Assembly (NCBI GenBank): GCA_003224175.1
Contig: QHYQ01000243.1
Location: 8,835 to 72,834, forward strand
DNA length: 64,000 nt
Direction of reading: 5' to 3'
Source: Acidobacteriota bacterium
GTDB lineage: Bacteria; Acidobacteriota; Terriglobia; Acidiferrales; UBA7541
The notes under the pieces: model-generated
What the model saw: only the letters and a program-made list of their open reading frames with translations
Databases searched by the model: none
Told to the model about the DNA's origin: nothing
Part shown: piece by piece, positions 1-64,000 of the stretch
Layout: every line of letters begins with the position of its first letter
Position numbering within the stretch: position 1 is the first letter of the stretch
Translations under genes and position numbers: made by a program

Positions 1-1245
1 TGCGTGCCCACTCGTATTGCCTGCCACGCATTCGTCCAGCAGCACGCGCCAGCGGCTCAGCCCCGCTCGTTTGAGAGCATATTCACTCGGTTGAGTGGCC
101 GAACCCCCTGGCGAATCAGAAATATCATCGACGAGGCGCATAAAGGCGTAGATGGCGCAAAGAGCATCGCGCTTCGGACGCGGCAGCATATAGAACGCAT
201 AGTAAAAATTGCTGGCAGCGTTTCGCGCCACGCTTCGACAACGCTCGTAAGAGCGGTCTATCGCGCGGCTATTCTTTTCGCGCACCCCAGTGCTGGCTGC
301 GCCGGTGTCGCTCATCACAGTCTCTAAACTTTTGCGCGCACCCCGTTCCGGAAGAATGCGGCTCGCCAGCGTACGGCCAAGGAGGACCAGGCGTTGGGGT
401 CCACTGATGGCGGGTCGTTTCACCAAGGTGTTGTAGCCCATCGACTCGATGGCGTCCAGAACCGCCATACCACCTCGGCTGAAGAGCTCGATGTCCACGC
501 TCAAACGCCAGTCCACACTGGCAGCCAGTGGCCATCCTTGGGCAAAAAGTTCCCGCGTGCGCGCAATTAACTCGCGCATCAGCGCCGCGTAGTGCTGGTC
601 AAAAACGCGACCTTCGATGTCTTTCACTTCCAGTCCGTGACGTTGTAGGGCGTCAACCGGAATATAGATCCGCCCTTTCTCCAAGTCTCGTGAGACATCC
701 TGCCAAAAATTGGCGAGCTGCAAGGCCGTGCACGTGGCATCGGAGAGCCGCTGCCGTTCTGCGTCGCGGTAACCGCATAAATAAAGCACCAACCTGCCGA
801 CCGGGTTTGCCGAATAACGGCAGTAGCTGAGCAGGCCCTCCCAGGTGTCGTAGTGATGTACGGTCTGGTCCTGCCGGAAGGCGGTCAGCAAATCGCGGAA
901 GGGTTGCGCAGGAATATCGAACTCACGAATTGTTTGCGCGAGCGCCACGAAAACGGGATGGCAGGGCTGGCCTTCATAGCAAAGCGTTAACTCGTTCCCC
1001 CACCAGTCGAGCAGTTCCAATGCATGCGCCGCGTCTCCCACTTCGTCCCCAAGATCGTCCGCCCAGCGGCAATAGGCGTAAACATTATAGAAATGCCGAC
1101 GCAGGTCCCTCGGCAACATCCAGGATACGACATGAAAATTTTCGTAATGGTGCGTCGCCAGCCAACGCGTGTAATGCTCCGCCTCCGCCACGGGGCAGCC
1201 TGGCGGCGGCAACGACGCAGCAATCTCGATTTCAGGTGAGCGCAT
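1..1245 (-). CDS. hpnC-hpnD: Squalene/phytoene synthase family protein with the 3' end beyond the left edge. An HpnC-like module (1245..316) runs in frame into an HpnD-like module (315..1).
   Basis: This ORF is not in the ORF track because it runs off the edge. Minus-strand ATG at 1245 gives MRSPEIEIAASLPPPGCPVAEAEHYTRWLATHHYENFHVVSWMLPRDLRRHFYNVYAYCRWADDLGDE...ALQLANFWQDVSRDLEKGRIYIP... It then continues ...KSLETVMSDTGAASTGVREKNSRAIDRSYERCRSVARNAASNFYYAFYMLPRPKRDALCAIYAFMRLVDDISD. I scanned every in-register triplet from 1 to 1245 and found no stop. Confidence 0.8.
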   Translation of the reverse strand, partial: MRSPEIEIAASLPPPGCPVAEAEHYTRWLATHHYENFHVVSWMLPRDLRRHFYNVYAYCRWADDLGDEVGDAAHALELLDWWGNELTLCYEGQPCHPVFVALAQTIREFDIPAQPFRDLLTAFRQDQTVHHYDTWEGLLSYCRYSANPVGRLVLYLCGYRDAERQRLSDATCTALQLANFWQDVSRDLEKGRIYIPVDALQRHGLEVKDIEGRVFDQHYAALMRELIARTRELFAQGWPLAASVDWRLSVDIELFSRGGMAVLDAIESMGYNTLVKRPAISGPQRLVLLGRTLASRILPERGARKSLETVMSDTGAASTGVREKNSRAIDRSYERCRSVARNAASNFYYAFYMLPRPKRDALCAIYAFMRLVDDISDSPGGSATQPSEYALKRAGLSRWRVLLDECVAGNTSGHA

Positions 1246-1280
1246 GGACTCGATGAATGCGCAGCGGCGTGCGTGCCCGC

Positions 1281-2366
1281 CTAGGGGATCACCGCGACTT
1301 TCATTTCGCCATTTCGATGCTTCATGTGTCGGAACATCGAAGGAAGTTCGCACAACGGCATTTCCGCATTGACGAAATCCCGGGCGCGAATTTCGCCGCG
1401 GGCGATGGCCTCCATCGCCTCCCGAATAAAACGTGGGGTGTGATGAAATGTAGACTTGATGGTGATCTCAGAATAGTGCAGTGCCGTAGGATCGAGCTCG
1501 ACCCGGGTGCCCTGCGGGCAGCCCCCGAAGAGATTCACTGTCCCGCCGCAACGGACCATCCGTATGGCCCAGTCCCAGGTACGCGGCGAGCCTACCGCCT
1601 CAATGACCGAATCAGCGCCCCGGCTGCCTTCTGTGAGACGGCGCACCGCGCTGATGGGATCAGAAAGGGTGCTGACATCAAAGGCAGCCCGCGCTCCCAT
1701 GCGCTCGGCCGCCTTCACCTGCCCAGGCCGCTTGCCCAGTGCAATGACGTTTACGCTACGGCACGAAAGCATACGGATAAATTTCAAACCGATCGGCCCG
1801 CAACCAATCAACACCGTGGTCTCGCCGGGCTGCACCCCGGTTTCGTGAATCCCCCGCAGGACGCACGCGAGCGGCTCCGCCATTGCGGCATCCATGAAGG
1901 ATACGTTTGACGGAATCTCCAGCATATTCTTCCGCACAATGCGGCCGGGGATGCGGATGTATTCAGCGTAGGCGCCGTTATTGAAGAGCAAATCCTCGCA
2001 AAGATTGCTGCGTTCATTGCGGCAAAAAAAACATGCTCCGCAAGGGGCAGAGTTTGCCGGCACCACACGTGTGCCTACAGCCAAATTCTCGGCAATCTCC
2101 GGGCCAACCTGCTCGACGACCCCGGCGAGTTCGTGCCCGAAGACCGCCGGCGGCGTGATCATCCGCGCATGATAACCGCGTTTCCAGACCTTGAGATCGG
2201 TGCCGCATGTGAGCGCGACCTTCACCCGCACCAGCGCTTCGTCGGGCGACAGAGCCGGGATATCGATCTTCTCGATTTTCAGATCTTCGCTGCCGTAGAG
2301 CACGGCGGCGGTCATATGCCCGCTTGCTTTGGTTTCCGTCAACGGCTGTGTCAGAGTTTCCATCAA
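1281..2366 (-). CDS. Zn-dependent alcohol dehydrogenase, MDR superfamily (sorbitol/threonine dehydrogenase-like)
   Basis: 361 aa. Catalytic-zinc motifs LTCGTD and FGHELAG are present, with the structural-zinc motif CGACFFCRNERSNLC and a GCGPIG nucleotide fold. It sits 35 nt upstream of hpnC on the same strand. Confidence 0.9.
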   Translation of the reverse strand: MMETLTQPLTETKASGHMTAAVLYGSEDLKIEKIDIPALSPDEALVRVKVALTCGTDLKVWKRGYHARMITPPAVFGHELAGVVEQVGPEIAENLAVGTRVVPANSAPCGACFFCRNERSNLCEDLLFNNGAYAEYIRIPGRIVRKNMLEIPSNVSFMDAAMAEPLACVLRGIHETGVQPGETTVLIGCGPIGLKFIRMLSCRSVNVIALGKRPGQVKAAERMGARAAFDVSTLSDPISAVRRLTEGSRGADSVIEAVGSPRTWDWAIRMVRCGGTVNLFGGCPQGTRVELDPTALHYSEITIKSTFHHTPRFIREAMEAIARGEIRARDFVNAEMPLCELPSMFRHMKHRNGEMKVAVIP

Positions 2367-2420
2367 TTCGAATTCCGCTCAGCAGATGTGATTAAGGCCA
2401 GTAAACCCGTGAAGGCCATA

Positions 2421-3521
2421 TCAAGGAATGACCAGAATTTTTAAAGAGTTGTTCGGCCGTGCAGCAAGCGACAATGCCGCGCCGAATTCCTCTAGAGAAA
2501 AACGATGTGTGATGAGCGCTGATACGGGCAGCACCCGCGAAAAGACCAGGTTCGCCGATTCCTCCTGGCGATCCACAGCGGCGCTGTAACTCCCGAGGAT
2601 CTCCTTCTCCGCCACTCCTATATCGGCGGCGGGAAATTCGACCTTCATGTGCGGATCATTCTGGGCAAAGAGAAGCACACGGCCGCCAGGCCGCGCGGCG
2701 GCGAGCGCCTCGGACACCGCTGACGGCAAGGGAACCGCGACCAGCACCGCGTCTGCTCCACGGCCGGCCGTACGTTTCCGGACTTCCTCCGCAAGCGAAC
2801 AAGCCAGAGGATCAAATGTTGCCTCCGCACCCAAGCGCTCGCTGGCGGCCCGCCGCTCCGGCATCGGGTCGGTGGTAAACACACGAGCGCCGGCCCGCCG
2901 TGCGAGCAACATCAGCAGCAGGCCGATGGGTCCCTGGCCGATAACCACTACAGCCTCACCGGCCTCCACGTGCGCCTTCTCCACTGCTTTCAGACAGGTG
3001 TTCACGGGCTCCACGAATGTTGCTTCTTCGAAGCTTATGCCCGGCGGAATTTCCACCATTCCTCGCTCGACGATACACGGCATTGCCCGCACGTATTCCG
3101 CAAAGCCTCCCCCATTGGGCTCGAAACCTGCTGTGAGTCCCACTGTCTTGTAAGCCAGGCATTGTGAGAAAAGCCGCCGGTCACAATAGAAGCAAGCACC
3201 GCAAGGCACGTGATGAAAACTGACGACGCGGTCACCTTCCTTCCAACGGCGAACCCCGCGGCCAACGGCGGCGATAGTGCCGGCGACCTCGTGTCCGAAT
3301 ATCTGTGGAGGAGCAATGAAGCCATGCTGTATTTTTTTCAGATCTGTCCCGCAGATGCCGCAGGCGGCCACCCGAATCAGGACTTCGCCCTCGGCGATTG
3401 CTGGAACAGGAACATACTCGGTCGCCACGCGCCCCGGGCCGCGATACACTCCCGCACGCATCTTCTCGGGTAGCGTAGCGCGGTGTTCGGCGTCTGCGAT
3501 GAGATTGGGCGCGATGGTCAT
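2421..3521 (-). CDS. Zn-dependent alcohol dehydrogenase, MDR superfamily; paralogue of the preceding gene
   Basis: Motifs ACGICGTD, FGHEVAG, CGACFYCDRRLFSQC and GQGPIG are present. I prefer the ATG at 3521 (MTIAPNLIAD...), which overlaps the hpnG stop as ATGA. The 398-aa track ORF starting at 3617 would overlap hpnG by 100 nt. Confidence 0.88.
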   Translation of the reverse strand: MTIAPNLIADAEHRATLPEKMRAGVYRGPGRVATEYVPVPAIAEGEVLIRVAACGICGTDLKKIQHGFIAPPQIFGHEVAGTIAAVGRGVRRWKEGDRVVSFHHVPCGACFYCDRRLFSQCLAYKTVGLTAGFEPNGGGFAEYVRAMPCIVERGMVEIPPGISFEEATFVEPVNTCLKAVEKAHVEAGEAVVVIGQGPIGLLLMLLARRAGARVFTTDPMPERRAASERLGAEATFDPLACSLAEEVRKRTAGRGADAVLVAVPLPSAVSEALAAARPGGRVLLFAQNDPHMKVEFPAADIGVAEKEILGSYSAAVDRQEESANLVFSRVLPVSALITHRFSLEEFGAALSLAARPNNSLKILVIP

Positions 3522-4273
3522 GTCGCAGCCACCATCTCCGATTGCGAAAGGTCGAGGCGGGCGCTGAGCAGCTGGAGATAACGATCCAGAAAATCGGCCA
3601 GTTCCCGGGCCGCGCACCTGCAGTCGCGGGCGAAGCGCAACAGCGCGGGCAGGTGCTGCGGCTGACGGATCATTTGGCTCACTAAAGCACTCATCCTGAT
3701 TTGCCCGCGTGCATCGCGGGCTTGATCGAAATCATAAGGCAAGGAGCATGAGGCCCTGTCACTCACGGAACGAATCACTGCGGCGCGCACGCCATGGCGA
3801 GCCGCTTCCGCCAGGATCACGAAGCTCTCCATCTCCACAGCATCTGCTTCACCGGCCAACGCCATCTTCTGGGCGGCATCCGCAATCAGATGCTCCGAGG
3901 TAAGAAATCGATCGACCTGTCGCGCTCCCGCATCTTGGGCGACCGCAAGAAGCTGATGATCACTCGCCACAGCGAGTTCCCGTTCCGCCTGCAGCACGAC
4001 GCGCCCTGCGAGAACCGCGCCCACGCCCAATTCCGCGTTCAACGCGCCCGCAAACCCGCTCGAAATGCAGATATCAGCCGGTGACTCGAGTGCCCAGCGC
4101 GTCGCTTCTGTCGCGGCGGTCGTGCCCATGCCGGTCAGCAGCGCCCGGACTGTGTTGCCGGCGATCTCCGAGAGATACAGCGCGAATGGTTCGTGCGCGA
4201 CCTGCCGGAAATCATGCTGCCGGCGCCAGGCTGCGAATTCGCTTGCTACCGCGAACGTTACCAGGATCTTCAT
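3518..4273 (-). CDS. hpnG: Hopanoid-associated phosphorylase/nucleosidase (PNP/UDP family)
   Basis: 251 aa, starting MKILVTFAVASEFAAWRR..., with a nucleosidase-like fold signature. It lies between hpnA and the dehydrogenases in the hopanoid operon. Confidence 0.7.
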   Translation of the reverse strand: MKILVTFAVASEFAAWRRQHDFRQVAHEPFALYLSEIAGNTVRALLTGMGTTAATEATRWALESPADICISSGFAGALNAELGVGAVLAGRVVLQAERELAVASDHQLLAVAQDAGARQVDRFLTSEHLIADAAQKMALAGEADAVEMESFVILAEAARHGVRAAVIRSVSDRASCSLPYDFDQARDARGQIRMSALVSQMIRQPQHLPALLRFARDCRCAARELADFLDRYLQLLSARLDLSQSEMVAAT

Positions 4274-4311
4274 CCTCGTACTGCAACTTCCCGGGCAGGC
4301 TTTAAGTTTCT

Positions 4312-5337
4312 TCAGGCCGCTCGTGCAGCCGCGATATGAGCGCGACGCGCGATTCGCACATACCCGTTCGATTCGTACCAGCGTACTGCCCGTTCGAACG
4401 CCGCGGTGACCGGACTGGGCAAAAATCCCAGCTCAGCCCGGGCTCTTTGCGTATTGACGAACATGCTGTGCCGCGCCATCTTCACGCCCTCGAGGGGAAT
4501 CCGCGGTTCGCTTCGGATCAGTCGCGATAGAGCTGCGTTCGCATAGCCCGCTGCCAGAGCCAAAACATGCGGAACCCGTATGCGCGGTGTGGGGCGTCCC
4601 GATACTTGGGAAAGAATCTCCAGGGCCTGCTTCAGTGTCAGGTTCTCGCCACCAAGAATGTAGCGTTCGCCTATGCGCCCGCGCCCGGCGGCCAGAAGGT
4701 GGCCCGCAGCGGCGTCTTCGACCGGCACAAAATTCAAACCCGTGTCCACGTAAGCAGGCATGCGACCATTCAAAAAATCAATGATGATCCGACCCGTCGG
4801 CGTCGGCTTGGCATCACCCGGTCCGACCGGCGTCGTGGGGTTCACGACAACCACCGGCAATCCTGCATCGGCCGCTTTCCACGCCTCCTGCTCGGCGAGC
4901 CACTTCGAACGCTTATACGCGCCGACCATCTCATCAAGCGAAGTAACGAGACTCTCATCAGGCAGCACGCCGTCGCGCGGAACCGCCACGGTACCCACCG
5001 TGCTCGTATAAACGAATTTTTCTACCTTGGCACGCCGTGCGGCCTCGAGTAAGTTCCGCGTGCCCTGGACATTTGATTCATAAATCTCACGCGGGTCGCG
5101 CGCCCACAAACGGTAATCGGCGGCCAAATGATAAACGATGCGCACACCAGCCACGGCCTTGTCTAACGAGGCCGGATCGCGCAGATCGCCCGAGACGCGC
5201 TCGACGGCCAACCCTTCGAGCAGTCTCGTCGGGCTTGTCGGCCGGAGTAGCACGCGGATCCGCTCTCCACGTTCCGCGAGCAGCCGCACGACGTGGTTAC
5301 CCAGAAAACCACTCGCGCCTGTGACTAAAGTCGTCAT
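4312..5337 (-). CDS. hpnA: Hopanoid-associated NAD-dependent sugar epimerase/dehydratase family protein
   Basis: 341 aa, starting MTTLVTGASGFLGNHVVRLL (Rossmann GxxGxxG) with a YKRSK active-site motif. Its start overlaps the hpnH stop as ATGA at 5334-5337. Confidence 0.75.
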   Translation of the reverse strand: MTTLVTGASGFLGNHVVRLLAERGERIRVLLRPTSPTRLLEGLAVERVSGDLRDPASLDKAVAGVRIVYHLAADYRLWARDPREIYESNVQGTRNLLEAARRAKVEKFVYTSTVGTVAVPRDGVLPDESLVTSLDEMVGAYKRSKWLAEQEAWKAADAGLPVVVVNPTTPVGPGDAKPTPTGRIIIDFLNGRMPAYVDTGLNFVPVEDAAAGHLLAAGRGRIGERYILGGENLTLKQALEILSQVSGRPTPRIRVPHVLALAAGYANAALSRLIRSEPRIPLEGVKMARHSMFVNTQRARAELGFLPSPVTAAFERAVRWYESNGYVRIARRAHIAAARAA

Positions 5338-6208
5338 AGGACCCGCAGTCTTCCATCAGAAGAGACCAGATCCTGCGGCGGAGGCATCGCCGCTCCGTCT
5401 CCATGGCCGAGGCCGTCGCCGCTCGTGCCATTCGCATTTTTTCGATTCCCGCCCATACGGCCGGAAAATTGCCACTTCAGCATCTTCCAGGTGTCGCCGA
5501 GTTGGCGCTTTGCGCCCAGGATGGGCGACGGTTCAAAGCCAACGTGCATCATGCAATCCGCGCAGCGCGGATCATTTCCCGGGCCGTACTTCTCCCAGGG
5601 CGTCTTTTCAATCAGTTCCCGGTACGAGCGGTAGTGATCATCGGTAATCAGGTAGCACGGTCCCTTCCAGCCGCGCGGGTTGAAGGTGGGCGTGCCCCAG
5701 GCAGTACAGTCCAGTTCCCGCTCACCGCGCAGGAAGTCAAGATAGATCGGCGAAACCATGAGGTTATATTTGTCCAGCAGCGCCAGCGCCTTGCGAAACT
5801 TGTCGCGCACATCTTCAGATGTACGTTCCAGAAAAAACTCGTCGTTGGCCGGAACTCATGCAGGCGTTTGCGGATGAACATTCCATTGGTACAAAGAATG
5901 ATGTGTCTTCCCCGCGCCAGAATCTCGCTGTTCAGCCGGCCGATTTCCGGGTAAATCATTGGTTCGCCGCCGCAAATCGAAACGACCGGCGCACCGCAAT
6001 CGTCCACCGCGGCGAGGCATTGTTCAACGCTCAGTGACTCGTTGATCGTCGACTTGTACTCCCGGATGCGACCGCAACCCGTGCAAGTCAGATTGCACGC
6101 GTGCAGCGGCTCAAGCATCAGCACCATGGGAAATTTCGCGGTTCCGCGCAGACGCTTGCTTGCAATGTATCGCGCCAGATTCGCGGTCATCTTCAACGGG
6201 TATCTCAT
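5334..6208 (-). pseudogene. hpnH: Radical SAM adenosylhopane synthase HpnH, disrupted: two fragments in different frames and the central part apparently missing
   Basis: Fragment 6208..5648 reads KFPMVLMLEPLHACNLTCTGCGRI...SICGGEPM...ILCTNGMFIRKRLHEFRPTTSFFWNVHL and then becomes R/W/C-rich out-of-frame sequence. Fragment 5810..5334 reads VRDKFRKALALLDKYNLMVSPIYLDFLRGERELDCTAWGTPTFNPRGWKGPCYLITDD...RCADCMMHVGFEP, which matches the C-terminal HpnH domain. The frames switch between 5810 and 5858. An A6 run lies at 5832-5837. Confidence 0.65.
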
Positions 6209-8229
6209 CCATTCCCTCGCATGGCGCCGCGGAGATGTTCTCTCTCCGGGCGAATCTCGAAAGCATGAAACTCCTTCACATCCTCCAGCAAGTTGCGGTA
6301 TCGCGAGAGCGCATACAACGGGAAATAGTTCCGATAAAGGTGATACTTCAAATAAAAGACTCCGGGAAAGCCGGTTCCCGTAAACTGCTGTTCATTCCAG
6401 GAACCATCGGCGTTCTGCTGTTCGAGCAGATGCCGCACAGCCTGCGTCACCGCCGGATCGTCCCGGTCGGCTCCGGCCAAGAGGCCAATCAACCCCCAGG
6501 CAGTTTGCGATGGTGTACTGGCGCCACGGCCTTTCAATTTTGGATCGTAATAAGAAGCGATCGATTCCCCAAAACCACCATCGTCATTCTGCACCGCGCG
6601 AAGCCATGCCACGGCACGCAGGCAATAATCTCGCGCACTTTGGGCAATCGCTTCGAACGCGCGCAAAACACCGCTCGTGCCGTAGACGTAGTTCACGCCC
6701 CAGCGTCCGTACCACGGGCCATCCGGGCACTGCTCTCTTATTAGATAAGTTACCCCCCGTTTCACCACCGGGTGAGTTGCGGACCAGCCGTTCCTTCCGA
6801 GACATTCGAGTACCCGTGCCGTCACGTCTGCAGACGACGGATCAATCATGGCTTTGTGATCCGCAAACGGAATTTCTGTGAGCAGCCCGCGATCGTTATT
6901 GTGATCAAAAGCGCCCCAGCCGCCATCGCGGTTTTGCATGGAGAGTAGCCAATCCACGCCGCGACGAGCCGCTGCGGCAAGGCGCTGCCGGTCCGGATAG
7001 TCGACACGTTGCAGGGCCATCATTACAAAGGCGGTGTCGTCCACGTCCGGGTAGAAGTCGTTGCGGAACTCAAAAACCCATCCGCCTGGCCGCCCCTTGC
7101 GATTCTTCATTTGCCAGTCGCCCGAACCGAGAACCTGATTCTTGAGCAGCCATTCGGCAGCGCGTATCAGTGCAGGATGGTCAGCCGCCAGCCCGGCCTC
7201 TTCCAAAGCGACCAGGGCAATCGCCGTGTCCCAGACCGGCGAGATACAGGGCTGCAAGCGCAGGGTTTCTCCCTCTTCGATTTCATACCGAGCGAGTTGG
7301 CCAATTTCCCTGGCGGTCAAGGGATCGTCGGGAGAATACCCCAGCGCTACCAGCGCAAAGACGGCGTTCATCATCGCGGGATAGATGGCCCCCAATCCAT
7401 CGCTGCGCTCGAGATGCTCAAGCAGCCAGCGTTGTGCCTGCCGCAACGCGCGTTGTCGCAGCGGCTTCCAAGGCACGCGCTCGTAAAGTTTCAAAGCACG
7501 ATCAAGCGCCAGGAAGAAATTTCGCCAGGAAAAAAAATGATCGCCCCAGGCAAATGCAGCAGCCCGAACCCTGGAGTCGCGGAAGAGTTCGTCGACGCGC
7601 ACGGGCTCGCGCAATTTCCAGTCGGGCTTGTGAGCATAAAGAATGGCCAGGGGGATAACAATTCCGCGCGTCCACGAAGACATTTCGTAGATATTGATCG
7701 CAAACCACGATGGAAGCAGCATCAGCTCTGGAGGAATCGCGGGCACCATTTCCCAAACGACCGCGCCAACCAGAGCAAGATAAAAGCGCGTGTAAGAGTT
7801 CGTCGATTCCAGGCCGCCGAGCTGCAGCACACGCGCACGAGCACGTTCCATGTGCGCTTGATCGGGACGGTCTCCGGCAAGCTTCAGAGCAAAGTAAGCT
7901 TTGACCGTAGCATTGAGCTCGGATGGACCGCCGAAGTAAATGTTCCATCCACCGTCAGGCAATTGACGTTGGCGGATGTAATTGGCGAGCTTGCTTATGC
8001 GCTGGGGATCGGCTTTATCGAGGATATGCAAATAGAAGATGTAATCTGATTCAAGAGTCGTATCCGCCTCGAGCTCTCCCTGCCAGTAACCATCGGAGGC
8101 TTGCAGGGAAAGCAGATGTTTCACCCCCCGCCCGATAGCTTCAGTCAGTTCATTCGTGAAAGCGCCAGTCGCAGTAATCTGCGGCTGGCCTGTGACAGCC
8201 TCAACGCCGAATCTGGTGCTGGACGCCAT
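6205..8229 (-). CDS. shc: Squalene-hopene cyclase
   Basis: 674 aa. QW-type repeats are present (DGYWQGELE, PDGGWNIYFG, QNRDGGWGAF, QNDDGGFGES, NADGSWNEQ) together with the catalytic DVDDTA motif (YPDVDDTAFVMMAL). The stop overlaps the hpnH start as ATGA. Confidence 0.97.
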   Translation of the reverse strand: MASSTRFGVEAVTGQPQITATGAFTNELTEAIGRGVKHLLSLQASDGYWQGELEADTTLESDYIFYLHILDKADPQRISKLANYIRQRQLPDGGWNIYFGGPSELNATVKAYFALKLAGDRPDQAHMERARARVLQLGGLESTNSYTRFYLALVGAVVWEMVPAIPPELMLLPSWFAINIYEMSSWTRGIVIPLAILYAHKPDWKLREPVRVDELFRDSRVRAAAFAWGDHFFSWRNFFLALDRALKLYERVPWKPLRQRALRQAQRWLLEHLERSDGLGAIYPAMMNAVFALVALGYSPDDPLTAREIGQLARYEIEEGETLRLQPCISPVWDTAIALVALEEAGLAADHPALIRAAEWLLKNQVLGSGDWQMKNRKGRPGGWVFEFRNDFYPDVDDTAFVMMALQRVDYPDRQRLAAAARRGVDWLLSMQNRDGGWGAFDHNNDRGLLTEIPFADHKAMIDPSSADVTARVLECLGRNGWSATHPVVKRGVTYLIREQCPDGPWYGRWGVNYVYGTSGVLRAFEAIAQSARDYCLRAVAWLRAVQNDDGGFGESIASYYDPKLKGRGASTPSQTAWGLIGLLAGADRDDPAVTQAVRHLLEQQNADGSWNEQQFTGTGFPGVFYLKYHLYRNYFPLYALSRYRNLLEDVKEFHAFEIRPEREHLRGAMRGNG

Positions 8230-8399
8230 TTCCCCTCAGATGCACGCATCAACCAAATGGCTGCAGCAAGAACTACTTAGCGGCTTTGACACCCATGGTC
8301 GAGCTTATTATCTTTCGGATACGGTTGGGCACTTGTTACGGATGGCAAGCGACCATCCCTTCCGTCCCCCTGACCTGACCACCCCTCGCTACAAAACAC

Positions 8400-8429
8400 A
8401 TTATCAGGCACTATTGAGTTGCCGGTCAA
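8400..8429 (-). promoter_or_regulatory. Candidate sigma70-type promoter for the hopanoid operon
   Basis: The minus strand reads TTGACC (8429..8424), an 18-nt spacer, then GATAAT (8405..8400), about 170 nt upstream of the shc ATG. This is a sequence match only. Confidence 0.3.
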
Positions 8430-8483
8430 CAATGAAGATACATAGCCTGAATCGCCCACAATGAGTTATCGAAAAGAGAAACA

Positions 8484-9515
8484 TCAACGTTCCGGTGTTT
8501 GCTGCTCCAACTTGCGCACACGCTCGGCCAACTCCGGCAGACGCGTAAACCATCCGTACTGTTCTTTGAACCGTTGAATGGGGCGGGCCGGCGTGCCCCA
8601 CACGGTCTGTCCGCGACGAATTATTTTCCCACTCGGAATGCCTGCCTGAGCACCGGCAATACATCCCGCTTCTAACTGGCAGTGATCGGCGATGCCCACC
8701 TGACCTCCGATGACCACATCGCTCCCAATAAGGGAGCTTCCGGCAATTCCAGTCTGTGCCGCCACCAGCGTTCGCTCGCCAACTTGGACGTTGTGTGCCA
8801 GGTGTACGAGATTATCCAGTTTTACCTGGGGCGCCAATCGCGTGATCCCCAGCGAACCGCGAGCAATCGTAGTGTTGGCGCCGATTTCCACATCGTCAGC
8901 GATCTCCAAAGTGCCAGCCTGCGGAAACTTCCAATGTTTGCCTTGGTCTGTCACGTAGCCAAACCCATCGCAACCCAAAACCGCTCCCGAATGGACGATA
9001 ACGTTGCTGCCCATCTTGACGCCGGCGTAAAGCGTCACGCGAGGATATAGCCGGCAAGTCCGGCCAAGCCTAGTTCCTCGTCCGAGAAAGCAAAAAGCTC
9101 CTATCTGCGTCTCCTCGCCAATTTCAACTTCCTCCTCGATGACTGCAAAAGGACCTACCGCGGTGCCGCGACCCAGATGTGCGGATTCGGCTATAACGGC
9201 CGTTGGGTGCACTCCAGAGGCGACTGGAAAGGCAGGAACAAGCCAGGCCGCGGCACGTGCAAAGGCGAGCTTCGGCTGCGCGGCGACGATTAGAGTCTTG
9301 CCGGACATAGCGAGGTCAGGTGAGGTGATAACGCAGCGCGCATTTGATCGAACCACGCGCTCCAGATGACGGCGGGAATCGAGGAAAACTATATCGTCCG
9401 CTTGAGCCGCCTCAGGACTGGCTACCCCTTTCAACATCAGGGCACTCTCACCTTGAAGGGGGCACCCGAGAAACTCCGCCAGATTTCCGGCTGTTCGATT
9501 CGCCATGATCACCAC
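8484..9515 (-). CDS. lpxD: UDP-3-O-acylglucosamine N-acyltransferase
   Basis: 343 aa. An N-terminal LpxD-type domain is followed by a long run of hexapeptide (left-handed beta-helix) repeats (IGANTTIARGS..., VGERTLVAAQTGIAGSSLIGSDVVIGGQVGIADH). Confidence 0.9.
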   Translation of the reverse strand: MVIMANRTAGNLAEFLGCPLQGESALMLKGVASPEAAQADDIVFLDSRRHLERVVRSNARCVITSPDLAMSGKTLIVAAQPKLAFARAAAWLVPAFPVASGVHPTAVIAESAHLGRGTAVGPFAVIEEEVEIGEETQIGAFCFLGRGTRLGRTCRLYPRVTLYAGVKMGSNVIVHSGAVLGCDGFGYVTDQGKHWKFPQAGTLEIADDVEIGANTTIARGSLGITRLAPQVKLDNLVHLAHNVQVGERTLVAAQTGIAGSSLIGSDVVIGGQVGIADHCQLEAGCIAGAQAGIPSGKIIRRGQTVWGTPARPIQRFKEQYGWFTRLPELAERVRKLEQQTPER

Positions 9516-9536
9516 CGACCTCCTTAACCGGGATAT

Positions 9537-10478
9537 TTAGTCGCCTCGCGTCTGTTTAGCATACTCACGCTGTTCGTCGGGATATATTGGCAATTCATGA
9601 GCAGGGCGGGTCTTCCAGCGCCGATGTACCCAGAGCCATTGGTCCGGAAAGCGCCGCACATAGTCCTCGATCACCTCATTGAAACGCGTCGAATAGTTAT
9701 GGATATCGCTCTGCTCGTCCTCGGTGGCAGTGAGCTCGAGCGCCGGCTCGTAACGCAAGCGGTACTTGCGTATTCGCGGATCCCAGTAGTTATAAGCAGG
9801 AACTACCGCCGCTCCAGTGCGTCGCGCCAGTCGTGCGATTCCGCTGGTCGTGGCGGCGGGAATGCCGAAGAAGTCTGCGAAAACGGCTTCGTGCGGAACT
9901 GTGTTCTGGTCCGCTAGAACTCCGATGACGCCTCCCTCGTGAAGAATTCGAAGAATACTGCGTGCCGACTCGTTTTTCTTGACCGGCCTGTTCCCTGATG
10001 CGCAACGGTAACGGTTCACGAGCGCGTCGACACGGGGATTGTCGATGGGCCGCACCAGGAAATAAATCGGACCGCTGTAAAGCGCGTGCGCGAATGGCTC
10101 GAGCTCCCACGCACCCATATGGCCGGTCAAGAACAGGACCCCTTTGCCGCGCCGTTCCGCTGCAGCGAAATTTTCGAAACCATCGAGAATGATCGCTTTT
10201 TCAATGTTGCCGCGCGTGTAGCGCGGCAAGCGTGCGAATTCTGCCGCCATCCAGCCCAGGTTGCGCAGCATGCCCTTCAAAATGTCACGGCGTGCGGTCT
10301 CCGGCAGTTCGGGGAAAGCCAGCCGCAGATTGAATTCTGCGGCTCTTCGAAGCGGCGGCCGAATGGCGAAGAGACAATTGGCAACGAGCACGCCGATGGC
10401 TCGAGCCATCGTCCGAGGTAAACATCCCAGGAATTTGAGCATGATCCAAGCGGAAGCATACTCGAGACGCTCGCGCAT
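9537..10478 (-). CDS. Lipid A biosynthesis (LpxL/HtrB family) lysophospholipid acyltransferase
   Basis: 313 aa. The N-terminal membrane anchor, an HMGAWE (H-x4-E) acyltransferase motif and the family-typical C-terminus PDQWLWVHRRWK are present. It is adjacent to lpxD. Confidence 0.8.
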   Translation of the reverse strand: MRERLEYASAWIMLKFLGCLPRTMARAIGVLVANCLFAIRPPLRRAAEFNLRLAFPELPETARRDILKGMLRNLGWMAAEFARLPRYTRGNIEKAIILDGFENFAAAERRGKGVLFLTGHMGAWELEPFAHALYSGPIYFLVRPIDNPRVDALVNRYRCASGNRPVKKNESARSILRILHEGGVIGVLADQNTVPHEAVFADFFGIPAATTSGIARLARRTGAAVVPAYNYWDPRIRKYRLRYEPALELTATEDEQSDIHNYSTRFNEVIEDYVRRFPDQWLWVHRRWKTRPAHELPIYPDEQREYAKQTRGD

Positions 10479-10626
10479 GAGGCGCCATTATGCGCGACGC
10501 AGCGGCTCTTGCGCCAGCAGCGAAAGCTGGGCAGCTCGGCGCATCGAACAATAATCCTGCCGCGCTGAACGCGAATCGCGAGTGCCTTCTTTGGAATGGC
10601 CATTGCAAAGGTATTCTTCCGGCGAG

Positions 10627-11547
10627 CTATCTCGGCAGATTCGAAAGGAAGAAAGAAGCAATGCGATTTTCGTAGTTGCGTTTTTCCTCATCCAACATCC
10701 CGGCATAATTTCCGCGCACTAGCGTAACCTGCTCTTTCGGCTCCGGAGCCGCGAGGAAAAGCTGGGAAGTGATCTTGGCCAGATCAGGACTGTCAGACGC
10801 CTCTATGAAGAGCTTGGGCACTCCCGATAGGCGTGACAGCCGTTGCGCCAGTGGAGGCACTCCAACATTGCCATGATTCAGCCACTCGAACGCCTTTTCC
10901 GCAAAGTTAGGCAAGAGCGGTAACGAGCTAATGCCATAACGGTTCACGAGGATGCGCAGCATCTCCTGCGGCCGATCGTATACCGATTCAATCGCAATCG
11001 CTCGAACTCGAGGATCGGATTCCGCCAAAGACAAGGCCGCATAACTACCCATGTCCGTACCCCACAAACCGAATCGGGACTTGTCCACATCCGTGCGCTG
11101 CGCCAGGGCGGATAGGGCTGCGCGCAGCTCCTGAACTTCGCGATAGCCGAGCGTCGTTTCAATCCTCTTGGGGCCGTCGCCGGTAAATTGCACGAGAGTC
11201 ACGTTGTACCCCTGCTCTTGAAGAGCCGTTGCCAAAGGCAATAATTCCTCGCGACCCTCCCCGTAGCCGGGACACAGGAGAATTGTCGGCGCTGACTTCA
11301 GGCCCGGGAAAAACCAACCTTCCCGCGTTCCTGCGCTTTCAACTGAATAGGAAATCTGCTCCGGATGGCCCGGAAAATTCGCCAAATCGATAGGTTGGCT
11401 GCCGCTCCGCGGCGTAACAACGTTGTACACCAAGAAACCCGATATGATGGCCGCCGCCACGAAAGTAAAGAAACTTAGAGCCAGAAGTGCCGCGATTGAT
11501 TTGGAGTACCAGCGCGTTGGATAACGGAATTCCGAAAGAAGACCCAT
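10627..11547 (-). CDS. Membrane-anchored alpha/beta-hydrolase fold protein
   Basis: 306 aa with one N-terminal transmembrane helix and a hydrolase-fold core. The elbow reads GTDMG, with Asp where Ser is usual. Confidence 0.6.
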   Translation of the reverse strand: MGLLSEFRYPTRWYSKSIAALLALSFFTFVAAAIISGFLVYNVVTPRSGSQPIDLANFPGHPEQISYSVESAGTREGWFFPGLKSAPTILLCPGYGEGREELLPLATALQEQGYNVTLVQFTGDGPKRIETTLGYREVQELRAALSALAQRTDVDKSRFGLWGTDMGSYAALSLAESDPRVRAIAIESVYDRPQEMLRILVNRYGISSLPLLPNFAEKAFEWLNHGNVGVPPLAQRLSRLSGVPKLFIEASDSPDLAKITSQLFLAAPEPKEQVTLVRGNYAGMLDEEKRNYENRIASFFLSNLPR

Positions 11548-11714
11548 GTCTGCCTTGAGACGCCCGGCTGGCGCATGTTAACACAGTGAACTTGCTAGAA
11601 ACTGCGCGATAAGGCGGTACGTGTCCCACCAGACAGTTTTCAGCGACGGGAGACCCAGGCGGCGCTATCATATGGCAATCGGCATCGAGGACACCCCTGG
11701 AATTCGAGAGTTTC

Positions 11715-12704
11715 ATGACCATTGTGGACTTACGCCAACTGAGCTCGCGTCAAATCGAGCCGCTGCTGATCGAAGAAGCGCAGCGATGGAAAGAGGAGTT
11801 ACGCTGGGATTATCGTTCCTCACTGGACCTGATAAAAAAGTTCGTGGAGGCCAGGTCACTCGCGGGTTGCGCTGCTCTGGAAGACGGTGAAGCCGCTGGT
11901 TATGCCTTTTATGTTATCGAGGAGCACAAAGGACTGCTGGGCGGCTTGTACGTCTCGCCGCGTTTCCCGCAGATGCCTCTGGCGAACAAGCTTCTGACCA
12001 GCACGCTCGAGACGCTCCGGGCGCTTCCTTATATAGGGCGCATCGAAGCTCAGTTGGTCCCTTTCGGCTGTGAGTTTGACGCGGCGCTCGCGAGGGAGGG
12101 CTTCCACCTCTATCCACGCCAATTCATGCTGCTCGATCTGAACCGCCTCCCGCCCAATTCCGCGGCAAACGGGGGCTCGCCGAATTCAAATGAGTTCTCG
12201 GGACTGCGGCTCGAAGAGTGGAACGATCGCTACTTCGCCCCTTGCGCGCGGCTGATTCAGCTGGCCTACGCGGACCACATGGACGGGGAGATCAACGATC
12301 AATATCGCAGCGAAGAAGGGGCCCTGAAATTTCTGAAGAACATCATCATGCTGCCGGGCTGCGGGCAATTCCAGGAGCACGCTTCCTTTGTTTTGCGCGC
12401 GCCGCACAGTCACGAACTGGTCGGCGCCGTGCTGACTTCTGCAGTCGCGCCCGGCGTTGGTCACACGACGCAGATCTGTGTGATGCCGGGTTATCAGCGG
12501 CAGGGACTGGGGAGGCGCTTGATCCAGGCCACCATTCAATCGTTGCGAGCGCAGCGTTTTAATGCACTTTCGCTGACGGTCACCGCCGCCAACCAGCGGG
12601 CTGTGGCCTTGTACGCGAGCCTCGGATTCACGCAAATCAAAACTTTCACAGCTGGCGTTTGGAAGTCACCAGACGCCTCGAATCGCCGCGGCTTATTTTC
12701 GTGA
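11715..12704 (+). CDS. GNAT family N-acetyltransferase
   Basis: 329 aa. The acetyl-CoA binding motif QRQGLGRRLIQATIQSL...ALYASLGF lies in the C-terminal half. Confidence 0.8.
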   Translation: MTIVDLRQLSSRQIEPLLIEEAQRWKEELRWDYRSSLDLIKKFVEARSLAGCAALEDGEAAGYAFYVIEEHKGLLGGLYVSPRFPQMPLANKLLTSTLETLRALPYIGRIEAQLVPFGCEFDAALAREGFHLYPRQFMLLDLNRLPPNSAANGGSPNSNEFSGLRLEEWNDRYFAPCARLIQLAYADHMDGEINDQYRSEEGALKFLKNIIMLPGCGQFQEHASFVLRAPHSHELVGAVLTSAVAPGVGHTTQICVMPGYQRQGLGRRLIQATIQSLRAQRFNALSLTVTAANQRAVALYASLGFTQIKTFTAGVWKSPDASNRRGLFS

Positions 12705-13157
12705 GCGTTCTCGAAGCAAACCCTTTAATTCGGTCATAAACTCCCGCACGTCTTTGAAGTCGAGGTAAACAGAAGCAAAGCGCACGTATGCCACTTTATC
12801 CAATTTCTTCAAACGGGCCATGAGCAACTCGCCAATCTCGCTGGTCGTACGCTCCCGCTCCGGTGCATCGTGAACGAATCGCTCGACCTCGTCGACCAGC
12901 GACTCGAGTCTTGTCGTAGGCACCGGGCGCTTTTCACAGGACTTCAGCAGTCCCTGCAAGATCTTTTGCCGGTCAAATCGTTCCCGCCGGCCGTCCTTCT
13001 TGATGACCATATAGGGAATCTCGTCAATTCGTTCGTAGGTCGTGAAACGGCGTCCGCATTTGAGGCATTCCCGGCGACGGCGGATCAGATCACCGGTGCG
13101 GCCCTCGCGAGAATCGATCACCTTGTCGTCGCTAAACGAGCAGAACGGACACTTCAA
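12693..13157 (-). CDS. nrdR: Transcriptional repressor NrdR
   Basis: 154 aa. MKCPFCSFSDDKVIDSREGR...CLKCGRRFTTYERIDE is the zinc ribbon, followed by an ATP-cone. Confidence 0.95.
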   Translation of the reverse strand: MKCPFCSFSDDKVIDSREGRTGDLIRRRRECLKCGRRFTTYERIDEIPYMVIKKDGRRERFDRQKILQGLLKSCEKRPVPTTRLESLVDEVERFVHDAPERERTTSEIGELLMARLKKLDKVAYVRFASVYLDFKDVREFMTELKGLLRERSRK

Positions 13158-13163
13158 CCGGCG

Positions 13164-14300
13164 CTACCCCCTCTCTCCCGATTCCCTTTGGGAACCGCCC
13201 TTAGCCACTCGGGTCAAAGAAACGTGCTTCCCGGTTTGTTCGGCCGCTCTCTCCGCCCGCGCGAGATTGCGCAGTTCGCCCATGGACAATCCTTCGTGGA
13301 TCAGCAGCGGAACGCCCACCAATGTTGCCGCGGCGAAGGTGATCAGCCACAGCACGATGGCAATCGCCGCCGCGGGCTCCTGCTCTACTTCAAAGATGGT
13401 GGTCAACGCGATGATGCTGGCCACCTGAGCGCCGCCTCCCACGCCCGGCAATTGCAATACGGAGCCCACTAGCGTCACAGCCAATAGCAGCATCGCCCCG
13501 GGGAATGTCACGTCCGATTGAACGAAGTCGCTGGCGAACGCGCGCGCAATCCAAAAGTAGATCAGCGCCACCAATCCCCAATGCGCACACGTGTAAACCA
13601 CCGCAAGCAACAGATCCGAGGGCCCGCGAATCGCCTGCAATCCTTCGCTGAAACCGGCGATGATCTTCGCCAGCCAACCCTTCACTCCTCCCGCACGGTG
13701 CCAGTAATCGAGACGCCGTTCGAGCACTCCCGCACCATGCAGCCGGAAATAAACCATCAGCACTACCCCGGCCGCCAGCGCGCCCAGCAAAAGCCAGCCA
13801 CCCGCGTGGGCGTTCTCCACCCAATCCGTGTTCAATCCCGCATCCGCGAGCTTTTCCTCAAATACGAGAAGGCTCAACGCCGCCAGGAGCCCGGCGGCGC
13901 CGAAATCTATGATTCGCTCGAGGACCCAAACACCGAAGATGCCAGGAACGGGCTGATGGCTCTTGCGTGCGAGCAACAAGGGACGAACGGGTTCGCCGGC
14001 GCGGCCCAGAATGAATATGGCGGCGAAGCCCATCACGGTAGCCTTGTAAACGTCCCCAAAGCCGGTCGACCCTAAATAGCGCGAGAGCCGCTGCCAACGG
14101 AGCGAGCGCAGCGCATAAGCGCCATAAACGGCGATGACTGATAGCAGCAAAAGCCGGACGTTGGCCTGGCCAACTGCGTGGATGAAGCGGCTCCAGGTAA
14201 AGTCGCCTAGGTGAATCTTGCGGCGGGAAAGATAGGCAAGCGCGGCCAGCGCCCCTAAAGCTAATGCCGCCAGGAGAAGTTTGCGAAGAAAGCCGCGCAT
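13164..14300 (-). CDS. Polytopic membrane protein, lysylphosphatidylglycerol-synthase-TM-like (UPF0104) family
   Basis: 378 aa with multiple hydrophobic helices. The family call comes from overall composition and pattern only. Confidence 0.5.
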   Translation of the reverse strand: MRGFLRKLLLAALALGALAALAYLSRRKIHLGDFTWSRFIHAVGQANVRLLLLSVIAVYGAYALRSLRWQRLSRYLGSTGFGDVYKATVMGFAAIFILGRAGEPVRPLLLARKSHQPVPGIFGVWVLERIIDFGAAGLLAALSLLVFEEKLADAGLNTDWVENAHAGGWLLLGALAAGVVLMVYFRLHGAGVLERRLDYWHRAGGVKGWLAKIIAGFSEGLQAIRGPSDLLLAVVYTCAHWGLVALIYFWIARAFASDFVQSDVTFPGAMLLLAVTLVGSVLQLPGVGGGAQVASIIALTTIFEVEQEPAAAIAIVLWLITFAAATLVGVPLLIHEGLSMGELRNLARAERAAEQTGKHVSLTRVAKGGSQRESGERG

Positions 14301-14421
14301 CCGTTGGCGAGACTAACCGTAGCGCAATGAGGTGTCAAGGAAACCGCGCCTCAGGAATTTCTGTCGGTGCTCGACGGAAAGCACATGGGTAGCTGGAATT
14401 TCATTCGTACGTAATCTGCGA

Positions 14422-15726
14422 CTAACGTACGACCGTGCCTTCAAGAATCTCAAAGAAACCCGGATGTGAGATGCCCACGCACTCACTATCACGGATAATG
14501 GAGCCGCCTTGAGCTCCCAAGGCAGCGATGGCAAAGGCCATGGCCATGCGATGATCTCCCCGCGGATCGATCTCCGCGCCGCGCAAGCGCCCTCCGGCTC
14601 GTCCTTTTATCCGCAGTCCGTCAGGGTGCTCCTCTACTTGCGCCCCCATGCGCCGCAAGTTATCAGCGAGAACCGCGATACGGTCGCTCTCTTTGACTCT
14701 CAACTCGGCGGCGTCGCGGATCTCTACCCCGTTTTCAGTGTAAGGGCCGAGCGCGGCGAGCATGGGCAGTTCATCAATCAATTGGGCGATCAGTTCGCCC
14801 GAGAGGGTGCCGCCAGATAGATCGGCGTGACGCATGGAAACATCGCCCATCAATTCGCCCGATTCTCCTCGCAATGCCACGATTCTTAACGGCGCCCCCC
14901 ACCCGCTAAGCACATCGAGTACCGCGGATCGAGTCGGGTTCAAGCCGACGTTGTGAATGACGATACTGGAATCGGGAAGAATAAGCGCCGCTCCGAGAAA
15001 AAATACCGCGGAAGAGAGATCGCCTGGGATCATAGCCCGCCGGGCCTCGAGGCGTGGCCGTCCGGAGACGCTTACTATGCTGCCGACCTGGCGAACATCG
15101 GCGCCGAACTCCCGCAGAGCCACTTCGGTGTGGTCTCTGGTGCGAACAGGCTCTTCAACCGATGTATCCCCTTCCGCGAAGAGCCCCGCAAGTAAGACGG
15201 CGGATTTTACTTGAGCGCTGGGAACCGGCAGCGTGTATTGGATGGGCTGCAGAGCCGAACCCCTGATTTCGAGCGGTGCAAAATTGGCCTCACGAGCCTG
15301 AATACGTGCTCCCATGCGCTCCAGTGGCTCGATGACCCGGCGCATGGGACGCCGTCTCAGCGATGAATCTCCGGTCAGGATCGAATTGAAATGCTGGCCC
15401 GCCAGAACCCCGGTCAGGAGCCGCATCGTCGTGCCCGAATTCCCTGCATCCAGCGAACGTCGAGCGACCCGGAGCCCGTCGGTGCCCGCTCCTGCAATCA
15501 CAACCTCTGCGTCGCCGTTTCGACCAGTCCGCTCGACGCCGACGCCCAATCGCTCAAGACAATCAAGCGTGCTCTGGCAATCCGCCGCTTCGGAATAATG
15601 GCTGATTTCGCTTCGCCCTCGTGCCAGCGCCGCCAGAATGGCATAACGGTGCGAGATGGACTTATCTCCCGGAAGCTCAACAACTCCGGAGATCGAGCGA
15701 GCCGGATCGACGGTCTTATCGGCCAC
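14422..15726 (-). CDS. aroA: 3-phosphoshikimate 1-carboxyvinyltransferase (EPSP synthase)
   Basis: 434 aa with LPGDKSISHRY, DAGNSGTTMRLL and RVKESDRI motifs. Confidence 0.95.
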   Translation of the reverse strand: MADKTVDPARSISGVVELPGDKSISHRYAILAALARGRSEISHYSEAADCQSTLDCLERLGVGVERTGRNGDAEVVIAGAGTDGLRVARRSLDAGNSGTTMRLLTGVLAGQHFNSILTGDSSLRRRPMRRVIEPLERMGARIQAREANFAPLEIRGSALQPIQYTLPVPSAQVKSAVLLAGLFAEGDTSVEEPVRTRDHTEVALREFGADVRQVGSIVSVSGRPRLEARRAMIPGDLSSAVFFLGAALILPDSSIVIHNVGLNPTRSAVLDVLSGWGAPLRIVALRGESGELMGDVSMRHADLSGGTLSGELIAQLIDELPMLAALGPYTENGVEIRDAAELRVKESDRIAVLADNLRRMGAQVEEHPDGLRIKGRAGGRLRGAEIDPRGDHRMAMAFAIAALGAQGGSIIRDSECVGISHPGFFEILEGTVVR

Positions 15727-15905
15727 GAGGCGATTCTAACACGCAGCCAGAACACACTCTCTAAGGGCTCGAGCGCCGTCTTCAAGAGTAAGTGGGCGGC
15801 AAGAAAGTGAGCGGCCGGCAACTCGAAGGCGCCCTAGTGCCTTCCAAATAAGCAGCTTGGAGGAAACTTCTCGCAAGAAAACGGCGTTCGTATTACAAAG
15901 GAGCT

Positions 15906-16730
15906 ATGAAACTCCCCTTCGGTAGGGAACTAACGATTCTGGTCTCGGCCTCACTGCTCTTTGGCGCGACCTCGGCCGTCCGCCAATTGCAGGCGCAATC
16001 GACCCTCAAGGATGCTCCGCAGACCAGGCCAGCCCGTTCAGAGAGCAATCGAGGCGAAAGTCCCATCCATCAGCATCAGCACGACGGGACTATGCCAGGC
16101 ATGGATATGGAAGATGATACTGGTAGTCATGCCCAAGCTGGTGCGATGCAATCGATGACTCACAGCCACCACATGGAGAGCGTTCATATGCGCATGACAC
16201 CCGTTCGCTCGGCGAGTGCCGAGGATCGCAGTCGTGCCGATGAAATTGCCGCCACTTTGGCCCGTGCAATCGAAAGATACACGGACTATCGTGTTGCCCT
16301 GGCCGATGGCTTCCACATTTTCGCGCCCAACCTCCCGCAGGCTCAGTATCACTTTACGAACTACTGGAACGGGTACTTGGAAGGCTTCACTTTCGATCCC
16401 TCCCGGCCTACATCGCTCCTCTACAGAAAGACTCGGGATGGGTACGAACTGATTGGAGCCATGTACACCGCGCCCAGAAGTGCGAGTCTCGAGGAACTGG
16501 ACGAGCGCATACCCCTCGGCGTGGCTCGCTGGCATCAGCATACAAATCTGTGCATGCCAAAGCGCGGTCAAGGCACGCATGCCGATTGGACAAGGTTTGG
16601 CTTAATAGGTTCTATCTCGACCGAAGAGGAATGCCAGGAGGCCAGCGGGCGCTTTTATCCAGTGATTTTCGGCTGGATGGTCCACGTTTATCCGTTCGAA
16701 TCGTCACTGGCCAAGGTTTGGGCCCAATGA
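15906..16730 (+). CDS. Secreted protein of unknown function with an N-terminal His/Met-rich segment
   Basis: 274 aa. The signal peptide MKLPFGRELTILVSASLLFGATSAVRQLQA is followed by HQHQHDGTMPGMDMEDDTGSHAQAGAMQSMTHSHHMESVHMRM. Confidence 0.6.
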   Translation: MKLPFGRELTILVSASLLFGATSAVRQLQAQSTLKDAPQTRPARSESNRGESPIHQHQHDGTMPGMDMEDDTGSHAQAGAMQSMTHSHHMESVHMRMTPVRSASAEDRSRADEIAATLARAIERYTDYRVALADGFHIFAPNLPQAQYHFTNYWNGYLEGFTFDPSRPTSLLYRKTRDGYELIGAMYTAPRSASLEELDERIPLGVARWHQHTNLCMPKRGQGTHADWTRFGLIGSISTEEECQEASGRFYPVIFGWMVHVYPFESSLAKVWAQ

Positions 16731-16835
16731 CTTCGACTGCGACTCATTGATTCCCGCAGCCTTGGCGCGTATGATAAGTGTCTTGCTGATAGAAAACCTC
16801 GACCGTCAGACCCCGTGGTCTGCTTTGGTGAAAAT

Positions 16836-18479
16836 ATGCTTTCTTCATGCTTGAGATCGTTGGCTTCTAAAGGCTTGTTTCGGCATCTGGTCTTTTTTGT
16901 TGTTGCTCTTATGCTGGGCTCTCTCGCAGCGCCGGCTGTTCGCGCTGCCGGCGATCAGCCTCCCATTCTTCCGCTGGACCAGGTCAAACCCGGAATGAGA
17001 GGGGTCGCGTACACCATCTTTGCTGGAGACAACATCGAGCCCTTCGATATTGAGGTGATCGGCATAATGCCGAACCTGATGGGGCCAAAGCAGTCGATCA
17101 TCCTAATCCAATTGCATGGGGACAAGGCGGAACACACCGGCGTAGTTGCCGGCATGAGCGGAAGTCCCGTCTATGTAGACGGAAAGCTCATGGGAGCGCT
17201 CTCACTGAAGTTTGGCGTATTCGTGAAAGAACCCCTGGCCGGGGTGACTCCCATTGAGGATATCTTGTCGATTCCCACCGGCGATTCATCGAATCCCAAG
17301 GCTCTGAGCGTACGATCGACAGCGGACAATCATGTTGAACCCGCAGCCACCATCGGAGGGGCTGCTTCATCGGCTTCGATCAGTGAATTGCCGCATTACC
17401 CGGTCCCCACACAATGGGCCCGGGCTGCCGGAGCTTCCGGGGATGCCTACCTCGAACCTATCGCCGCGCCTCTCGTGTTCTCGGGTTTTGCTCCGGCCAC
17501 AGTGCGTCAGTATGCCGGAGAATGGGCGGCCTATGGAATGGTGGCCAGCGCTGGTGGAACCGCGCCGCCCGCCAGCGATGACGCCAAAGTTGTTCCGGGC
17601 GACATGGTGAGCATGGTGCTGGTGCAAGGTGATATCTCTATGAGCGCCGCCTGCACCGTGACTGCTGTTACGGACGATCGCGTTTATGCTTGCGGCCATC
17701 CGCTCTTCGGTTTGGGCTCAAGCAATATGCCTTTGGCGCGGGGCCGTACTCTCACTACGCTCGCTTCTGACTTCAATTCCACCAAGATTGTAAATGCCGG
17801 CGGCGTCATTGGGACGCTCACCGAGGACAGGCTGACCGCTGTAATGGGGCGCATTGGACCCGCGCCACAAATGATCCCCGTTGACCTCACCGTCGTCACA
17901 CCGGCCGGAGAAAAACACTTTCACTCCGAGATGTTCTCGAATCCGAAGCTGACGCCGCTCCTGATGGGCCTCATCGCCTTCAACGGTCTGACGCAAAACA
18001 CCGCGTATGGTGAAGGCAGTACGATGAAGCTCAGCGGTGACATCGATATCAGCGGACATTCTCCCGTTTCGCTCGAAGATATGTACGCCCCCACCGATCA
18101 GTTTGTCCCGGACGGGACCTTCGTGGCCTCCAGCGTGCAAACGACATTTACCCGCATTTTCTCGAATCCTTACGAGATGCCCAAGATCGATAAGGTAAGT
18201 CTGCGAGTTGAGGCCATCCCGGACCGGCGGGTTGCTTCGATCCTCAATGCGTGGTCGGAAGTGAGCGAAGCCCAACCGGGCGATCCCGTCACCATCAAAG
18301 TCCTCCTGCGGCCTTATCGCGGCACGCCCATGATTCGGGACGTTGCCATTACCATCCCGCCCCAAGCAGCCCGCGGCAGCACGTTGAGAGTGCAGGTCAG
18401 CGACGCCGATTCGCTCAATCGAATTCCCAATTTGAGATTAAGTAAATCGAGTCCGCGGCGGCCGCGCGTCACACCATAG
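16836..18479 (+). CDS. SpoIVB-type (S55) serine peptidase-like secreted protein
   Basis: Signal/anchor LVFFVVALMLGSLAAPAVRA and the motif VVAGMSGSPVYVDGKLMGAL (GMSGSP serine motif). The ATG at 16836 is preferred over the GTG at 16815. Confidence 0.65.
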   Translation: MLSSCLRSLASKGLFRHLVFFVVALMLGSLAAPAVRAAGDQPPILPLDQVKPGMRGVAYTIFAGDNIEPFDIEVIGIMPNLMGPKQSIILIQLHGDKAEHTGVVAGMSGSPVYVDGKLMGALSLKFGVFVKEPLAGVTPIEDILSIPTGDSSNPKALSVRSTADNHVEPAATIGGAASSASISELPHYPVPTQWARAAGASGDAYLEPIAAPLVFSGFAPATVRQYAGEWAAYGMVASAGGTAPPASDDAKVVPGDMVSMVLVQGDISMSAACTVTAVTDDRVYACGHPLFGLGSSNMPLARGRTLTTLASDFNSTKIVNAGGVIGTLTEDRLTAVMGRIGPAPQMIPVDLTVVTPAGEKHFHSEMFSNPKLTPLLMGLIAFNGLTQNTAYGEGSTMKLSGDIDISGHSPVSLEDMYAPTDQFVPDGTFVASSVQTTFTRIFSNPYEMPKIDKVSLRVEAIPDRRVASILNAWSEVSEAQPGDPVTIKVLLRPYRGTPMIRDVAITIPPQAARGSTLRVQVSDADSLNRIPNLRLSKSSPRRPRVTP

Positions 18480-18511
18480 TGGCTTTCCCTGCTGCGGTTT
18501 GAAAGGATTTT

Positions 18512-20710
18512 ATGCCTGATTTCATTGCGCACGTGCGAAGCATATGCGGCCGCGTCTTGGCCCTGCCGAAGACTTTCCCTCTTTTTTTGGCCTTTCTCGT
18601 CTGTGTTGTGCCGGCGGTCGCCGAACATACCCGCTTTTGGCGCCAGTCAGACTACGACGCGTTCCAAAAGGGCGATGCCAAGGGCGTCGCACTACGCAGT
18701 GACGGAAGGCTGGTCCTCGCCCCGAAATTCGCGCCCTTTGCCGACGCCTCCTTGGCCTACCTCTGGTCTCTGCGGCTCGATTCGCGTGGCAATCTTTATG
18801 CTGCGGGTGGCTCAAATGCCAAAATTGTGAGGTTCGATAACAGCGGCAATTACACTACCGTTTTTGAATCCCAGGAGATGACCGCGCAAGCGCTAGTCTT
18901 TGATAAAGGTGACAACCTGTACGTGGCCACTGCACCCGATGGCAAAGTCTACAAAGTCACTCTTGCCGGACAAAAGTCTGTCTTTTTTGATCCGAAAACC
19001 AAGTACATTTGGGACCTCGCGCTTGGCCCCGACGGTACCCTCTTCGTGGCCACCGGTGACCCGGGGAAAATCTTCGCAGTTGATCCCAGCGGCAATTCAC
19101 AGCTCTTCTATAACGCCGAAGAGACTCACATCCGCACTCTGGTCCTTGACGGCAAAGGGAATCTTCTCGCGGGCACCGAACCAAACGGCCTCGTCCTGCG
19201 CATTTCCTTAGGCGCCCAGTCCTCTGCTTCGCAGAACGGCAAGGGATCGGCCGCGCGGCCGTCATCGACGAAGCGTGCCTCTGGCCAGACTTCCACGCAG
19301 ACTGCCGCTAAGAACGAAGACAGCTCCGAAGAAGGGAGCCGTCCGGCTTATGTGGTCTACGAAACGGCTCGAAAAGAGATTACGGCTTTGGCTCTGGATC
19401 CTACCGGCAATCTCTACGTAGCCGCCATCGGCGATAAGACTCCTGGGCCACCTCGACCTCCGGGTCAGCAAAATGAGCAGGAGAATGCTCCGAATGGCCA
19501 AACCATAACGGTTACTGTCGGTGCGCCCAGTGGCCTTCAACCACCGCAGCAGGCCACGCCATTTGTTCCTTTTCCTGTGCTCTCATCGGCGGCCGTATAC
19601 CGCATCGCACCGGACGGTTCTCCTGAAGAAATTTGGGCGTCCCGCGAGAATTCGGTCTACGCCATGGGCCTTTCCAATGAGGGCAAGCTATTGCTGGGCA
19701 CTGGCAATCAGGGCGCCATCATGCAACTCGAAGGGGACCGCGTCTTTTCGCGATTGGCAAAGGCTGAATCCCAACAGGTGACTTCCTTTGCGCGGAGTCC
19801 ATGGGCCGGGCCTTATCGGGATCCCAAGGGGCAGGAAGTGGAATGCCCGCCGGCGCGCTTTCTGCAATGGAAGGCGACCTTGCACGGCGGCAGCAATCCG
19901 CCGGATCTCTCCTGGGTTGAGATGGCTTACTTGCCCAAGAACGTCGCGCCTCAAATTAGCAGCGTTGTCATGCAAAAGCCGGGAGTGCGAGTAGCCGGCT
20001 TCGGTCAACAAGCTGGTCCGCCGCAATCCTCGCCCGTGCAGTTACGCATGCCCGCTGCACCAGGTACACAAGCCGGCCCGTCCCAGCGCGGCACCGAATC
20101 AACCCGATTCGAACCGCCACCTCAAGGCTTCGCCGAAAAGGGCTATCAAGCCGTTCTATGGAGCGCCGAAGACGTCAACGAAGATGAGTTGAGCTATTCG
20201 GTCTTTTATCGCGGCGAAAACGAAAAGGATTGGAAGCTGCTGAAAGACAAACTCGAGCAGAAGTTCTATTCGTGGGACACCAACTCGATGCCCGACGGCG
20301 CTTACTATTTGAAGATCGTGGGGTCTGACGATAAATCAAATCCGTCCAATGAGGCGCTGAAGGCCGAGCGAGTGAGCGAGCGCTTTGTCGTCGATAACAC
20401 GCCACCCATGATCACCGAGATGGCCTCAGACCCCGCACCCGCTGCTGCGGGCGATCCCGCGGTCACGGTCCGCTTCCGCGCCAGTGATAGCGCCAGCTCG
20501 ATCGTGCGGGCGCAGTATAGTCTCGACGCCAGCGATTGGACCATCGTGCCGCCGGTCGGCGGACTCAGCGACTCTCCCGTCGAGCAGTACTCCGTTACCT
20601 TGCGTGGCATCGCGCCCGGCGAACACACCGTCTCCGTGCGCGTCTACGATCAATTCGAAAACGAGTCGGCGGCAAAAATCACTTTCGCCGTTCCCGCTGC
20701 TAAGCGCTGA
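18512..20710 (+). CDS. Secreted beta-propeller repeat protein with a C-terminal Ig-like region; function unknown
   Basis: 732 aa. It carries repeated G-N-L-Y/F-V-A-T/G...DG-K-I/V-Y/F blades (NLYAAGGSNAKIVRFD, NLYVATAPDGKVYKV, TLFVATGDPGKIFAVD, NLLAGTEPNGLVLRI). It starts 33 nt after the S55 gene. Confidence 0.6.
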   Translation: MPDFIAHVRSICGRVLALPKTFPLFLAFLVCVVPAVAEHTRFWRQSDYDAFQKGDAKGVALRSDGRLVLAPKFAPFADASLAYLWSLRLDSRGNLYAAGGSNAKIVRFDNSGNYTTVFESQEMTAQALVFDKGDNLYVATAPDGKVYKVTLAGQKSVFFDPKTKYIWDLALGPDGTLFVATGDPGKIFAVDPSGNSQLFYNAEETHIRTLVLDGKGNLLAGTEPNGLVLRISLGAQSSASQNGKGSAARPSSTKRASGQTSTQTAAKNEDSSEEGSRPAYVVYETARKEITALALDPTGNLYVAAIGDKTPGPPRPPGQQNEQENAPNGQTITVTVGAPSGLQPPQQATPFVPFPVLSSAAVYRIAPDGSPEEIWASRENSVYAMGLSNEGKLLLGTGNQGAIMQLEGDRVFSRLAKAESQQVTSFARSPWAGPYRDPKGQEVECPPARFLQWKATLHGGSNPPDLSWVEMAYLPKNVAPQISSVVMQKPGVRVAGFGQQAGPPQSSPVQLRMPAAPGTQAGPSQRGTESTRFEPPPQGFAEKGYQAVLWSAEDVNEDELSYSVFYRGENEKDWKLLKDKLEQKFYSWDTNSMPDGAYYLKIVGSDDKSNPSNEALKAERVSERFVVDNTPPMITEMASDPAPAAAGDPAVTVRFRASDSASSIVRAQYSLDASDWTIVPPVGGLSDSPVEQYSVTLRGIAPGEHTVSVRVYDQFENESAAKITFAVPAAKR

Positions 20711-20760
20711 ACCGGGCTCCGTGGAATTGTTGGTGTCCCGGTCCTGCGCAGCCGGCGGCG

Positions 20761-21105
20761 TCAACTCGCCCAGCGCTCTCGTTCCGCCGTCGCGTGATAA
20801 CGTTCGATTCGCAACCCGACGCCGACCAGTCCGCCCGAATCGCTCTCTTGAAGACGGATAACGCGCGCGGTGCAATGTACCTCCGAAGCCGGAATCCCGG
20901 AAATTTCGCTGGGCATCCTTAACCTCAGCGCCACTTGCGCGCCGACCTTCAGCGGATACGCCGTCCACATGAAAACGCCGCGCTGCGACAGGTTTTCTGA
21001 TTCGGCCATTTGCTCGCCGACGCTCTGGTTGCCAATGAGCTTGTATCTCAGCGGGATGCGAACGTTCACACGAGTCTCATTGCGACGATCGGTCAGGGTA
21101 GTCAT
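20761..21105 (-). CDS. PilZ domain protein (c-di-GMP receptor type)
   Basis: 114 aa with both canonical motifs: RRNETR (RxxxR) and NLSQRG (D/NxSxxG). A GGAGGAG ribosome-binding site lies upstream. Confidence 0.8.
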   Translation of the reverse strand: MTTLTDRRNETRVNVRIPLRYKLIGNQSVGEQMAESENLSQRGVFMWTAYPLKVGAQVALRLRMPSEISGIPASEVHCTARVIRLQESDSGGLVGVGLRIERYHATAERERWAS

Positions 21106-21137
21106 GTCTCCTCCGGCGCGGGGAAGGAGTTCGCGCG

Positions 21138-21173
21138 ATCTTAGATTTGGAAGGGGGTAGAAGAATCTTAGAT
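21138..21173. promoter_or_regulatory. Two identical 9-bp palindromes, ATCTTAGAT, 27 bp apart upstream of the PilZ gene
   Basis: ATCT-T-AGAT occurs at 21138-21146 and again at 21165-21173, 33-68 nt upstream of the PilZ ATG at 21105. Confidence 0.35.
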
Positions 21174-21372
21174 GCGGTGCCCTTGGGGCCGCAACGTTCT
21201 TTTCCGCGACATTGTAGAATCGGTCAGCATGGCGGAGGCTCTGGCTCCCTGGCTTAACTATTGAGTTATCGTCCCAAGCCGAGAGCGCCCTGCGCCATGA
21301 TTACGCTACAGCCAGGCGAGAGGCTCCGCTTTGGAGATGAGTAGACTCGGCGCGTCAACGCCGACAATTTTG

Positions 21373-23907
21373 CTATTGCGTGGTCACCGTGACTTGGGCT
21401 GTGTGGTTGATGCCGCCGATCGCGGCATTTACGGTCACGGCACCCGACGCCACAGGGGCCGTCGAGGGAACCTGGACTGCAAAGGCATAGTTCACAACGG
21501 GATTAGTGGTGCCGCTGCTGCTCTTTGAGCTGCTTCCGCAGCCGATCATAATCGCCAGCAGGGTCACGAGAGCAAAACCCGGTACAAGCCTCGCCCACGC
21601 AGGTGCGCGCTCGAACCGGCCGACACATGTGATAACCAAAGCCACTCCGGCCAAAAGGATCCCCAAGACCTCCCACCAGCCAAGCTCCGGGTAATTTCCC
21701 GGCGGATCAAAGGCGCCAGTGACAGCAGGCACCACCGCGCACGTCGTCGTCCCCAGCGCGGCCGGCACGGTACACGTGAAGCTGGGCGTGCCCGCGAAGC
21801 CGTTCAGCCGCGTCAAGGCCAAGGTTCCGCTGCCGCAGGCCCCTCTCTTTACGGTCAGTTGGCTCGCCGTAAAGGCCAGCGAAAAATCCACGGTGGAAGC
21901 CGCGTTCGCCGTGCTCGCGGGACTGACCGAAGTCCAGTTCGCGACCAAAAAGAATGCGTCGATCGATCCTAAGCCGGTTGCTAGATCGTAACCCGTCAAG
22001 GCGCTATAGCCGATCTGCGTCGATGCAACACAAGGCGGGCTAAACGGAACCTGATTATTCCCGGTAGTAATGTCATGGAAGGCCGTGGGACTATGCGCCG
22101 CCAGGGGATACAGGACCGGGTTGATGTTTCCGGAGCCGCACCCTGTTACTACTGTAGGTTGGCAGCGATTTGTAGATTGATTGATCAGTGCCACGATGGC
22201 CGCCATCACCGGCGGCCCCACCGAGGTCCCGCCCACCAACGTCAAGTTACCAGCGGGGCCGTCACGAAAACCGAAACCGTTCGCGCATGTTGGTGTAGGC
22301 GGATTGTTCCGGAAGTTCTCCGAGCAGATCAAATAGGCATCTTGGAGTGGCGAGGCGCTGAAGGAAACGTCCGGCACGTCACGCGCGCCGTCGTTCGGCA
22401 CTCCCGTGCCAGCCTGCCACGCCGGCTTGGGTATAACTGTGCTCGACCCGCCGCCGCCAGCCGATAGCCCGACGGAGGTCCCACTAATCACCGTATTTGT
22501 GTCGTTCCACGCGCCTTCCGGAATATAGGAGCGTGCCGAGGACACGACGTCGGTGCCCAGCGCCGTCTTCCAATAGATCGCCGAAGGATCGCTTCCCTCC
22601 TGGAATTCCGTTCCGCCCACCGAAGTTACACTTTCCAGCGCTCCTGGCAGATCGACCGCCAATCCCTGCGTCGACGCCGTGACCGGACTATTCGGATTGC
22701 CATTAAAATCGCAATCCGCCGGTCCGGTATCTCCGGTTGTAGCCAGCACAGTTATTCCTTCCGCATTGGCCTGCTGCATCAGCGCTTGTAGTGAGCTGAG
22801 AGCTGTCGAGGAGAAATTCGCCTCGCAGGTGCCGTAGCTTGTGCTGATCACCGGGGCGGGAATCGATACGCCGAGAGGGGGAGCAATCGCATAATTGAGT
22901 GCATCATTGACTCCGCCGCCATTTACTGGATTACCCACGATGAAGATGACCGTCGCATCTGGCGCAATTGCCCCCGCCCACTCCACATCCAGGTTCGCTT
23001 CATCAATGTCGGTTTGCTGCAAGCCGGGGTTGGTGGTTACATATATGATCTGCAGGAGACTTGGATTCGTGGATAACGGAGTGCAGCCTGAACAACTGGA
23101 GTTGCTGCGGAATGCCGCCCAATCGCTCCGGTTAATGTCGCTCTGGCCTACAACAGCGATTTTCTGCCCTGCCCCCGTAATGCGCTGCAGATACAAGGCA
23201 TTGACGTCGTAAATCGTGGCGAAGTCCGGAGGCGCGATGAAGTGATTTCCGGTTTGCCCGGAAGTGAACTTCGCATTTCTCTTTCCCAATATCCGCGGCT
23301 TCAGCTGAAAATCGTTCAGCCCGCGAAAACCCAGCGCGACATCGGTGAGCGCTGCCGGCACGGAAGGCTCGCCGCCATTGGCGAAATGCGCTTTGCCGTT
23401 CACCAGATAGCGGTGCATTTCGGTGTGCAGCGCCGATTCCACCTGTTGCGCCGTGCCGCTGAAGGTGATCATGTTCCGGCTGGCCGCCACGCTTTCGACG
23501 CGAAATCCTTCGCTCTCCAACCACCCCGTCACTTTGTTGATGTCACCCTGGCTCAACCCGAAGCGGCTGCCGAATTGCTCCGGCGTAAGCCAGCGATGAT
23601 AATCAGGCGAACCGCGCTCCTGCTGGGCGGCGGTTAACGCATTGAGATCCGCCTGCTGCGCAGCCGTCATTTTGAAAGTCATAGTCACGCGCATGGCCAT
23701 GGAAGGATCGACTCTTCCCTGATTGAATTCAGGACGTGCCATGGGGTGCACGTTCCCCTTGATTGCCGTCACTTGCGAAGTGTCGACCGCCTGCACGATG
23801 CGATCCTTGAGTGGCCCTTGCGCCAACAGAGTCTCCGAGAGGCAAAGCAGGATAAGCACCACACTCAAATACAGAGCGCTCGAGGTACACTTCTTTTTCG
23901 TGTGCAT
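21373..23907 (-). CDS. Sedolisin (S53) family serine peptidase with a pro-kumamolisin activation domain, C-terminal Ig-like region and transmembrane anchor
   Basis: The propeptide region reads SPDYHRWLTPEQFGSRFGLSQGDINKVTGWLESEGF and the catalytic serine motif is GGTSVGPPVMAAI. The start at 23907 (MHTKKKCTSSALYLSVVLILL...) provides a signal peptide. Confidence 0.85.
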   Translation of the reverse strand: MHTKKKCTSSALYLSVVLILLCLSETLLAQGPLKDRIVQAVDTSQVTAIKGNVHPMARPEFNQGRVDPSMAMRVTMTFKMTAAQQADLNALTAAQQERGSPDYHRWLTPEQFGSRFGLSQGDINKVTGWLESEGFRVESVAASRNMITFSGTAQQVESALHTEMHRYLVNGKAHFANGGEPSVPAALTDVALGFRGLNDFQLKPRILGKRNAKFTSGQTGNHFIAPPDFATIYDVNALYLQRITGAGQKIAVVGQSDINRSDWAAFRSNSSCSGCTPLSTNPSLLQIIYVTTNPGLQQTDIDEANLDVEWAGAIAPDATVIFIVGNPVNGGGVNDALNYAIAPPLGVSIPAPVISTSYGTCEANFSSTALSSLQALMQQANAEGITVLATTGDTGPADCDFNGNPNSPVTASTQGLAVDLPGALESVTSVGGTEFQEGSDPSAIYWKTALGTDVVSSARSYIPEGAWNDTNTVISGTSVGLSAGGGGSSTVIPKPAWQAGTGVPNDGARDVPDVSFSASPLQDAYLICSENFRNNPPTPTCANGFGFRDGPAGNLTLVGGTSVGPPVMAAIVALINQSTNRCQPTVVTGCGSGNINPVLYPLAAHSPTAFHDITTGNNQVPFSPPCVASTQIGYSALTGYDLATGLGSIDAFFLVANWTSVSPASTANAASTVDFSLAFTASQLTVKRGACGSGTLALTRLNGFAGTPSFTCTVPAALGTTTCAVVPAVTGAFDPPGNYPELGWWEVLGILLAGVALVITCVGRFERAPAWARLVPGFALVTLLAIMIGCGSSSKSSSGTTNPVVNYAFAVQVPSTAPVASGAVTVNAAIGGINHTAQVTVTTQ

Positions 23908-24173
23908 GGATGTGGTTTGAAAATCTCTACCTTTCGCAGGAAATTCTGGGCATTGGATTTGATGCAGCTTTATCTTGCTGGGCTGTTCCGGATTCTTCGG
24001 CGTGTTCGTAATCGACACACTCGTATATTGCCTAATACGCGCATGGATGGCGATATGACGCTAAGCGAGGAATGCGATGAAATGACGTAAGAGGGATTGA
24101 TCTTTTGGTCGCCATTTTGGGGCGCCAAATCAGAGGAAAGGCTGTGTGTTTAAGCGTTGGGAGGCGGTTTCCA

Positions 24174-24554
24174 CTAGTTCTCCAGGCCCTTCCATCCCGG
24201 AGGCGGAAAAGAGATATGCCAGAAGCCTGGCGCGGGTGCGGCGAATTCTACTGGGATGAGATAACCCTGCGGATTTTCAAGGGCCGCCCGCGTCACCCGG
24301 CAACTCTGCTTCTGCGCAGTACGCTCATTGATCAGATCGAATCTTGTATCCACGGGGAAGTTCCTGGTGCAAAGCAGCATCGCGCCGTGGTCATTGACGG
24401 ACGCAGTAACAGCGGGCAGCGTTATCCTTTTGCCCGCTAGCGTCATCTCTAGCGTCACCCGGATGCGGATCATAACCCTCTGGCTGCGACGCCGCTCCTC
24501 CGCGGGCTGAAGCTGCGGACCCGTATCCGCCTGCTGCTGAGATTGTTTGCTCAC
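24174..24554 (-). CDS. Small PilZ-like protein, second of a tandem pair
   Basis: The GTG at 24554 overlaps the upstream stop (GTGA). RRSQR (RxxxR) is followed by RIRVTLE. The second PilZ motif is degenerate. The protein ends ...PGFWHISFPPPGWKGLEN. Confidence 0.5.
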   Translation of the reverse strand: MSKQSQQQADTGPQLQPAEERRRSQRVMIRIRVTLEMTLAGKRITLPAVTASVNDHGAMLLCTRNFPVDTRFDLINERTAQKQSCRVTRAALENPQGYLIPVEFAAPAPGFWHISFPPPGWKGLEN

Positions 24555-24934
24555 AGTTCCAACCCCCAAAAATCCATGGTCGGATGAATCAGTTCGATCC
24601 CCCATTCCCAGCCGTCCGGCCGTTCGTGTCCTTTCCAAACGGTTATCGCGGAATTCGACTCGCTCGTCGCCAGATTGACGATTCGCAGCGCCTGCTCGAG
24701 TTCGAGACTCGCCCGAATGACCACCAGACATCCATAAGGGCCAACAACGCGGGTGAAGGCCTCTTCGCGGCAGGCCGCCATCGCTTCATCCTTTTGCCAC
24801 TCGATAGCCACCGGGATCCGCGAATTCAAGCGAATACCGCGGCGCTTTTGCTTCACTTTCGGTGTTGTTTTGGTTGCTGCTTGCGGCTGCACGCCATTCC
24901 CCCAATCCCGAGGAAGCCGGACAGTTCTGGTCAC
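24551..24934 (-). CDS. Small PilZ-like protein, first of a tandem pair
   Basis: 127 aa. RRGIR (RxxxR) is followed by RIPVAIEW. It has the same architecture and length as its downstream neighbour and ends ...DFWGLEL. Confidence 0.5.
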   Translation of the reverse strand: MTRTVRLPRDWGNGVQPQAATKTTPKVKQKRRGIRLNSRIPVAIEWQKDEAMAACREEAFTRVVGPYGCLVVIRASLELEQALRIVNLATSESNSAITVWKGHERPDGWEWGIELIHPTMDFWGLEL

Positions 24935-25610
24935 TTGTGCACTGAAGAAGGCCTAATGGTAGGAATCAAAGTTGAATCGCGTCAATGGTACGCAGGGACA
25001 GCCGGACTGCACTGCGCCGGGGGCCAGAGTATCTCTGCAGTTAACATCGCAGTGAACATCCGCTCTGACCTGGCCGCGGCCGGGCACATATGTTTTTTGT
25101 GCTAGTGACCGTTGCTCGATTCCACCACAACGGAGAAATCGCGCAACTTATCATTGACTACATACTACGGCGCGGTTTTGTCGTCAGCCTCGGTCAGTCA
25201 GGTCAAGTCAAATCATCATTGACCACGAACCGTCTCAACAACACAACTCAAGGCATAGCTTGAGTGGTAGCCGCCCTAACCTGATGCGGAGCTAACCGCA
25301 GTTCTCTCGGTCGCCTCGGGCGACCTCGTCGGGATGGGAGCGGCAATTGGAATTGCTCGGGACGAGCGAAAAGCGGTGTCAAATTCCACAAAACAAAACC
25401 GAAAGGAGCATTGACTCTGACTCTGACCCGCGAAGAGGAACCCCGGCTTCTGTTGGCCCGCCATTTATGGGATGACGAGGGACGCGCCGGGGGGCAGGCG
25501 CTCCGCGACACTGAGCAAAAAATCCCCAACCGTTTGCCAGAGGAGAGAACTTCCAGTCTCAGGAGTCCGGCGGCTTCCCGAAACTGGCCGCGGAGAGCTC
25601 GATTCGGAGC

Positions 25611-26885
25611 TTAAGACTCGCTTACCAATTGCTTCATGGCCCAGTCGGGGAACACCGGTGCGCGCCGGTCGCGCGGCCCGCCGGCATTCGCCGCCTGCGC
25701 GTGTCCCGTTCCTTCCACCATTTCCCGCTTGCAGTTAACCGCGGCCTCGTAAAGCTTCCGCGCTCCCGCCGGGTCCATAATGCGGTCATCTTTGCTATAC
25801 CCGATCAGCATCGGGCAGTGAATCTTGTCGGCTCGGCCTTCGAGCGTGTACTCCCGGAGCATCTTCCTGGCGTCGGCCAAGTCCCGCGCACCGATAATCC
25901 AGCGCACCCGTTCCTGGATCGAAGGCAGGTAGTCGAAAAGGTCCTTCCCCAGGTCGTAGGATCCGCTGCTCATGAATGCCGCCGCGATTCTCGGTTCGTT
26001 GCTGGCGGCTCTCGGCACTCCGTAGCCTCCCATGCTGATGCCCTGCATCCCGATCTTCTTCGTGTCCACATCGGGACGAGTGTCGAGGTAATCGATCATG
26101 GCTTTGACCACGCGATCCGTATCCGGCGGCAGGTGCAGATCCTTTAACCGCAAAGCCCCGCCTTGCCCGGGGAAGTCCACGGCCATGTAAGCCATGCCGC
26201 GAGCCAAATATGCCCCGGCCATTCCCATGATAGTAGCCTCGGCCATCGTGTCCGCGCCCTGGAATGCGATCACGACCGGGAACTTCTTCCCCGGCTGGGC
26301 TCCCGCTCCCCCGGGTTTGCGGAAATAGCCGTCCAGCATCTGGTTCTCCCATTTCACCTGAATGCGTTCGAAGGGCGCGCGTTGCAATTCCCACGCTCGG
26401 TCAAACAGTTGCCGCGCCTTCTTGTAGGTGGGAAGCATGCGGTCATCGGAAATCGGCATCGGCCACGACGCTTCGCGATAAAAGTTCGCGGCGCGCAAAT
26501 AATACTCATTCGCCGTCACCTTGAATCCCTTGGACGCAAACCCCTCCGCCTCTTTCTCATTGCGCTCCGCTACTCGTCTCCACTCCGTCACCCACGAGTC
26601 CAGATCGTAAGGCTTCATGCGCTGCGCGACTTCGAGCGCGTCGGGATCGCTCGTATAGATCGAAGCAGTCAGCCGAATCTCCAATTGGCCTCCGCCCGGC
26701 AATCCCTTGCCCGGATAAAGCTCGCCTTCTGCTCTGCCACCCACCTCTCCGATCTTTCGGCTCTCCGAACCGGCGTCCTGCGCCAGCGCGGGCGACGCCA
26801 GAACCTTGGAGATCGTAGGAAGTCCTGCCGAAACGAGTCCCCATTTCACCAATGCCCGTCGACTCAAATTCGAGATGGAACTCAT
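25611..26885 (-). CDS. Tat-exported alpha/beta hydrolase (S9/dienelactone-hydrolase-like)
   Basis: 424 aa. The twin-arginine signal is MSSISNLSRRALVKWGLVSAGL...ALA and the nucleophile elbow is GISMGG. Confidence 0.75.
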   Translation of the reverse strand: MSSISNLSRRALVKWGLVSAGLPTISKVLASPALAQDAGSESRKIGEVGGRAEGELYPGKGLPGGGQLEIRLTASIYTSDPDALEVAQRMKPYDLDSWVTEWRRVAERNEKEAEGFASKGFKVTANEYYLRAANFYREASWPMPISDDRMLPTYKKARQLFDRAWELQRAPFERIQVKWENQMLDGYFRKPGGAGAQPGKKFPVVIAFQGADTMAEATIMGMAGAYLARGMAYMAVDFPGQGGALRLKDLHLPPDTDRVVKAMIDYLDTRPDVDTKKIGMQGISMGGYGVPRAASNEPRIAAAFMSSGSYDLGKDLFDYLPSIQERVRWIIGARDLADARKMLREYTLEGRADKIHCPMLIGYSKDDRIMDPAGARKLYEAAVNCKREMVEGTGHAQAANAGGPRDRRAPVFPDWAMKQLVSES

Positions 26886-27076
26886 GATTGTTCTTGCCTC
26901 CTCCGCCTCTTCGCCGCGAACGCATTCCTACAGGAGCAGCTTCGTGGCGTTACAAACCAGCCCATATTTCCCAAAATCGCAGAGAACCCCTGATAGGCCA
27001 TTTCCACGCCAATTGTCAAACAATATTACCGCAGGTGGGCGCAGCGCCCCAAGCAGGCCGAGGGAAGGAGGTGTGA

Positions 27077-27373
27077 TCCTATCACAGCGCTACAAACCGA
27101 TTCGGTCATTCCTCTCTCGATATGCGCCTGTCACGCACCTTCCGTCTCCATGAGAAAGTCAATCTTCAACTCCTCGCCGGAGGCTTCAACATCGCCAATC
27201 GCTCAAACTATGCCAGTGTGAACAACGTCGTCGGCCCCGACTTCGGTTTGACGCCCGGATTCACGACTTTCAAAGTGAGCGGAAATGCTGCGCTACTTCC
27301 CACGCAGCCCCTGGCCTTCGCGTCCGCGTACGCGAAACGTGAATTCCCACTTGGATTCCGCCTGGATTTCTAG
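27077..27373 (+). pseudogene. C-terminal remnant of a TonB-dependent-receptor-like outer-membrane beta-barrel gene
   Basis: The frame opens immediately after a TGA at 27074 and reads SYHSATNRFGHSSLDMRLSRTFRLHEKVNLQLLAGGFNIANRSNYASVNN...REFPLGFRLDF*. This includes a terminal aromatic beta-signal. There is no N-terminal plug or barrel upstream. Confidence 0.6.
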
Positions 27374-27526
27374 TATGGTGCTGGCTTAAGTTTGTCGGAT
27401 AGCGCTCGCTTTTAGTGGTCCCCGCGTCTGGCAGCAATCCCCGTCAGGCCCACGAAATATAGGGTTATTCCCTGATAGCAGCCATAGTCGAAAGACCCTA
27501 CACTTCTTGCCGTTTAGGGGGGATCA

Positions 27527-28183
27527 ATGCGACCCGTTCAAATCCTGTTAGCTGATGATCACGAAGTCGTGCGCAAGGGCCTTCGCGCATTGCTGGAAGC
27601 CCAGCCGGGTTGGAAGGTAGTCGCGGAAGCCACTGACGGCCGCGAGGCAGTCGCGAAGGCCACGGATATGCGTCCCGACGTGGCCATTGTGGATATTGGC
27701 ATGCCCAGTCTGAACGGTCTCGAAGCTACGCGGCAGATCGTTAAAAAAGTGCCTCGCACGCGCGTCCTCGTTTTGACTATGCATGACAGCAATCCGTTGA
27801 TTCAGCAGGTGGTCAAGGCCGGAGCTCGCGGTTACGTGCTGAAGTCAGATGTAGCCAGCGACTTAGTCTCTGCCGTGGATGCGCTCTGCCGCGATCAAAC
27901 CTTCTTTACGTCCAAGGTTTCTCAGATCATCCTCGATCGCTACGTGGGCAAGTCCGCGGACATGGAGAATTCTCCCGATGAGGATTCGCCTTTAACTCCT
28001 CGCGAGCGAGAAGTCGTACAACTTCTTGCCGAGGGCAAGAGCAGCAAGGAAGTCGCCGCAGTCTTGGGCATCAGCGTAAAGACTGCGGAAACGCACCGCA
28101 TCAATCTGATGAGAAAACTCGATTGCCATTCCGTAGCCGAGATCGTTAGATACGCGGTGCGTAACTTGATCGCGGAAGCTTAG
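27527..28183 (+). CDS. NarL/LuxR-family response regulator (REC plus HTH)
   Basis: 218 aa with ILLADDHEVVRKGL, VAIVDIGMP, and the C-terminal LTPREREVVQLLAEGKSSKEVAAVLGISVKTAETHR. Confidence 0.92.
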   Translation: MRPVQILLADDHEVVRKGLRALLEAQPGWKVVAEATDGREAVAKATDMRPDVAIVDIGMPSLNGLEATRQIVKKVPRTRVLVLTMHDSNPLIQQVVKAGARGYVLKSDVASDLVSAVDALCRDQTFFTSKVSQIILDRYVGKSADMENSPDEDSPLTPREREVVQLLAEGKSSKEVAAVLGISVKTAETHRINLMRKLDCHSVAEIVRYAVRNLIAEA

Positions 28184-28278
28184 CGACGGATCCTCATCCG
28201 TCGAAGGTCGGGGAAATTCAGCAATCGCCAAGTCGGTTTCCGGCGGGCACGTGGTTTTGCGTACAGCTTGAAGCCATC

Positions 28279-28713
28279 TTGCGTGTGTGCATTTTGTTGG
28301 ACGAGGTTTATGTGGCTGTAAGGATATTGATCGCCGACGATCACGAAATCGTACGCCAAGGAATCCGCCGTGTGCTCGCAGCCAAACCGGAATGGGAAAT
28401 CTGCGGCGAAGCAGCCAACGGACAAGAGGCCGTAAGGATGGCGCAGGAGCTCACCCCAGACATCATCATCATGGATGTCACGATGCCGGTTATGACTGGC
28501 TTCGAGGCCGCTGACGAAATCTCCCGGCTCCCCATCGGCTCCCGAGTACTTTTCTTTACCATGCACGACACCAGCAGCTTAGCTGGATCCGTGCGCAGAT
28601 CCGGGGCTCAAGGGTACGTCGTAAAAACTCGGGCTTCGCGGGACTTAATTCAAGCTCTGGAGCGGCTCCTCAACGGTGGCACCTTTTTCGATTCCAGTCT
28701 CTATGCTCACTAG
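28279..28713 (+). CDS. Stand-alone receiver (REC) domain protein, NarL-type, with no output domain
   Basis: RILIADDHEIVRQG, IIIMDVTMP and GAQGYVVK are present. The true start is uncertain: TTG at 28279 or GTG at 28312. Confidence 0.8.
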   Translation: MRVCILLDEVYVAVRILIADDHEIVRQGIRRVLAAKPEWEICGEAANGQEAVRMAQELTPDIIIMDVTMPVMTGFEAADEISRLPIGSRVLFFTMHDTSSLAGSVRRSGAQGYVVKTRASRDLIQALERLLNGGTFFDSSLYAH

Positions 28714-28898
28714 GCTTTTGCAGCCTTACGGCCTCTACTCTCTGGCGAAGTTCTAATAAGCGACAGGGAAGACTGCGGCGTCCTCGTAAGGCGAATTTAA
28801 CTCCCGAATCCATTGCTATGCGTATTTCGGTTGAACCGAGCCTGGAATAGCCTCATTCGCGTGAGAGACAAGCTGTCTTTATACACAAAGGGGACGGT

Positions 28899-29105
28899 AT
28901 GCCGAAACATGCTCGCGTTGCCATTCTAATGGCTGCCATGATCATTTTTGCGGTTGCCATGTTGGATCTCGTTCGCTCCAAAGTAGAAGCAAGCGGGCGT
29001 GCCCTAAAGACCGCAGTGCTCCAATATTCCACAATCAAACGGATTTACGCGGCGCCTACTGATGTGATTCGTACAGCTTCGGGCGGCCAAGATCAGGGCC
29101 GGTAG
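28899..29105 (+). CDS. Small hypothetical membrane protein
   Basis: 68 aa with one hydrophobic helix (VAILMAAMIIFAVAML) and an AAAGGGGA-like ribosome-binding site 5 nt upstream. Confidence 0.3.
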   Translation: MPKHARVAILMAAMIIFAVAMLDLVRSKVEASGRALKTAVLQYSTIKRIYAAPTDVIRTASGGQDQGR

Positions 29106-29137
29106 TTCTGGTCCCCAACACCTTGAAACAATTCGGC

Positions 29138-29332
29138 TTACGGATGGGCGTTGATGAGCCCTGACGCCAGCGTCTCCGCTTGAGCGTCGTGGCTTACTCC
29201 TGGGCGGTTCCATCGGTAGGCCACATCCACGGCGTTGCTGTCACAGTAGGGGCAACGCCCGTGTCTGCTCAAAGCGTCAACCAGCCGCAGGCAATTCGCA
29301 CAAAACCATTCGTACTCGCCCATCCGGTCCAT
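29138..29332 (-). CDS. Small zinc-ribbon-like protein (CxxC...CxxC)
   Basis: This is the C-terminal 64 codons of the 297-aa track ORF, the only part not antisense to glcD. It reads MDRMGEYEWFCANCLRLVDALSRHGRCPYCDSNAVDVAYRWNRP... The ribosome-binding site is weak. Confidence 0.3.
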   Translation of the reverse strand: MDRMGEYEWFCANCLRLVDALSRHGRCPYCDSNAVDVAYRWNRPGVSHDAQAETLASGLINAHP

Positions 29333-29548
29333 CTTCTGACCCTGGTTCCAAGCTTTTTGCCACTGACGATAAGGGTGTGATGGACGTTGCGCATCAGCCG
29401 CACGCCGACTTGCACAGCCGCTGAAACGCGCTGCGAATTGATAGGGTAGCGGCCGCCTCTTGCGGACACGTTCATTGCGGAGTGATCTGGTCGTTGACTC
29501 CTTCCCGGCCGTCCTATAGTTTTGGCCGTGTAGTTCACTCGCCGCGCC

Positions 29549-30982
29549 ATGCAACGAACGATCATCCGCGAATTGGAAAGGCTTCTCGGAAGCTCGGGCG
29601 TACTGTCGAGCCCCGAAGATTTGTTGCTCTACGAATACGACGGTTCGGTCGAAGAAGCAGGACCCGATGCCATCGTCTTTCCGCGCCGCAAGCAAGACGT
29701 CGTAGAGATTGTCAAACTTGCGAACCGCTATGATCTCTCTATTGTGGGACGTGGTGCGGGCACCGGGCTCTCCGGCGGGGCGCTGGCCAGGGAAGGTGGA
29801 ATTGTTTTGGCGTTCTCGCGCATGAACCACATCTTGGAGATCGACGCGGAAAATCAGCGGGCCGTAGTCGAACCCGGAGTCGTGAATCTCGATCTCTCTC
29901 GCGCCGCTGAGAAATACGGCTTGTATTTCGCTCCTGATCCTTCCAGTCAGAAATCCTGCACCATCGGAGGCAACGTCTCGGAAAATTCCGGTGGGCCGCA
30001 CACGCTCGCCTATGGTGTCACTTCCAACCACGTCACCGGCCTCGAGGTGGTCATGCCGGACGCCAAAGTCATCCGGCTCGGCGGACGAGCCATGGAGACG
30101 CCCGGCTATGATCTAACCGGTCTCATGATCGGTTCGGAAGGAACGTTTGCGCTGGTCACAGAAGTCACGGTCAGGCTTCTGCGCCTGCCCGAAGACGTTC
30201 GCACGCTTCTGGCAATATACGACTCGCTCGGGGACGCCACCGATAGCGTCGTGGACATCACCGCTCGCGGAATTATTCCCGCAGCTTGTGAAATGCTCGA
30301 CGGCTGGACCCTGCGCGCCGTCGAGGCTTATGTCCATGCCGGTTTTCCCCTCGATAGCGCCGCGGTCTTGCTGATGGAAGTGGAAGGCGTGCGCGAAGCC
30401 GCCGAAACACAGGCCGACGAAATCATCGAGGTTTGCCGGCGCCACAATGCGCGTGAAGTGCGCCGCGCGCGCGACGCCCGGGAACGCGCCCTGCTTTGGA
30501 AAGGCCGCAAAGAGGCCTTCGGCGCCGTCGGCCGCGTCTCGCCATCCTATTACGTGCTGGATGGCGTCATTCCGCGCACTAAACTCACGCCGACGCTTCT
30601 GCGCATTGAAGAAATTGCCAAGCGCTACGGCTTCGTCATCGGAAATATCTTTCACGCCGGAGACGGAAACCTGCATCCCTTGATTCTTTTCGATCACCGC
30701 GATCGCGATCAGTTCCGCCGCGCAAGGGCCGCCGGCGCGGAGATCATGCAGCTTTGCGTGGAGATGGGCGGCACGCTTACCGGGGAACATGGCGTGGGCA
30801 TGGAGAAAAATGAACTCATGCCTCTCATGTTCACTGAGACCGATCTGGATTTAATGCGCAAGGTGCGCGCCGCATTCAATCCCGTTGGCCGGCTCAATCC
30901 CGGAAAAGTCTTGCCGCTGGGCAAGGGCTGCGGAGAAACGCGCCTGCAGCCTTTTCCGCAATCCGCCGGTGGAAACGCATGA
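29549..30982 (+). CDS. glcD: Glycolate oxidase subunit GlcD (FAD-linked oxidase)
   Basis: 477 aa with an FAD-binding PCMH-type domain (VGRGAGTGLSGGA) and TGEHGVGMEK at the C-terminus. Confidence 0.9.
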   Translation: MQRTIIRELERLLGSSGVLSSPEDLLLYEYDGSVEEAGPDAIVFPRRKQDVVEIVKLANRYDLSIVGRGAGTGLSGGALAREGGIVLAFSRMNHILEIDAENQRAVVEPGVVNLDLSRAAEKYGLYFAPDPSSQKSCTIGGNVSENSGGPHTLAYGVTSNHVTGLEVVMPDAKVIRLGGRAMETPGYDLTGLMIGSEGTFALVTEVTVRLLRLPEDVRTLLAIYDSLGDATDSVVDITARGIIPAACEMLDGWTLRAVEAYVHAGFPLDSAAVLLMEVEGVREAAETQADEIIEVCRRHNAREVRRARDARERALLWKGRKEAFGAVGRVSPSYYVLDGVIPRTKLTPTLLRIEEIAKRYGFVIGNIFHAGDGNLHPLILFDHRDRDQFRRARAAGAEIMQLCVEMGGTLTGEHGVGMEKNELMPLMFTETDLDLMRKVRAAFNPVGRLNPGKVLPLGKGCGETRLQPFPQSAGGNA

Positions 30983-32343
30983 GCCAGGTCGCTGAATCGC
31001 TGGCCTCGCGGCTCGCAGAGCTCGTCGGCGCCGGCCGCGTCCACACCGGTCCGAAATCGCTTGCAGCCTATGAGGTCGATGGCCGCCGCCCCTCTGCAGC
31101 CCTGCTGCCCAGTTCCGTAGCTGAGGTAGCTGAAATTCTCTGCTTCGCTTCGGCTGAGCGTCTCGCCGTCATCCCGATCGGTGGCAGAACCCACCTGCAC
31201 ATCGGCATGCCGCCACACCGATACGATCTTGCGCTCGATGTTTCGGCACTGAACCGCGTGCTAGCCTACGAGCCGCACGATCTCACGCTGGGCGTTGAGC
31301 CGGGCATAACCTACGCTGAGCTCGATCGCAACCTCCGCGAAAAGGGGCAATTCCTGCCGCTCGCGCCGCCTTTTGCGGAGCGCGCCACGCTTGGTGGAAT
31401 CGTCGCCGCAGCCGCAGACACGCCAGTGCGATATGCTCATGGCACGGCGAAGGATCTTTTGCTCGGTGCTGAGTTTGTTACAGGCGAGGGAGTCATTTCT
31501 AAGAGCGGCGGCCGCGTCGTGAAAAATGTCACCGGCTACGACCTGCACAAACTCCTGATCGGCTCGCTCGGAACTCTGGCCGTCATCACGCGATTGAACT
31601 TCCGCACGTTTCCATTGCCGCCCCTTCAGAGAATGTTTGTGGCGACTTTTGCCGATCCCTTGGGCGCGATGGCTTTTTGCCGCGCTATCATGCAATCGCC
31701 TTTGCAACCGAGGGTCGTGGACGTCCTCAATCCGAGGGCCGCAGGGCTGTTTGCGGCTTACAGCGGCGGCAACCTGGGTCGAGACTCTTGGCTCGCGGTC
31801 GTAGAAGCGGCCGGGCATGAAAAGGTCCTTGAGCGCCACGCGCGCGACCTTGCCTCCATGTCTCGGGAGGCACAGGCCGCCGAATTCATCGCTCTCGACG
31901 AAGACCAGCGAGAGCATCTCTTTGGTTGCCTATGCGAATTCTCGCCAATCGCGTTCGGAGCGACTTCCGCTGCAACGGTCTTCCGAATCGCCGCTCTTCC
32001 TTCGGCCCTGCCGGCTTTGTTGGAAGAAACGCGGAAGCTCGCCGCGCGCCATGCACTCGATTGCGCCATTCTGATTCGTGCTCTTGGCGTCGTCTACCTC
32101 GCCCTTCTGCCGCCGGCAAACCCGGAGGCATACCCAGAATTGGTAAACTGCTCACGCGAGCTGATGACCCTCTGCGTCACCTCCGGAGTAGCTCCTATGA
32201 TTGAGCGCTGCCCGCTCGAAATAAAAAACGCGCTAGACATCTGGCCGCCCCCTGGAACCGAGCAGGAGATTACCCAGCGTCTGAAGCACGTCTTCGATCC
32301 ACACAGAATTCTTGCCCCGGGCCGCTTTCGAGGAGGCATTTGA
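30979..32343 (+). CDS. glcE: Glycolate oxidase FAD-binding subunit GlcE-like
   Basis: 454 aa. It shares an ATGA overlap with glcD, has an FAD-binding domain (VIPIGGRTHLHIG) and VKNVTGYDL. Confidence 0.8.
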   Translation: MSQVAESLASRLAELVGAGRVHTGPKSLAAYEVDGRRPSAALLPSSVAEVAEILCFASAERLAVIPIGGRTHLHIGMPPHRYDLALDVSALNRVLAYEPHDLTLGVEPGITYAELDRNLREKGQFLPLAPPFAERATLGGIVAAAADTPVRYAHGTAKDLLLGAEFVTGEGVISKSGGRVVKNVTGYDLHKLLIGSLGTLAVITRLNFRTFPLPPLQRMFVATFADPLGAMAFCRAIMQSPLQPRVVDVLNPRAAGLFAAYSGGNLGRDSWLAVVEAAGHEKVLERHARDLASMSREAQAAEFIALDEDQREHLFGCLCEFSPIAFGATSAATVFRIAALPSALPALLEETRKLAARHALDCAILIRALGVVYLALLPPANPEAYPELVNCSRELMTLCVTSGVAPMIERCPLEIKNALDIWPPPGTEQEITQRLKHVFDPHRILAPGRFRGGI

Positions 32344-33710
32344 GTATGTCGCACGTGTCCCCGGCCACGGGCGCCCTTGAGTCTGCCTCCCCAGTCCATC
32401 GCGAGAGTGGCTTCCACGGTCCGGACCGCCCCAAAGATGTGGACTATCTGCATTGCATTCATTGCGGCCTGTGCCTCAACCAATGCCCCACGTATCGGTT
32501 GTGGGGTCTCGAAGCGGATTCGCCCCGTGGCCGCATTCGCCAGATGGTCCTCGTGGATGAAGGACGACTGCCGCTCGGCGATTCCTTTGTCCGGCATATT
32601 GACCAATGCCTCGATTGCCGCGCCTGCGAAACGGCATGCCCGGCGGGAGTGGAGTACGGCAAGCTAGTGGAAGCAGCGCGAGCGCAGATCGAGCAGAATT
32701 ACCGCCGCCCGTTTTCATCCCGCATCGCTCGGAGCCTCGTGTACCGCCACCTGCTGCCCTATCCGCGCCGCATCGCCGCCGTGGCGCGCCTCGTCCGCTT
32801 GTACCAAAACTCCGGTTTGAAAACTGCAGCGCGCCAGTCGGGGCTATTGCGCCTGTTCGGCTTGGCCGACCGCGAAAAATTGATGCCCCCGGTTGAGCAG
32901 GTATTCTTTTTTTCTCGACTAGGGCAAACCTTTCCAGCTCAGGGCCAGCGCCGGGCTCGTGTCGCTCTTTTCGCCGGATGCATTTCGCAAGTGAGCTTCG
33001 CGGCATTGCACGAGGCCACCATTCGCGTCCTGACCGCAAATGGCTGTGAGGTGGTCGTCCCCGAGGGACAACTTTGCTGCGGAGCTTTGGCGGCGCACGC
33101 CGGCGTGCGCGATATCGCCCGGCAGCTTGCGCGTGCGAATCTGGATGTCTTTTTGCGTGAGGGTTTCGACGCCGTAATCACAAACGCCGCCGGGTGCGGC
33201 TCAACCTTAAAAGAGTACGACCAGCTATTTTCCGCCGATGATCCTGCGCACAGGAAGGCTCTCGAGTTTCGACGGAAAATGCGTGACGCCACGGAATTTC
33301 TTGATTCGTTGGGGCTGACCGCTCCTATGCGTGAGCTCCGCGTGCACGTGACCTATCAGGACTCCTGCCATTTGGCGCACGGACAAAAAATTCGCGAAGC
33401 ACCCCGGCGGCTGATTCGCGCTGTTCCCGGAGTCGAGCTCACGGAGATGCGGCTCTCAGATAACTGCTGCGGCTCGGCGGGAGTCTACAACGTCACGCAG
33501 ACCCAGACTTCCCTGGAGTTGTTGGCCGAGAAGATGCAGTGCGCGGCGGAAACTGGCGCGGAAGCCATCGTCACCGCGAACCCCGGTTGCCTGCTGCAAA
33601 TGCGCGCCGGAAGTGAGATTCACAAGACCGGACAGCAGGTGCTGCACGTCATGGAGTTACTCGACCGGGCTTTGAGAGATGTGCCTGCCTCGGCTACTTC
33701 TCGCCTATGA
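32340..33710 (+). CDS. glcF: Glycolate oxidase iron-sulfur subunit GlcF
   Basis: Ferredoxin motifs CIHCGLCLNQCP and CLDCRACETACP are present with two CCG domains (GCGSTL, NPGCLLQ). The start is TTG at 32340 or ATG at 32346. Confidence 0.9.
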   Translation: MSMSHVSPATGALESASPVHRESGFHGPDRPKDVDYLHCIHCGLCLNQCPTYRLWGLEADSPRGRIRQMVLVDEGRLPLGDSFVRHIDQCLDCRACETACPAGVEYGKLVEAARAQIEQNYRRPFSSRIARSLVYRHLLPYPRRIAAVARLVRLYQNSGLKTAARQSGLLRLFGLADREKLMPPVEQVFFFSRLGQTFPAQGQRRARVALFAGCISQVSFAALHEATIRVLTANGCEVVVPEGQLCCGALAAHAGVRDIARQLARANLDVFLREGFDAVITNAAGCGSTLKEYDQLFSADDPAHRKALEFRRKMRDATEFLDSLGLTAPMRELRVHVTYQDSCHLAHGQKIREAPRRLIRAVPGVELTEMRLSDNCCGSAGVYNVTQTQTSLELLAEKMQCAAETGAEAIVTANPGCLLQMRAGSEIHKTGQQVLHVMELLDRALRDVPASATSRL

Positions 33711-34011
33711 GATACCGGCAGCCCGCGGAACCCATGCACGCCGCGTGCACTGCCCCGGCAGGACCATCGCAGCGTTCTCCGGCTCGATAGGTTGTGCTGC
33801 GGCCGCCCATCGTCAGCGTCATCTCTCCTTCGAGGATGATGTGCCCGGTCTCAACAGGGTGAGTGTGGTCGGAATAGCGGCGATCCGGCCCGTCCTCCCA
33901 GACGTAAGTATGACGAAAACCCTCGTTATGCAGTTGTTTTTCGAGTTCGGCAGTGTTCATTGCTGCCGTTGTTTCGCCCGCAAATCGCGAGCTATTTTGT
34001 TCGTGTGTCAT
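33694..34011 (-). CDS. Cupin domain protein
   Basis: 105 aa with HTHPVETGHIILEGEMTLTMGG...AGAVH. The start overlaps the SDR stop as ATGA. Confidence 0.7.
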   Translation of the reverse strand: MTHEQNSSRFAGETTAAMNTAELEKQLHNEGFRHTYVWEDGPDRRYSDHTHPVETGHIILEGEMTLTMGGRSTTYRAGERCDGPAGAVHAACMGSAGCRYLIGEK

Positions 34012-34793
34012 TGCTGCGGCATAAACATCCGCGCGGCTACGCGCGTCACCAACCGGCGCGGCGCGAGCCTCTGCGCTTCGACAGTCAGCCAGTTGCGAGT
34101 CCCCGAAATGACGCGGGGCTTACCTCCGGCGAGCGCCCGCAGGCCAACTCGCGCCACCTTTTCATTGGGCTCCTGAGGACCTGCTATGTGCAAAGGCTGG
34201 CCCGCCACTTCGTGGAATTCGCTCACCGTCGAACCGGGACACAAGGCGCAGACGCGCACGCCATATCGCCGGACTTCTTCGGCAATGCCTTCGGCAAACA
34301 GAAGGTCGAACCCCTTGGTAGCGGCGTATGTGCTGATATAGGGAACGGGTTGAAAGGCGGCGGTCGAGGCCACGATCAAAACGTATCCTGAGCGCCGTTC
34401 CACCATGGCAGGGAGGAACAGGTGGGTCAGATGAACAACCGAAGCGACGTTCACTTGCACCATATCCAACAACCGCGCCGCCTCAACCTTGCGGAACTCA
34501 CCATAGGCGCCGAAGCCAGCATTGTTTATCAGCAGCTCGATAGGTATGCGCTTCTGCTCAGTAAAACGAAAGATCTCGGCAGGAGCTTGGGGCCGCGCAA
34601 GATCGGCAGCAAAGATTCGCGCTTGAACTTTATAGCGGGAGGTTACGTCGTCTGCTAGTTGTGCCAGCCGGTCGGCACGGCGGGCGGTAAGAACTAGGTT
34701 GGCACCACGAGCTGCCAACTGCTCGGCAAATGCCCAGCCGATCCCGGAACTCCCCCCGGTAACCAACGCCCATTTGCCTCTCCAGTCTTCCAC
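34008..34793 (-). CDS. Short-chain dehydrogenase/reductase
   Basis: 261 aa with ALVTGGSSGIGWA, NNAG and YAATK motifs. Confidence 0.9.
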   Translation of the reverse strand: MEDWRGKWALVTGGSSGIGWAFAEQLAARGANLVLTARRADRLAQLADDVTSRYKVQARIFAADLARPQAPAEIFRFTEQKRIPIELLINNAGFGAYGEFRKVEAARLLDMVQVNVASVVHLTHLFLPAMVERRSGYVLIVASTAAFQPVPYISTYAATKGFDLLFAEGIAEEVRRYGVRVCALCPGSTVSEFHEVAGQPLHIAGPQEPNEKVARVGLRALAGGKPRVISGTRNWLTVEAQRLAPRRLVTRVAARMFMPQQ

Positions 34794-34847
34794 AGAGCCT
34801 CCTGCAAATGGGCATATTTCGCCGCATATGAAAACTGGCCGGGCCGA

Positions 34848-35261
34848 TTAGGCCTTCGAGGTCCAGGACGACGTTACACTGTGGCGCAGCCGCTCCCCTT
34901 GTGACTTCAGGCGATCAAGCAAGCGCCGCGCCCAGACGAACTCCGCCGCCAGCATCGCGAGGCCTCCGATGATGACCAGCCAACCCGGCCCGGGCGTAAT
35001 CAGCATCACGACACCAACCAACAGGAGCGTAAATCCACCCAGGATCTTGAAGAACCGCCTTATCTGCTGAACCGTCTCGAGAGACACCGCAACCTCCCCT
35101 ATTCCCCAACCCCATACCTCATCCACCAGTTTACTTAGATTGTGAGAATGACCTCGTGGTTTCACCTCAACCATGAATCGAAGCAATTTTAATTCCGAAC
35201 GGCCTATTGGTTCGACCGACCCAGCCCTGGCCGCAGGCCCTGATTCTGCCCCGAAGGCCAC
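34848..35261 (-). CDS. PGPGW-motif small transmembrane protein
   Basis: LLLVGVVMLITPGPGWLVIIGGLAMLAAEFVWARR is present. An alternative start lies at ATG 35174. Confidence 0.6.
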   Translation of the reverse strand: MAFGAESGPAARAGSVEPIGRSELKLLRFMVEVKPRGHSHNLSKLVDEVWGWGIGEVAVSLETVQQIRRFFKILGGFTLLLVGVVMLITPGPGWLVIIGGLAMLAAEFVWARRLLDRLKSQGERLRHSVTSSWTSKA

Positions 35262-35419
35262 TGATTAAGGTTGATTTAGAGGCAGAAGCGGCGCCTGACG
35301 CGTTCGCCAGCAAGGAAATTTGGCTGCGTCGAAAATGGCAGAAGTTTGGGAATAAGGGAGTTAGGTCAAACTAGCTCGGAGAATTTTAATCGGGAGAAAC
35401 GTCTGACCCCGATTCCGGT

Positions 35420-36769
35420 TCAGCTGGCTCCCATAGTCACGGGTGGAACCTCGGCTTTGGCCGTCGCCGCTACCGCCCCCACGACCAGTAACGCTGGCGC
35501 AGGCGGTGCCGGCACGCTCGCCAGAGACGCCAGGTCAGTCCGACAAATCGATTCCTGCGGAGCAGAAGCCTGCGAAACGATCAGACAAGGTGTCTCTTCG
35601 GAGATGCCTGCGTCCCGCAACGCGTGCGCGAGGCGTTTGTAATCGCTTCCCGGCATGTAAATGACTAGAGTGGCGCCGGTACGCGGCACCGACTTCAAGT
35701 CGCGCTCAAACTCTCCTTCGCGGCGGTGCGCACTCAGGAAGATGAGTTGGGAGGCGACGCGCCGGTCCGTCAACGCAATTTGCGCGCTGGCTGCCGCAGC
35801 AGAGGCTGCGGTGACGCCTGGTATGACTTCAAAATCCACGCCGGCCTCGCGCAAGGCGGAGATCTCCTCGCCGGCGCGGCCGAAAATCAAGGGGTCGCCT
35901 CCCTGGAGACGGACGACAGTCTTTGCAGTAGAGGCATATCCGACGAGCAGCGCGTGAATCTCCTCCTGCGTGATCGATTTCGCACCGCAACGCTTTCCCA
36001 CGCTGCACAATATTGCCGCGGGCGGCACGATACTCAGGACCTGCGCAGAGACCAGCGCGTCGTGCAGAACCACATCCGCCGAGCGCAGGACGTTCCAGGC
36101 TTTGCGTGTCAGCAAATCCGGATCGCCCAGTCCCGCTCCAACGAAATAGACCTTACGCCGATTATCTTGTTTGGCGGAATTCTGCCGCGCCTGGAACTCC
36201 GCGAAGGCGCGTTCGCTCGAAAGCTCCTTGAGAATCGCGCGCCGGCCTTCCGGTGAAATATTAGAGTCGAAAAGCTCGCGGCGCTGCCGCCCGATCTCCT
36301 CGACCCAAGGGCCATAGTCGGGCCCAAACTGCTCTTCGAGTTGGCGGCGCAACCGCTGCGCCAAAAAGGGAGAATGTCCCGAAGTAGAAATGGCCAGCTG
36401 CAGCGCACCTCGGCGCACGACAGCGGGATAATAAAAATCGCACCGCTCCGGCTGGTCGACCGCATTGCACAAAATTCCGGTCTGCTCGGAGCGCCGAAAA
36501 ATCTCTTCGTGTAATTCGGGGGAATTTGTCGCTGCAATTACCAAGGAAACTCCGGCAAGATCGGAGGGCGAAAATCGGCGCTCGTCCCAGACAATCCGGC
36601 CTGAGCGGGCATCCTCGCGGATGCCCGGCGTAGCCTGCGGCGCGACGACCCGCACTTCGGCGCCGCAGCGCAGCAGGCTCCGCATCTTAGCTTCGGCCAC
36701 TAGGCCGCCCCCGACAATCAGGCATCGGCGTCCAGCGAGCTTCAGGAATATGGGGAATAGCTCATCCAT
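35420..36769 (-). CDS. cysG: Siroheme synthase (precorrin-2 dehydrogenase/ferrochelatase plus uroporphyrinogen-III C-methyltransferase)
   Basis: The start at ATG 36769 (MDELFPIFLKLAGRRCLIVGGG) matches the canonical CysG N-terminus. The methyltransferase motif is VYFVGAGLGDPDLLT. The longer GTG 36856 version would begin inside a terminator hairpin. Confidence 0.9.
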   Translation of the reverse strand: MDELFPIFLKLAGRRCLIVGGGLVAEAKMRSLLRCGAEVRVVAPQATPGIREDARSGRIVWDERRFSPSDLAGVSLVIAATNSPELHEEIFRRSEQTGILCNAVDQPERCDFYYPAVVRRGALQLAISTSGHSPFLAQRLRRQLEEQFGPDYGPWVEEIGRQRRELFDSNISPEGRRAILKELSSERAFAEFQARQNSAKQDNRRKVYFVGAGLGDPDLLTRKAWNVLRSADVVLHDALVSAQVLSIVPPAAILCSVGKRCGAKSITQEEIHALLVGYASTAKTVVRLQGGDPLIFGRAGEEISALREAGVDFEVIPGVTAASAAAASAQIALTDRRVASQLIFLSAHRREGEFERDLKSVPRTGATLVIYMPGSDYKRLAHALRDAGISEETPCLIVSQASAPQESICRTDLASLASVPAPPAPALLVVGAVAATAKAEVPPVTMGAS

Positions 36770-36838
36770 CGGGTCGCTCGTAAATATCGCGCGCTTGGCT
36801 TGTAACTTTAAGAAAATTCGTTCCGCCAGCCGTGCGCC

Positions 36839-36879
36839 AAAAACCAAAAAACCCACCGGCCAGCCATTCTGGCGGTGGG
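36839..36879 (-). terminator. Intrinsic terminator/attenuator hairpin 70 nt upstream of cysG
   Basis: The minus strand reads CCCACCGCCAG-AATGG-CTGGCCGGTGGG (11 bp with one bulge) followed by TTTTTTGGTTTTT. Confidence 0.6.
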
Positions 36880-36905
36880 CTTTGCTCGTTCAGATTGCAG
36901 CTACT

Positions 36906-36992
36906 CTAAACCAACAACCTCCCGTCGCCAGAGGAGACAGAACAACAGGCGCCAAACAGCGCCCCGCAAGCCTTCGAGCAGCAAATCAACAT
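36906..36992 (-). CDS. Cys-rich 28-codon leader peptide ORF upstream of cysG
   Basis: Read directly as atg ttg att tgc tgc tcg aag gct tgc ggg gcg ctg ttt ggc gcc tgt tgt tct gtc tcc tct ggc gac ggg agg ttg ttg gtt tag, which gives MLICCSKACGALFGACCSVSSGDGRLLV*. It is below the ORF-track length cutoff. Confidence 0.45.
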   Translation of the reverse strand: MLICCSKACGALFGACCSVSSGDGRLLV

Positions 36993-36998
36993 CAATTC

Positions 36999-37028
36999 AT
37001 TCTAAGTTTGGCGGATGGGGTAAGTCAA
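36999..37028 (-). promoter_or_regulatory. Candidate sigma70-type promoter for the cysG leader
   Basis: The minus strand reads TTGACT (37028..37023), an 18-nt spacer, TAGAAT (37004..36999), then 6 nt to the leader ATG. This raises the possibility of leaderless initiation. Confidence 0.4.
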
Positions 37029-37214
37029 TATTTCCAGGCCATCGGGGCCATCGGCCCTTTAGCAGTGGTTCACAGGGTGTTGTTGGGTACGCATGCGACT
37101 CGATTTCTAAACTTGTCCGCCGATGCCGCGAATCGTGGCATAGTGCCATTTGCCCGAGTGGCTATACTTCTCCGAAGCTATCTCGGCACGCGGCGCAAAG
37201 CGGAGATAACATCG

Positions 37215-38345
37215 ATGCACCTTCTCATCGGAATTTTCGGGTTTGCACTCCTCGTGGCCATTCTCTGGGACTCGTTCGAGAGTGTCATCCTGCCTCGCCA
37301 TGTGCGACGCTCTTTCCGCATCGCGCGATTGTTCTTTCGTACCGTATGGGGAATATGGTCTCTGACGGCGGCCCAGATACGCACTCCGAAGCGGCGGGAA
37401 GGGTACCTGAGCTACTTTGGCCCGCTTTCTTTGCTCCTGCTCATCGGCTTTTGGGCACTCGCGCTGGTGCTGGCGTTTGCGATGCTACAGTGGGCCGTGG
37501 GATCCGCCCTGAATTCAACCGGGACTCCGGCCGGATTCCGGACCGATCTGTATTACAGCGGAACAACTTTCTTCACGCTGGGATTGGGCGACATCACACC
37601 TCACAATTCTGGAGCTCGAGTCCTCTCTGTCGTTGAGGCAGGGACAGGATTTGGCTTTCTCGCGCTCATCATTGCCTATTTGCCCACTCTCTACGGCTCG
37701 TTTTCACAACGGGAAGTAAGCATCTCCCTGCTCGACGCACGCGCCGGTTCGCCTCCCACAGCCTCCGAACTGCTTCGCCGCCACGGCACGGAACGAATCC
37801 ACGACGGCCTTGCCCATTACCTGCGCGACTGGGAAACATGGTCGGCGCAATTTATGGAAACACACCTGACTTACCCCTTTTTGTGTTTCTTCCGGTCGCA
37901 GCATGACAACCAGTCCTGGATCGCAGCGTTCACGGCCATCTTAGACACTTGCGCACTTTTGATCGCCTATGGCGAGGGCGAGACGAAATGGCAGGCACAG
38001 CTCACTTTTGCCATTTGTCGGCACGCCATAGCCGACCTGGCACAGATTTTCGGCGTCCATCATCGGAGGCCCGAACCGGATCGCCTCCCCGCCGAGGATC
38101 TGCCCAAGGTACGCAGCTTGTTGGTTCAATGCGGAGTGCCGGGCTGCACCGAGGCGGGCGACGCAAAGCTGAAAGAGCTGCGCCTGCTTTACGAACCCTA
38201 CCTGAATGGGCTTTCTAGACTGCTGTTGATGCCGCTTCCATCATGGGGAGTGCAAACGCCGGCCGGCCAGGAGAATACAGTATGGGGACGAATTACTTCG
38301 AGAACGACACGAAAGCCGGAAGAGGTGGAGACCGATCATTTCTGA
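37215..38345 (+). CDS. Potassium-channel-family (Ion_trans_2) membrane protein with a C-terminal soluble domain
   Basis: The start at ATG 37215 gives MHLLIGIFGFALLVAILW. The pore region reads YYSGTTFFTLGLGDITP. The upstream 250 codons of the 626-aa track ORF are antisense to cysG and were rejected. Confidence 0.7.
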   Translation: MHLLIGIFGFALLVAILWDSFESVILPRHVRRSFRIARLFFRTVWGIWSLTAAQIRTPKRREGYLSYFGPLSLLLLIGFWALALVLAFAMLQWAVGSALNSTGTPAGFRTDLYYSGTTFFTLGLGDITPHNSGARVLSVVEAGTGFGFLALIIAYLPTLYGSFSQREVSISLLDARAGSPPTASELLRRHGTERIHDGLAHYLRDWETWSAQFMETHLTYPFLCFFRSQHDNQSWIAAFTAILDTCALLIAYGEGETKWQAQLTFAICRHAIADLAQIFGVHHRRPEPDRLPAEDLPKVRSLLVQCGVPGCTEAGDAKLKELRLLYEPYLNGLSRLLLMPLPSWGVQTPAGQENTVWGRITSRTTRKPEEVETDHF

Positions 38346-38439
38346 TGCCTTGCTCGAAATGGAGTTCCAGAGCTTAAGCCAAACCAGCCCACTCGCGAAG
38401 GAATTGTTCGCAATAATTCGGCGGAGTCTGCCAAATACG

Positions 38440-39363
38440 TCACTTTTCGATATCGGTCAGACAGTTTGCGACACATTTGGAGGCGACCACTTCGACTCCT
38501 ACCTTTTTGTTAGGGGGCACCTTGCTGCCGGGTTCGGGGGCCGCGACGAAAGACTGCGGTCCATCGGCGAGATCAAACGTGCACTCGAACGCGGCCGAGC
38601 GCACGGATCTCTGCATGCACGATCGGTTATCAAACGTAGAGTCGAGGTTGTCCGGTTTTCCGCGCAGTTCGTCGGCCACTCGCGACGGTACGATAGCCAC
38701 AGTCATCGGAACGGGAGAATTGATCTTTACGCTAAATGGTTCGCCATCCCGCTCCGCCGTGATCCCGTCGTAAATCTTCAGCGCTGACGTGAGGTCATAG
38801 ATCTCTTTGAGTTCGCTGATCCACTGGTACTGCGGTGGATTGCAGTTCTCGACGCAAGCCCAGCGGTAGTAGTGGATGTGAATGTCATTGGGAGAGAGGA
38901 ACTCGCGCACGGTGCCGTGCTCAGTAAGGGGCGCACCAAAGGCCGTTACGGCGGTTCGGTCGCTATCGCGTTCGTCGCGGAGGACCAGGATCATGGGGCG
39001 TCCTGGGACGACCTCGCACACGTAAGTTGCCTTGGTGACGTGCTCGCGAACGCAGCGGAAGTTGACGCGGGGCAGCAACTCAGGATGCCGGGCCGCTTCA
39101 CTCCACTCTTGCGCTGGGGCCATCTCCACGGTTACGGGCTCCTGGGCGGCGATATCGACATGGACATTCCCGGTTTGGTCGCCGGACTTGAAGACGTGGC
39201 CCGTGTGATAATCGGCCGGGTCCAGGCGAGCGCTCTCGTCGTTTGTTGCTTGCCAATCGAAAGTGGACTCTTGAGCGCCGCCCGTTAGAACCGCGCCGAC
39301 ACTGAAGGCACAGACGAGGGCAATTGCTAGCAAGGTCCATTTTTTCAGTAGCTTGGAATTCAT
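38440..39363 (-). CDS. Secreted hypothetical protein
   Basis: 307 aa with signal peptide MNSKLLKKWTLLAIALVCAFSVGAVLTGGAQ. I recognise no family. Confidence 0.55.
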   Translation of the reverse strand: MNSKLLKKWTLLAIALVCAFSVGAVLTGGAQESTFDWQATNDESARLDPADYHTGHVFKSGDQTGNVHVDIAAQEPVTVEMAPAQEWSEAARHPELLPRVNFRCVREHVTKATYVCEVVPGRPMILVLRDERDSDRTAVTAFGAPLTEHGTVREFLSPNDIHIHYYRWACVENCNPPQYQWISELKEIYDLTSALKIYDGITAERDGEPFSVKINSPVPMTVAIVPSRVADELRGKPDNLDSTFDNRSCMQRSVRSAAFECTFDLADGPQSFVAAPEPGSKVPPNKKVGVEVVASKCVANCLTDIEK

Positions 39364-39560
39364 CTAGACACTCCCCGTCAAGATTGGATTCGCACTCTTC
39401 CAAGAGAGCCGCGGGACCAACGACTCTGTGTCGAACTCCCAATAGCAAACCCTGGAAGTATTGTACTAGTACTGAACAGGAATCGGCGAGGCTTTGGAGG
39501 ACAGGTGTGCGGTTTATATCAATCAGCTAAGTTGTTGGAAGAATGGTGGGGATGACGGAA

Positions 39561-39754
39561 TCAAGCCGAACGGTCAGAGCCGAACTCGGCTGACAACAAG
39601 GGTGTGGTCTTCACGTTCTTGCATCTGCCGCCCCCCGCAAAAGCGACCGCGATCGCCGCGGCCTCGAAATTCGTCGGAAACTCGGTGATGACCACGGCGT
39701 CGTAATCACAAAACGCGACGCTGTGTAGGACACTAGTTGCAAGTAAGTTGGCAT
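39561..39754 (-). pseudogene. GYD-domain protein gene with an internal deletion and frameshift
   Basis: AAGGAGG-N5-ATG at 39754 opens MPTYLQLVSYT, a typical GYD N-terminus, and then goes out of frame. The adjacent frame (track ORF 39561..39794) carries VAFCDYDAVVITEFPTNFEAAAIAVAFAGGGRCKNVKTTPLLSAEF, a typical GYD C-terminal half. About 35-40 codons expected between the two are absent. Confidence 0.55.
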
Positions 39755-40034
39755 GAAACCTCCTTGGGGGTGGGAGTGAACGAATAGTGTCCATGCAGGC
39801 TCGTAAGTCAAGAAGTAAGAGCCGGTGCGATGACCCGCTATTGAAAAGCCCTCCCTAACCGAGGCGCATGCCATTTGATGTTCATTCCAGCGAGAATTTG
39901 CGGATGAATTACACTCATTTGACGCTCCCGTGACAAAGCGCCCGCCTGCGCTGCTTACTATTTGACTTGTGCCACGAGTAGCCCCGAACGACGCAACATG
40001 ACTTGGGGCCATATCGATTTGAGGAAGCCATCTT

Positions 40035-40718
40035 ATGACTACGGCCTTATATGAGCCAAGCATCCAGAAGTTGGTGCCAGTCTTGCCCGTCTCTACGGCG
40101 TCTCGTCAGAGGCAAACACCCCCTGTGGAGCGGTCCGAGGCGGAAAGCATTCGCCTCGCGCAAGGAGGGGACGCAGCGGCTTTCGAACACATATACAGGA
40201 CACATAGCCGCCGTGTTTATGGGCTTTGCTTTCGAATGACAGGGAATCCTACCCTTGCGGAGGATCTCACGCAGGAGATCTTTCTTCAGGTATTTCGAAA
40301 AATTCAAACATTTCGGGCGGAGGCTGCATTTTCCACTTGGTTGTATCGGCTTGCCGTCAATGTCGTTCTGATGCGGCGTCGCGTCAAAACGCTGAACGAA
40401 ACATCGCTCGAAGCGAGGAACGAAACCGAGGGCGATTCTTTCCCGAGGAAAGAAATGGCAAGAGTGGATATGCGGGTTTCGGGAGTGGTGGATCGCGTGA
40501 ATTTGAAACGTGCGCTAAGTCGACTACCGCGTGGTTACCGGCAGATTTTTCTCCTGCATGACGTGCTGGGTTACGAACATCATGAAATTGCCGAAGCGCT
40601 AGGCTGCTCAGTTGGTAATTCCAAGTCCCAGTTACACAAGGCCCGCATGCGCCTGCGCACAATTCTAAGGAACGGCAGCTCGACAAATCCGACGTTCAGT
40701 CCGATCGGCGCACGCTAG
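40035..40718 (+). CDS. ECF-type sigma-70 family RNA polymerase sigma factor
   Basis: 227 aa. Region 2 reads FEHIYRTHSRRVYGLCFRMTGNPTLAEDLTQEIFLQVFRKIQTFRAEAAFSTWLYRLAVN. Region 4 reads LPRGYRQIFLLHDVLGYEHHEIAEALGCSVGNSKSQLHKARMRL. Confidence 0.9.
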   Translation: MTTALYEPSIQKLVPVLPVSTASRQRQTPPVERSEAESIRLAQGGDAAAFEHIYRTHSRRVYGLCFRMTGNPTLAEDLTQEIFLQVFRKIQTFRAEAAFSTWLYRLAVNVVLMRRRVKTLNETSLEARNETEGDSFPRKEMARVDMRVSGVVDRVNLKRALSRLPRGYRQIFLLHDVLGYEHHEIAEALGCSVGNSKSQLHKARMRLRTILRNGSSTNPTFSPIGAR

Positions 40719-40864
40719 CAAGAAAATGACTTCGTATTTACACGACGGCGACAATCCCCGTCGTGAATCGCGCTATGAGTATCAAGTGCGTCTCTGGCGC
40801 CTTCTCCGTTTCTCGTGAAATTCAGCCAGCAGCACGCAACACAGAAGGCGAAAAGGAGTTCATC

Positions 40865-41410
40865 ATGAATTTGGACGCGAGTCATGGATTGCGAGAGCAA
40901 GAAGCGATGATCGCAGAAGGATTCCGGAGATTCACGCGGCAGGCCATCCGATTGGCTGCCATTTTGCTTCTATCGACGGCAGCGTTTGCACAGTATGGCG
41001 GAGGCGGAATGGGAGGCGCCACGGGCAGCCCAGCCAGCTCCGGGACCTACGCCCCAGGCACCCCAGGCTACGGGCACGGTAAGGCCATCGGCATCGGGGT
41101 CGGAGCGGCCGCAGTTGGTGTCGGCGCGGTCTACCTCATGACTCATCGCGCCAGCAAGGTCACCGGTTGTACAGAGATGGCCGACGATGGCCTGCGCCTC
41201 ACCGATGACAAGACTAAGCGAACACTGGCCCTCCTTCCCGGCCCCGCCAATGTCAAAGCGGGTGAGAGGGTCGAGCTGAAAGGCAAAATCAGGAAGAATG
41301 CAACCGGAGATCAGAGTTTCCTGGTGAAAAGCGTGGCAAACGATTTCGGCGAGTGCCACACGCAAGCAAGTACTGGCATAGCAATTCCAGCGGGCTCACC
41401 GGTAAAATAG
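40865..41410 (+). CDS. Secreted Gly-rich hypothetical protein
   Basis: AAAGGAG-N6-ATG at 40865. The signal peptide ...AIRLAAILLLSTAAFAQ is followed by a GGGGMGGATGSPASSG tract. Confidence 0.5.
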   Translation: MNLDASHGLREQEAMIAEGFRRFTRQAIRLAAILLLSTAAFAQYGGGGMGGATGSPASSGTYAPGTPGYGHGKAIGIGVGAAAVGVGAVYLMTHRASKVTGCTEMADDGLRLTDDKTKRTLALLPGPANVKAGERVELKGKIRKNATGDQSFLVKSVANDFGECHTQASTGIAIPAGSPVK

Positions 41411-41769
41411 GGCAAAAAGATAGAAGATAAACGAAAGACAAGCTTTCGTAAGGGACGCCTCACGTCTATCTCCGTGGGGCGTTCCACCGAATTGTCGCTA
41501 TTTTGTCAACCTTCTGTAATCTCTTTATCCAAGACCCCTATGAATGCTGCTTCTTGTCCTAAAGTAGCTGCTCCTGACTTTCATGTGTAACCTGAGCGTC
41601 TTTCCGTCGGGGTAGGGAATATCGATGATCGCTCCCAAGTGGCTGCTTAGCCTTTGAAATCCACTGCGAATTACCGCTATGTGCCAATATGAGATCTCCG
41701 CGTAGGACCTCGAATATGATAGCGTGCACCTCGACCGTCCGCCCGTTCGTCGGAAAAAGAGGAGCTCCC

Positions 41770-43320
41770 ATGCGTCCGATCATCGAAAGACCACTGCGCT
41801 CATTGGTGCCAGCGGTTTGTGCTGTCCTGTTCGCCGCCGCATCTGCCAGAGCCCAGGGCCAGGCAAACCCAGCGCCGGCGGAAAACCGAACGGACTTGGG
41901 CGTAAAGATTGAGGTTCTGACGCGGTCAATCGAACAGATGCAGGGCGAGTTGGAGCAATCTCGTCTAGAAATTCAGGAGCTTCGCGGCATGCTGGCAGAA
42001 ATTCTTCGAACTCAAGCTAATCCTCCGCCCGCGACTGCTCTTGATGAACACGCCACGCTGCGCACGGAGGCGCAAAATCCTGGAACGAACGGACTGCCCG
42101 CACGTATCACGGAAGACGATTGGCAAATCCTGAATGCCAGAGTCGAAGAGCACGAACAAGTGAAGGTGGAGAGCTCTTCCAAGTATCGCCTGAAAATTTC
42201 GGGTATCGCCCTTTTGAATGTGTTCGATACGTCTGGCCAGCTTGACAATTTAGACGTGCCAACCGTAGCCGTGCAGCCGCCTCCCTACGCTTACACCGGC
42301 AGCCTAGGAGCATCATTCAGGCAATCCATTCTAGGCCTAAGGGGGATCGGTCCGACGGTGTTTGGCGCACGTATGAGCGCGGACCTGCAATTGGACTTTA
42401 TCAATAGCGCCGCCGGTACTTATGGTGGCGTGGCGGCCGGTGTAGTGGGCCTCAGGATTGCCCGGCTGCAGTTTGACTGGAGCAAGTTTTCGATTATAGG
42501 CGGCCTGGAGACTCCCTTCTTTGCACCTAATTCTCCGACCTCCTATCTTTCCCTGGCCGTTCCGGCGTTTGCGGCCGCCGGAAACCTTTGGAACTGGACT
42601 CCTGAAATCCGTGGGGAGCGGAGATTTGATTTCACGTCCTCGGAGATCAAAGTTGAAGCGGGAGTCTTGGATTCCACGGGTTATTCCGTAAACAATTCCG
42701 AGGTGCGCACGCCAACACCGGGTGAAAGTTCCAGGCAACCTGTCTATGCCGTGCGCGTATCGGGGAACAACAGAATGGAAGATCGCGCCATTTCCTTTGG
42801 TGTTTCCGGAATTTACTCGCCCTTGCGTTTCGCCTACGGGCAGGTCCTATCCGCTTCGGGGGCAATTGCCGATTGGAAATTTCCGCTGATCGCAAAACTG
42901 CAGTTGAGCGGAGCGTTTTTCACCGGCAAAGGGCTCGACGGCTTTGGCGGTCTGGCGCTTCCGTCCGTACAGCCTCAGGATTACAGGCACTATCTTTATG
43001 TTACTGCACCGACGCTCGCAGGCATTCCCGTCGTTGGCGGCTGGTCGCAACTGAAGTACACACTCAATAGCCGCAGCGAATTCAACGCAGCTGGGGGATT
43101 GGGCGCCCGAGATTCCGGACGCTTGCGCTCGGCCACACAGTTCGATCCGCTTCTGTTGTCCGTTCCCTCTAGCAATCGTATCTTCTTCGTCAACTACATT
43201 TTTCGTCCCCGCAGCGATCTGCTGTTCTCCTTGGAGTATCGGCATTTTCACACCAGCGAGATTTCGGGAGTCCCGAACGTCGCCACGCAAATTGGCTTGG
43301 CAGCGGGATTCCTCTTTTGA
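41770..43320 (+). CDS. Outer-membrane beta-barrel (porin-like) protein with an N-terminal coiled coil
   Basis: AAGAGGAG ribosome-binding site and ATG at 41770. The signal peptide is ...AVLFAAASARAQG, with a coiled segment IEQMQGELEQSRLEIQELRGML, alternating beta-strand pattern and the terminal motif LAAGFLF*. Confidence 0.65.
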   Translation: MRPIIERPLRSLVPAVCAVLFAAASARAQGQANPAPAENRTDLGVKIEVLTRSIEQMQGELEQSRLEIQELRGMLAEILRTQANPPPATALDEHATLRTEAQNPGTNGLPARITEDDWQILNARVEEHEQVKVESSSKYRLKISGIALLNVFDTSGQLDNLDVPTVAVQPPPYAYTGSLGASFRQSILGLRGIGPTVFGARMSADLQLDFINSAAGTYGGVAAGVVGLRIARLQFDWSKFSIIGGLETPFFAPNSPTSYLSLAVPAFAAAGNLWNWTPEIRGERRFDFTSSEIKVEAGVLDSTGYSVNNSEVRTPTPGESSRQPVYAVRVSGNNRMEDRAISFGVSGIYSPLRFAYGQVLSASGAIADWKFPLIAKLQLSGAFFTGKGLDGFGGLALPSVQPQDYRHYLYVTAPTLAGIPVVGGWSQLKYTLNSRSEFNAAGGLGARDSGRLRSATQFDPLLLSVPSSNRIFFVNYIFRPRSDLLFSLEYRHFHTSEISGVPNVATQIGLAAGFLF

Positions 43321-43322
43321 TT

Positions 43323-44072
43323 ATGGCTAGAAAGTTTCTCATTGCGTCGGCGCTGGCCGCCTTTGTTTTGCATCCATCGTGCGGTTCTCCCAGAGATGCC
43401 GATCTAGGGATGGTGGATGTAACCGGTGAAGTAAGATTGGTCGAAAGCAACTCCCTGAGGCCTGAGAAGGACGCCTCCCGGGTTGTTCTTTGGCTTGTTT
43501 CTGTGCAGGGCGCTGCGGAAACTTCTCCCAGCGCGCCTACATCGAAGCGCCATTACCGCATGTTGCAACGCGATAAGACCTTCGAACCGAAGTTGTTGGT
43601 GGTGCCGATGGGCAGCATCGTGGACTTTCCCAACTTCGATCCCTGGTTCCACAATGTTTTTTCCCTTTATCAGGGCAAGCGCTTCGACCTCGGGCTCTAT
43701 CAGGCCGGGGCGGAAAAGGAAGTGGTGTTCGACCGGCCGGGGCCGTCATTTCTATTTTGTAACATCCATCCGCAGATGACCGCGGTCATCCTCACTGTGA
43801 ACTCAGATTTTTTTGGCATTTCGGATAAGGCAGGCCACATCTCCATTCCCCGCGTCCCCACCGGGCGATACGCGCTGCATGTCTGGTATGAGAATGCCGC
43901 ATCAGAATTCACGGACGTTTCGCCACGGCCGGTCGATATTGGGCCGGGAGAGAATATTTTGCCGCCGCTCTCGGTGCCCGTGGCGAACCATGGCTGGTCG
44001 CATAAAGATAAGTCGCATAAAGATAAGTATGGATACGATTATGATCCCAAGGCTTCAGCGCCGGCGTACTGA
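43323..44072 (+). CDS. Cupredoxin-like lipoprotein with type-1-copper-like ligands and a carboxypeptidase-regulatory-like C-terminal domain
   Basis: The lipobox-like sequence is AAFVLHPSCG. Ligand pattern is H in DPWFHNVFS plus C-x2-H-x2-M in FCNIHPQM, the spacing seen in amicyanin. The start region overlaps the OMP stop (TTGA at 43317-43320). Confidence 0.6.
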   Translation: MARKFLIASALAAFVLHPSCGSPRDADLGMVDVTGEVRLVESNSLRPEKDASRVVLWLVSVQGAAETSPSAPTSKRHYRMLQRDKTFEPKLLVVPMGSIVDFPNFDPWFHNVFSLYQGKRFDLGLYQAGAEKEVVFDRPGPSFLFCNIHPQMTAVILTVNSDFFGISDKAGHISIPRVPTGRYALHVWYENAASEFTDVSPRPVDIGPGENILPPLSVPVANHGWSHKDKSHKDKYGYDYDPKASAPAY

Positions 44073-44097
44073 GTATTGAAATAGCGAGGAACCGAAT

Positions 44098-44835
44098 ATG
44101 GATACCGTCCTGGTTGTCGAAGATAGCCGTGCCATGCAGAGGACCTTGCAGCGCTTGTTCGAGGCAGACTCGCTGGCGGTGCAAATCGCTTCCGATGGCG
44201 TGGAGGGTTTGGAAGTCTTCAAGAAGCAGACGCCGAGCGTTGTCGTTCTGGATCTGAAGTTACCGCGGCTTTCGGGGAAGGAGCTTTGCCGAGCCTTCAA
44301 AACTCACATGCCCTCGGTTCCCATCGTCGTTCTGAGCGCCGATGCGGAGATTGAGGATAAGGTGCTCCTGCTCGAATTGGGCGCTGACGACTACGTCACG
44401 AAGCCATTCAGCCCGCGCGAATTGTTGGCTCGCGTGAGGCGAGCGATGCGCCGAAATGGGGCTAAAACGAGCATGGTTTCCAACGTCGCCGCTCAAGAGA
44501 CTAACCACGAACTGCTGGTGTTCAAGGACGTGCAGATTGACTTCACGAGTATGGAGGCAACGCGAGGCGGCAAGCCCATTGCCATGACTGCCCAGGAATT
44601 CAAGCTGTTGAAGTACCTGGCGCGCTCGCCGGAAAGAGTCATTTCGCGAGAAGAATTGTTGAATGAAGTTTGGGGATACCAGAACTACCCCTCCACTCGC
44701 ACGGTCGACAACCATATCCTTCGCTTGCGGCAGAAGCTCGAGCCCGATCCCGCGAACCCGCGTTTCCTTCTTACCATGCACGGCGCGGGATACAAGTTTG
44801 TGCCGGGGAATGCCGCGAACGGAAAGAGCAGCTAG
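44098..44835 (+). CDS. OmpR-family response regulator
   Basis: 245 aa with VLVVEDSRAMQ, VVVLDLKLP, and a winged-helix output domain (LTAQEFKLLKYLARSPERVISREELLNEVWG...TVDNHILRLRQKLE). Confidence 0.92.
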   Translation: MDTVLVVEDSRAMQRTLQRLFEADSLAVQIASDGVEGLEVFKKQTPSVVVLDLKLPRLSGKELCRAFKTHMPSVPIVVLSADAEIEDKVLLLELGADDYVTKPFSPRELLARVRRAMRRNGAKTSMVSNVAAQETNHELLVFKDVQIDFTSMEATRGGKPIAMTAQEFKLLKYLARSPERVISREELLNEVWGYQNYPSTRTVDNHILRLRQKLEPDPANPRFLLTMHGAGYKFVPGNAANGKSS

Positions 44836-44849
44836 GCCGAATATCGCCA

Positions 44850-46634
44850 ATGTCACGCTTGCGCTTAAAGACGCAGCTTCTGATCTCCACCCTGCTGATT
44901 ATCTCCGCCCTCACTGGCGCAATGCTCCTGATCGTACGCCATACCGTCCGGGCGGAGATTGATGATCAGGTGCGAGATAGCGTGACGGCTTCCGTGCGCG
45001 CTTTCGAGAGCGTTCAGAACCAGCGCCGGGATCAACTCTCCCGAACCACAGCTATGCTAGCCGAGCTTCCCACTTTGAAAGCGTTGATGACCACTAACCA
45101 CGCGCCGACCATTCGGGACGGTTCGCTTCCTTTTTGGCAGCTCGCAGGCAGTGATCTTTTTCTTCTCGCAAATCCGAAAGGCGAGATCATGGCTCTGCAC
45201 GCAAAGAAGTCTGGATTGAACGGCGCAGACGTCGAGCAGGATCTCACGAGATCGCTGGATGGGAATGAGGATGCCGCCTGGTGGTATGCCGACGATCAAT
45301 TGTATTGGGCTTTCATTCGCCCGATTACCGCCGGTTCCGGAAGCGACACCAAACAACTTGGGGCGCTGGCGATCGGCTATCAGGTGGACTCTACCGTTGC
45401 GGAACAGCTTGCGCTCGTAGCGGGTGGCAAGATTGTGTTGGTTACCGGCGGCAAGGTCATAGCCTCGACTCTGTCGTCGCGCGAACAGGGTGAATTGCAG
45501 GATCACCTGGGGCAATATACCGCGCTTTTGGGTTCGGGAACGCAAGAGGTAAATCTGGCGGCGGAGCCCTATCAAGTCGCCGCGGTTTCGCTGCATGCCG
45601 ACCCGCGGACGCCGGTGCAATGCTACGTACTCATACCGTTACGCCGCCCCATGGGCTTCAGCGGCAAATTGGATCGCACGATTCTCGCCCTCGGCATTTC
45701 GGCTCTCTTGTGCGCCACGTTGCTGCTCAGCTTCGTCGCCCGTACGATCACGCGGCCGATGGACAACCTTCTCGCCGGTGTACGTGCTTTGGCGCGCGGC
45801 GACTATGCCTTTTCCATTACGCCCCGAGGGAGCAGCGAAGTGGTTGAGCTGGGAACGGCGTTTTCAAAGATGCGCGGGGAACTGCTCGCTTCACAGCGGC
45901 GGCAAATCGAGACCGAACAGGTGGCAGCACTGGGAAGGGCTGCCAGTTCGATTTCTCATGATCTGCGACACTCCCTCGCCGCCGTCGTCGCCAACGCCGA
46001 ATTTCTCTACGAGGCCGATAAGCTTAAGCTGGATCGAGACGAGATTTTCGAGGAGATAAAGATCGCCTCGGAACAGATGACCGAATTGCTCGACTCCCTG
46101 CGAGAACTCGCGCGCGAACATCGCACGCTCGCTTTGGTCACAGCGTCGCTGGAATCGGTTGTCAGGCATTCCGCCGACGCTATTCTCGCCCGGCCCGAAT
46201 TCCGGAACCGCTCGATCTCCATCCAAGCGCCTCCACACACGACGGGTGTATTCGATCCCAAGAAAATCGAGCGCGTGTTTTTCAACCTTCTGCTGAACGC
46301 CTGCGAAGCGACTTCAGATCGAGGGAAAATTAATATTGAGATTAAATGTTCGGATAACTCATTTGAGGTGCGCATCGCCGATGACGGCATTGGCATCCCT
46401 GCGGGGATTCGCAGCACTCTATTCGACCCATTCATCAGTTCGGGCAAGTCCAATGGCACGGGCCTGGGCCTCGCGATTGTCAGCAAAATCGTCCACGACC
46501 ACTACGGCTCGGTAGGCGTCGAACACACAGGCGAGACCGGAACGATTTTTCTGGTCAAATTTCCTCGTTCGCAAAATGGAATGGGCGATTCCATGGAAAC
46601 GGAAATCCACGAACCGAACCGTAGCCCCGCTTAG
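44850..46634 (+). CDS. Sensor histidine kinase (periplasmic sensor, HAMP, HisKA, HATPase)
   Basis: ATG at 44850 gives MSRLRLKTQLLISTLLIISALTGAMLLI. The H-box is SISHDLRHSL, with N/G boxes NLLLNACEA, DDGIGIP and GTGLGLAIV. Confidence 0.9.
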   Translation: MSRLRLKTQLLISTLLIISALTGAMLLIVRHTVRAEIDDQVRDSVTASVRAFESVQNQRRDQLSRTTAMLAELPTLKALMTTNHAPTIRDGSLPFWQLAGSDLFLLANPKGEIMALHAKKSGLNGADVEQDLTRSLDGNEDAAWWYADDQLYWAFIRPITAGSGSDTKQLGALAIGYQVDSTVAEQLALVAGGKIVLVTGGKVIASTLSSREQGELQDHLGQYTALLGSGTQEVNLAAEPYQVAAVSLHADPRTPVQCYVLIPLRRPMGFSGKLDRTILALGISALLCATLLLSFVARTITRPMDNLLAGVRALARGDYAFSITPRGSSEVVELGTAFSKMRGELLASQRRQIETEQVAALGRAASSISHDLRHSLAAVVANAEFLYEADKLKLDRDEIFEEIKIASEQMTELLDSLRELAREHRTLALVTASLESVVRHSADAILARPEFRNRSISIQAPPHTTGVFDPKKIERVFFNLLLNACEATSDRGKINIEIKCSDNSFEVRIADDGIGIPAGIRSTLFDPFISSGKSNGTGLGLAIVSKIVHDHYGSVGVEHTGETGTIFLVKFPRSQNGMGDSMETEIHEPNRSPA

Positions 46635-46863
46635 ACCAGGGCTCTCGCCTTTCCGAATAGGCCTAGCCAGGGCGGCGCCGCGCTGTGCTCGCCGCAAGCG
46701 CCGCGCGCTGAGGAGGCGCCGCCGTAACTGACTGCGTGGCGTAAAGCGGCGAGGTTAGTTACCAACTGAGTCGCATGAATTACGGTCAGTAGGCACTTCT
46801 CCATCGCTGTGCCGTACAGCAACCCTACGCGCTTTCAGCACAGCAGTGCGACCCGAGATTGCC

Positions 46864-48153
46864 TCAACTTCGCGAAACAAGAGAATCGCGGCGGATATTC
46901 GCGACGGATGCCGCTCCCGCCTCGCCCATGATGACTTGCAGTTCGCGCCGCAGCAGTTCGATCACTGTTTCAACGCCTTCCTGGCCGAAAGAGGAAAGGC
47001 CCCAGATGTGCGGCCTGCCGATTCCTACCGCGGTCGCGCCGAGCGCCAGCGCTTTGAAAACGTCCGCGCCCGATCGAAAACCGCTATCGATAAACACAGG
47101 TATCTTGCCTCCGACACCTGCCATGACCTCGGGCAAGCATTCGATCGTTCCTCGGCCGCTGGCATCTTCATGGCCGCCATGGTTAGACACGAGCACGGCA
47201 TCTACTCCGTTCTGCACCGATAGCTTCGCGTCTTCTTGAGTTACGATTCCCTTCAGCACTAGCTTCATGCGAGTCATGTCCCGCACGCGCCGGACGTCGT
47301 CCCAATTCAATTTGATACTATTCTCGCCTCGAAGAGAACCGATTGCCCCCACCACATCCATAGGCGTGCCGGGCGCAATTCTGATGACCTTTGGCAGATT
47401 TCCGTGGCATCCCACGCAGCGTGAATCGGCCTCGCGGTCGAGATTCGCTACGCCGGCCCGTTGCAGCGACTTGGCGCCGATCGTATTGCCTCCCCCGTCA
47501 TCGATCGTCCAAACCAGTGTCGGGCATCCTGTTGCTTCAATGCGCTTGACCAGCGGTCGGTCGAGCGTGTCTCCCAGTCCTGCCACCCAAACCGGCTCAC
47601 CGCGCGCCACGACCACATCCTCGATCGCCTTAGGATCGGAGACGATCACCTGCGATCCGGCCAGCACTTGCAGCGTGCGCGTGGCCTTCGCGGCTCGAGC
47701 TACAACTACGGCTCCCTGCGGATAATATGCGTTCATCCGGCCGACAGGACACAGGAAGATCGGGGAGTCCCAGGTAATCCCGAAAATGCTAACCGATTGG
47801 TCGACCTTGCTGATACTCGTCAGCCGGCGCAGCCGAATCGCGTATTTCGAGAAACCCTCACGGTTCGCTCGGAGCGTCTCGTTATTGAACGAGCCGTCCG
47901 TGATGAAAGTATAGTGAGCTGGTGAGAGCTTTGTCCGCGCGACCGCGTCGAAATCGAAGACACTAAGCGCTTCTTTCACGGACTTAATGATGATTTCATT
48001 TTGCCTGTCCAGGGCTACCGAATCCTGGGCCGTGGTTTCCTGCATCAGATCTTCTACCCATCGAGATGTGAGCCCCACATATGCCAGGATTGGACTAGCG
48101 GCCAGGTAGCTTAGGAATGCACGACGATCGCGTAGCCGGTTCGAAAGCAGCAT
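46864..48153 (-). CDS. FMN-dependent alpha-hydroxy acid dehydrogenase/oxidase family protein with a twin-arginine signal
   Basis: 429 aa. The N-terminus reads MLLSNRLRDRRAFLSYLAASPILAYVG and the FMN_dh motifs read VLVSNHGGHEDASG...IPVFIDSGFRSGADVFKALALGATAVGIGRP. Confidence 0.8.
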   Translation of the reverse strand: MLLSNRLRDRRAFLSYLAASPILAYVGLTSRWVEDLMQETTAQDSVALDRQNEIIIKSVKEALSVFDFDAVARTKLSPAHYTFITDGSFNNETLRANREGFSKYAIRLRRLTSISKVDQSVSIFGITWDSPIFLCPVGRMNAYYPQGAVVVARAAKATRTLQVLAGSQVIVSDPKAIEDVVVARGEPVWVAGLGDTLDRPLVKRIEATGCPTLVWTIDDGGGNTIGAKSLQRAGVANLDREADSRCVGCHGNLPKVIRIAPGTPMDVVGAIGSLRGENSIKLNWDDVRRVRDMTRMKLVLKGIVTQEDAKLSVQNGVDAVLVSNHGGHEDASGRGTIECLPEVMAGVGGKIPVFIDSGFRSGADVFKALALGATAVGIGRPHIWGLSSFGQEGVETVIELLRRELQVIMGEAGAASVANIRRDSLVSRS

Positions 48154-48377
48154 AAACTCGCTCTCCTTGTGCCATTTTTTCCTTTAGCAGGCGACGTTAC
48201 TCCCACATAAACGTGCCTTATCGCGGGCCCTAAAAGGCCGGCGGGCCCAGTATGCCCCGAAAATATCGACAAATATTTAAGTCTATCTTCAGCTTGCGCC
48301 AACTAGCGTATCCCGCACTGCCCATCAGTGGCGGTCAATTCCCTTTCGTGCACGACGCAGAGCTGAGGAGAGATTCT

Positions 48378-49472
48378 ATGTCACAATCGAAGTTTCTGGG
48401 CACCTTGCGCTTGGCTTTCTTACTTGCGTTCTCGCTTTTGCTTTTTTCTCCTTCCGTTGTTTCTGCCGCGCCGCAGGATTCGGGCTATCGGGTGATCCGA
48501 ACCATCCATCTAGGCGGCGAAGGCAACTGGGACTACGTGACGGTCGATGCGGATGCCCGGCGCGTTTATGTCCCCCGGAGTACGCACATCATGGTGGTTG
48601 ACGAGGATTCGGGAAAGCTCATCGGCGACATCCCGGGCATGAACGGACTGCATGGCGTTGCCGTGGTGCCGGAGTTCAACCGCGCGTTTGTGACGGGCAA
48701 CAAGACGGAGCAAGAGGGCACGATCTACATTTTCGATTTGAAGACGCTCAAACTGACCTCATCGATCAAGTCGAACAGCATCGATACCGACTCGCTGATC
48801 TACGATCCGCTCACCAAGCACGTTTTCGTGAACAACGGCGATGGGATGAACCTGACCGTGGTTGACGCCGCGACGGAGAAAGTCGTCGGAACCATGGCCT
48901 ACAATGCGAACCCCGAGGCGGCGGTCTCTGACGGCAAAGGGAGCATCTTCCAGGACCTCGAAGATAAGCGCAGTGTGATTGAATATGACGCGAAGACGCT
49001 CACAGTCAAGAATAAGTGGCCCACTGGCCCATGCGTTTCGCCTGTTGGCATGGCCATGGACAGGACTCACCGCCGGCTCTACGTAAGCTGCCGCGGTGAA
49101 GGAAACGTCCCGGGTGTGCTCATTGTTATGAACGCGGATAACGGCAAAGTCTTGACCTCAATGCCCATCGGAATCGGTGTGGACGGAAATGTATTCGATT
49201 CAGGGACGGGCGACATATTTGCCACTTGCCGCGATAGCGGAGATGGGAAGACCGGCGCAACTTATGTGTTCCACGCGGACTCGCCCGACAAGATCAGCTT
49301 GGTGGCGACCGTCAAGACGATCTACGGTGCTCGCACGGTGGCGCTGGATCCGAAATCTCATCACATATTTTCGATTGGCACCGAGCAAAACGAGCCTCCG
49401 GCACCCGGGGCCAAGAACCCCCGGCCGAGACCGGTGCTGAGCACGTTTGAGCTTCTGGAAATCGGGAAATAG
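48378..49472 (+). CDS. Secreted YncE/YVTN-type beta-propeller protein
   Basis: GAGGAG ribosome-binding site and ATG at 48378. The signal peptide is LAFLLAFSLLLFSPSVVSA, with repeated RVYVP.../HVFVNN.../RLYVSC... blades. Confidence 0.7.
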   Translation: MSQSKFLGTLRLAFLLAFSLLLFSPSVVSAAPQDSGYRVIRTIHLGGEGNWDYVTVDADARRVYVPRSTHIMVVDEDSGKLIGDIPGMNGLHGVAVVPEFNRAFVTGNKTEQEGTIYIFDLKTLKLTSSIKSNSIDTDSLIYDPLTKHVFVNNGDGMNLTVVDAATEKVVGTMAYNANPEAAVSDGKGSIFQDLEDKRSVIEYDAKTLTVKNKWPTGPCVSPVGMAMDRTHRRLYVSCRGEGNVPGVLIVMNADNGKVLTSMPIGIGVDGNVFDSGTGDIFATCRDSGDGKTGATYVFHADSPDKISLVATVKTIYGARTVALDPKSHHIFSIGTEQNEPPAPGAKNPRPRPVLSTFELLEIGK

Positions 49473-49937
49473 GCGCAGAGAGCAAGCCAGTAAATCCCGT
49501 GCCGGGAGTCCGAGCGACGCTTCGTGCTTCGCGTGGCTCTGGTATGCTCACATGCAATGCATCGAACAGCCTAGAGCCAGCGGGACGGGAAGATTCACGT
49601 GCCCTGCTACGCCGGCTCCTCTTTCGACGAATCTTATGCAGCGCGTTAGGATTCCAAATGCGCGGATTGTTGGTTATATCCGTGCGGTCCAGCAAACCTC
49701 TATTTCGCGAGTCGCCGCGTTCTACTAGGACCCCTGGAAGGAGTAAGCTAAGCCGATAACACACGACACGCTGGACGGCATCTCTCCGTTGCAGCATCGC
49801 AAACGAAAATTGCGATGAGGGACCCCGGTTTGCGGATCAGCGTTCGCCTGACTCACGGTCGTGTGACCGCGAGCCTGCGCTTACCGAGGGCGAAGAGAAT
49901 TTCGGAGAGACATTCGAGCCGAGGAAGGAGAAGGATA

Positions 49938-51023
49938 ATGGAGAATTTTGAGCCGGATGCGCGAGAAGCTGCGATTGGCCGCCGGGATTTTATCAAGCTG
50001 GGTGCCGGCGCAGGCGTGATGATGGCGCTCGACTCCCGTGGAGCAGCGGCGCAGGGCGCAAGGGCCGAACCTGTGTCGATTGATCTCCATACCCACTGGG
50101 TGCCAGAGGCTTATGACAAAGCTCTCGCTCAACTGAAGCGGCCTACGCCCGCCAGCAACAATCCGCTCGAATTCGATCTGGATAAGCGGCGCAAATGGAT
50201 GGATGAGCACGGTGTGCAGATGCACGTCCTGACGTTGAGCGGCGGTATGCCTTGGCAGTGGGTGCCGCCGGACGTGGGCGCGCACCTCGCGCAAATCATC
50301 AACGACGCTGCCGCGGAAGCGCATAATGCATTTCCCGACCGCTTTGTTGCAGGTATCGAACTCTCCATCCATGACCCCCAGCTCGCTTTGAAGGAATTGA
50401 ACCGCGTAGCCGGCAAGCCTGGTCTGCGCGCGGTTCACCTGCCCAACTCCATCCAGGGACGCGATTACTTGTTCGAACCCGCCTATGCGCCGCTGCTGGC
50501 TCGATGTGAGGAACTCGGATACCCACTTCTATTTCATCCGCTGGATGGAGAAGCCAATTATTACGTTGGAAAACAAAGGCTGGCGGACCCGTTATCGGTT
50601 TCGGCTGGCTTGAGCAACTCGCTCGGCTTTACCTTTGAAACTGCGACGACCGCTGCCAAATTCATCGCGACCGGCACATTGGATAAATATCCGCGATTGG
50701 AAATAGTGCTGCCGCATTCCGGCGGCGTCTTTCCCTATATCGCGGGTCGGGGGGATCGCTACATGATGAATAGCAAGTTCAAGCTGCAACGTCCGGTAAG
50801 GGAGTACGTCCGCCGATTTCATTACGACGCGCTTACGTTCTACCCTGAGACCCTTCGCTTCCTGATTGGGCTGGTTGGATCCGATCGCGTGGTGATCGGC
50901 ACGGATAATTTCGCTCTTATGGACGTTGAATCACCGAATGGCCTGGTTGAGCAATTGAACCTCCCACCAGCGGACCGGGAGCGCATCTTGAAGGGCAACG
51001 CGGCGAGGCTCCTCCGTCTTTAG
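49938..51023 (+). CDS. Tat-signal amidohydrolase_2 (ACMSD-like) family metal-dependent hydrolase, copy 1
   Basis: GGAAGGAG ribosome-binding site and ATG at 49938. The N-terminus is MENFEPDAREAAIGRRDFIKLGAGAG, with the metal motif IDLHTHW. Confidence 0.8.
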   Translation: MENFEPDAREAAIGRRDFIKLGAGAGVMMALDSRGAAAQGARAEPVSIDLHTHWVPEAYDKALAQLKRPTPASNNPLEFDLDKRRKWMDEHGVQMHVLTLSGGMPWQWVPPDVGAHLAQIINDAAAEAHNAFPDRFVAGIELSIHDPQLALKELNRVAGKPGLRAVHLPNSIQGRDYLFEPAYAPLLARCEELGYPLLFHPLDGEANYYVGKQRLADPLSVSAGLSNSLGFTFETATTAAKFIATGTLDKYPRLEIVLPHSGGVFPYIAGRGDRYMMNSKFKLQRPVREYVRRFHYDALTFYPETLRFLIGLVGSDRVVIGTDNFALMDVESPNGLVEQLNLPPADRERILKGNAARLLRL

Positions 51024-51091
51024 GATCGGGGCAAAGCTTGGCACAAACGTATGACTCGGGTGGGGAAAAGAAAGCAGAAAAGGAGCTCCAC

Positions 51092-52249
51092 ATGGAGGGT
51101 TCTGAAGCGTTCTTGCGAAAGGCCACAATCGCGCGTCGAGAATTCCTTAGGATCGGGGCGGGCGCCGGTGCAGGCGCAGTGGCAACAGGGGGCGCGCTGG
51201 CTTCTAGCCAAGCATCAGCCCAGACTTCGGCCAAGACGTCGGCGCAGACATCGGATCAGCCGTGGAACGCGCCCCCACGCGGAAGCATTCGTCCTGTTTC
51301 TATTGACGTCCATACTCACTGGGCGCCTGAACCTTACGTCAAAGCCCTGGCCGAATTGGGGCGGCCGCAAGGCGGCGATCCACTGAATTTCGATCTGGAC
51401 CGGCGGCGCAAGTGGATGGACGCGCACGGGGTGGAGATGCTCGTTCTGACGCTGAATGGCGGCATGCCCTGGCAATGGGTGTCGCCGGAGGTGGGTGCGC
51501 ATGTCGCGCAGGTCGTCAACGATGCTGGAATCGAGGCTCACACGGCATTCCCAGACCGTTTCATCGCGGCAGTCGAGTTGCCTTGGCACGACAGGCCGCG
51601 TGCCTTGAAGGAACTGAACCGCGTAGCTGGCAAGCCTGGCGTGCACGGTGTTCATGCGCCCAATTCCATCCAGGGGCGCGACTACTTGTTCGAACCCGCC
51701 TATGCGCCTCTGTTGGCGCGAATCGAGGAACTCGGCTACCCCATCGTGTTTCACCCGCTCGATGGAGACATCAATTATTACGGAGGGCCGGAAACCAGAG
51801 TGGGAGATCCGCTTTCGGTTTCATCCGCGATGAATAACTGGGTCGGCTTTACGTGCGAGACCGCCACTACTGCGGCCAAGTTCATCGTGAGCGGCACGTT
51901 GGATAAATATCCGAAGTTGGAAGTCGTCTTACCGCATTCCGGCGGCAGTTTCCCTTATCTTGCCGGACGGCTCGAGCACGGCCTGGAACGAAGCAAGTTC
52001 AAGGTGCAACGCCCCTTCAAGGAGTATGTCCGGCGATTTCATTACGACTCCATCACGTTCTATCCGGAAACCCTCGGTTTCCTGATTAGCCTCGTCGGCG
52101 CCGACCGCGTGGTAATCGGTACGGACAACGCCTTCGGCGCCAATCAGGCCATCGAATACCCGAATTCGCTGGTCGAGCAGCTGAACCTCCCGGCGGCAGA
52201 CCGCGACCTTATCTTGAGGGGCAACGCCGCGCGGCTGTTCCGTCTGTAA
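51092..52249 (+). CDS. Tat-signal amidohydrolase_2 (ACMSD-like) family metal-dependent hydrolase, copy 2 (tandem paralogue)
   Basis: AAAAGGAG ribosome-binding site and ATG at 51092. The N-terminus is MEGSEAFLRKATIARREFLRIGAGAGAG, with IDVHTHW. Long stretches are identical to copy 1 (NRVAGKPG, PNSIQGRDYLFEPAYAPLLAR, GGMPWQWV). Confidence 0.8.
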   Translation: MEGSEAFLRKATIARREFLRIGAGAGAGAVATGGALASSQASAQTSAKTSAQTSDQPWNAPPRGSIRPVSIDVHTHWAPEPYVKALAELGRPQGGDPLNFDLDRRRKWMDAHGVEMLVLTLNGGMPWQWVSPEVGAHVAQVVNDAGIEAHTAFPDRFIAAVELPWHDRPRALKELNRVAGKPGVHGVHAPNSIQGRDYLFEPAYAPLLARIEELGYPIVFHPLDGDINYYGGPETRVGDPLSVSSAMNNWVGFTCETATTAAKFIVSGTLDKYPKLEVVLPHSGGSFPYLAGRLEHGLERSKFKVQRPFKEYVRRFHYDSITFYPETLGFLISLVGADRVVIGTDNAFGANQAIEYPNSLVEQLNLPAADRDLILRGNAARLFRL

Positions 52250-52502
52250 AACGGTTCCACTTGCCCGCTGCCCACTTCTCAAAACCGGCGGTGCGTCGAG
52301 GTGTCTGCGGGCGAAAAGATATATAGGCGTGACCACGTCCAATAGTAGGCGTCCTTAACACTCGCGTTCGCTCGAAGGCACGTTATGTAAAGATTGGCAG
52401 AGTTGCGGCACTGCTAGGTGCTGCCAGCCACTTTGCGTTCGGCCTTCGGCAGCCTTCGATCCTATGGTAATATGAGATGTTAAAGGGAATGCGGGAGGCC
52501 GC

Positions 52503-52940
52503 GTGAAGGCCAAGACGAAATTCGGAATTGGCATCGGCATCATTTTGGTTTCGCTGTCGGCTCTGGCCTGGATGGGCGCGCGGCAGAGCCAGACGTATTA
52601 TCACACCGTTGCCGAGATCTCCACCCTCAATGCTGCGGCCCTGCATCAACGCATCCGCGTAGGCGGCGATGTGGCTGCGGGATCGATCCAGCATCTGCCG
52701 GGGCGCGTAGATTTTATCCTCAAGGAAGAGGGCAAGACGCTGCCGGTCAGCTACGTGGGGTCGGATCCGCTGCCCGATACTTTTAAAGATGGCGCACAGT
52801 GCTTGATCGAGGGCCACGCCATGCCCGATGGACGTTTCGTCGCCGAACAATTGCAGGCCAAGTGCGCCTCGAAATATGAGGCCGCTCCCGGCGGCACGGA
52901 GTCGTCGCAGCCCGCTTCCAGCTCGGACCGCAAGAGCTGA
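52503..52940 (+). CDS. ccmE: Cytochrome c maturation heme chaperone CcmE, variant with CxxxY
   Basis: 145 aa with an N-terminal anchor, an OB-fold region (IRVGGDVAAGSIQH...PDTFKDGAQCLIEG) and a C-terminal QAKCASKYE where canonical CcmE has AKHDENY. Confidence 0.85.
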   Translation: MKAKTKFGIGIGIILVSLSALAWMGARQSQTYYHTVAEISTLNAAALHQRIRVGGDVAAGSIQHLPGRVDFILKEEGKTLPVSYVGSDPLPDTFKDGAQCLIEGHAMPDGRFVAEQLQAKCASKYEAAPGGTESSQPASSSDRKS

Positions 52941-52967
52941 CTTTCGCCGGAATTTAGGGGGACGTCG

Positions 52968-55028
52968 TTGGACCTATTTGGATCATTTGCCCTGCTGCTG
53001 GCATTTCTGTGCGGGCTGTATGCCTTTGGCGGGGGCATCGCGGCCATCGTCACGCGGCGTCCGCTGCTGATCAAGAGCGCACGCCACGCCGGCATGGCCG
53101 TTTGCGTTCTTATTTGGCTAGGCTTCGGCAGCCTGGCTTATCTTTTCCAGACTGACAACTTCTCCATGGCCTACGTCGTGGAGCACAGCAACCGCACGCT
53201 CCCGGCGTTTTTCAAATTTGCGGCCATCTGGGCGGGCCAGCAAGGTTCGCTGCTGTTCTGGAGCTTCCTGCTGTCGATTTACGTTTTCTCGGTTTTGGTC
53301 ACCTACCGCGGCAAGCATCCCGAACTGATGCCTTACGTCGGGGTGGTCATGGTGGGGGTGCAGCTTTTTTTCCTGACGCTGAATAATTTCATCGCCAGCC
53401 CTTTTCAGATATTGGGTTCGGCCGCGCCCAGCGGGGCCCTGCAGTGGATTCTGCGCGCCGACGGCAATGGCCTCAATCCGCTGCTGCAATATCCGGAGAT
53501 GGTCATCCATCCGCCGATTCTGTATTCCGGCTACACCGGCTTTACCATTCCGTTTGCGTTCGCGCTGGCCGCGCTGCTGGGCCGTTATCCCGGGGAGAAG
53601 TGGATTCACCTCACGCGCCGCTGGACCATGATCGCCTGGGGCTTCCAGGGCGTGGGCATTTTGCTGGGCGCGCATTGGGCCTATGCGGTGCTCGGCTGGG
53701 GCGGTTACTGGATGTGGGATCCGGTGGAGAACGCGTCGCTGATGCCCTGGCTGACGGGCACGGCGTTTCTGCATTCGGTGATGATGCAGGAAAAGCGCGG
53801 GATGATGCGGGTGTGGAACGTATGGCTGGTCTTCACCACGTTTTTGCTCACGATTTTCGGAACGTTCCTGACGCGCAGCGGGGTGGTGAATTCCGTGCAC
53901 GCCTTCGCGCAATCGAGCATCGGCCCGTGGTTCCTGAGCTTCATCGGCCTGGTGCTGCTGGTGTGCTTCGTTTCCTTCTGGCGCAATCGCGACTATCTGC
54001 GCAGCGACAACACGCTGGATTCGCTGGTTTCGCGCGAGTCGAGCTTCCTGTTCAACAATTTGATTTTGCTGGTGGCCTGCGTGGCGGTGATCTCCGGCAC
54101 ATTGTTTCCGGTGCTCTCGGAATGGGTGCGCGGAACCAAGATCAGCGTGGGCGTGCCGTTCTTTAACACCATCAATCTGCCCATCGGCCTGTTTTTGCTT
54201 TTCCTGACGGGCGTGGGACCGCTGCTGGCCTGGCGGAAGACGTCCCTGGCCAGCCTGCGCAAGAACTTCGGCGGGCCGCTGCTGATCGGCATGGTGGTCG
54301 GCGTCGTGGGGATGGCGCTGGGCCTGCGCAATTTCTACGTGGTGGTTTGCCTGGCTCTTTCCGTCTTCGTGACGCTGACGATTCTGCTGGAGTTCTATCG
54401 CGGCGCGCGCGTGATCGCCTCGCGTGGCAATTCGAATCTCCTTTCCGGCGTCGCGCAACTCACCATGCGCAATACCCGCCGTTACGGCGGCTACGTGGTG
54501 CACTTCGGCATCGTGCTGATCTTCATCGGCATCTCCGGCACGGCCTTCAATCAGGATAAGCAGGCGGACATGCCGCCGGGCGCGCAGATGCAGATCGGGT
54601 CCTATCGGCTCACGCACCAGACTTTCGACAGCACGGAACTGCCGAATTATACTTCCGAGCGCGCCACCATTGCCGTCGATCGCGGCGGTAAGCAGATCAT
54701 CATGCTGTATCCGGAAAAGCGCTTTTATCCGTCGAACCAGGAATCGGGAACCATGGTGGCCATCTACTCCACGCTGAAAGAAGATCTGTACGTCGTCTAT
54801 GCCGGCCACAGCCCGGAGACGCAGCAGCCGGTGATCCACGCCTATTTGAATCCGCTGGTGAAATGGATTTGGCTGGGCGGGGCCATTGTGGTGCTGGGCA
54901 CTTTGCTGGCGCTGGTGCCGAACCGCCAGCCCATGCTGGCGCTGCGCGCCGTCCAGGAACCTTCCCGCGCCGCGCCGGCGCTGTCTCCCGCGCCCGCCCC
55001 GGTGCAGCATTACGATGGCCATGATTGA
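52968..55028 (+). CDS. ccmF: Cytochrome c heme lyase subunit CcmF
   Basis: 686 aa, polytopic, with the WWD motif WGGYWMWDPVENASLMPWL. The start codon is TTG. Confidence 0.95.
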   Translation: MDLFGSFALLLAFLCGLYAFGGGIAAIVTRRPLLIKSARHAGMAVCVLIWLGFGSLAYLFQTDNFSMAYVVEHSNRTLPAFFKFAAIWAGQQGSLLFWSFLLSIYVFSVLVTYRGKHPELMPYVGVVMVGVQLFFLTLNNFIASPFQILGSAAPSGALQWILRADGNGLNPLLQYPEMVIHPPILYSGYTGFTIPFAFALAALLGRYPGEKWIHLTRRWTMIAWGFQGVGILLGAHWAYAVLGWGGYWMWDPVENASLMPWLTGTAFLHSVMMQEKRGMMRVWNVWLVFTTFLLTIFGTFLTRSGVVNSVHAFAQSSIGPWFLSFIGLVLLVCFVSFWRNRDYLRSDNTLDSLVSRESSFLFNNLILLVACVAVISGTLFPVLSEWVRGTKISVGVPFFNTINLPIGLFLLFLTGVGPLLAWRKTSLASLRKNFGGPLLIGMVVGVVGMALGLRNFYVVVCLALSVFVTLTILLEFYRGARVIASRGNSNLLSGVAQLTMRNTRRYGGYVVHFGIVLIFIGISGTAFNQDKQADMPPGAQMQIGSYRLTHQTFDSTELPNYTSERATIAVDRGGKQIIMLYPEKRFYPSNQESGTMVAIYSTLKEDLYVVYAGHSPETQQPVIHAYLNPLVKWIWLGGAIVVLGTLLALVPNRQPMLALRAVQEPSRAAPALSPAPAPVQHYDGHD

Positions 55029-55566
55029 CGCACATCACGCCAACTTGCCGTGTCCTTCTGAGGTCAGGGCTTGGCGCATCGCCGTGCTGATTCTTCTCGC
55101 CGCGGCCATGGCCGCCGCGCCTCTTTTCGCGCAAGCTCCGGTGCAAACCTCCGACCGCGCGCGCACGCTGGGCAAGCAGCTCATGTGCACGTGCGGCTGC
55201 GGCGATACAGCCGGATCGTGCAGCCATCCCGGCGCGGCCTTTTCCGGCCCCTGTGAGATCGCCAAGGCCAAGCTGAAGGAAGTGGACGAGCGCATGTCGC
55301 GCGGCGAATCCGACAGCGCCATCCTGCAAGCTTTCGTGCAGGAGTATGGCGAAGCGGCGCTGGCTGCGCCGCCCGCACGCGGCTTCAACTGGTTCGCCTA
55401 TACCTTCCCGGCCGTCGCCTTTGCCATCGGTCTGGCCTTGGTGCTGATGGTTATTCGCCAGTGGCGGCATCGTATGGTCATGGCGCCGGCTTCCGGGCCG
55501 GGGGTTTCCGCGGAGATGCTGGAACACGCGCGCCGCCAGATCGAGCGCGAAATGCCGGATGATTGA
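55021..55566 (+). CDS. ccmH: CcmH/NrfF-like cytochrome c biogenesis protein with an atypical Cys cluster
   Basis: The signal is IAVLILLAAAMAAAPLFA, followed by LGKQLMCTCGCGDTAGSCSHPG...CEIAKAKLKEVDERMSRGESDSAILQAFVQEYGEAALAAPP plus a C-terminal transmembrane helix. It overlaps the ccmF end by 8 nt. Confidence 0.65.
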   Translation: MIDAHHANLPCPSEVRAWRIAVLILLAAAMAAAPLFAQAPVQTSDRARTLGKQLMCTCGCGDTAGSCSHPGAAFSGPCEIAKAKLKEVDERMSRGESDSAILQAFVQEYGEAALAAPPARGFNWFAYTFPAVAFAIGLALVLMVIRQWRHRMVMAPASGPGVSAEMLEHARRQIEREMPDD

Positions 55567-55584
55567 AGGCTGGACTCCCGCCGC

Positions 55585-55977
55585 ATGGCAATGAACCTCC
55601 TGACCATCCGCTTCGTGACCGCCGATATCGACACGCTGGCGGTGCTGGCCTGCGTCGCGCTCACGGCCGCCACGCTGATTTTTGTCTTCCTGATCCAGCC
55701 CGATCGCGGCGATGCGGCTCCCCGCCGCTCGCGGCTCGATCAGCTGATGGAGCGCCGCGACATCATTTACGACAATTTGCGCGATCTGAAGTTTGAATAC
55801 CGCACCGGCAAATTCGCCGAAGAAGATTACGAGCAGATGAAGCAGACCCTGGAAGCCGAGGCCGCGCTGGTGCTCGCGGAAATCGAGCGCGTCACCGAAA
55901 GCCCCGGGTTATTGCCGCGCTCCGACGCGGCCGTGCAGGGCCGCGCGGTGCCCGCAGGCCCCCGGGCAGGGAGTTGA
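55585..55977 (+). CDS. Small membrane protein in the ccm operon, resembling the N-terminal part of CcmI
   Basis: 130 aa with one transmembrane helix (LAVLACVALTAATLIFVFLI) followed by RRDIIYDNLRDLKFEYRTGKFAEEDYEQMKQTLEAEAALVLAEIE. Confidence 0.45.
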   Translation: MAMNLLTIRFVTADIDTLAVLACVALTAATLIFVFLIQPDRGDAAPRRSRLDQLMERRDIIYDNLRDLKFEYRTGKFAEEDYEQMKQTLEAEAALVLAEIERVTESPGLLPRSDAAVQGRAVPAGPRAGS

Positions 55978-57272
55978 CCGGTGTGGTGCACAACGGCACC
56001 GACGGCAAAATCGCCGCCGGCGTGGACGTCATCCTCATCCAACTGCAAGGCGGAATGCAACCGGTGGCCAACACCAAGTCCGACGCCCAGGGCGCCTACA
56101 AATTCGATTTTCCCGCCATCGGCCAGCAGCCCATGCTCATCCGCGCCGTCTATCGCGGGGTGATGTTCCATCAGCCGCTCACGCCGGGGCACGCTAGCGT
56201 GGACGTCACCGTCTTCGAGCCTTCCGCCGATTCCAAAATGGTGAACGTGGGCTCGCACGTGATCGTCCTGCAGCCCAATGGCAGTAACCTGATGGTGGGC
56301 GAGGAGTACGCGCTGCAAAACCAATCGCAGCCGCCCAAGGCCTACTTCAGCGAGAAGGGCGATTTCTCCTTTCAGCTACCGCAGGGGGCGCAGTTGGGGC
56401 AGGTGTCTTCCTGGGGACCGTCGGGCATGCCCGTGGTGCAGGGCACCCTGGACCGCGGCACAGGCAAATACGCCATCGCCTACGCCTTTCAGCCCGGCGA
56501 TAACGGCGTGCGCGTCTCCTATCAGCTTCCCTACCCCTCGAACCATGCCGACCTGCGCTTGACCTCGGACTATTCGGTGGGGCGGGTGATGCTGGTGGCG
56601 CCACCCACCGTGCAGGTGAATAGCGCCGGTTTTACGCCCGCGGGCACCGAGCAGGGCTTCAATCTCTACACGCGCGACTCGATTCCCGCGGGGCTTCCCT
56701 TCGATGTGTCGGTTTCCGGCACGGCGCCGCCGCCGCAGGCGTCGCCACAAGGACAGGGAAACGATCAGGACCCGGAAGTGAATAGTCGCATCACGGCCAC
56801 GGTGCAGGCCCTGCCGAATCGGCTGGAGAGCTTGCGTTGGATCATCATCGGCGGATTCGCCGCGCTGTTTGCGCTTGGCCTGCTCCTGCTCTGGCGCCAG
56901 CCCGCGCTGGTGGGCGCAGGCGATTTGCCGGTGCCGCCCACGCCTCCACAGGGCCCGCGCAAGCGCAAACTGCCTCCCCGCGGGGAGTACGCAACCTCAG
57001 TTGCCTCCGCGCCTGCTCCTCCACCCCAACACCCGCAACATCGGCGCGCGCTGGGGACCCCGGTTCCTCCACCCCAACGCACGCAACATCGGCGCGCGTT
57101 GGGGACCCCGGTTGCGCAGGTCACGCGCGCGGCGGGCTGGGCGTGCAGTTCATCGAATTCGCCAAGCGCTACGGCGCGCGCTTTGCCCTGCGCGGCGTCT
57201 CTCTGGCCATCGCGCCCGGCGAATGCGTGGCCCTGGTCGGTCCCAACGGTTCGGGCAAAACCACGCTGCTGA
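55974..57272 (+). CDS. Carboxypeptidase-regulatory-like domain protein with a C-terminal transmembrane helix; the 3' end is doubtful
   Basis: TTG at 55974 overlaps the upstream TGA. The sequence reads [41 protein letters not shown], with a transmembrane helix [21 protein letters not shown]. The ORF then runs through the 48-nt tandem repeat and 130 nt into ccmA before its first stop. Confidence 0.55.
57017..57112. repeat. Two tandem 48-nt units, each containing a palindrome (REP-like)
   Basis: Unit 1 (57017-57064) and unit 2 (57065-57112) match at 45 of 48 positions. Unit 2 contains CCCCAACGC-N15-GCGTTGGGG. Confidence 0.8.
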
Positions 57273-57859
57273 AAGCCGCGGCTTTGCTGATTCGGCCCAG
57301 CGCGGGCCGCGTGCAGTTCTCTCCGGCCAGCGCCAATGGCTCCGGCCGCGACTCCTACGAGGATTCCGCGGCCGTCAAGCGCTACCTCGGGTTTGTCTCG
57401 CACAGCACTTTGCTCTACGACGACCTCACCGCGGAAGAGAACCTGGTTCTCTTCGCGCGGCTCTACGGCCTGGATGCGCCCGAAGAGCGCGCCCGTGCCG
57501 CGCTCGATCCGGCGGGTCTGGCCGCGCGCGGCCAGGATCTGGTGCGCAATTTTTCCCGCGGCATGCGCCAGCGCCTGGCCATCGCTCGCGCGCTGCTGGC
57601 CGGGCCGAAGCTGCTCCTGCTCGACGAGCCCTCCACCGGGCTCGACCGCGCCGGGCAGCAATGGCTGGGGGCGGCGCTCGCCCATCTCGCGGCTGCGGGC
57701 TGCACCGTGCTCATGAGCACGCACGGCGCGGGCGAAGCCGGCGCCTGCGTCACGCGCGCTATTCGCCTGCTCGGCGGATCGATCGCAGAAGATTCCGCCA
57801 TCTCCGGCGACCCGCGCGCCATGCTTGCGGCCGCGCTCGCCGCGCATCAGGAGGCTTGA
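57143..57859 (+). CDS. ccmA: Heme exporter ATP-binding protein CcmA
   Basis: GTG at 57143 gives [21 protein letters not shown]. Walker A is GPNGSGKTT, the ABC signature is FSRGMRQRL, and Walker B is LLLLDEP. Confidence 0.85.
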
Positions 57860-58534
57860 GTGGCGCTGGCGCGGCCCATCGGCATCCTGCTGGCCAAGGA
57901 ACTGCGCACCGAATTCCGCACCCGCGAGTTGCTGGTGAGCACGCTGGTTTTTGTCCTCATCGTGCTGGTGCTCTTCAGCTTCACCTTCGATCCCACCACA
58001 ACCGAAGCGCGGCGCTTCGGCCCGGGGCTGCTCTGGCTGGCGCTTTTGTTTGCCGGCTCGCTGATGCTGCATCCCTCTTTCACCCGCGAGCAATCCAACG
58101 ACACGCTGGTGGCCCTGCGCCTGGCGCCCATCGAGCCCGTCTCCATCCTGGCGGCCAAAATCCTGGCGAATTTCTGCTTCCTGCTGGTGGCCGAACTCGT
58201 GCTCCTCCCGGTTTTTGCCGCGCTCTATAACTTGCGCATCCTGCCGGTGCTGGGACGCCTGGTGGCCGTGCTGGTGCTGGGCACGCTGGCGCTGTCCATC
58301 GTCGGCACGGTCTTCGCGGCCATCTCTTCGCAGGCACGCATGCGCGAACTGCTGCTGCCGCTGCTCCTGCTGCCGCTGCTGACTCCGGCGCTGGTGGCCA
58401 GCGCCGAAGCCACCGCGGGCCTGTTCGAGGACCCGCCCGCGCTGGCCCCGGTTTGGGTGGGAGTGCTGGCCGCGTTTGATACTATCTTTTTGACCGTGAC
58501 CTGGCTTTTCGGCGAATATTTGCTGGAGGAGTGA
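57860..58534 (+). CDS. ccmB: Heme exporter membrane protein CcmB
   Basis: 224 aa, polytopic. The GTG start immediately follows the ccmA stop. The N-terminus ILLAKELRTEFRTRELL is typical of CcmB. Confidence 0.8.
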   Translation: MALARPIGILLAKELRTEFRTRELLVSTLVFVLIVLVLFSFTFDPTTTEARRFGPGLLWLALLFAGSLMLHPSFTREQSNDTLVALRLAPIEPVSILAAKILANFCFLLVAELVLLPVFAALYNLRILPVLGRLVAVLVLGTLALSIVGTVFAAISSQARMRELLLPLLLLPLLTPALVASAEATAGLFEDPPALAPVWVGVLAAFDTIFLTVTWLFGEYLLEE

Positions 58535-58576
58535 GCGCGCCCGCGCGGTTAAAAAGCCGCGCGTGTGGGATTAAAG

Positions 58577-59326
58577 ATGGCCTCGGCCGCAAACGCGATG
58601 CACACAAAAACAGCAGGCAGGCAAGGCCTCGCCACGCTGGGCGTGGCCCTGCTGCTGGCCGTGGCCGGCTACTGTGCGCTCTTCGTCGCGCCCACCGAAG
58701 CCACCATGGGCCTGATCCAGCGCATCTTTTATTTCCACGTGCCCTTCGGCTGGACTGCCTTCGTGGCCTTTTTCATCTCTTTCATCTCCAGCATCGCCTA
58801 TCTGCGCAGCCGCGCGCCGCGGTGGGATTGGCTGGCCGTGTCCTCGGCAGAGGTGGGCGTGCCGTTTGTCACCGTCCTGCTGGTCACCGGGCCCATCTGG
58901 GCGCATCCGGTGTGGGGCATCTGGTGGACCTGGGACGCGCGGCTCACCTCCACCTTCGTGCTGTGGGTGCTTTACGTCTGTTATCTGCTGCTGCGCACCC
59001 TGATCGACGAACCGGAACGCCGCGCCGTGGTTTCCGCGGTCTTCGGCATTTTCGCGGCGTTTGATGTTCCCCTGGTCTATTTTTCGATCTGGTTTTTCCG
59101 CACGCAGCATCCGCAACCGGTCCTCGGCGCGGGCGGCTCGCTCGATCCGCGCATGCTGGATGTGCTGCTGCTGTGCTGGGCGGCCACCCTGGCGCTGCTG
59201 GCGCTTTTGCTGCCGCAGCGCTATCGCCTGGAGGCGCTGCGCTGGGAAGTCGAGCGCCTGCGCTCTGGCGGCGAAAGTCACCTACAGGATGAGCTTTCGC
59301 CGCTTAACAAAGTCAGGTCCATATGA
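58577..59326 (+). CDS. ccmC: Heme exporter protein CcmC
   Basis: The WWD motif reads HPVWGIWWTWDARLTSTFVLW. The start is ATG at 58577 or GTG at 58565. Confidence 0.9.
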   Translation: MASAANAMHTKTAGRQGLATLGVALLLAVAGYCALFVAPTEATMGLIQRIFYFHVPFGWTAFVAFFISFISSIAYLRSRAPRWDWLAVSSAEVGVPFVTVLLVTGPIWAHPVWGIWWTWDARLTSTFVLWVLYVCYLLLRTLIDEPERRAVVSAVFGIFAAFDVPLVYFSIWFFRTQHPQPVLGAGGSLDPRMLDVLLLCWAATLALLALLLPQRYRLEALRWEVERLRSGGESHLQDELSPLNKVRSI

Positions 59327-59434
59327 TCTTGATGATCTTGGCAAAACCACGCGGCCCTGAGCCGCAGGGATTTGCGGCAGTAAGTAACAAGGGGCGCTGA
59401 GCAATGATGGGCTCGCGTCGCTGGTGTTGTCGAG

Positions 59435-59470
59435 CCGAAAAAAGCCGTGGACATCACGGCGTTTTTTCGG
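59435..59470. terminator. Long hairpin flanked by A and T runs between ccmC and ccmD (bidirectional terminator-like)
   Basis: CCGAAAAAAGCCGTG-GACAT-CACGGCGTTTTTTCGG. The core stem GCCGTG/CACGGC lies at 59444-59460. Confidence 0.35.
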
Positions 59471-59492
59471 CCTAGAAAAGTCAGGAGGCAAA

Positions 59493-59630
59493 ATGAAAAA
59501 TCTCGGCAGCCTGATGGCCGCTTATCTGGCCGTCTGGGCCATCTTTTTCGTCTACCACTTCACCGTGGCGCGCCGCGTGGCGCGCTTGCAGGACGAAATC
59601 GCGCGCCTCAAGCAATCCCTCAAGCAGTGA
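59493..59630 (+). CDS. ccmD: CcmD-family small membrane protein
   Basis: AGGAGG ribosome-binding site and ATG at 59493. The 45-aa product is MKNLGSLMAAYLAVWAIFFVYHFTVARRVARLQDEIARLKQSLKQ. Confidence 0.7.
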   Translation: MKNLGSLMAAYLAVWAIFFVYHFTVARRVARLQDEIARLKQSLKQ

Positions 59631-59670
59631 CGCTAACTCCCCATTTCCCGCTCGGCGACGAACGGATCGC

Positions 59671-60729
59671 GTGGGCATGACCAAACCCCGGCTGGGCGTG
59701 GTGCTCTTCCAACTCGGCGGCCCCGATTCGCCCGCCGCCGTGGAGCCTTTCCTCTACAATCTGTTCTGCGATCCCGACATCATTGATTTCCCCGGAGCCT
59801 GGCTGGCGCGCCGCCCCCTGGCCTGGTGGATCGCCCATCGCCGTGCCGCCATCGTGGGCGAACACTATGAGGCCATCGGCGGCCATTCGCCCATCCGCCG
59901 GCTCACCGAGCTTCAGGCGCGCAGGCTGGAACAGGCGCTGGCGCCCGATTTCGACGCGCGCTGCTTCCTCGCCATGCGCTATTGGCATCCGCTGACGCTC
60001 GAGGCGGTCGAGGCTGTGCGCTCGGCGCATCGAGATGCGCCCCTCGACATGCTTGTCCTTCTGCCGCTCTATCCGCAGTATTCCTTCGCCACCACGCGGA
60101 GCAGCCTGAAAGAATGGCGCCGGGTCTCTGCGCAGTCGCGGGTGCCCTCGCCCTCGCCTCGCGAGATCGTCATCGAGGAATTTCACCTGCATCCGCAATA
60201 TATCGGCGCGCTGGTGCGCAACATCGAAACGGCCTTGGCGCGTTTCGCCGATCGCAGCAAAGTGCATCTGGTCTTCAGCGCCCACGGCTTGCCGCTGAGC
60301 CTGATCGCCCGCGGCGATCCCTACCAGCGGCAGGTGCAGGAAACCGTCGCCGCCGTGATGGCTCGTGGCGGCTGGCCCCACGCGCACACGCTCTGCTTTC
60401 AAAGCCGCGTGGGCCGGCAGAAATGGCTCGAGCCTGCGCTCACCTACACGCTCGAACGCCTGCCGCGGGAAGGGAACCGGCATCTGCTGGTGATCCCCAT
60501 CTCCTTCGTCACCGAACACATCGAAACACTGCACGAAATCAATATCGAAGCGCGCGCCCAGGCGCTGGCCGCCGGCGTCCAGCAATTCGAGGTGATGCCT
60601 GCGCTCGACGATTCGCCCGAATTCATCGCCGCGCTCGCTGCGCTCGTCCGCGCCGCCGCGGCCGCCCCCGCTTCCGCTGCTTCCGCAAGCTCCAAGCCCG
60701 CCGCACCCAACCCCGCCCCCACACGCTGA
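59671..60729 (+). CDS. hemH: Ferrochelatase
   Basis: 352 aa with LGVVLFQLGGPDSPAAVEPFLYNLFCDPDIIDFP, LLPLYPQYSFATT, and SAHGLPLSLIARGDPYQRQ...FVTEHIETLHEI. Confidence 0.93.
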   Translation: MGMTKPRLGVVLFQLGGPDSPAAVEPFLYNLFCDPDIIDFPGAWLARRPLAWWIAHRRAAIVGEHYEAIGGHSPIRRLTELQARRLEQALAPDFDARCFLAMRYWHPLTLEAVEAVRSAHRDAPLDMLVLLPLYPQYSFATTRSSLKEWRRVSAQSRVPSPSPREIVIEEFHLHPQYIGALVRNIETALARFADRSKVHLVFSAHGLPLSLIARGDPYQRQVQETVAAVMARGGWPHAHTLCFQSRVGRQKWLEPALTYTLERLPREGNRHLLVIPISFVTEHIETLHEINIEARAQALAAGVQQFEVMPALDDSPEFIAALAALVRAAAAAPASAASASSKPAAPNPAPTR

Positions 60730-61063
60730 CGTGAACCCTGAGCAAAAAGCCGTTTTTCGACGATTTGTGGAGTCCGGCACCAAGTACCTCCTGGTAGATC
60801 GAGATGGCTGAGTGCGGGACGCCAAGTGACCTTTGATTACAACATTGCTGGTGAGCAAAGATTCCTGAGATAAGTAAGCGATAGTCTTGCGTTTGTCGCT
60901 GCGGAACCACGCACCACCAGAACTTGGGTCAGTTTGCCGGTGCGTGGCACATTTCAAAATCGCGCGAAGAGCACAGTTGCACGCAGATGCGAGATTGTCT
61001 TGCACAGATACACGTCTAACGCCACGCAGCGGTTGTGGGTTCAGCTCAGATGGAGCCACGGGA

Positions 61064-61387
61064 ATGAGGGAACGGCGCACCGCTAAGCGGTTTCAGCTGG
61101 ATCTTCCCATCATTGTCCGTAGAGCGCCAACACTTAGAGAAAATGATGTTGTAAGCGGCAAGACTCGCAATATCTCCACGGGCGGCATCTATTTCACAAC
61201 GGAGCGGCGCTTGACGGTCGATGAAGTGGTTGATTTCTCGTTGACCTTTGCCGGCCTGGTTGAGGGGGCGGACATTCTTGTTAGGGGACGAGCACGAGTT
61301 CTGCGCCTGGCCCCGAGGCCCGAGGCCATTTCTGAACGACTACTCGTTGCAGCGACAATCGAGATCTTCCACATCCTTCGGGCCTGA
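61064..61387 (+). CDS. PilZ domain protein
   Basis: ATG at 61064 gives MRERRTAKRFQLDLPIIV (RxxxR) and NISTGGIYF (NxSxxG). Confidence 0.8.
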   Translation: MRERRTAKRFQLDLPIIVRRAPTLRENDVVSGKTRNISTGGIYFTTERRLTVDEVVDFSLTFAGLVEGADILVRGRARVLRLAPRPEAISERLLVAATIEIFHILRA

Positions 61388-61511
61388 CTGGTTTAGGGAT
61401 GGGCGCCCGGCTCCAGGTAGCTGGATTTCCGCTTTTGACGTCCCGTGGTGGACTTTTGGCATCCAAGAACTGCTCCTGGGTTCGCCTTGACCGCTGGTCA
61501 GGTTGCTTGTC

Positions 61512-62861
61512 TCAAGAACGGGCCAGTTTAGCCTCGTTGCTCGCCTCCAGCGTCATGTCCCGACTCCCAAGCTGCACGCCGATTTTTTCGAGGAACGCGC
61601 GCGGAGGCTCGCCGCCCGCGAAAATCCAAACGTAGTCGTTGGGAATGACGCGCGTCTCGCCATTGATCTGGAGTACGGCGGCGTCGGATCGGAACTCCGT
61701 CGGCGCAGAGTTGAACAGAACGGTTAACTTTCCCGAGCGCATAGATTCTTGAATACGCTGGGCGTTTCGTTCCTTGATCCGGGCGAATGCCTCTCGCCGA
61801 TACGAGAGCGTGACTTTATTGCCTTTCTGGTTGGCCAAACCCATAGCGGCTTCGACGGCGCTGTCGCCCCCTCCCACGATGAGAATCTGTTTGTTGATAT
61901 AGTGGTCGGTCTCAATGAGCCGGTACATCACCTTAGGCAGTTCTTCGCCTTTCACTCCGAGTTTGCGCGGATTCCCGGATCGTCCGAGGCAAAGGATGAT
62001 CGCGCGTGCCCGATATTGCTCTTTGCTCGAAACCACCGTGAAAACGCCGTCCTCCCCTTTACGAATATCCTCGATCTTCTCACCGGTACGTACTTTGAAT
62101 TCAACCCGTTGGAGAATCGATTTCCAGAAAGCGATCAATTCTTCCTTAGAAAGCTCCAGCTTCTTGAACTTCCCGTGGAGCGGGAGCTCTACCGGGCTGG
62201 TCATGACCAGTTTCTGCCGTGGATACTTGGCAACCGTACCTCCAACCTCATCCTGCTCGATCGTGACGTAACTGAGCTTTCGTTCGATCGCGCGCAGTGA
62301 CGCGCTGATTCCAGCCGGTCCGGCGCCCACAATCAGCACGTCCAAAACGTCAGCACGGGAGCCGTTGCCAAGCGACTTAATCCTGCTCGCCGCAGTGTCC
62401 ACACAATCGCGGCCCTGGTTAATGGCGTTCTTTATTAGAGCCAGACCTCCTAGTTCCCCGGCGATAAATAGATTGGCGACATTGGTTTCGCACTGGGGCG
62501 AGAGCACGGGCAAATCCGCGGACATGCCCGGGCTGGCCATAACCATAGTGATGGCGCCCACGGGACAGGCCTCTGCGCAAAGACTGTGACCGATGCATTT
62601 GTAACCGTTGACGATGACCGCCTTGCCACCCAGCATCGCAAGCACATCGCCCTCCGGACAAACCGTGGTACAGGTCGCACAGCCGATGCAGGCGTTCGCA
62701 TCGATGTGGGGATGCTGCGCACGAGGCCCCTCGGAGTAGATGGTCCCCTTCTTGGCGGCCTCTTCCGCCCGCCTTTCCCGGGCCTTGAGTTTCTTCACAT
62801 AGTTCAGGAGGAAGACGAGGCAGATCGCCGCGGCGATTGCGAATGTGATTAGGCTATCCAT
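61512..62861 (-). CDS. Membrane-anchored 2x[4Fe-4S] ferredoxin domain fused to an FAD/NAD(P)-binding (thioredoxin-reductase-like) oxidoreductase
   Basis: 449 aa with an N-terminal transmembrane helix, CIGCATCTTVCP and CIGHSLCAEACP, then VLIVGAGPAGISA and ILIVGGGDSAVEAA dinucleotide folds. Confidence 0.8.
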   Translation of the reverse strand: MDSLITFAIAAAICLVFLLNYVKKLKARERRAEEAAKKGTIYSEGPRAQHPHIDANACIGCATCTTVCPEGDVLAMLGGKAVIVNGYKCIGHSLCAEACPVGAITMVMASPGMSADLPVLSPQCETNVANLFIAGELGGLALIKNAINQGRDCVDTAASRIKSLGNGSRADVLDVLIVGAGPAGISASLRAIERKLSYVTIEQDEVGGTVAKYPRQKLVMTSPVELPLHGKFKKLELSKEELIAFWKSILQRVEFKVRTGEKIEDIRKGEDGVFTVVSSKEQYRARAIILCLGRSGNPRKLGVKGEELPKVMYRLIETDHYINKQILIVGGGDSAVEAAMGLANQKGNKVTLSYRREAFARIKERNAQRIQESMRSGKLTVLFNSAPTEFRSDAAVLQINGETRVIPNDYVWIFAGGEPPRAFLEKIGVQLGSRDMTLEASNEAKLARS

Positions 62862-63120
62862 ACCAAGGGGTCATTTCAACCGCGCAGAGAGTTGCCTCGC
62901 CAATACCTGTCACCTAGAATTCACTTACCTGATTCCGGGGGGTTTTTTAGTGTAGAGCAACGGACTACTTATGTAAAGTCTGGAAACTCCGCGCTCAATT
63001 CCTTGCGGACCAAGAAAATAAATCGTGCTAGCATAATCATGTTTTCTGGCGGTATTTTTGTGGCCGGGTGAAGTTCCCAGGCTTCCGGCGATCAAGCAAA
63101 ACATGCACTGCGGACTTTCA

Positions 63121-64000
63121 ATGCGCTCGAATAGGGCGGCTCGATTCGCTTTCCTCGCGCTCACTGCTTTTCTGCTGGCGATCGGCTGGTGTACCGTTTC
63201 CGCCCTCGCGCAGGTTTCGCCCGGGCCACTGGCCAGAGCGCACGAGTCGCTCAATGGCGTTTTGAACTGCACGAAATGCCACGACCTGGGTGCGCGAGGC
63301 GGGGTGCAGTTGAAATGCCTGGACTGCCATACCGAAATTCGTGATCGTCTCGTTCAGAAACTCGGTATGCATGCGGTATGGGTCGGATCGACTGTAACAA
63401 GCAAGGATTGTGCCAAGTGCCACTCCGACCACAACGGAGTGGACTTCCCGCTCGTTCACTGGCAGCCCAGTCGAGAGGCGATGGACCATCGCCAGACGGG
63501 TTTTCCCCTCACCGGCAAACATGCGCCTTTGCGTTGCGAAGAATGCCATAATGCTCAAGAGATCTTGCCTGCGGGCAGGACCGGAATTCAGGTAAAAGAT
63601 CTCAATCACACCTATCTGGGACTCACTAGCGCTTGCGCTAGCTGCCACCAGGATGAACACCGGGGACAGCTCGGCACCGACTGCGAGCGATGCCATACCG
63701 CAGAGGGCTGGAAGCCGGCTTCCGGGTTTAATCACGCGACTACGAAATACCCGCTGACGGGAGCGCACGCCACCGTGGCCTGTGCGAAATGCCACCCTTC
63801 TGTGGCTGATGTCAAACTTTCTGTGGCTGATGCTAAACCTTACGTCAAATACACTGGGCTTTCCTTCGCCACTTGCACGGGCTGCCACGCAGATCCGCAT
63901 AAGGGCGCCTTCAAAGGCACGTGCGAGTCTTGCCACAACACATCGAACTGGAAGCAGGTGGCACAGCTTGAAGGCTTTGATCACTCCAAAACAGCGTATC
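63121..64000 (+). CDS. Multiheme c-type cytochrome, 3' end beyond the right edge
   Basis: This ORF is not in the ORF track because it runs off the edge. ATG at 63121 gives the signal peptide MRSNRAARFAFLALTAFLLAIGWCTVSALAQ. Nine CxxCH motifs were read directly: CTKCH, CLDCH, CAKCH, CEECH, CASCH, CERCH, CAKCH, CTGCH, CESCH. Confidence 0.9.
   Translation, partial: MRSNRAARFAFLALTAFLLAIGWCTVSALAQVSPGPLARAHESLNGVLNCTKCHDLGARGGVQLKCLDCHTEIRDRLVQKLGMHAVWVGSTVTSKDCAKCHSDHNGVDFPLVHWQPSREAMDHRQTGFPLTGKHAPLRCEECHNAQEILPAGRTGIQVKDLNHTYLGLTSACASCHQDEHRGQLGTDCERCHTAEGWKPASGFNHATTKYPLTGAHATVACAKCHPSVADVKLSVADAKPYVKYTGLSFATCTGCHADPHKGAFKGTCESCHNTSNWKQVAQLEGFDHSKTAY

What the first reader, a model, noticed from the sequence alone, without database searches (positions are those of the whole stretch)
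1281..3521. Two Zn-dependent alcohol dehydrogenases inside the hopanoid operon, translationally coupled to hpnG
Seen in the sequence: two paralogous MDR-type Zn-ADHs lie between hpnG and hpnC on the same strand. Both have complete catalytic and structural zinc motifs. The first starts with an ATGA overlap on the hpnG stop (3518-3521). Gaps to the neighbouring genes are only 54 and 35 nt.

Established knowledge: HpnH makes adenosylhopane and HpnG removes adenine to give ribosylhopane. The NAD(P)H-dependent reduction of ribosylhopane (open-chain aldehyde form) to bacteriohopanetetrol has been shown biochemically. To my knowledge it has no assigned gene.

Inference: an aldehyde- or alcohol-reducing enzyme co-translated with HpnG is a plausible candidate for that missing step, or for another side-chain redox modification.
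Basis: inference. Interest (0 to 1): 0.65.

Follow-up and report, generated by a model that had tools for sequence, protein, structure and literature searches.

The report
Paired zinc dehydrogenases in hopanoid operon
Two zinc-dependent dehydrogenase genes sit between hpnG and hpnC in an acidobacterial hopanoid operon, and the same gene pair turns up in hopanoid gene clusters of at least three distant bacterial lineages, which makes it a testable candidate for the still unassigned step that produces bacteriohopanetetrol, although its function is not established.

Summary
Two intact MDR-type Zn-dehydrogenases, 32% identical to each other, lie on the minus strand between hpnG and a fused hpnC-hpnD. 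ADH1 is 3521-2421 and ADH2 is 2363/2366-1281.

These genes are not new. They are ug1 and ug2 of Sinninghe Damsté et al. 2017 (PMC5462960), listed there with function 'not established'. A 2025 paper still states that the ribosylhopane-to-BHT enzyme has not been established.

New findings here:
- hpnA-hpnG-ADH1-ADH2 is kept in 80 of 80 species-level acidobacterial genomes.
- The same order holds in subdivision-1 relatives that are only 48% identical.
- The ADH1-like/ADH2-like tandem is an old module. It also sits beside hpnC-hpnD(-hpnE) in an Armatimonadota MAG and beside hpnC-hpnD and hpnH in a third lineage.
- In four other lineages the pair occurs with no hpn gene on the short contigs available.
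- Both genes are under strong purifying selection.
- ADH1 has an NAD-type cofactor signature in all 81 sequences compared. ADH2 has an NADP-type signature in all 81.

No characterised enzyme is more than about 31% identical to ADH1. The reductase idea is plausible but unproven, and the pair cannot be the universal enzyme.

The parts
2421..3521 (-). ADH1 (= ug1): 366-aa Zn-dependent MDR dehydrogenase with an NAD-type cofactor signature (Asp218)
   Evidence: ORF and sequence. Pfam ADH_N and ADH_zinc_N. Best NCBIfam hits are IolM and Tdh, both far below cut-off. Asp218 is invariant in 81/81 sequences. AlphaFold2 pLDDT 90.4. Best PDB matches are 30-31% identical.
1281..2366 (-). ADH2 (= ug2): 360-aa Zn-dependent MDR dehydrogenase (ATG at 2363, TTG at 2366) with an NADP-type signature (G210-K211-R212)
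   Evidence: It aligns with the NADP(H)-dependent ketose reductase 1E3J at the cofactor-discriminating position. G/A-K/R-R is present in 81/81 sequences. It has the lowest dN/dS in the operon, 0.04-0.07.
3518..3521 (-). ATGA overlap of the hpnG stop codon and the ADH1 start codon
   Evidence: Read directly. A 4-nt overlap is found in 38 of 80 related loci, and most of the rest have gaps of 20 nt or less (start codons picked heuristically).
3518..4273 (-). hpnG-like nucleosidase/phosphorylase
   Evidence: TIGR03468 HpnG is the best hit at 115 bits, below the 187-bit cut-off. Pfam PNP_UDP_1. It evolves fast: median 37.6% identity across 80 loci.
4312..5337 (-). hpnA (SDR-type 'hopanoid-associated sugar epimerase')
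   Evidence: TIGR03466 scores 454 bits, above the cut-off.
5334..6208 (-). hpnH (adenosylhopane synthase), disrupted by a 253-bp internal deletion and frameshift near position 5816
   Evidence: The two ORF pieces match HpnH profile positions 1-132 and 219-315. Alignment to L001 shows the deletion.
6205..8229 (-). shc (squalene-hopene cyclase)
   Evidence: 674-aa ORF. SHC homologues lie at the same position in 79 of 80 loci. Pfam SQHop_cyclase hits its SD1 counterpart.
1..1245 (-). hpnC-hpnD in-frame fusion; the 3' end lies beyond the window
   Evidence: 415 codons without a stop. TIGR03464 HpnC scores 375 bits, with a second SQS_PSY stretch. This fusion is reported for subdivision-2 Acidobacteria.
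8400..8429 (-). sigma-70-like promoter match upstream of shc; possible operon promoter
   Evidence: Consensus scan, 10 of 12 matches. No terminator-like site falls in the ADH1/ADH2 or ADH2/hpnC gaps. Weak evidence only.

Best explanation
ADH1 and ADH2 are a conserved two-enzyme Zn-MDR redox module of the extended-hopanoid pathway.

Inferred mechanism, none of it shown:
- HpnH adds the 5'-deoxyadenosyl unit to diploptene.
- HpnG removes adenine, giving ribosylhopane, which is chemically a 5-substituted 5-deoxyribose.
- The module then does NAD(P)-linked redox chemistry on that ribose-derived chain.
- My committed reading is that the NADP-type member, ADH2, reduces the open-chain C-35 aldehyde with NADPH to give bacteriohopanetetrol.
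- The NAD-type member, ADH1, which is translationally coupled to hpnG, works with it. It is either a partner subunit of a hetero-oligomer or a dehydrogenase acting on the adjacent secondary carbinol (C-34).

Shown here: gene order, coupling, conservation, cofactor signatures and family membership. Inferred: the substrate and the direction of the reaction.

My estimates: roughly 0.5 that the module acts on the hopanoid side chain at all, and roughly 0.3-0.35 that one of the two is the ribosylhopane reductase.
For: Gene order and coupling:
- hpnA-hpnG-ADH1-ADH2 is kept in 80/80 species-level genomes, and 78/80 have hpnC on the locus (76 of them within 300 nt of ADH2).
- 4-nt overlaps occur between hpnG and ADH1 in 38/80 loci and between ADH1 and ADH2 in 63/80.
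- Subdivision-1 relatives, 48-49% identical, have the same order.
- The literature reports that ug1 stays with hpnA-hpnG even in SD3, where the other clusters are scattered.

Linkage in other lineages:
- The pair is beside hpnC-hpnD-hpnE in Armatimonadota.
- It is fused by 4-nt overlaps into A-B-hpnC-hpnD next to hpnH in a third lineage.

Selection:
- dN/dS is 0.08-0.15 for ADH1 and 0.04-0.07 for ADH2.
- Median identities of 70-71% exceed those of SHC, HpnA and HpnC.

Enzyme features:
- Both enzymes keep all catalytic and zinc residues.
- ADH2 carries G-K-R at the position where the NADP-dependent ketose reductase 1E3J has A-R.
- The closest families act on sugars and polyols: IolM, Tdh, sorbitol, xylitol and galactitol-1-P dehydrogenases.

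The open step and a chemical precedent:
- The step has no assigned gene.
- 5-deoxyribose is reduced to 5-deoxyribitol in rats (PMC6079011).
Against: - No biochemical data exist.
- The pair also occurs with no hpn gene on the contig: queF-A-B, A-B-GGDEF, and two others.
- hpnG adjacency is confined to Acidobacteria.
- Alphaproteobacteria make BHT, and no candidate gene was seen near their hpn clusters. C. thermophilum lacks ug2. So the pair cannot be the universal enzyme.
- The nearest characterised MDRs oxidise or reduce secondary alcohols and ketones, not aldehydes.
- ADH1, the gene coupled to hpnG, is NAD-type.
- ADH2's NADP-type signature is not universal. L095 and L108 carry Asp or Glu at that position.
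- In this very window hpnH is broken.
Confidence: 0.4

Rival explanations
1. Side-chain tailoring rather than BHT formation. NAD-type ADH1 oxidises the C-34 hydroxyl of BHT, the secondary OH next to the terminal CH2OH. This is the position that sorbitol- and xylitol-type MDRs attack. NADP-type ADH2 then re-reduces the ketone. The result would be the 34-epimer or a keto or lactone derivative.
For: - An NAD-type plus NADP-type pairing is conserved in 81/81 acidobacterial pairs and in four further lineages.
- The closest characterised relatives are secondary-alcohol polyol dehydrogenases.
- Both 22R,34R and 22R,34S BHT isomers exist in bacteria. I did not find any enzyme named for making them.
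- Two enzymes are more than a single aldehyde reduction needs.
Against: - I found no report of BHT-34R or keto-BHPs in Acidobacteria.
- The published acidobacterial analyses used Rohmer degradation, which erases this information.
- Cofactor complementarity fails in L095 and L108.
Confidence: 0.2
2. The pair makes or interconverts a soluble sugar, polyol or ketose (possibly phosphorylated) that feeds composite hopanoid head groups or another envelope component. It does not act on the hopanoid itself.
For: - A sister-clade member is fused to an NTP-transferase and lies next to a CDP-alcohol phosphatidyltransferase. That is a head-group activation context.
- The family hits are all soluble sugar or polyol enzymes.
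- The pair occurs on contigs without hpn genes.
- hpnJ lies in the SD1 cluster.
Against: - There is no glycosyltransferase or nucleotidyltransferase beside the pair in the hpn clusters.
- Tight coupling to hpnG and hpnC has no obvious rationale under this reading.
Confidence: 0.15
3. The pair works with HpnC/HpnD(/HpnE) in squalene supply, for example on hydroxysqualene or a prenol.
For: hpnC-hpnD is the only neighbour shared by all three hpn-linked lineages, with a 4-nt B/hpnC overlap in L108. Damsté et al. also noted that ug2 associates with hpnC-D-E.
Against: - Per PMC5462960, hpnC, hpnD and hpnE expressed in E. coli had their functions in squalene formation established. I recall from the original report that these three alone suffice.
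- HpnE is present alongside the pair.
- Polyol-type MDRs are an odd choice for a C30 hydrocarbon alcohol.
- In SD3, ug1 stays with hpnG rather than hpnC.
Confidence: 0.1
4. No hopanoid role. This is a generic two-gene dehydrogenase cassette that was inserted into an ancestral operon and is retained by vertical inheritance.
For: - The cassette exists in unrelated contexts.
- The 80 loci come from a single phylum, so their synteny is partly shared ancestry.
Against: - Hopanoid-cluster linkage in three distant lineages, with different flanking genes, is hard to get by inheritance alone.
- Overlapping stop and start codons tie the pair to hpn genes on both sides.
- The order persists even though hpnH is present or absent at this site and hpnC is displaced in some loci.
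Confidence: 0.1

Closest known systems
ug1 and ug2 of acidobacterial hopanoid clusters (Sinninghe Damsté et al. 2017, PMC5462960)
   Same: Same genes. ug1 is a Zn-dependent ADH of about 370 aa after hpnA-hpnG. ug2 is a Zn-binding ADH of about 350 aa before hpnC. The fused hpnCD is typical of subdivision 2.
   Different: That paper lists the function as 'not established' and proposes HpnA for the ribosylhopane-to-BHT step. It does not treat ug1 and ug2 as one module, report their cofactor signatures, or report them outside Acidobacteria.
4EJ6/4EJM, putative zinc-binding dehydrogenase of Sinorhizobium meliloti (structural-genomics target)
   Same: Best sequence and fold match for both ADH1 and ADH2: E 2e-39 and 2e-44, Foldseek TM 0.84-0.90.
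   Different: Only about 30% identical (Foldseek, ADH1 model), and itself uncharacterised. It lacks the conserved xTAGF insertion of the ADH1 clade.
Polyol-type MDRs: L-threonine 3-dehydrogenase, sorbitol dehydrogenase/ketose reductase (1PL6, 1E3J), galactitol-1-P 5-dehydrogenase, IolM
   Same: Same fold, the same catalytic Cys/His/Glu zinc site, a structural-zinc lobe, and the Rossmann motif. The NAD-versus-NADP discriminating position behaves as in TDH (Asp) and 1E3J (Ala-Arg).
   Different: All NCBIfam equivalog scores are far below cut-off, for example IolM 165 against 450 and Tdh 158 against 458. Identity is 31% or less. The known substrates are small soluble secondary alcohols, not lipids.
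Mammalian polyol pathway (NADPH aldose reductase followed by NAD+ sorbitol dehydrogenase): a functional analogy only
   Same: An NADPH-type reducer and an NAD-type Zn-MDR oxidiser acting in turn on an aldose and then on its polyol. This is the pattern the two cofactor signatures suggest.
   Different: Aldose reductase is an aldo-keto reductase, not an MDR. The analogy is recalled from general biochemistry and was not tested here.

Membership tests
MDR superfamily, Zn-dependent alcohol/polyol dehydrogenases | GroES-like ADH_N domain plus a Rossmann ADH_zinc_N domain | tested here: met
   Pfam PF08240 and PF00107 are above the gathering score for both proteins. The AlphaFold2 model has pLDDT 90, and the top 50 PDB fold matches listed are nearly all MDR-type dehydrogenases.
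MDR superfamily, Zn-dependent alcohol/polyol dehydrogenases | Catalytic zinc ligands (Cys, His-Glu, distal Glu) and a four-Cys structural zinc lobe | tested here: met
   Present in both proteins and conserved across 81 orthologues each.
L-threonine 3-dehydrogenase (TIGR00692 / NF003808) | Score at or above the curated equivalog cut-off | tested here: not met
   ADH1 scores 157.6 against 458 and 155 against 380. ADH2 scores 130 against 458.
scyllo-inosose 3-dehydrogenase IolM (NF041097) | Score at or above the curated equivalog cut-off | tested here: not met
   Best NCBIfam hit for both proteins, but 164.7 and 150.6 bits against a cut-off of 450.
Sorbitol / L-iditol 2-dehydrogenase (the JGI label K00008 on homologues) | Orthology to characterised sorbitol dehydrogenases | tested here: not met
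   1PL6 and 3QE3 match only at E about 1e-30 and about 25% identity (ADH1 model), no better than many other MDRs. The label is automatic.
Acidobacterial ug1/ug2 (PMC5462960) | Zn-ADH of about 370 aa directly after hpnA-hpnG, and Zn-ADH of about 350 aa directly before hpnC | tested here: met
   Window layout. The same layout is found in 80/80 loci and in SD1 loci.
Ribosylhopane reductase (activity known, no gene family defined) | NADPH-dependent reduction of ribosylhopane to BHT | not testable with these tools
   This needs an enzyme assay. Only cofactor signatures could be read: ADH2 is NADP-type and ADH1 is NAD-type.
Ribosylhopane reductase (activity known, no gene family defined) | Co-occurrence with hpnH and hpnG wherever BHT is made | tested here: inconclusive
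   Linked to hpn genes in Acidobacteriota, Armatimonadota and a third lineage. However, no candidate gene was seen near alphaproteobacterial hpn clusters, ug2 is absent in C. thermophilum, and the pair is present on contigs with no hpn genes. Whole-genome profiling was not possible.

The most novel reading that the evidence does not exclude
The ADH1-like/ADH2-like pair is the long-sought enzyme system that converts ribosylhopane to bacteriohopanetetrol in Acidobacteriota, Armatimonadota and other lineages. It would act as a hetero-oligomeric Zn-MDR recruited from an older module that reduces 5-deoxyribose-type sugars. Ribosylhopane is a 5-substituted 5-deoxyribose. Other phyla would use a non-orthologous reductase.
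Probability: 0.3. Interest if true: 0.8.

Novelty: new member of a known kind. Interest (0 to 1): 0.55.

Why it matters
Bacteriohopanepolyols are major bacterial membrane lipids and the precursors of geohopanes, which are abundant molecular fossils.

The step from ribosylhopane to BHT is the one core reaction of side-chain biosynthesis without a gene. The origin of BHT stereoisomers used as environmental proxies is also unexplained.

A gene pair that is embedded in hopanoid clusters in three distant lineages and is under strong selection gives concrete candidates to express and assay. If confirmed, it would let BHT-making capacity, or isomer-making capacity, be read from genomes of abundant soil bacteria.

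If the pair turns out to be a tailoring or sugar-supply module instead, that would still assign a function to two conserved 'unknown genes' of the acidobacterial hopanoid cluster.

Tried and rejected
- Equivalog assignment failed. Tdh, IolM, galactitol-1-P dehydrogenase, Ahr and the other models are all far below cut-off.
- PDB sequence and fold searches gave no characterised close relative. The best match is an uncharacterised structural-genomics protein at about 30% identity.
- I looked for an HpnG::ADH fusion as Rosetta-stone evidence:
  - P0131 is an NTP-transferase fusion instead.
  - P0196 has a low-complexity N-terminus.
  - P0191 reads through from an HpnG-like C-terminus into an ADH1-like protein, but it is a 249-aa fragment and may be a gene-calling artefact.
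  - P0390 is a frameshift-ridden assembly.
- Cyanobacterial ADH1-like genes (43% identical) are single genes and are not near hpn genes. They neither support nor refute the idea.
The scan with P0122 alone gave only 10 loci.
- Liu et al. 2014 (PMC4245026) could not be opened.
- I found no literature on BHT isomers in Acidobacteria, and no dehydrogenase candidate in the 2025 synteny preprint.
- The terminator and promoter scan is at background level and adds little.
Full report
**1. What is in the window**

All genes below lie on the minus strand:
- shc, 8229-6205
- hpnH, 6208-5334
- hpnA, 5337-4312
- hpnG, 4273-3518
- ADH1, 3521-2421 (366 aa)
- ADH2, 2366/2363-1281 (360 aa)
- an ORF starting at 1245 that runs off the window start without a stop

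The ADH1 start codon overlaps the hpnG stop codon as ATGA at 3521-3518.

NCBIfam names the neighbours as follows:
- HpnA: 454 bits, above cut-off.
- HpnG: best hit, but 115 bits against a cut-off of 187.
- HpnC plus a second squalene/phytoene-synthase stretch. The last ORF is therefore an in-frame hpnC-hpnD fusion.

Both ADHs carry Pfam ADH_N and ADH_zinc_N. They are 32% identical to each other. The catalytic Cys, the His-Glu pair, the distal Glu, the four-Cys structural-zinc lobe and GxGxxG are present in both.

**2. The genes are already in the literature, without a function**

Sinninghe Damsté et al. 2017 (PMC5462960) described three hopanoid gene clusters in Acidobacteria:
- cluster C: hpnA-hpnG-ug1
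- cluster A: ug2-hpnC-hpnD-hpnE
- cluster B, around shc and hpnH

Their Table S1 lists ug1 as 'Zn-dependent alcohol dehydrogenase (ca. 370 AA)' and ug2 as 'Zn-binding alcohol dehydrogenase (ca. 350 AA)'. Both are marked 'Not established'.

They also report the hpnC-hpnD fusion as typical of subdivision 2. For the ribosylhopane-to-BHT step they suggested HpnA, not ug1 or ug2.

The closest genome to the window is an 'Acidobacteria bacterium gp2' MAG, 91% identical over ADH1. That fits subdivision 2.

[quoted passage not shown] A 2026 review figure even calls the step non-enzymatic.

**3. Linkage within Acidobacteriota**

A scan of one genome per GTDB species with ADH1 found 349 relatives. The best 80 (66-91% identical) were fetched with 10-kb flanks. 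tblastn with the window's proteins gave these results:
- hpnA-hpnG-ADH1-ADH2 is in the same order and on the same strand in 80 of 80 loci.
- shc lies upstream in 79.
- hpnC is found on 78 loci, and in 76 it starts within 300 nt of the ADH2 stop.
- hpnH lies between shc and hpnA in 52 loci and is absent from that site in the rest.

With heuristic start-codon picks, hpnG and ADH1 overlap by 4 nt in 38 of 80 loci. ADH1 and ADH2 overlap by 4 nt in 63 of 80.

Median identity to the window proteins over the 80 loci:

| Protein | Median identity |
|---|---|
| ADH1 | 69.7% |
| ADH2 | 71.4% |
| HpnC | 67.0% |
| HpnA | 64.8% |
| SHC | 63.1% |
| HpnG | 37.6% |

Pairwise dN/dS against four close relatives is 0.08-0.15 for ADH1 and 0.04-0.07 for ADH2. 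ADH2 has the lowest value in the operon.

Subdivision-1 relatives (Terracidiphilus-like), whose proteins are only 48-49% identical, have this order: ispH-shc-hpnH-ug3-hpnA-hpnG-ADH1-ADH2-hpnC-hpnD-hpnE, with hpnJ nearby.

**4. The pair is an old module that reaches beyond Acidobacteria**

A search of 1.84 billion cluster representatives gave full-length relatives at 41-49% identity. Many of them share a conserved xTAGF insertion with ADH1. Their genomic contexts are:

| Lineage | Context |
|---|---|
| Armatimonadota MAG | threonine-aldolase-like gene, A, B, small ORF, hpnC (343 bits), hpnD, hpnE (375 bits) |
| Low-GC lineage (P0126, L108) | A, B, hpnC (322 bits), hpnD with 4-nt overlaps, and a convergent hpnH fragment (203 bits) at the contig end |
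| High-GC soil lineage (P0122) | WYL regulator, queF, sometimes proline dehydrogenase, A, B; no hpn gene within 7-9 kb |
| P0134 | A-B, with queE 2.4 kb away |
| P0125 | A-B followed by a GGDEF gene |
| P0135 | A-B next to another MDR |

In each case the first gene is closer to ADH1 and the second to ADH2.

A neighbour-joining tree puts all partnered A proteins in one clade and all B proteins in another. The duplication is therefore older than these lineages.

The sister group of the A clade has two kinds of member:
- single cyanobacterial genes (43% identical) that are not near hpn genes
- an NTP-transferase::A-like fusion next to a CDP-alcohol phosphatidyltransferase

Two caveats apply. The shared neighbour is hpnC-hpnD rather than hpnG. 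The module also exists where no hpn gene is visible on the short contigs.

**5. What the proteins themselves say**

No curated family claims them. The best NCBIfam hits are IolM and Tdh, at roughly a third of the cut-off score.

The best solved structure for both is an uncharacterised Sinorhizobium zinc dehydrogenase, 4EJ6/4EJM. Next come threonine, sorbitol/ketose, butanediol and galactitol-1-P dehydrogenases, all at 31% identity or less. An AlphaFold2 model of ADH1 is confident (pLDDT 90.4) and gives the same neighbours by fold.

The cofactor-discriminating position after the second Rossmann strand differs between the two proteins:
- ADH1 has Asp218, which aligns with the Asp of NAD-dependent TDH. 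It is invariant in 81 of 81 sequences.
- ADH2 has Gly/Ala-Lys/Arg-Arg, aligning with Ala-Arg of the NADP(H)-dependent ketose reductase 1E3J. This holds in 81 of 81 sequences.

The A proteins keep Asp or Glu in all partnered lineages. The B proteins are NADP-type in the Acidobacteriota, Armatimonadota, P0122 and P0125 lineages. They carry Asp or Glu in the P0134 and P0126 lineages. These are signatures, not measurements.

**6. Interpretation**

The context evidence makes a role in hopanoid biosynthesis more likely than not. The module sits inside hpn clusters of three distant lineages with different flanking genes. It is joined to hpn genes by overlapping stop and start codons. It is among the best-conserved genes of the operon.

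The only core reaction still lacking a gene is the reduction of ribosylhopane, which is chemically a 5-substituted 5-deoxyribose. Reduction of 5-deoxyribose to 5-deoxyribitol is known in animals.

I therefore commit to a side-chain redox module in which the NADP-type ADH2 is the better candidate for the aldehyde reductase. ADH1 would be its partner or would act on the neighbouring carbinol. Confidence is 0.4.

The main rival is tailoring. Polyol-type MDRs attack the secondary hydroxyl next to the terminal CH2OH, which in BHT is C-34. An NAD-type oxidiser plus an NADP-type reducer is what a C-34 epimerisation would need. Both the 34R and 34S isomers of BHT occur in bacteria.

Weaker rivals are soluble head-group sugar metabolism, a role in squalene supply with HpnC/D, and simple inheritance without function.

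The pair cannot be the universal BHT enzyme, for three reasons:
- No candidate gene was seen near alphaproteobacterial hpn clusters.
- Chloracidobacterium thermophilum lacks ug2. The paper's abstract implies it still makes BHPs, though the sentence on detection is cut off in the text read.
- Model producers make BHT, and to my recollection their clusters contain no such genes.

**7. Verdict**

The functional idea is not in the papers I could search and remains untested.

This analysis adds five things:
- the module's strict conservation
- its reach across phyla
- its preferential attachment to hpnC-hpnD
- strong purifying selection
- complementary cofactor signatures

The proteins are new members of a known enzyme kind. 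Interest is moderate to fairly high, because the pair makes an open question directly testable.

Noticed in passing
window 5334-6208 (-), junction near 5816: hpnH is broken. Compared with the closest genome (L001, 91% nt identity) the window lacks 253 bp. That removes HpnH residues of about 133-216 and shifts the frame. No second hpnH exists in the 64-kb window. This is either a real pseudogene, in which case the organism would make no C35 hopanoids from this locus, or an assembly artefact.
   Followed up: partly
window 1-1245 (-): hpnC and hpnD are fused in frame: 415 codons without a stop, then the window ends. The literature reports this for subdivision-2 Acidobacteria.
   Followed up: partly
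window 3518-4273 (-); L001-L084: HpnG evolves much faster than its operon neighbours, with a median of 37.6% identity against 63-71% for the others. It scores below the NCBIfam HpnG cut-off in both SD2 and SD1 Acidobacteria (115, 117 and 89 bits against 187).
   Followed up: partly
L088, L097, L099, L104, L105 (queF); L095/L096 (queE): In one high-GC soil lineage, queF (preQ1 synthase) recurs directly upstream of the A-B pair. In another lineage queE lies 2.4 kb away. No explanation was found.
   Followed up: partly
L090 76-2649: An NTP-transferase::ADH1-like fusion protein (602 aa) lies directly after a CDP-alcohol phosphatidyltransferase gene in a low-GC contig. This suggests a polyol-phosphate head-group pathway in the sister clade.
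   Followed up: partly
L093/L094 6946-7977: In the Armatimonadota MAG, a GntG-family/low-specificity L-threonine aldolase gene lies 23 nt upstream of the A-B pair.
   Followed up: no
L002, L009, L017, L062, L072: Contigs carrying the acidobacterial-type operon (67-90% identical ADH1) are deposited under unrelated names: Rugosimonospora, Methylomirabilota, Binatus, Dormiibacterota and Baltobacteraceae. This probably reflects mis-binning or mislabelling of MAGs.
   Followed up: no
L087 (P0390): A 586-aa 'fusion' of ADH1 and ADH2 comes from an assembly in which shc, hpnA, hpnC and hpnE are also split into fragments. This is most likely frameshift noise in the assembly, not a real fusion.
   Followed up: partly
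window 8484-10478 (-) and 13164-14300 (-): Lipid A genes lie directly upstream of shc on the same strand: lpxD-like and an LpxL-type lauroyl acyltransferase. A flippase-like LPG_synthase_TM membrane protein lies 5 kb further on.
   Followed up: no
window about 54000-60000: GC content rises to 0.64-0.68, against about 0.58 elsewhere in the window. Not examined.
   Followed up: no

Follow-up and report, generated by a model that had tools for sequence, protein, structure and literature searches.

Organization of the leader upstream of cysG

In the window (the whole 64,000-nucleotide stretch of DNA that was analyzed), cysG lies on the minus strand and encodes a siroheme synthase with the Pfam domains NAD_binding_7, Sirohm_synth_M, and TP_methylase; the product scores above the cutoff of the NCBIfam CysG equivalog NF007922 (421 bits vs. 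400). Upstream of this gene, the initial annotation had described a promoter-like sequence, a short Cys-rich ORF, and a terminator hairpin with a possible antiterminator, and had read them as a candidate cysteine attenuator. When the minus strand was rechecked, all the listed elements were present where they had been placed. Together with the hairpins of the leader, they are as follows (window coordinates, dG in kcal/mol).

37023..37028 (-): -35 hexamer TTGACT of the leader promoter
36999..37004 (-): -10 hexamer TAGAAT, separated from the -35 hexamer by an 18-nt spacer
36906..36992 (-): leader ORF MLICCSKACGALFGACCSVSSGDGRLLV*, 28 codons plus TAG, 5 Cys codons; ATG at 36992, 6 nt past the -10 hexamer
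36978-36983 and 36966-36968 (-): other Cys codons of the leader ORF
36947..36964 (-): P1 hairpin GGGCGC-UGUUUG-GCGCCU, within the ORF and directly 5' of the Cys-Cys codons, dG -11.7
36942..36947 (-): Cys-Cys codons 16-17 (UGU UGU), proposed stall site
36918..36934 (-): P2 hairpin CCUCU-GGCGACG-GGAGG, the 1:2 or anti-antiterminator pairing, dG -6.6
36921..36932 (-): region 2, UCUGGCGACGGG, predicted antiterminator 5' strand, able to pair with the 5' arm of the terminator, duplex dG -19.3
36908-36906 (-): stop codon TAG of the leader ORF
36882..36917 (-): P3 hairpin with the UAG stop in its 5' arm, nested within the antiterminator helix, dG -11.7
36852..36879 (-): intrinsic terminator hairpin CCCACCGCCAG-AATGG-CTGGCCGGTGGG, dG -21.3 for the isolated hairpin
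36879-36869 and 36863-36852 (-): terminator 5' arm CCCACCGCCAG and 3' arm CUGGCCGGUGGG, joined by the loop AAUGG
36839..36851 (-): U-tract UUUUUUGGUUUUU (DNA TTTTTTGGTTTTT), expected 3' end of the attenuated transcript; kept in all relatives
35420..36769 (-): cysG, siroheme synthase (Pfam and NCBIfam), the gene proposed to be regulated

The leader promoter is the top sigma-70-like site between positions 35000 and 39000, with 10 of 12 matches, and the leader region folds better than shuffled sequences (z = -2.5). The terminator begins 26 nt past the stop codon of the leader ORF, and the end of the T-run lies 69 to 70 nt before the cysG ATG at 36769. Cysteine takes up 18% of the codons of the leader ORF, compared with 1.3% in the long ORFs of the window, where UGU is the rarer Cys codon. 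Eight short ORFs that start with ATG and contain CC and at least three Cys codons were found on the two strands of the window, and the leader ORF is the only one of them that combines a promoter with a T-run downstream. No promoter-like site was found in the window between the terminator and the cysG ATG, and a search of the window for further copies of the leader or other sulfate-assimilation genes returned none.

Conservation of the leader in gp2 relatives

The promoter, an ATG 6 to 7 nt past the -10 hexamer, a short Cys-rich ORF, and a terminator precede cysG in 10 of the 11 close gp2 genomes, and within gp2 this arrangement is kept even where the upstream neighbor is a different one. It also appears in 24 of 24 metagenome matches, found with a pattern that placed no constraint on the ORF or on the gene downstream. 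A check for a Cys-rich short ORF with a hairpin before cysG in relatives, suggested with the initial annotation, thus revealed conservation. The spacer from the terminator to cysG is unconserved and ranges from 28 to 95 nt; in L003 it is 28 nt, which is too short for a promoter.

In the promoter, TTGAC of the -35 hexamer is identical in 23 of 23 gp2 sequences while the sequence of the spacer (17 to 19 nt) varies, and the -10 hexamer reads TA[G/C/A]AAT in all 23. The ATG stands 6 to 7 nt past the -10 hexamer in each of these sequences as well. Because of this position, the leader mRNA is probably leaderless, a reading that is drawn from promoter geometry. The idea of a leaderless mRNA had been raised in the initial annotation, and it agrees with the fixed distance in gp2 and in the separately diverged leaders of the Acidobacteriaceae type. 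Leaderless genes have been predicted in three of three Acidobacteria genomes (PMC3160421).

The length from ATG to stop falls into four classes of 84, 81, 78, and 66 nt, all multiples of 3, in 22 of the 23 gp2 sequences. The exception is a metagenome copy, L098, in which a 1-nt deletion disrupts the ORF and the RNA elements are intact. The gp2 leaders have two to eight Cys codons each, of which two to five fall within codons 13 to 18, and Cys16 is present in every in-frame leader. Counted over the gp2 set, there are 110 Cys codons in frame and 70 in frame 2, which is also Cys-rich because the sequence is rich in UGU and UGC; frame 3 is largely open. At the nucleotide level UGUUGU hardly varies, possibly owing to a constraint on the RNA, and it is kept across the paralogous leaders. 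The gp2 leader peptides also share a C terminus of the form ..SG.GRLLV, and one L-to-K change (UUG to AAG) in the peptide extends P2. Both sequence and structure vary in the 5' half of the leader, and there is no conserved aptamer-like junction or loop core.

Divergent copies before other sulfate-assimilation genes

A covariance model search found divergent homologous copies of the leader, which encode very different peptides with dense Cys runs and are each followed by a terminator. These copies precede cysDN, a NirA/Sir-type reductase gene followed by (cysH-)cysG, and sbp-cysT, and they always lie directly 5' of the sulfate-assimilation genes and on the same strand. The downstream genes were assigned with Pfam and NCBIfam: CysG, CysD, CysN, CysH, the sulfate-binding protein, and CysT score above their NCBIfam cutoffs, and the role of the NirA/Sir-family reductase was deduced from its context because its score is under the equivalog cutoff. 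A short ORF containing CC occurs before the reductase gene at 39 of 39 loci, as against 2 to 4% of random windows. The cysG and cysDN leaders share contigs in six cases (L094, L095, L097, L099, L103, and L090). Since homologous leaders stand before cysDN, the sir-type reductase-(cysH)-cysG genes, and sbp-cysT, the element is tied to sulfate assimilation as a whole.

The changed peptides contain runs such as MCCCC, CCACC, CACCTPCCRC, CCPCC, and CCRRC. In these divergent leaders, the Cys codons number 122 of 617, 38 of 590, and 6 of 590 by frame, with both UGU and UGC in use, and their frame specificity in the divergent paralogues is clear. Leaders of the Acidobacteriaceae type have TTGCA(A/T), a 17-nt spacer, a -10 hexamer, and 6 to 7 nt to the ATG; one such type, MDLRTCCRRCMTPRAHR, stands before the sir-type reductase gene. 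Judged from sequence, the leaders before cysG, cysDN, sir-type reductase-(cysH-)cysG, and sbp-cysT in Acidobacteria are one family of homologous Cys leaders. A "conserved 200-nt block" before cysG in Acidobacteriaceae, with an apparent ORF MFPKRSRGCCA..., was considered as a second RNA element and rejected, because the block proved to be the reductase gene's 3' end in a wrong reading frame.

Terminator and antiterminator folds

Of the 11 positions of the segment CTGGCGACGGG (36931-36921), 9 can pair with the terminator 5' arm, and when the preceding U is added the helix comprises 7 + 3 bp. It had been claimed from this complementarity that the terminator and antiterminator folds exclude each other. 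Both folds were obtained in all 22 gp2 sequences that were folded, and which of them forms depends on the position of the ribosome. The free transcript folds into the terminator in about 19 of the 22; in constrained folds, a nascent transcript with a stalled ribosome gives the antiterminator in 22 of 22, and the terminator is restored in all 22 when the ribosome is placed at the stop codon. The divergent copies follow the same ribosome-position folding logic. Unguided RNAalifold recovered the antiterminator together with P3, plus an additional helix that includes the Cys-codon segment.

The antiterminator pairing itself stood in part: the complementarity is conserved, but no compensatory covariation was found in it, as six of the nine pairs never vary. 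G125 in the terminator 5' arm is invariant; its partner in the terminator is unpaired in 10 of 22 sequences, whereas C62, its partner in the antiterminator, can pair with it in all 22. Across the family, the third codon positions within UCUGGCG do not vary. Compared with shuffled sequences, the complementarity between region 2 and the terminator arm reaches significance in only 6 of the 26 members of the family (z = -1.6, p = 0.08 for the leader of the window). There was no significant extension of the antiterminator into the terminator loop, where 18 of 33 sequences can pair at the -2/+2 position, against 16.3 expected (p = 0.22); the leader of the window has a C.A mismatch there. In 16 of 17 tabulated sequences, the terminator is 3 to 9 kcal/mol more stable than the antiterminator with the stall mask included, and the proposed switch would therefore have to be kinetic.

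For the hairpins, pair counts leave out the family-wide covariance model alignment (A3) because P2 and P3 of the distant members are poorly aligned in it. In P1, 77% of the alignment cells are paired, with two-sided changes at one pair; in P2, 94.5% are paired and two-sided covariation is absent. P3 columns 87/101 hold G-C in 13, A-U in 6, and G-U in 2 sequences, a change coupled to that from TAG to TAA, and columns 77/111 show a single C-G swap. The terminator is paired in 89% of its cells, and its version in the paralogue L012 carries the compensatory arms CCCAUUCG/CGAAUGGG. Terminator and U-tract are conserved in every family member, 26 to 27 nt past the stop in gp2. Neither the window nor 12 related loci contained a match that met the gathering score of an Rfam family, and nothing relevant appeared even at E = 10. 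The best match, the Pseudomonas rnk leader (20 bits against a cutoff of 55, E = 0.65), was dismissed, as it reflects only the generic shape of a terminator.

Proposed mechanism

We interpret the element, with a probability of about 0.8, as a ribosome-mediated transcription attenuator whose signal is cysteine, sensed as the supply of charged tRNA-Cys. The initial annotation had proposed a Cys-codon leader-peptide attenuator, and comparison with related sequences strongly supports this reading. On the evidence of conservation and predicted folds, the leader is very probably a ribosome-read switch that turns on sulfate-assimilation genes when cysteine runs short.

Transcription would start within 1 to 2 nt of the A of the ATG at 36992, and the leader ORF would be translated without a Shine-Dalgarno sequence. 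The transcribed leader would be 154 nt long and would end in the strong intrinsic terminator 70 nt before cysG. When cysteine is plentiful, the ribosome is expected to pass the Cys codons and to reach the UAG in the 5' arm of P3, where it would cover the G-rich part of region 2 and melt P3; the terminator would then form, and transcription would stop before cysG. When cysteinyl-tRNA is scarce, the ribosome would stall at the UGU-UGU of codons 16 and 17, with its leading edge at about nt 61, cover the 5' arm of P2, and so free UCUGGCG..GGG. While the terminator 3' arm is still to be transcribed, this strand could pair with the newly made 5' arm CCC..CGCCAGA around a stacked P3, and the polymerase would read through into cysG. 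In a leader that is not translated, P1, P2, P3, and the terminator should all form, giving termination by default.

Alternative explanations

It could be supposed that the terminator is used by a leader RNA that binds a metabolite or a protein, with the short ORF as a by-product of a U/G-rich structured RNA. The invariance of UGUUGU and UCUGGCG extends to synonymous positions, gp2 frame 2 is Cys-rich too with frame 3 open, every RNA element survives the frameshift in L098, and the extra RNAalifold helix takes in the Cys-codon segment. However, Rfam holds no relevant match even at E = 10, the 5' half is variable and has no conserved core of the aptamer kind, the distance from -10 to ATG is fixed and indels come in multiples of 3, and in-frame Cys runs (122, 38, and 6 by frame) persist in paralogues that otherwise differ. 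Moreover, all the genes concerned belong to the cysteine and sulfate pathway, in keeping with the identity of the codons. We regard a binding RNA as improbable. Still less credence is due to the idea of a gene in its own right, encoding a small Cys-rich protein or a small RNA, beside a cysG that is transcribed separately and whose adjacency has no regulatory meaning. Promoter, ORF, and strong terminator do make up a complete unit, with a C terminus (..SG.GRLLV) that is conserved within gp2, but the peptide shows no constraint beyond its Cys codons and the part encoded within the RNA helices. Also against it, the unconserved spacer of 28 to 95 nt holds no promoter-like site, the element stays with cysG when the upstream neighbor changes, and the paralogous copies are always directly 5' of sulfate-assimilation genes on the same strand.

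The Cys leader might also regulate by another read-out, through translation initiation, Rho, or the coupling of transcription to translation, with the hairpin as a constitutive partial terminator. The only Cys leader that has been dissected experimentally, Ms5788A, acts translationally (10.1101/834739), and the antiterminator is weaker than the terminator and lacks covariation. Yet every family member has a canonical GC-rich hairpin with a U-tract, 26 to 27 nt past the stop in gp2, and region 2 has kept its complementarity to the terminator 5' arm. The distance from the terminator to the start codon is variable and unconserved, which disfavors a conserved structure that sequesters the ribosome-binding site. 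We regard another read-out as improbable too.

A possible Cys regulon in Acidobacteria and its significance

We somewhat favor the wider idea that the whole assimilatory sulfate pathway of Acidobacteria is run as a ribosome-read "Cys regulon" that replaces a CysB-like factor, and that one ancestral element, consisting of a leaderless poly-Cys leader ORF and an intrinsic terminator, was duplicated for each transcription unit. Such a regulon may span uptake (sbp-cysT), activation (cysDN), reduction (cysH and the sir-type reductase), and the siroheme cofactor (cysG). A function in trans is also conceivable, either for the Cys-rich peptide or for the terminated leader RNA of 154 nt, which would be abundant.

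Acidobacteria are a dominant and mostly uncultured soil phylum, and their gene regulation is almost uncharted. Among the attenuators predicted in Acidobacteria in an earlier survey, almost none had an assigned function (PMC2965389). The proposed attenuator offers a concrete mechanism by which sulfate assimilation and siroheme supply could be matched to cysteine demand, would combine leaderless initiation with classical terminator/antiterminator control, and would add a third phylum to Actinobacteria and Alphaproteobacteria as carriers of leader ORFs that sense cysteine. With covariance model R1 and simple sequence rules, such short ORFs can be annotated and sulfur-assimilation operons marked in metagenomes. 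The mechanism itself is textbook knowledge, and the value therefore lies in breadth and annotation and not in a new principle.

Comparison with known systems

The initial annotation had considered a Cys-codon attenuator on cysG to be undescribed in this type of organism. Cys-codon attenuators as such have precedents (10.1101/834739; PMC8632094), and the claim of novelty appears to hold for the phylum: among the papers searched on Acidobacteria with leader peptide, attenuation, and cysteine, none describes the element. The switch is very probably of a familiar kind, and new for Acidobacteria.

Classical leader-peptide attenuators control the trp, his, leu, thr, ilv, and pheA operons of Proteobacteria. 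The acidobacterial leader resembles the classical model (discussed in PMC1183508) in its cluster of codons for the end-product amino acid of the pathway, its predicted alternative 1:2, 2:3, and 3:4 pairings, its intrinsic terminator before the first structural gene, and a stop codon placed so that the terminating ribosome would block the antiterminator. In both, the terminator is more stable than the antiterminator; control in the acidobacterial leader would therefore be kinetic as well. It differs in having cysteine as the proposed regulatory amino acid, in its probably leaderless instead of Shine-Dalgarno-led initiation, and in the extra conserved hairpin P3, which holds the stop codon and is nested in the predicted antiterminator. 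Its proposed targets also include a cofactor gene (cysG), sulfate activation, and transport, and not terminal biosynthetic enzymes alone.

In Actinobacteria, comparative genomics revealed short ORFs before cysteine genes with runs of Cys codons near the stop (2005, PMC1262725). No terminator hairpins were found in those cases and Rho dependence was proposed, whereas the acidobacterial leader has a strong, conserved intrinsic terminator. The uORFC-8-2 motif before cysS in Rhodobacterales is a predicted ribosome-mediated transcription attenuator (Brewer et al. 2021, PMC8632094), which likewise has two tandem conserved Cys codons (at about 14-15), stems, and a terminator with a 3' U-run. However, that motif controls a cysteinyl-tRNA synthetase in Alphaproteobacteria, while the acidobacterial leaders stand before cysG, cysDN, the sir-type reductase gene, and sbp; UGC is dominant in uORFC-8-2 and UGU in the acidobacterial leader, and in its report uORFC-8-2 is neither leaderless nor part of a multi-operon family.

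The mycobacterial polycysteine leaderless short ORFs, termed the "Cys ribulon" (Canestrari et al. 2020, bioRxiv 10.1101/834739 / Mol Microbiol 114:93), share with the acidobacterial leaders that they are unannotated, leaderless, and provided with at least two consecutive Cys codons, that they form the first cistron before cysteine and sulfur metabolism operons, and that the peptide is otherwise poorly constrained. Several loci per genome are a further point of likeness, and the response would likewise be coordinated and ribosome-read; the leaderless start is a matter of promoter geometry in our case. In Ms5788A, which acts on translation, ribosome stalling unfolds a structure in which the Shine-Dalgarno sequence is hidden and there is no intrinsic terminator, whereas the acidobacterial leader has a canonical terminator and a predicted antiterminator; the proposed sensing is alike, and the proposed read-out is different. 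The mycobacterial short ORFs have been described as independently evolved, but homology can be detected among the acidobacterial ones. The phyla differ as well, and the mycobacterial system was shown by experiment, the acidobacterial one computationally. Set beside the mycobacterial Cys ribulon, the proposed Cys regulon would be a case of convergence, transcriptional in its read-out and built from homologous copies.

Leader and cysG in the window

On the combined sequence and folding evidence, the element upstream of cysG is probably (about 0.8) a cysteine-responsive, ribosome-mediated transcription attenuator, with homologous copies that seem to make up a regulon for sulfate assimilation in acidobacterial lineages. 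The cysteine attenuator reading had been put forward in the initial annotation and is supported by conservation, frame-specific Cys runs, association with sulfur genes and the predicted folds. The whole leader lies on the minus strand, within the 445 nt that separate two divergent genes, and re-reading this strand confirmed every coordinate initially given for it:

37028-37023, minus: −35 element TTGACT, from sequence reading
37004-36999, minus: −10 element TAGAAT, 18-nt spacer from the −35
36992-36906, minus: leader ORF of 28 codons, MLICCSKACGALFGACCSVSSGDGRLLV and stop; ATG (36992) six nt past the −10
36879-36852, minus: terminator hairpin CCCACCGCCAG-AAUGG-CUGGCCGGUGGG, 26 nt beyond the ORF end
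36851-36839, minus: U-tract UUUUUUGGUUUUU, directly 3' of the hairpin
36769-35420, minus: cysG, from Pfam and NCBIfam
37215-38345, plus: divergent gene for a potassium-channel-like Ion_trans_2 protein of 376 aa, from Pfam

The leader promoter is the top sigma-70-like site in 35000-39000 (10/12 matches), and the isolated hairpin has a dG of −21.3 kcal/mol. The cysG ATG at 36769 is 69 nt past the U-tract, and no promoter-like site was found between the hairpin and cysG. The identity of the downstream gene was borne out by the Pfam domains of its product (NAD_binding_7, Sirohm_synth_M and TP_methylase) and by a score of 421 bits against the NCBIfam CysG equivalog (cut-off 400). A listed ORF of 626 aa (36465-38345, plus strand) is an over-extension running antisense across the leader; the true gene there is probably 37215-38345, divergent from the leader promoter.

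Cys codons make up 18% of the leader ORF versus 1.3% in the long ORFs of the window. Eight short ORFs on the two strands start with ATG and contain CC and at least three Cys, and a promoter and a T-run occur together only at the one before cysG. The leader region also folds better than shuffled sequence (z = −2.5).

Conservation upstream of cysG in group 2 Acidobacteria

The window was assigned to group 2 (gp2) Acidobacteria by its CysG relatives. The same element, with Cys-rich ORF and terminator, lies immediately 5' of cysG in 10 of the 11 closest genomes, and it is kept in three of them with a different upstream neighbour gene, so the element travels with cysG. A metagenome search pattern that described only the stop-codon hairpin and the 5' arm of the terminator, with the ORF and downstream gene unconstrained, matched 24 loci, all 24 directly upstream of cysG.

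Among 23 unique gp2 sequences, the promoter reads TTGAC[T/G/C] and TA[G/C/A]AAT with a spacer of 17-19 nt, and the ATG follows the −10 by 6-7 nt in every one. This promoter geometry, shared by the Acidobacteriaceae type described below, fits the earlier suggestion that the leader may be translated from a leaderless mRNA. Leaderless genes were predicted in all three Acidobacteria genomes studied by Zheng et al. (PMC3160421). The distance from ATG to stop is 84, 81, 78 or 66 nt, all multiples of three, with the metagenome locus L098 as the sole exception. In L098 (Ga0210408_10012334, leader 3231-3381, minus strand), a 1-nt deletion, GGGTTTTAC, shifts the frame of the ORF, which would then continue through the terminator, with all RNA elements intact; the deletion could stem from a sequencing error or from decay of the copy, or could mean that the RNA counts for more than the ORF.

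The gp2 leader peptides have 2-8 Cys each, of which 2-5 fall in codons 13-18, and Cys16 is invariably present; the rest of the N-terminal half varies freely. In this closely related, UGU/UGC-rich set, the frame count carries the caveat that frame 2 has 70 Cys codons versus 110 in frame, and frame 3 is largely open. The distance from stop to terminator is constant (26-27 nt), and the spacer from terminator to cysG is not conserved (28 to 95 nt). In the gp2 locus L003 this spacer is just 28 nt, too little space there for a separate cysG promoter.

Predicted mutually exclusive folds

With the A of the ATG as nt 1, the transcript contains the following elements:

nt 29-46: hairpin P1
nt 46-51: UGU-UGU pair
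nt 59-75: hairpin P2, CCUCU/GGAGG
nt 76-111: hairpin P3, with the stop codon within its 5' arm
nt 114-141: terminator T, followed by the U-tract

As initially proposed, the 3' part of the ORF can pair with the terminator: region 2, UCUGGCG-AC-GGG (nt 61-72), complements the terminator 5' arm CCC-AC-CGCCAGA in a duplex of 7+3 bp (dG −19.3 kcal/mol). Constrained folding of all 22 gp2 sequences agreed with two exclusive structures. The free full-length RNA forms the terminator in about 19 of 22. Masking nt 1-61, to represent a ribosome whose A site holds codon 17, in RNA that ends before the 3' arm of the terminator gives the antiterminator with nested P3 in 22/22, and masking nt 70-96 (ribosome at the stop codon) gives the terminator in 22/22. 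Divergent paralogues behave in the same way with different sequences; in the related locus L011, region 2 is sequestered by a long 1:2 helix, and in L052 the antiterminator is CACGGG:CCCGUG.

The antiterminator pairing is supported by three observations. P3 covaries, having G-C in 13 sequences, A-U in 6 and G-U in 2, and this variation is linked to a change from TAG to TAA. The topmost base of the terminator 5' arm, G125, does not vary; its partner in the terminator fails to pair in 10/22, and C62, its partner in the antiterminator, pairs with it in 22/22. The third codon positions of UCU-GGC are invariant family-wide, suggesting that region 2 is constrained at the RNA level. Unguided RNAalifold also yields the antiterminator and P3, from the full alignment and the nascent segment alike.

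Compensatory covariation was absent from the antiterminator in the gp2 alignment, where 6 of 9 pairs never vary. Helix extension into the terminator loop, the test meant to isolate the antiterminator, did not reach significance (p = 0.22); the window itself is mismatched (C.A) at that position. Complementarity exceeded that of shuffles in only 6 of 26 members (window, p = 0.08). The terminator is 3-9 kcal/mol stabler than the antiterminator in 16 of the 17 tabulated sequences, and therefore any control has to be kinetic, which is also the accepted view of classical attenuators.

Unguided RNAalifold additionally joins GCGCCUGU (window 36944-36951), which comprises the P1 3' arm and the first conserved Cys codon, to the terminator 3' arm (36852-36859), or columns 42-49 to 134-141 of the leader alignment A2. 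This helix is rich in wobble pairs and lacks compensatory changes in A2; it could explain the nucleotide-level invariance of GCGCCUGUUGU or be a consensus-folding artefact. The core Cys pair is nearly always UGU-UGU (window 36942-36947 and family-wide). Divergent leaders use both codons (UGU:UGC 87:35), opposite to the 3:1 preference for UGC in the long ORFs of the window. The UGU excess is compatible with sensing through the less frequent, wobble-read codon or with a constraint on the RNA itself.

Related leaders before other sulfate-assimilation genes

The covariance model R1, built from the gp2 alignment, matches the window once. The model also picked up divergent copies (E 1e-8 to 1e-3) from more distant Acidobacteria, none of them located upstream of cysG. 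Their peptides are very unlike one another, all with dense Cys runs and each followed by a terminator: MSQACACCTPCCRCVSSGAKGLT (7 Cys; locus L009:4905-5046, plus strand), MTLCCQLCRVMTNMLCCCGMTQPGAREIKVLP, MVMCCQPCRMMCCACCGGANASGAGEIVV, MIILSNLRQICMCACCCCACVCSGAGRLLT and ..MCCCCGAAGVSSGAGRLLT, each ending in a stop. Cys codons in the divergent leaders are frame-specific, with 122/617 in frame versus 38/590 and 6/590 in the other frames. Regulatory leader peptides characteristically show this pattern of Cys runs kept amid peptide change, always ahead of genes of the cysteine pathway.

In L011 and L057 the leader is followed by the gene for a NirA/Sir-family siroheme reductase of 567 aa and next by cysG; in L012 the order is reductase, cysH and cysG. 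The L009 leader sits 3' of cysG and 5' of a sulfate-binding protein gene and cysT; its geometry does not look leaderless, with about 19 nt from a possible −10 to the ATG. On gp2 contigs related to the window, a second divergent leader, MKELITLRCQALCCPCCPSRCSGVGGETI with stop and terminator, directly precedes cysD-cysN. The leaders of cysD-cysN and cysG are about 5 kb apart there, and their units converge; cysDN is absent from the window itself. The cysDN leaders are:

L103:1292-1451, plus
L094:1122-1281
L097:1487-1646
L099:6396-6555
L095:12743-12893, minus
L090:8177-8321, minus

Among the acidobacterial loci L011-L061, a motif search located the reductase gene before cysG in 39 and did not locate it in 9 others. 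All 39 have a CC-containing short ORF within 260 nt upstream of the reductase gene, at a distance of about 170 nt, whereas just 2-4% of random windows of 260 nt contain one. In the Acidobacteriaceae type the ORF ahead of the reductase gene has 17 codons, MDLRTCCRRCMTPRAHR and variants, with the promoter TTGCA(A/T), a 17-nt spacer, a −10 hexamer and the ATG 6-7 nt on. Its terminator differs (GCCCGCGAC.../...GUCGCGGGC), and antiterminator complementarity in this short type was not significant. A conserved block directly 5' of cysG in the Acidobacteriaceae loci L013-L046 (~2800-3000), ORF-like with MFPKRSRGCCA..., was rejected as an RNA element, since it represents the end of the reductase gene (3') in the wrong reading frame.

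Two metagenome-assembled contigs, titled 'Rugosimonospora sp.' (L001, DASPYR010000175.1) and 'uncultured Actinomycetota' (L057, CAWCEX010000010.1), both carry an acidobacterial-type CysG and an acidobacterial Cys leader, and are likely mis-binned or mislabelled.

Comparison with known systems

The leader had no match in Rfam, and the literature searched held no account of this kind of element for Acidobacteria; the added interest lies in a possible sulfate-assimilation regulon of homologous copies in a poorly studied phylum. Three known systems come closest. In mycobacteria, leaderless polycysteine short ORFs have been shown experimentally to open a duplex that sequesters the Shine-Dalgarno sequence, and a terminator is absent (10.1101/834739). 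Cys leader peptides without terminators have also been noted upstream of actinobacterial cys operons (PMC1262725). In Rhodobacterales, cysS is preceded by uORFC-8-2, a predicted attenuator that combines tandem Cys codons with a terminator (PMC8632094). The acidobacterial element resembles the mycobacterial ORFs in its predicted sensing, by a leaderless Cys-run ORF at several loci, and the trp/his paradigm in its predicted read-out, which sets a terminator against an antiterminator. Because target genes, phylum and read-out all differ, we suggest that it belongs to neither the mycobacterial nor the uORFC-8-2 family.
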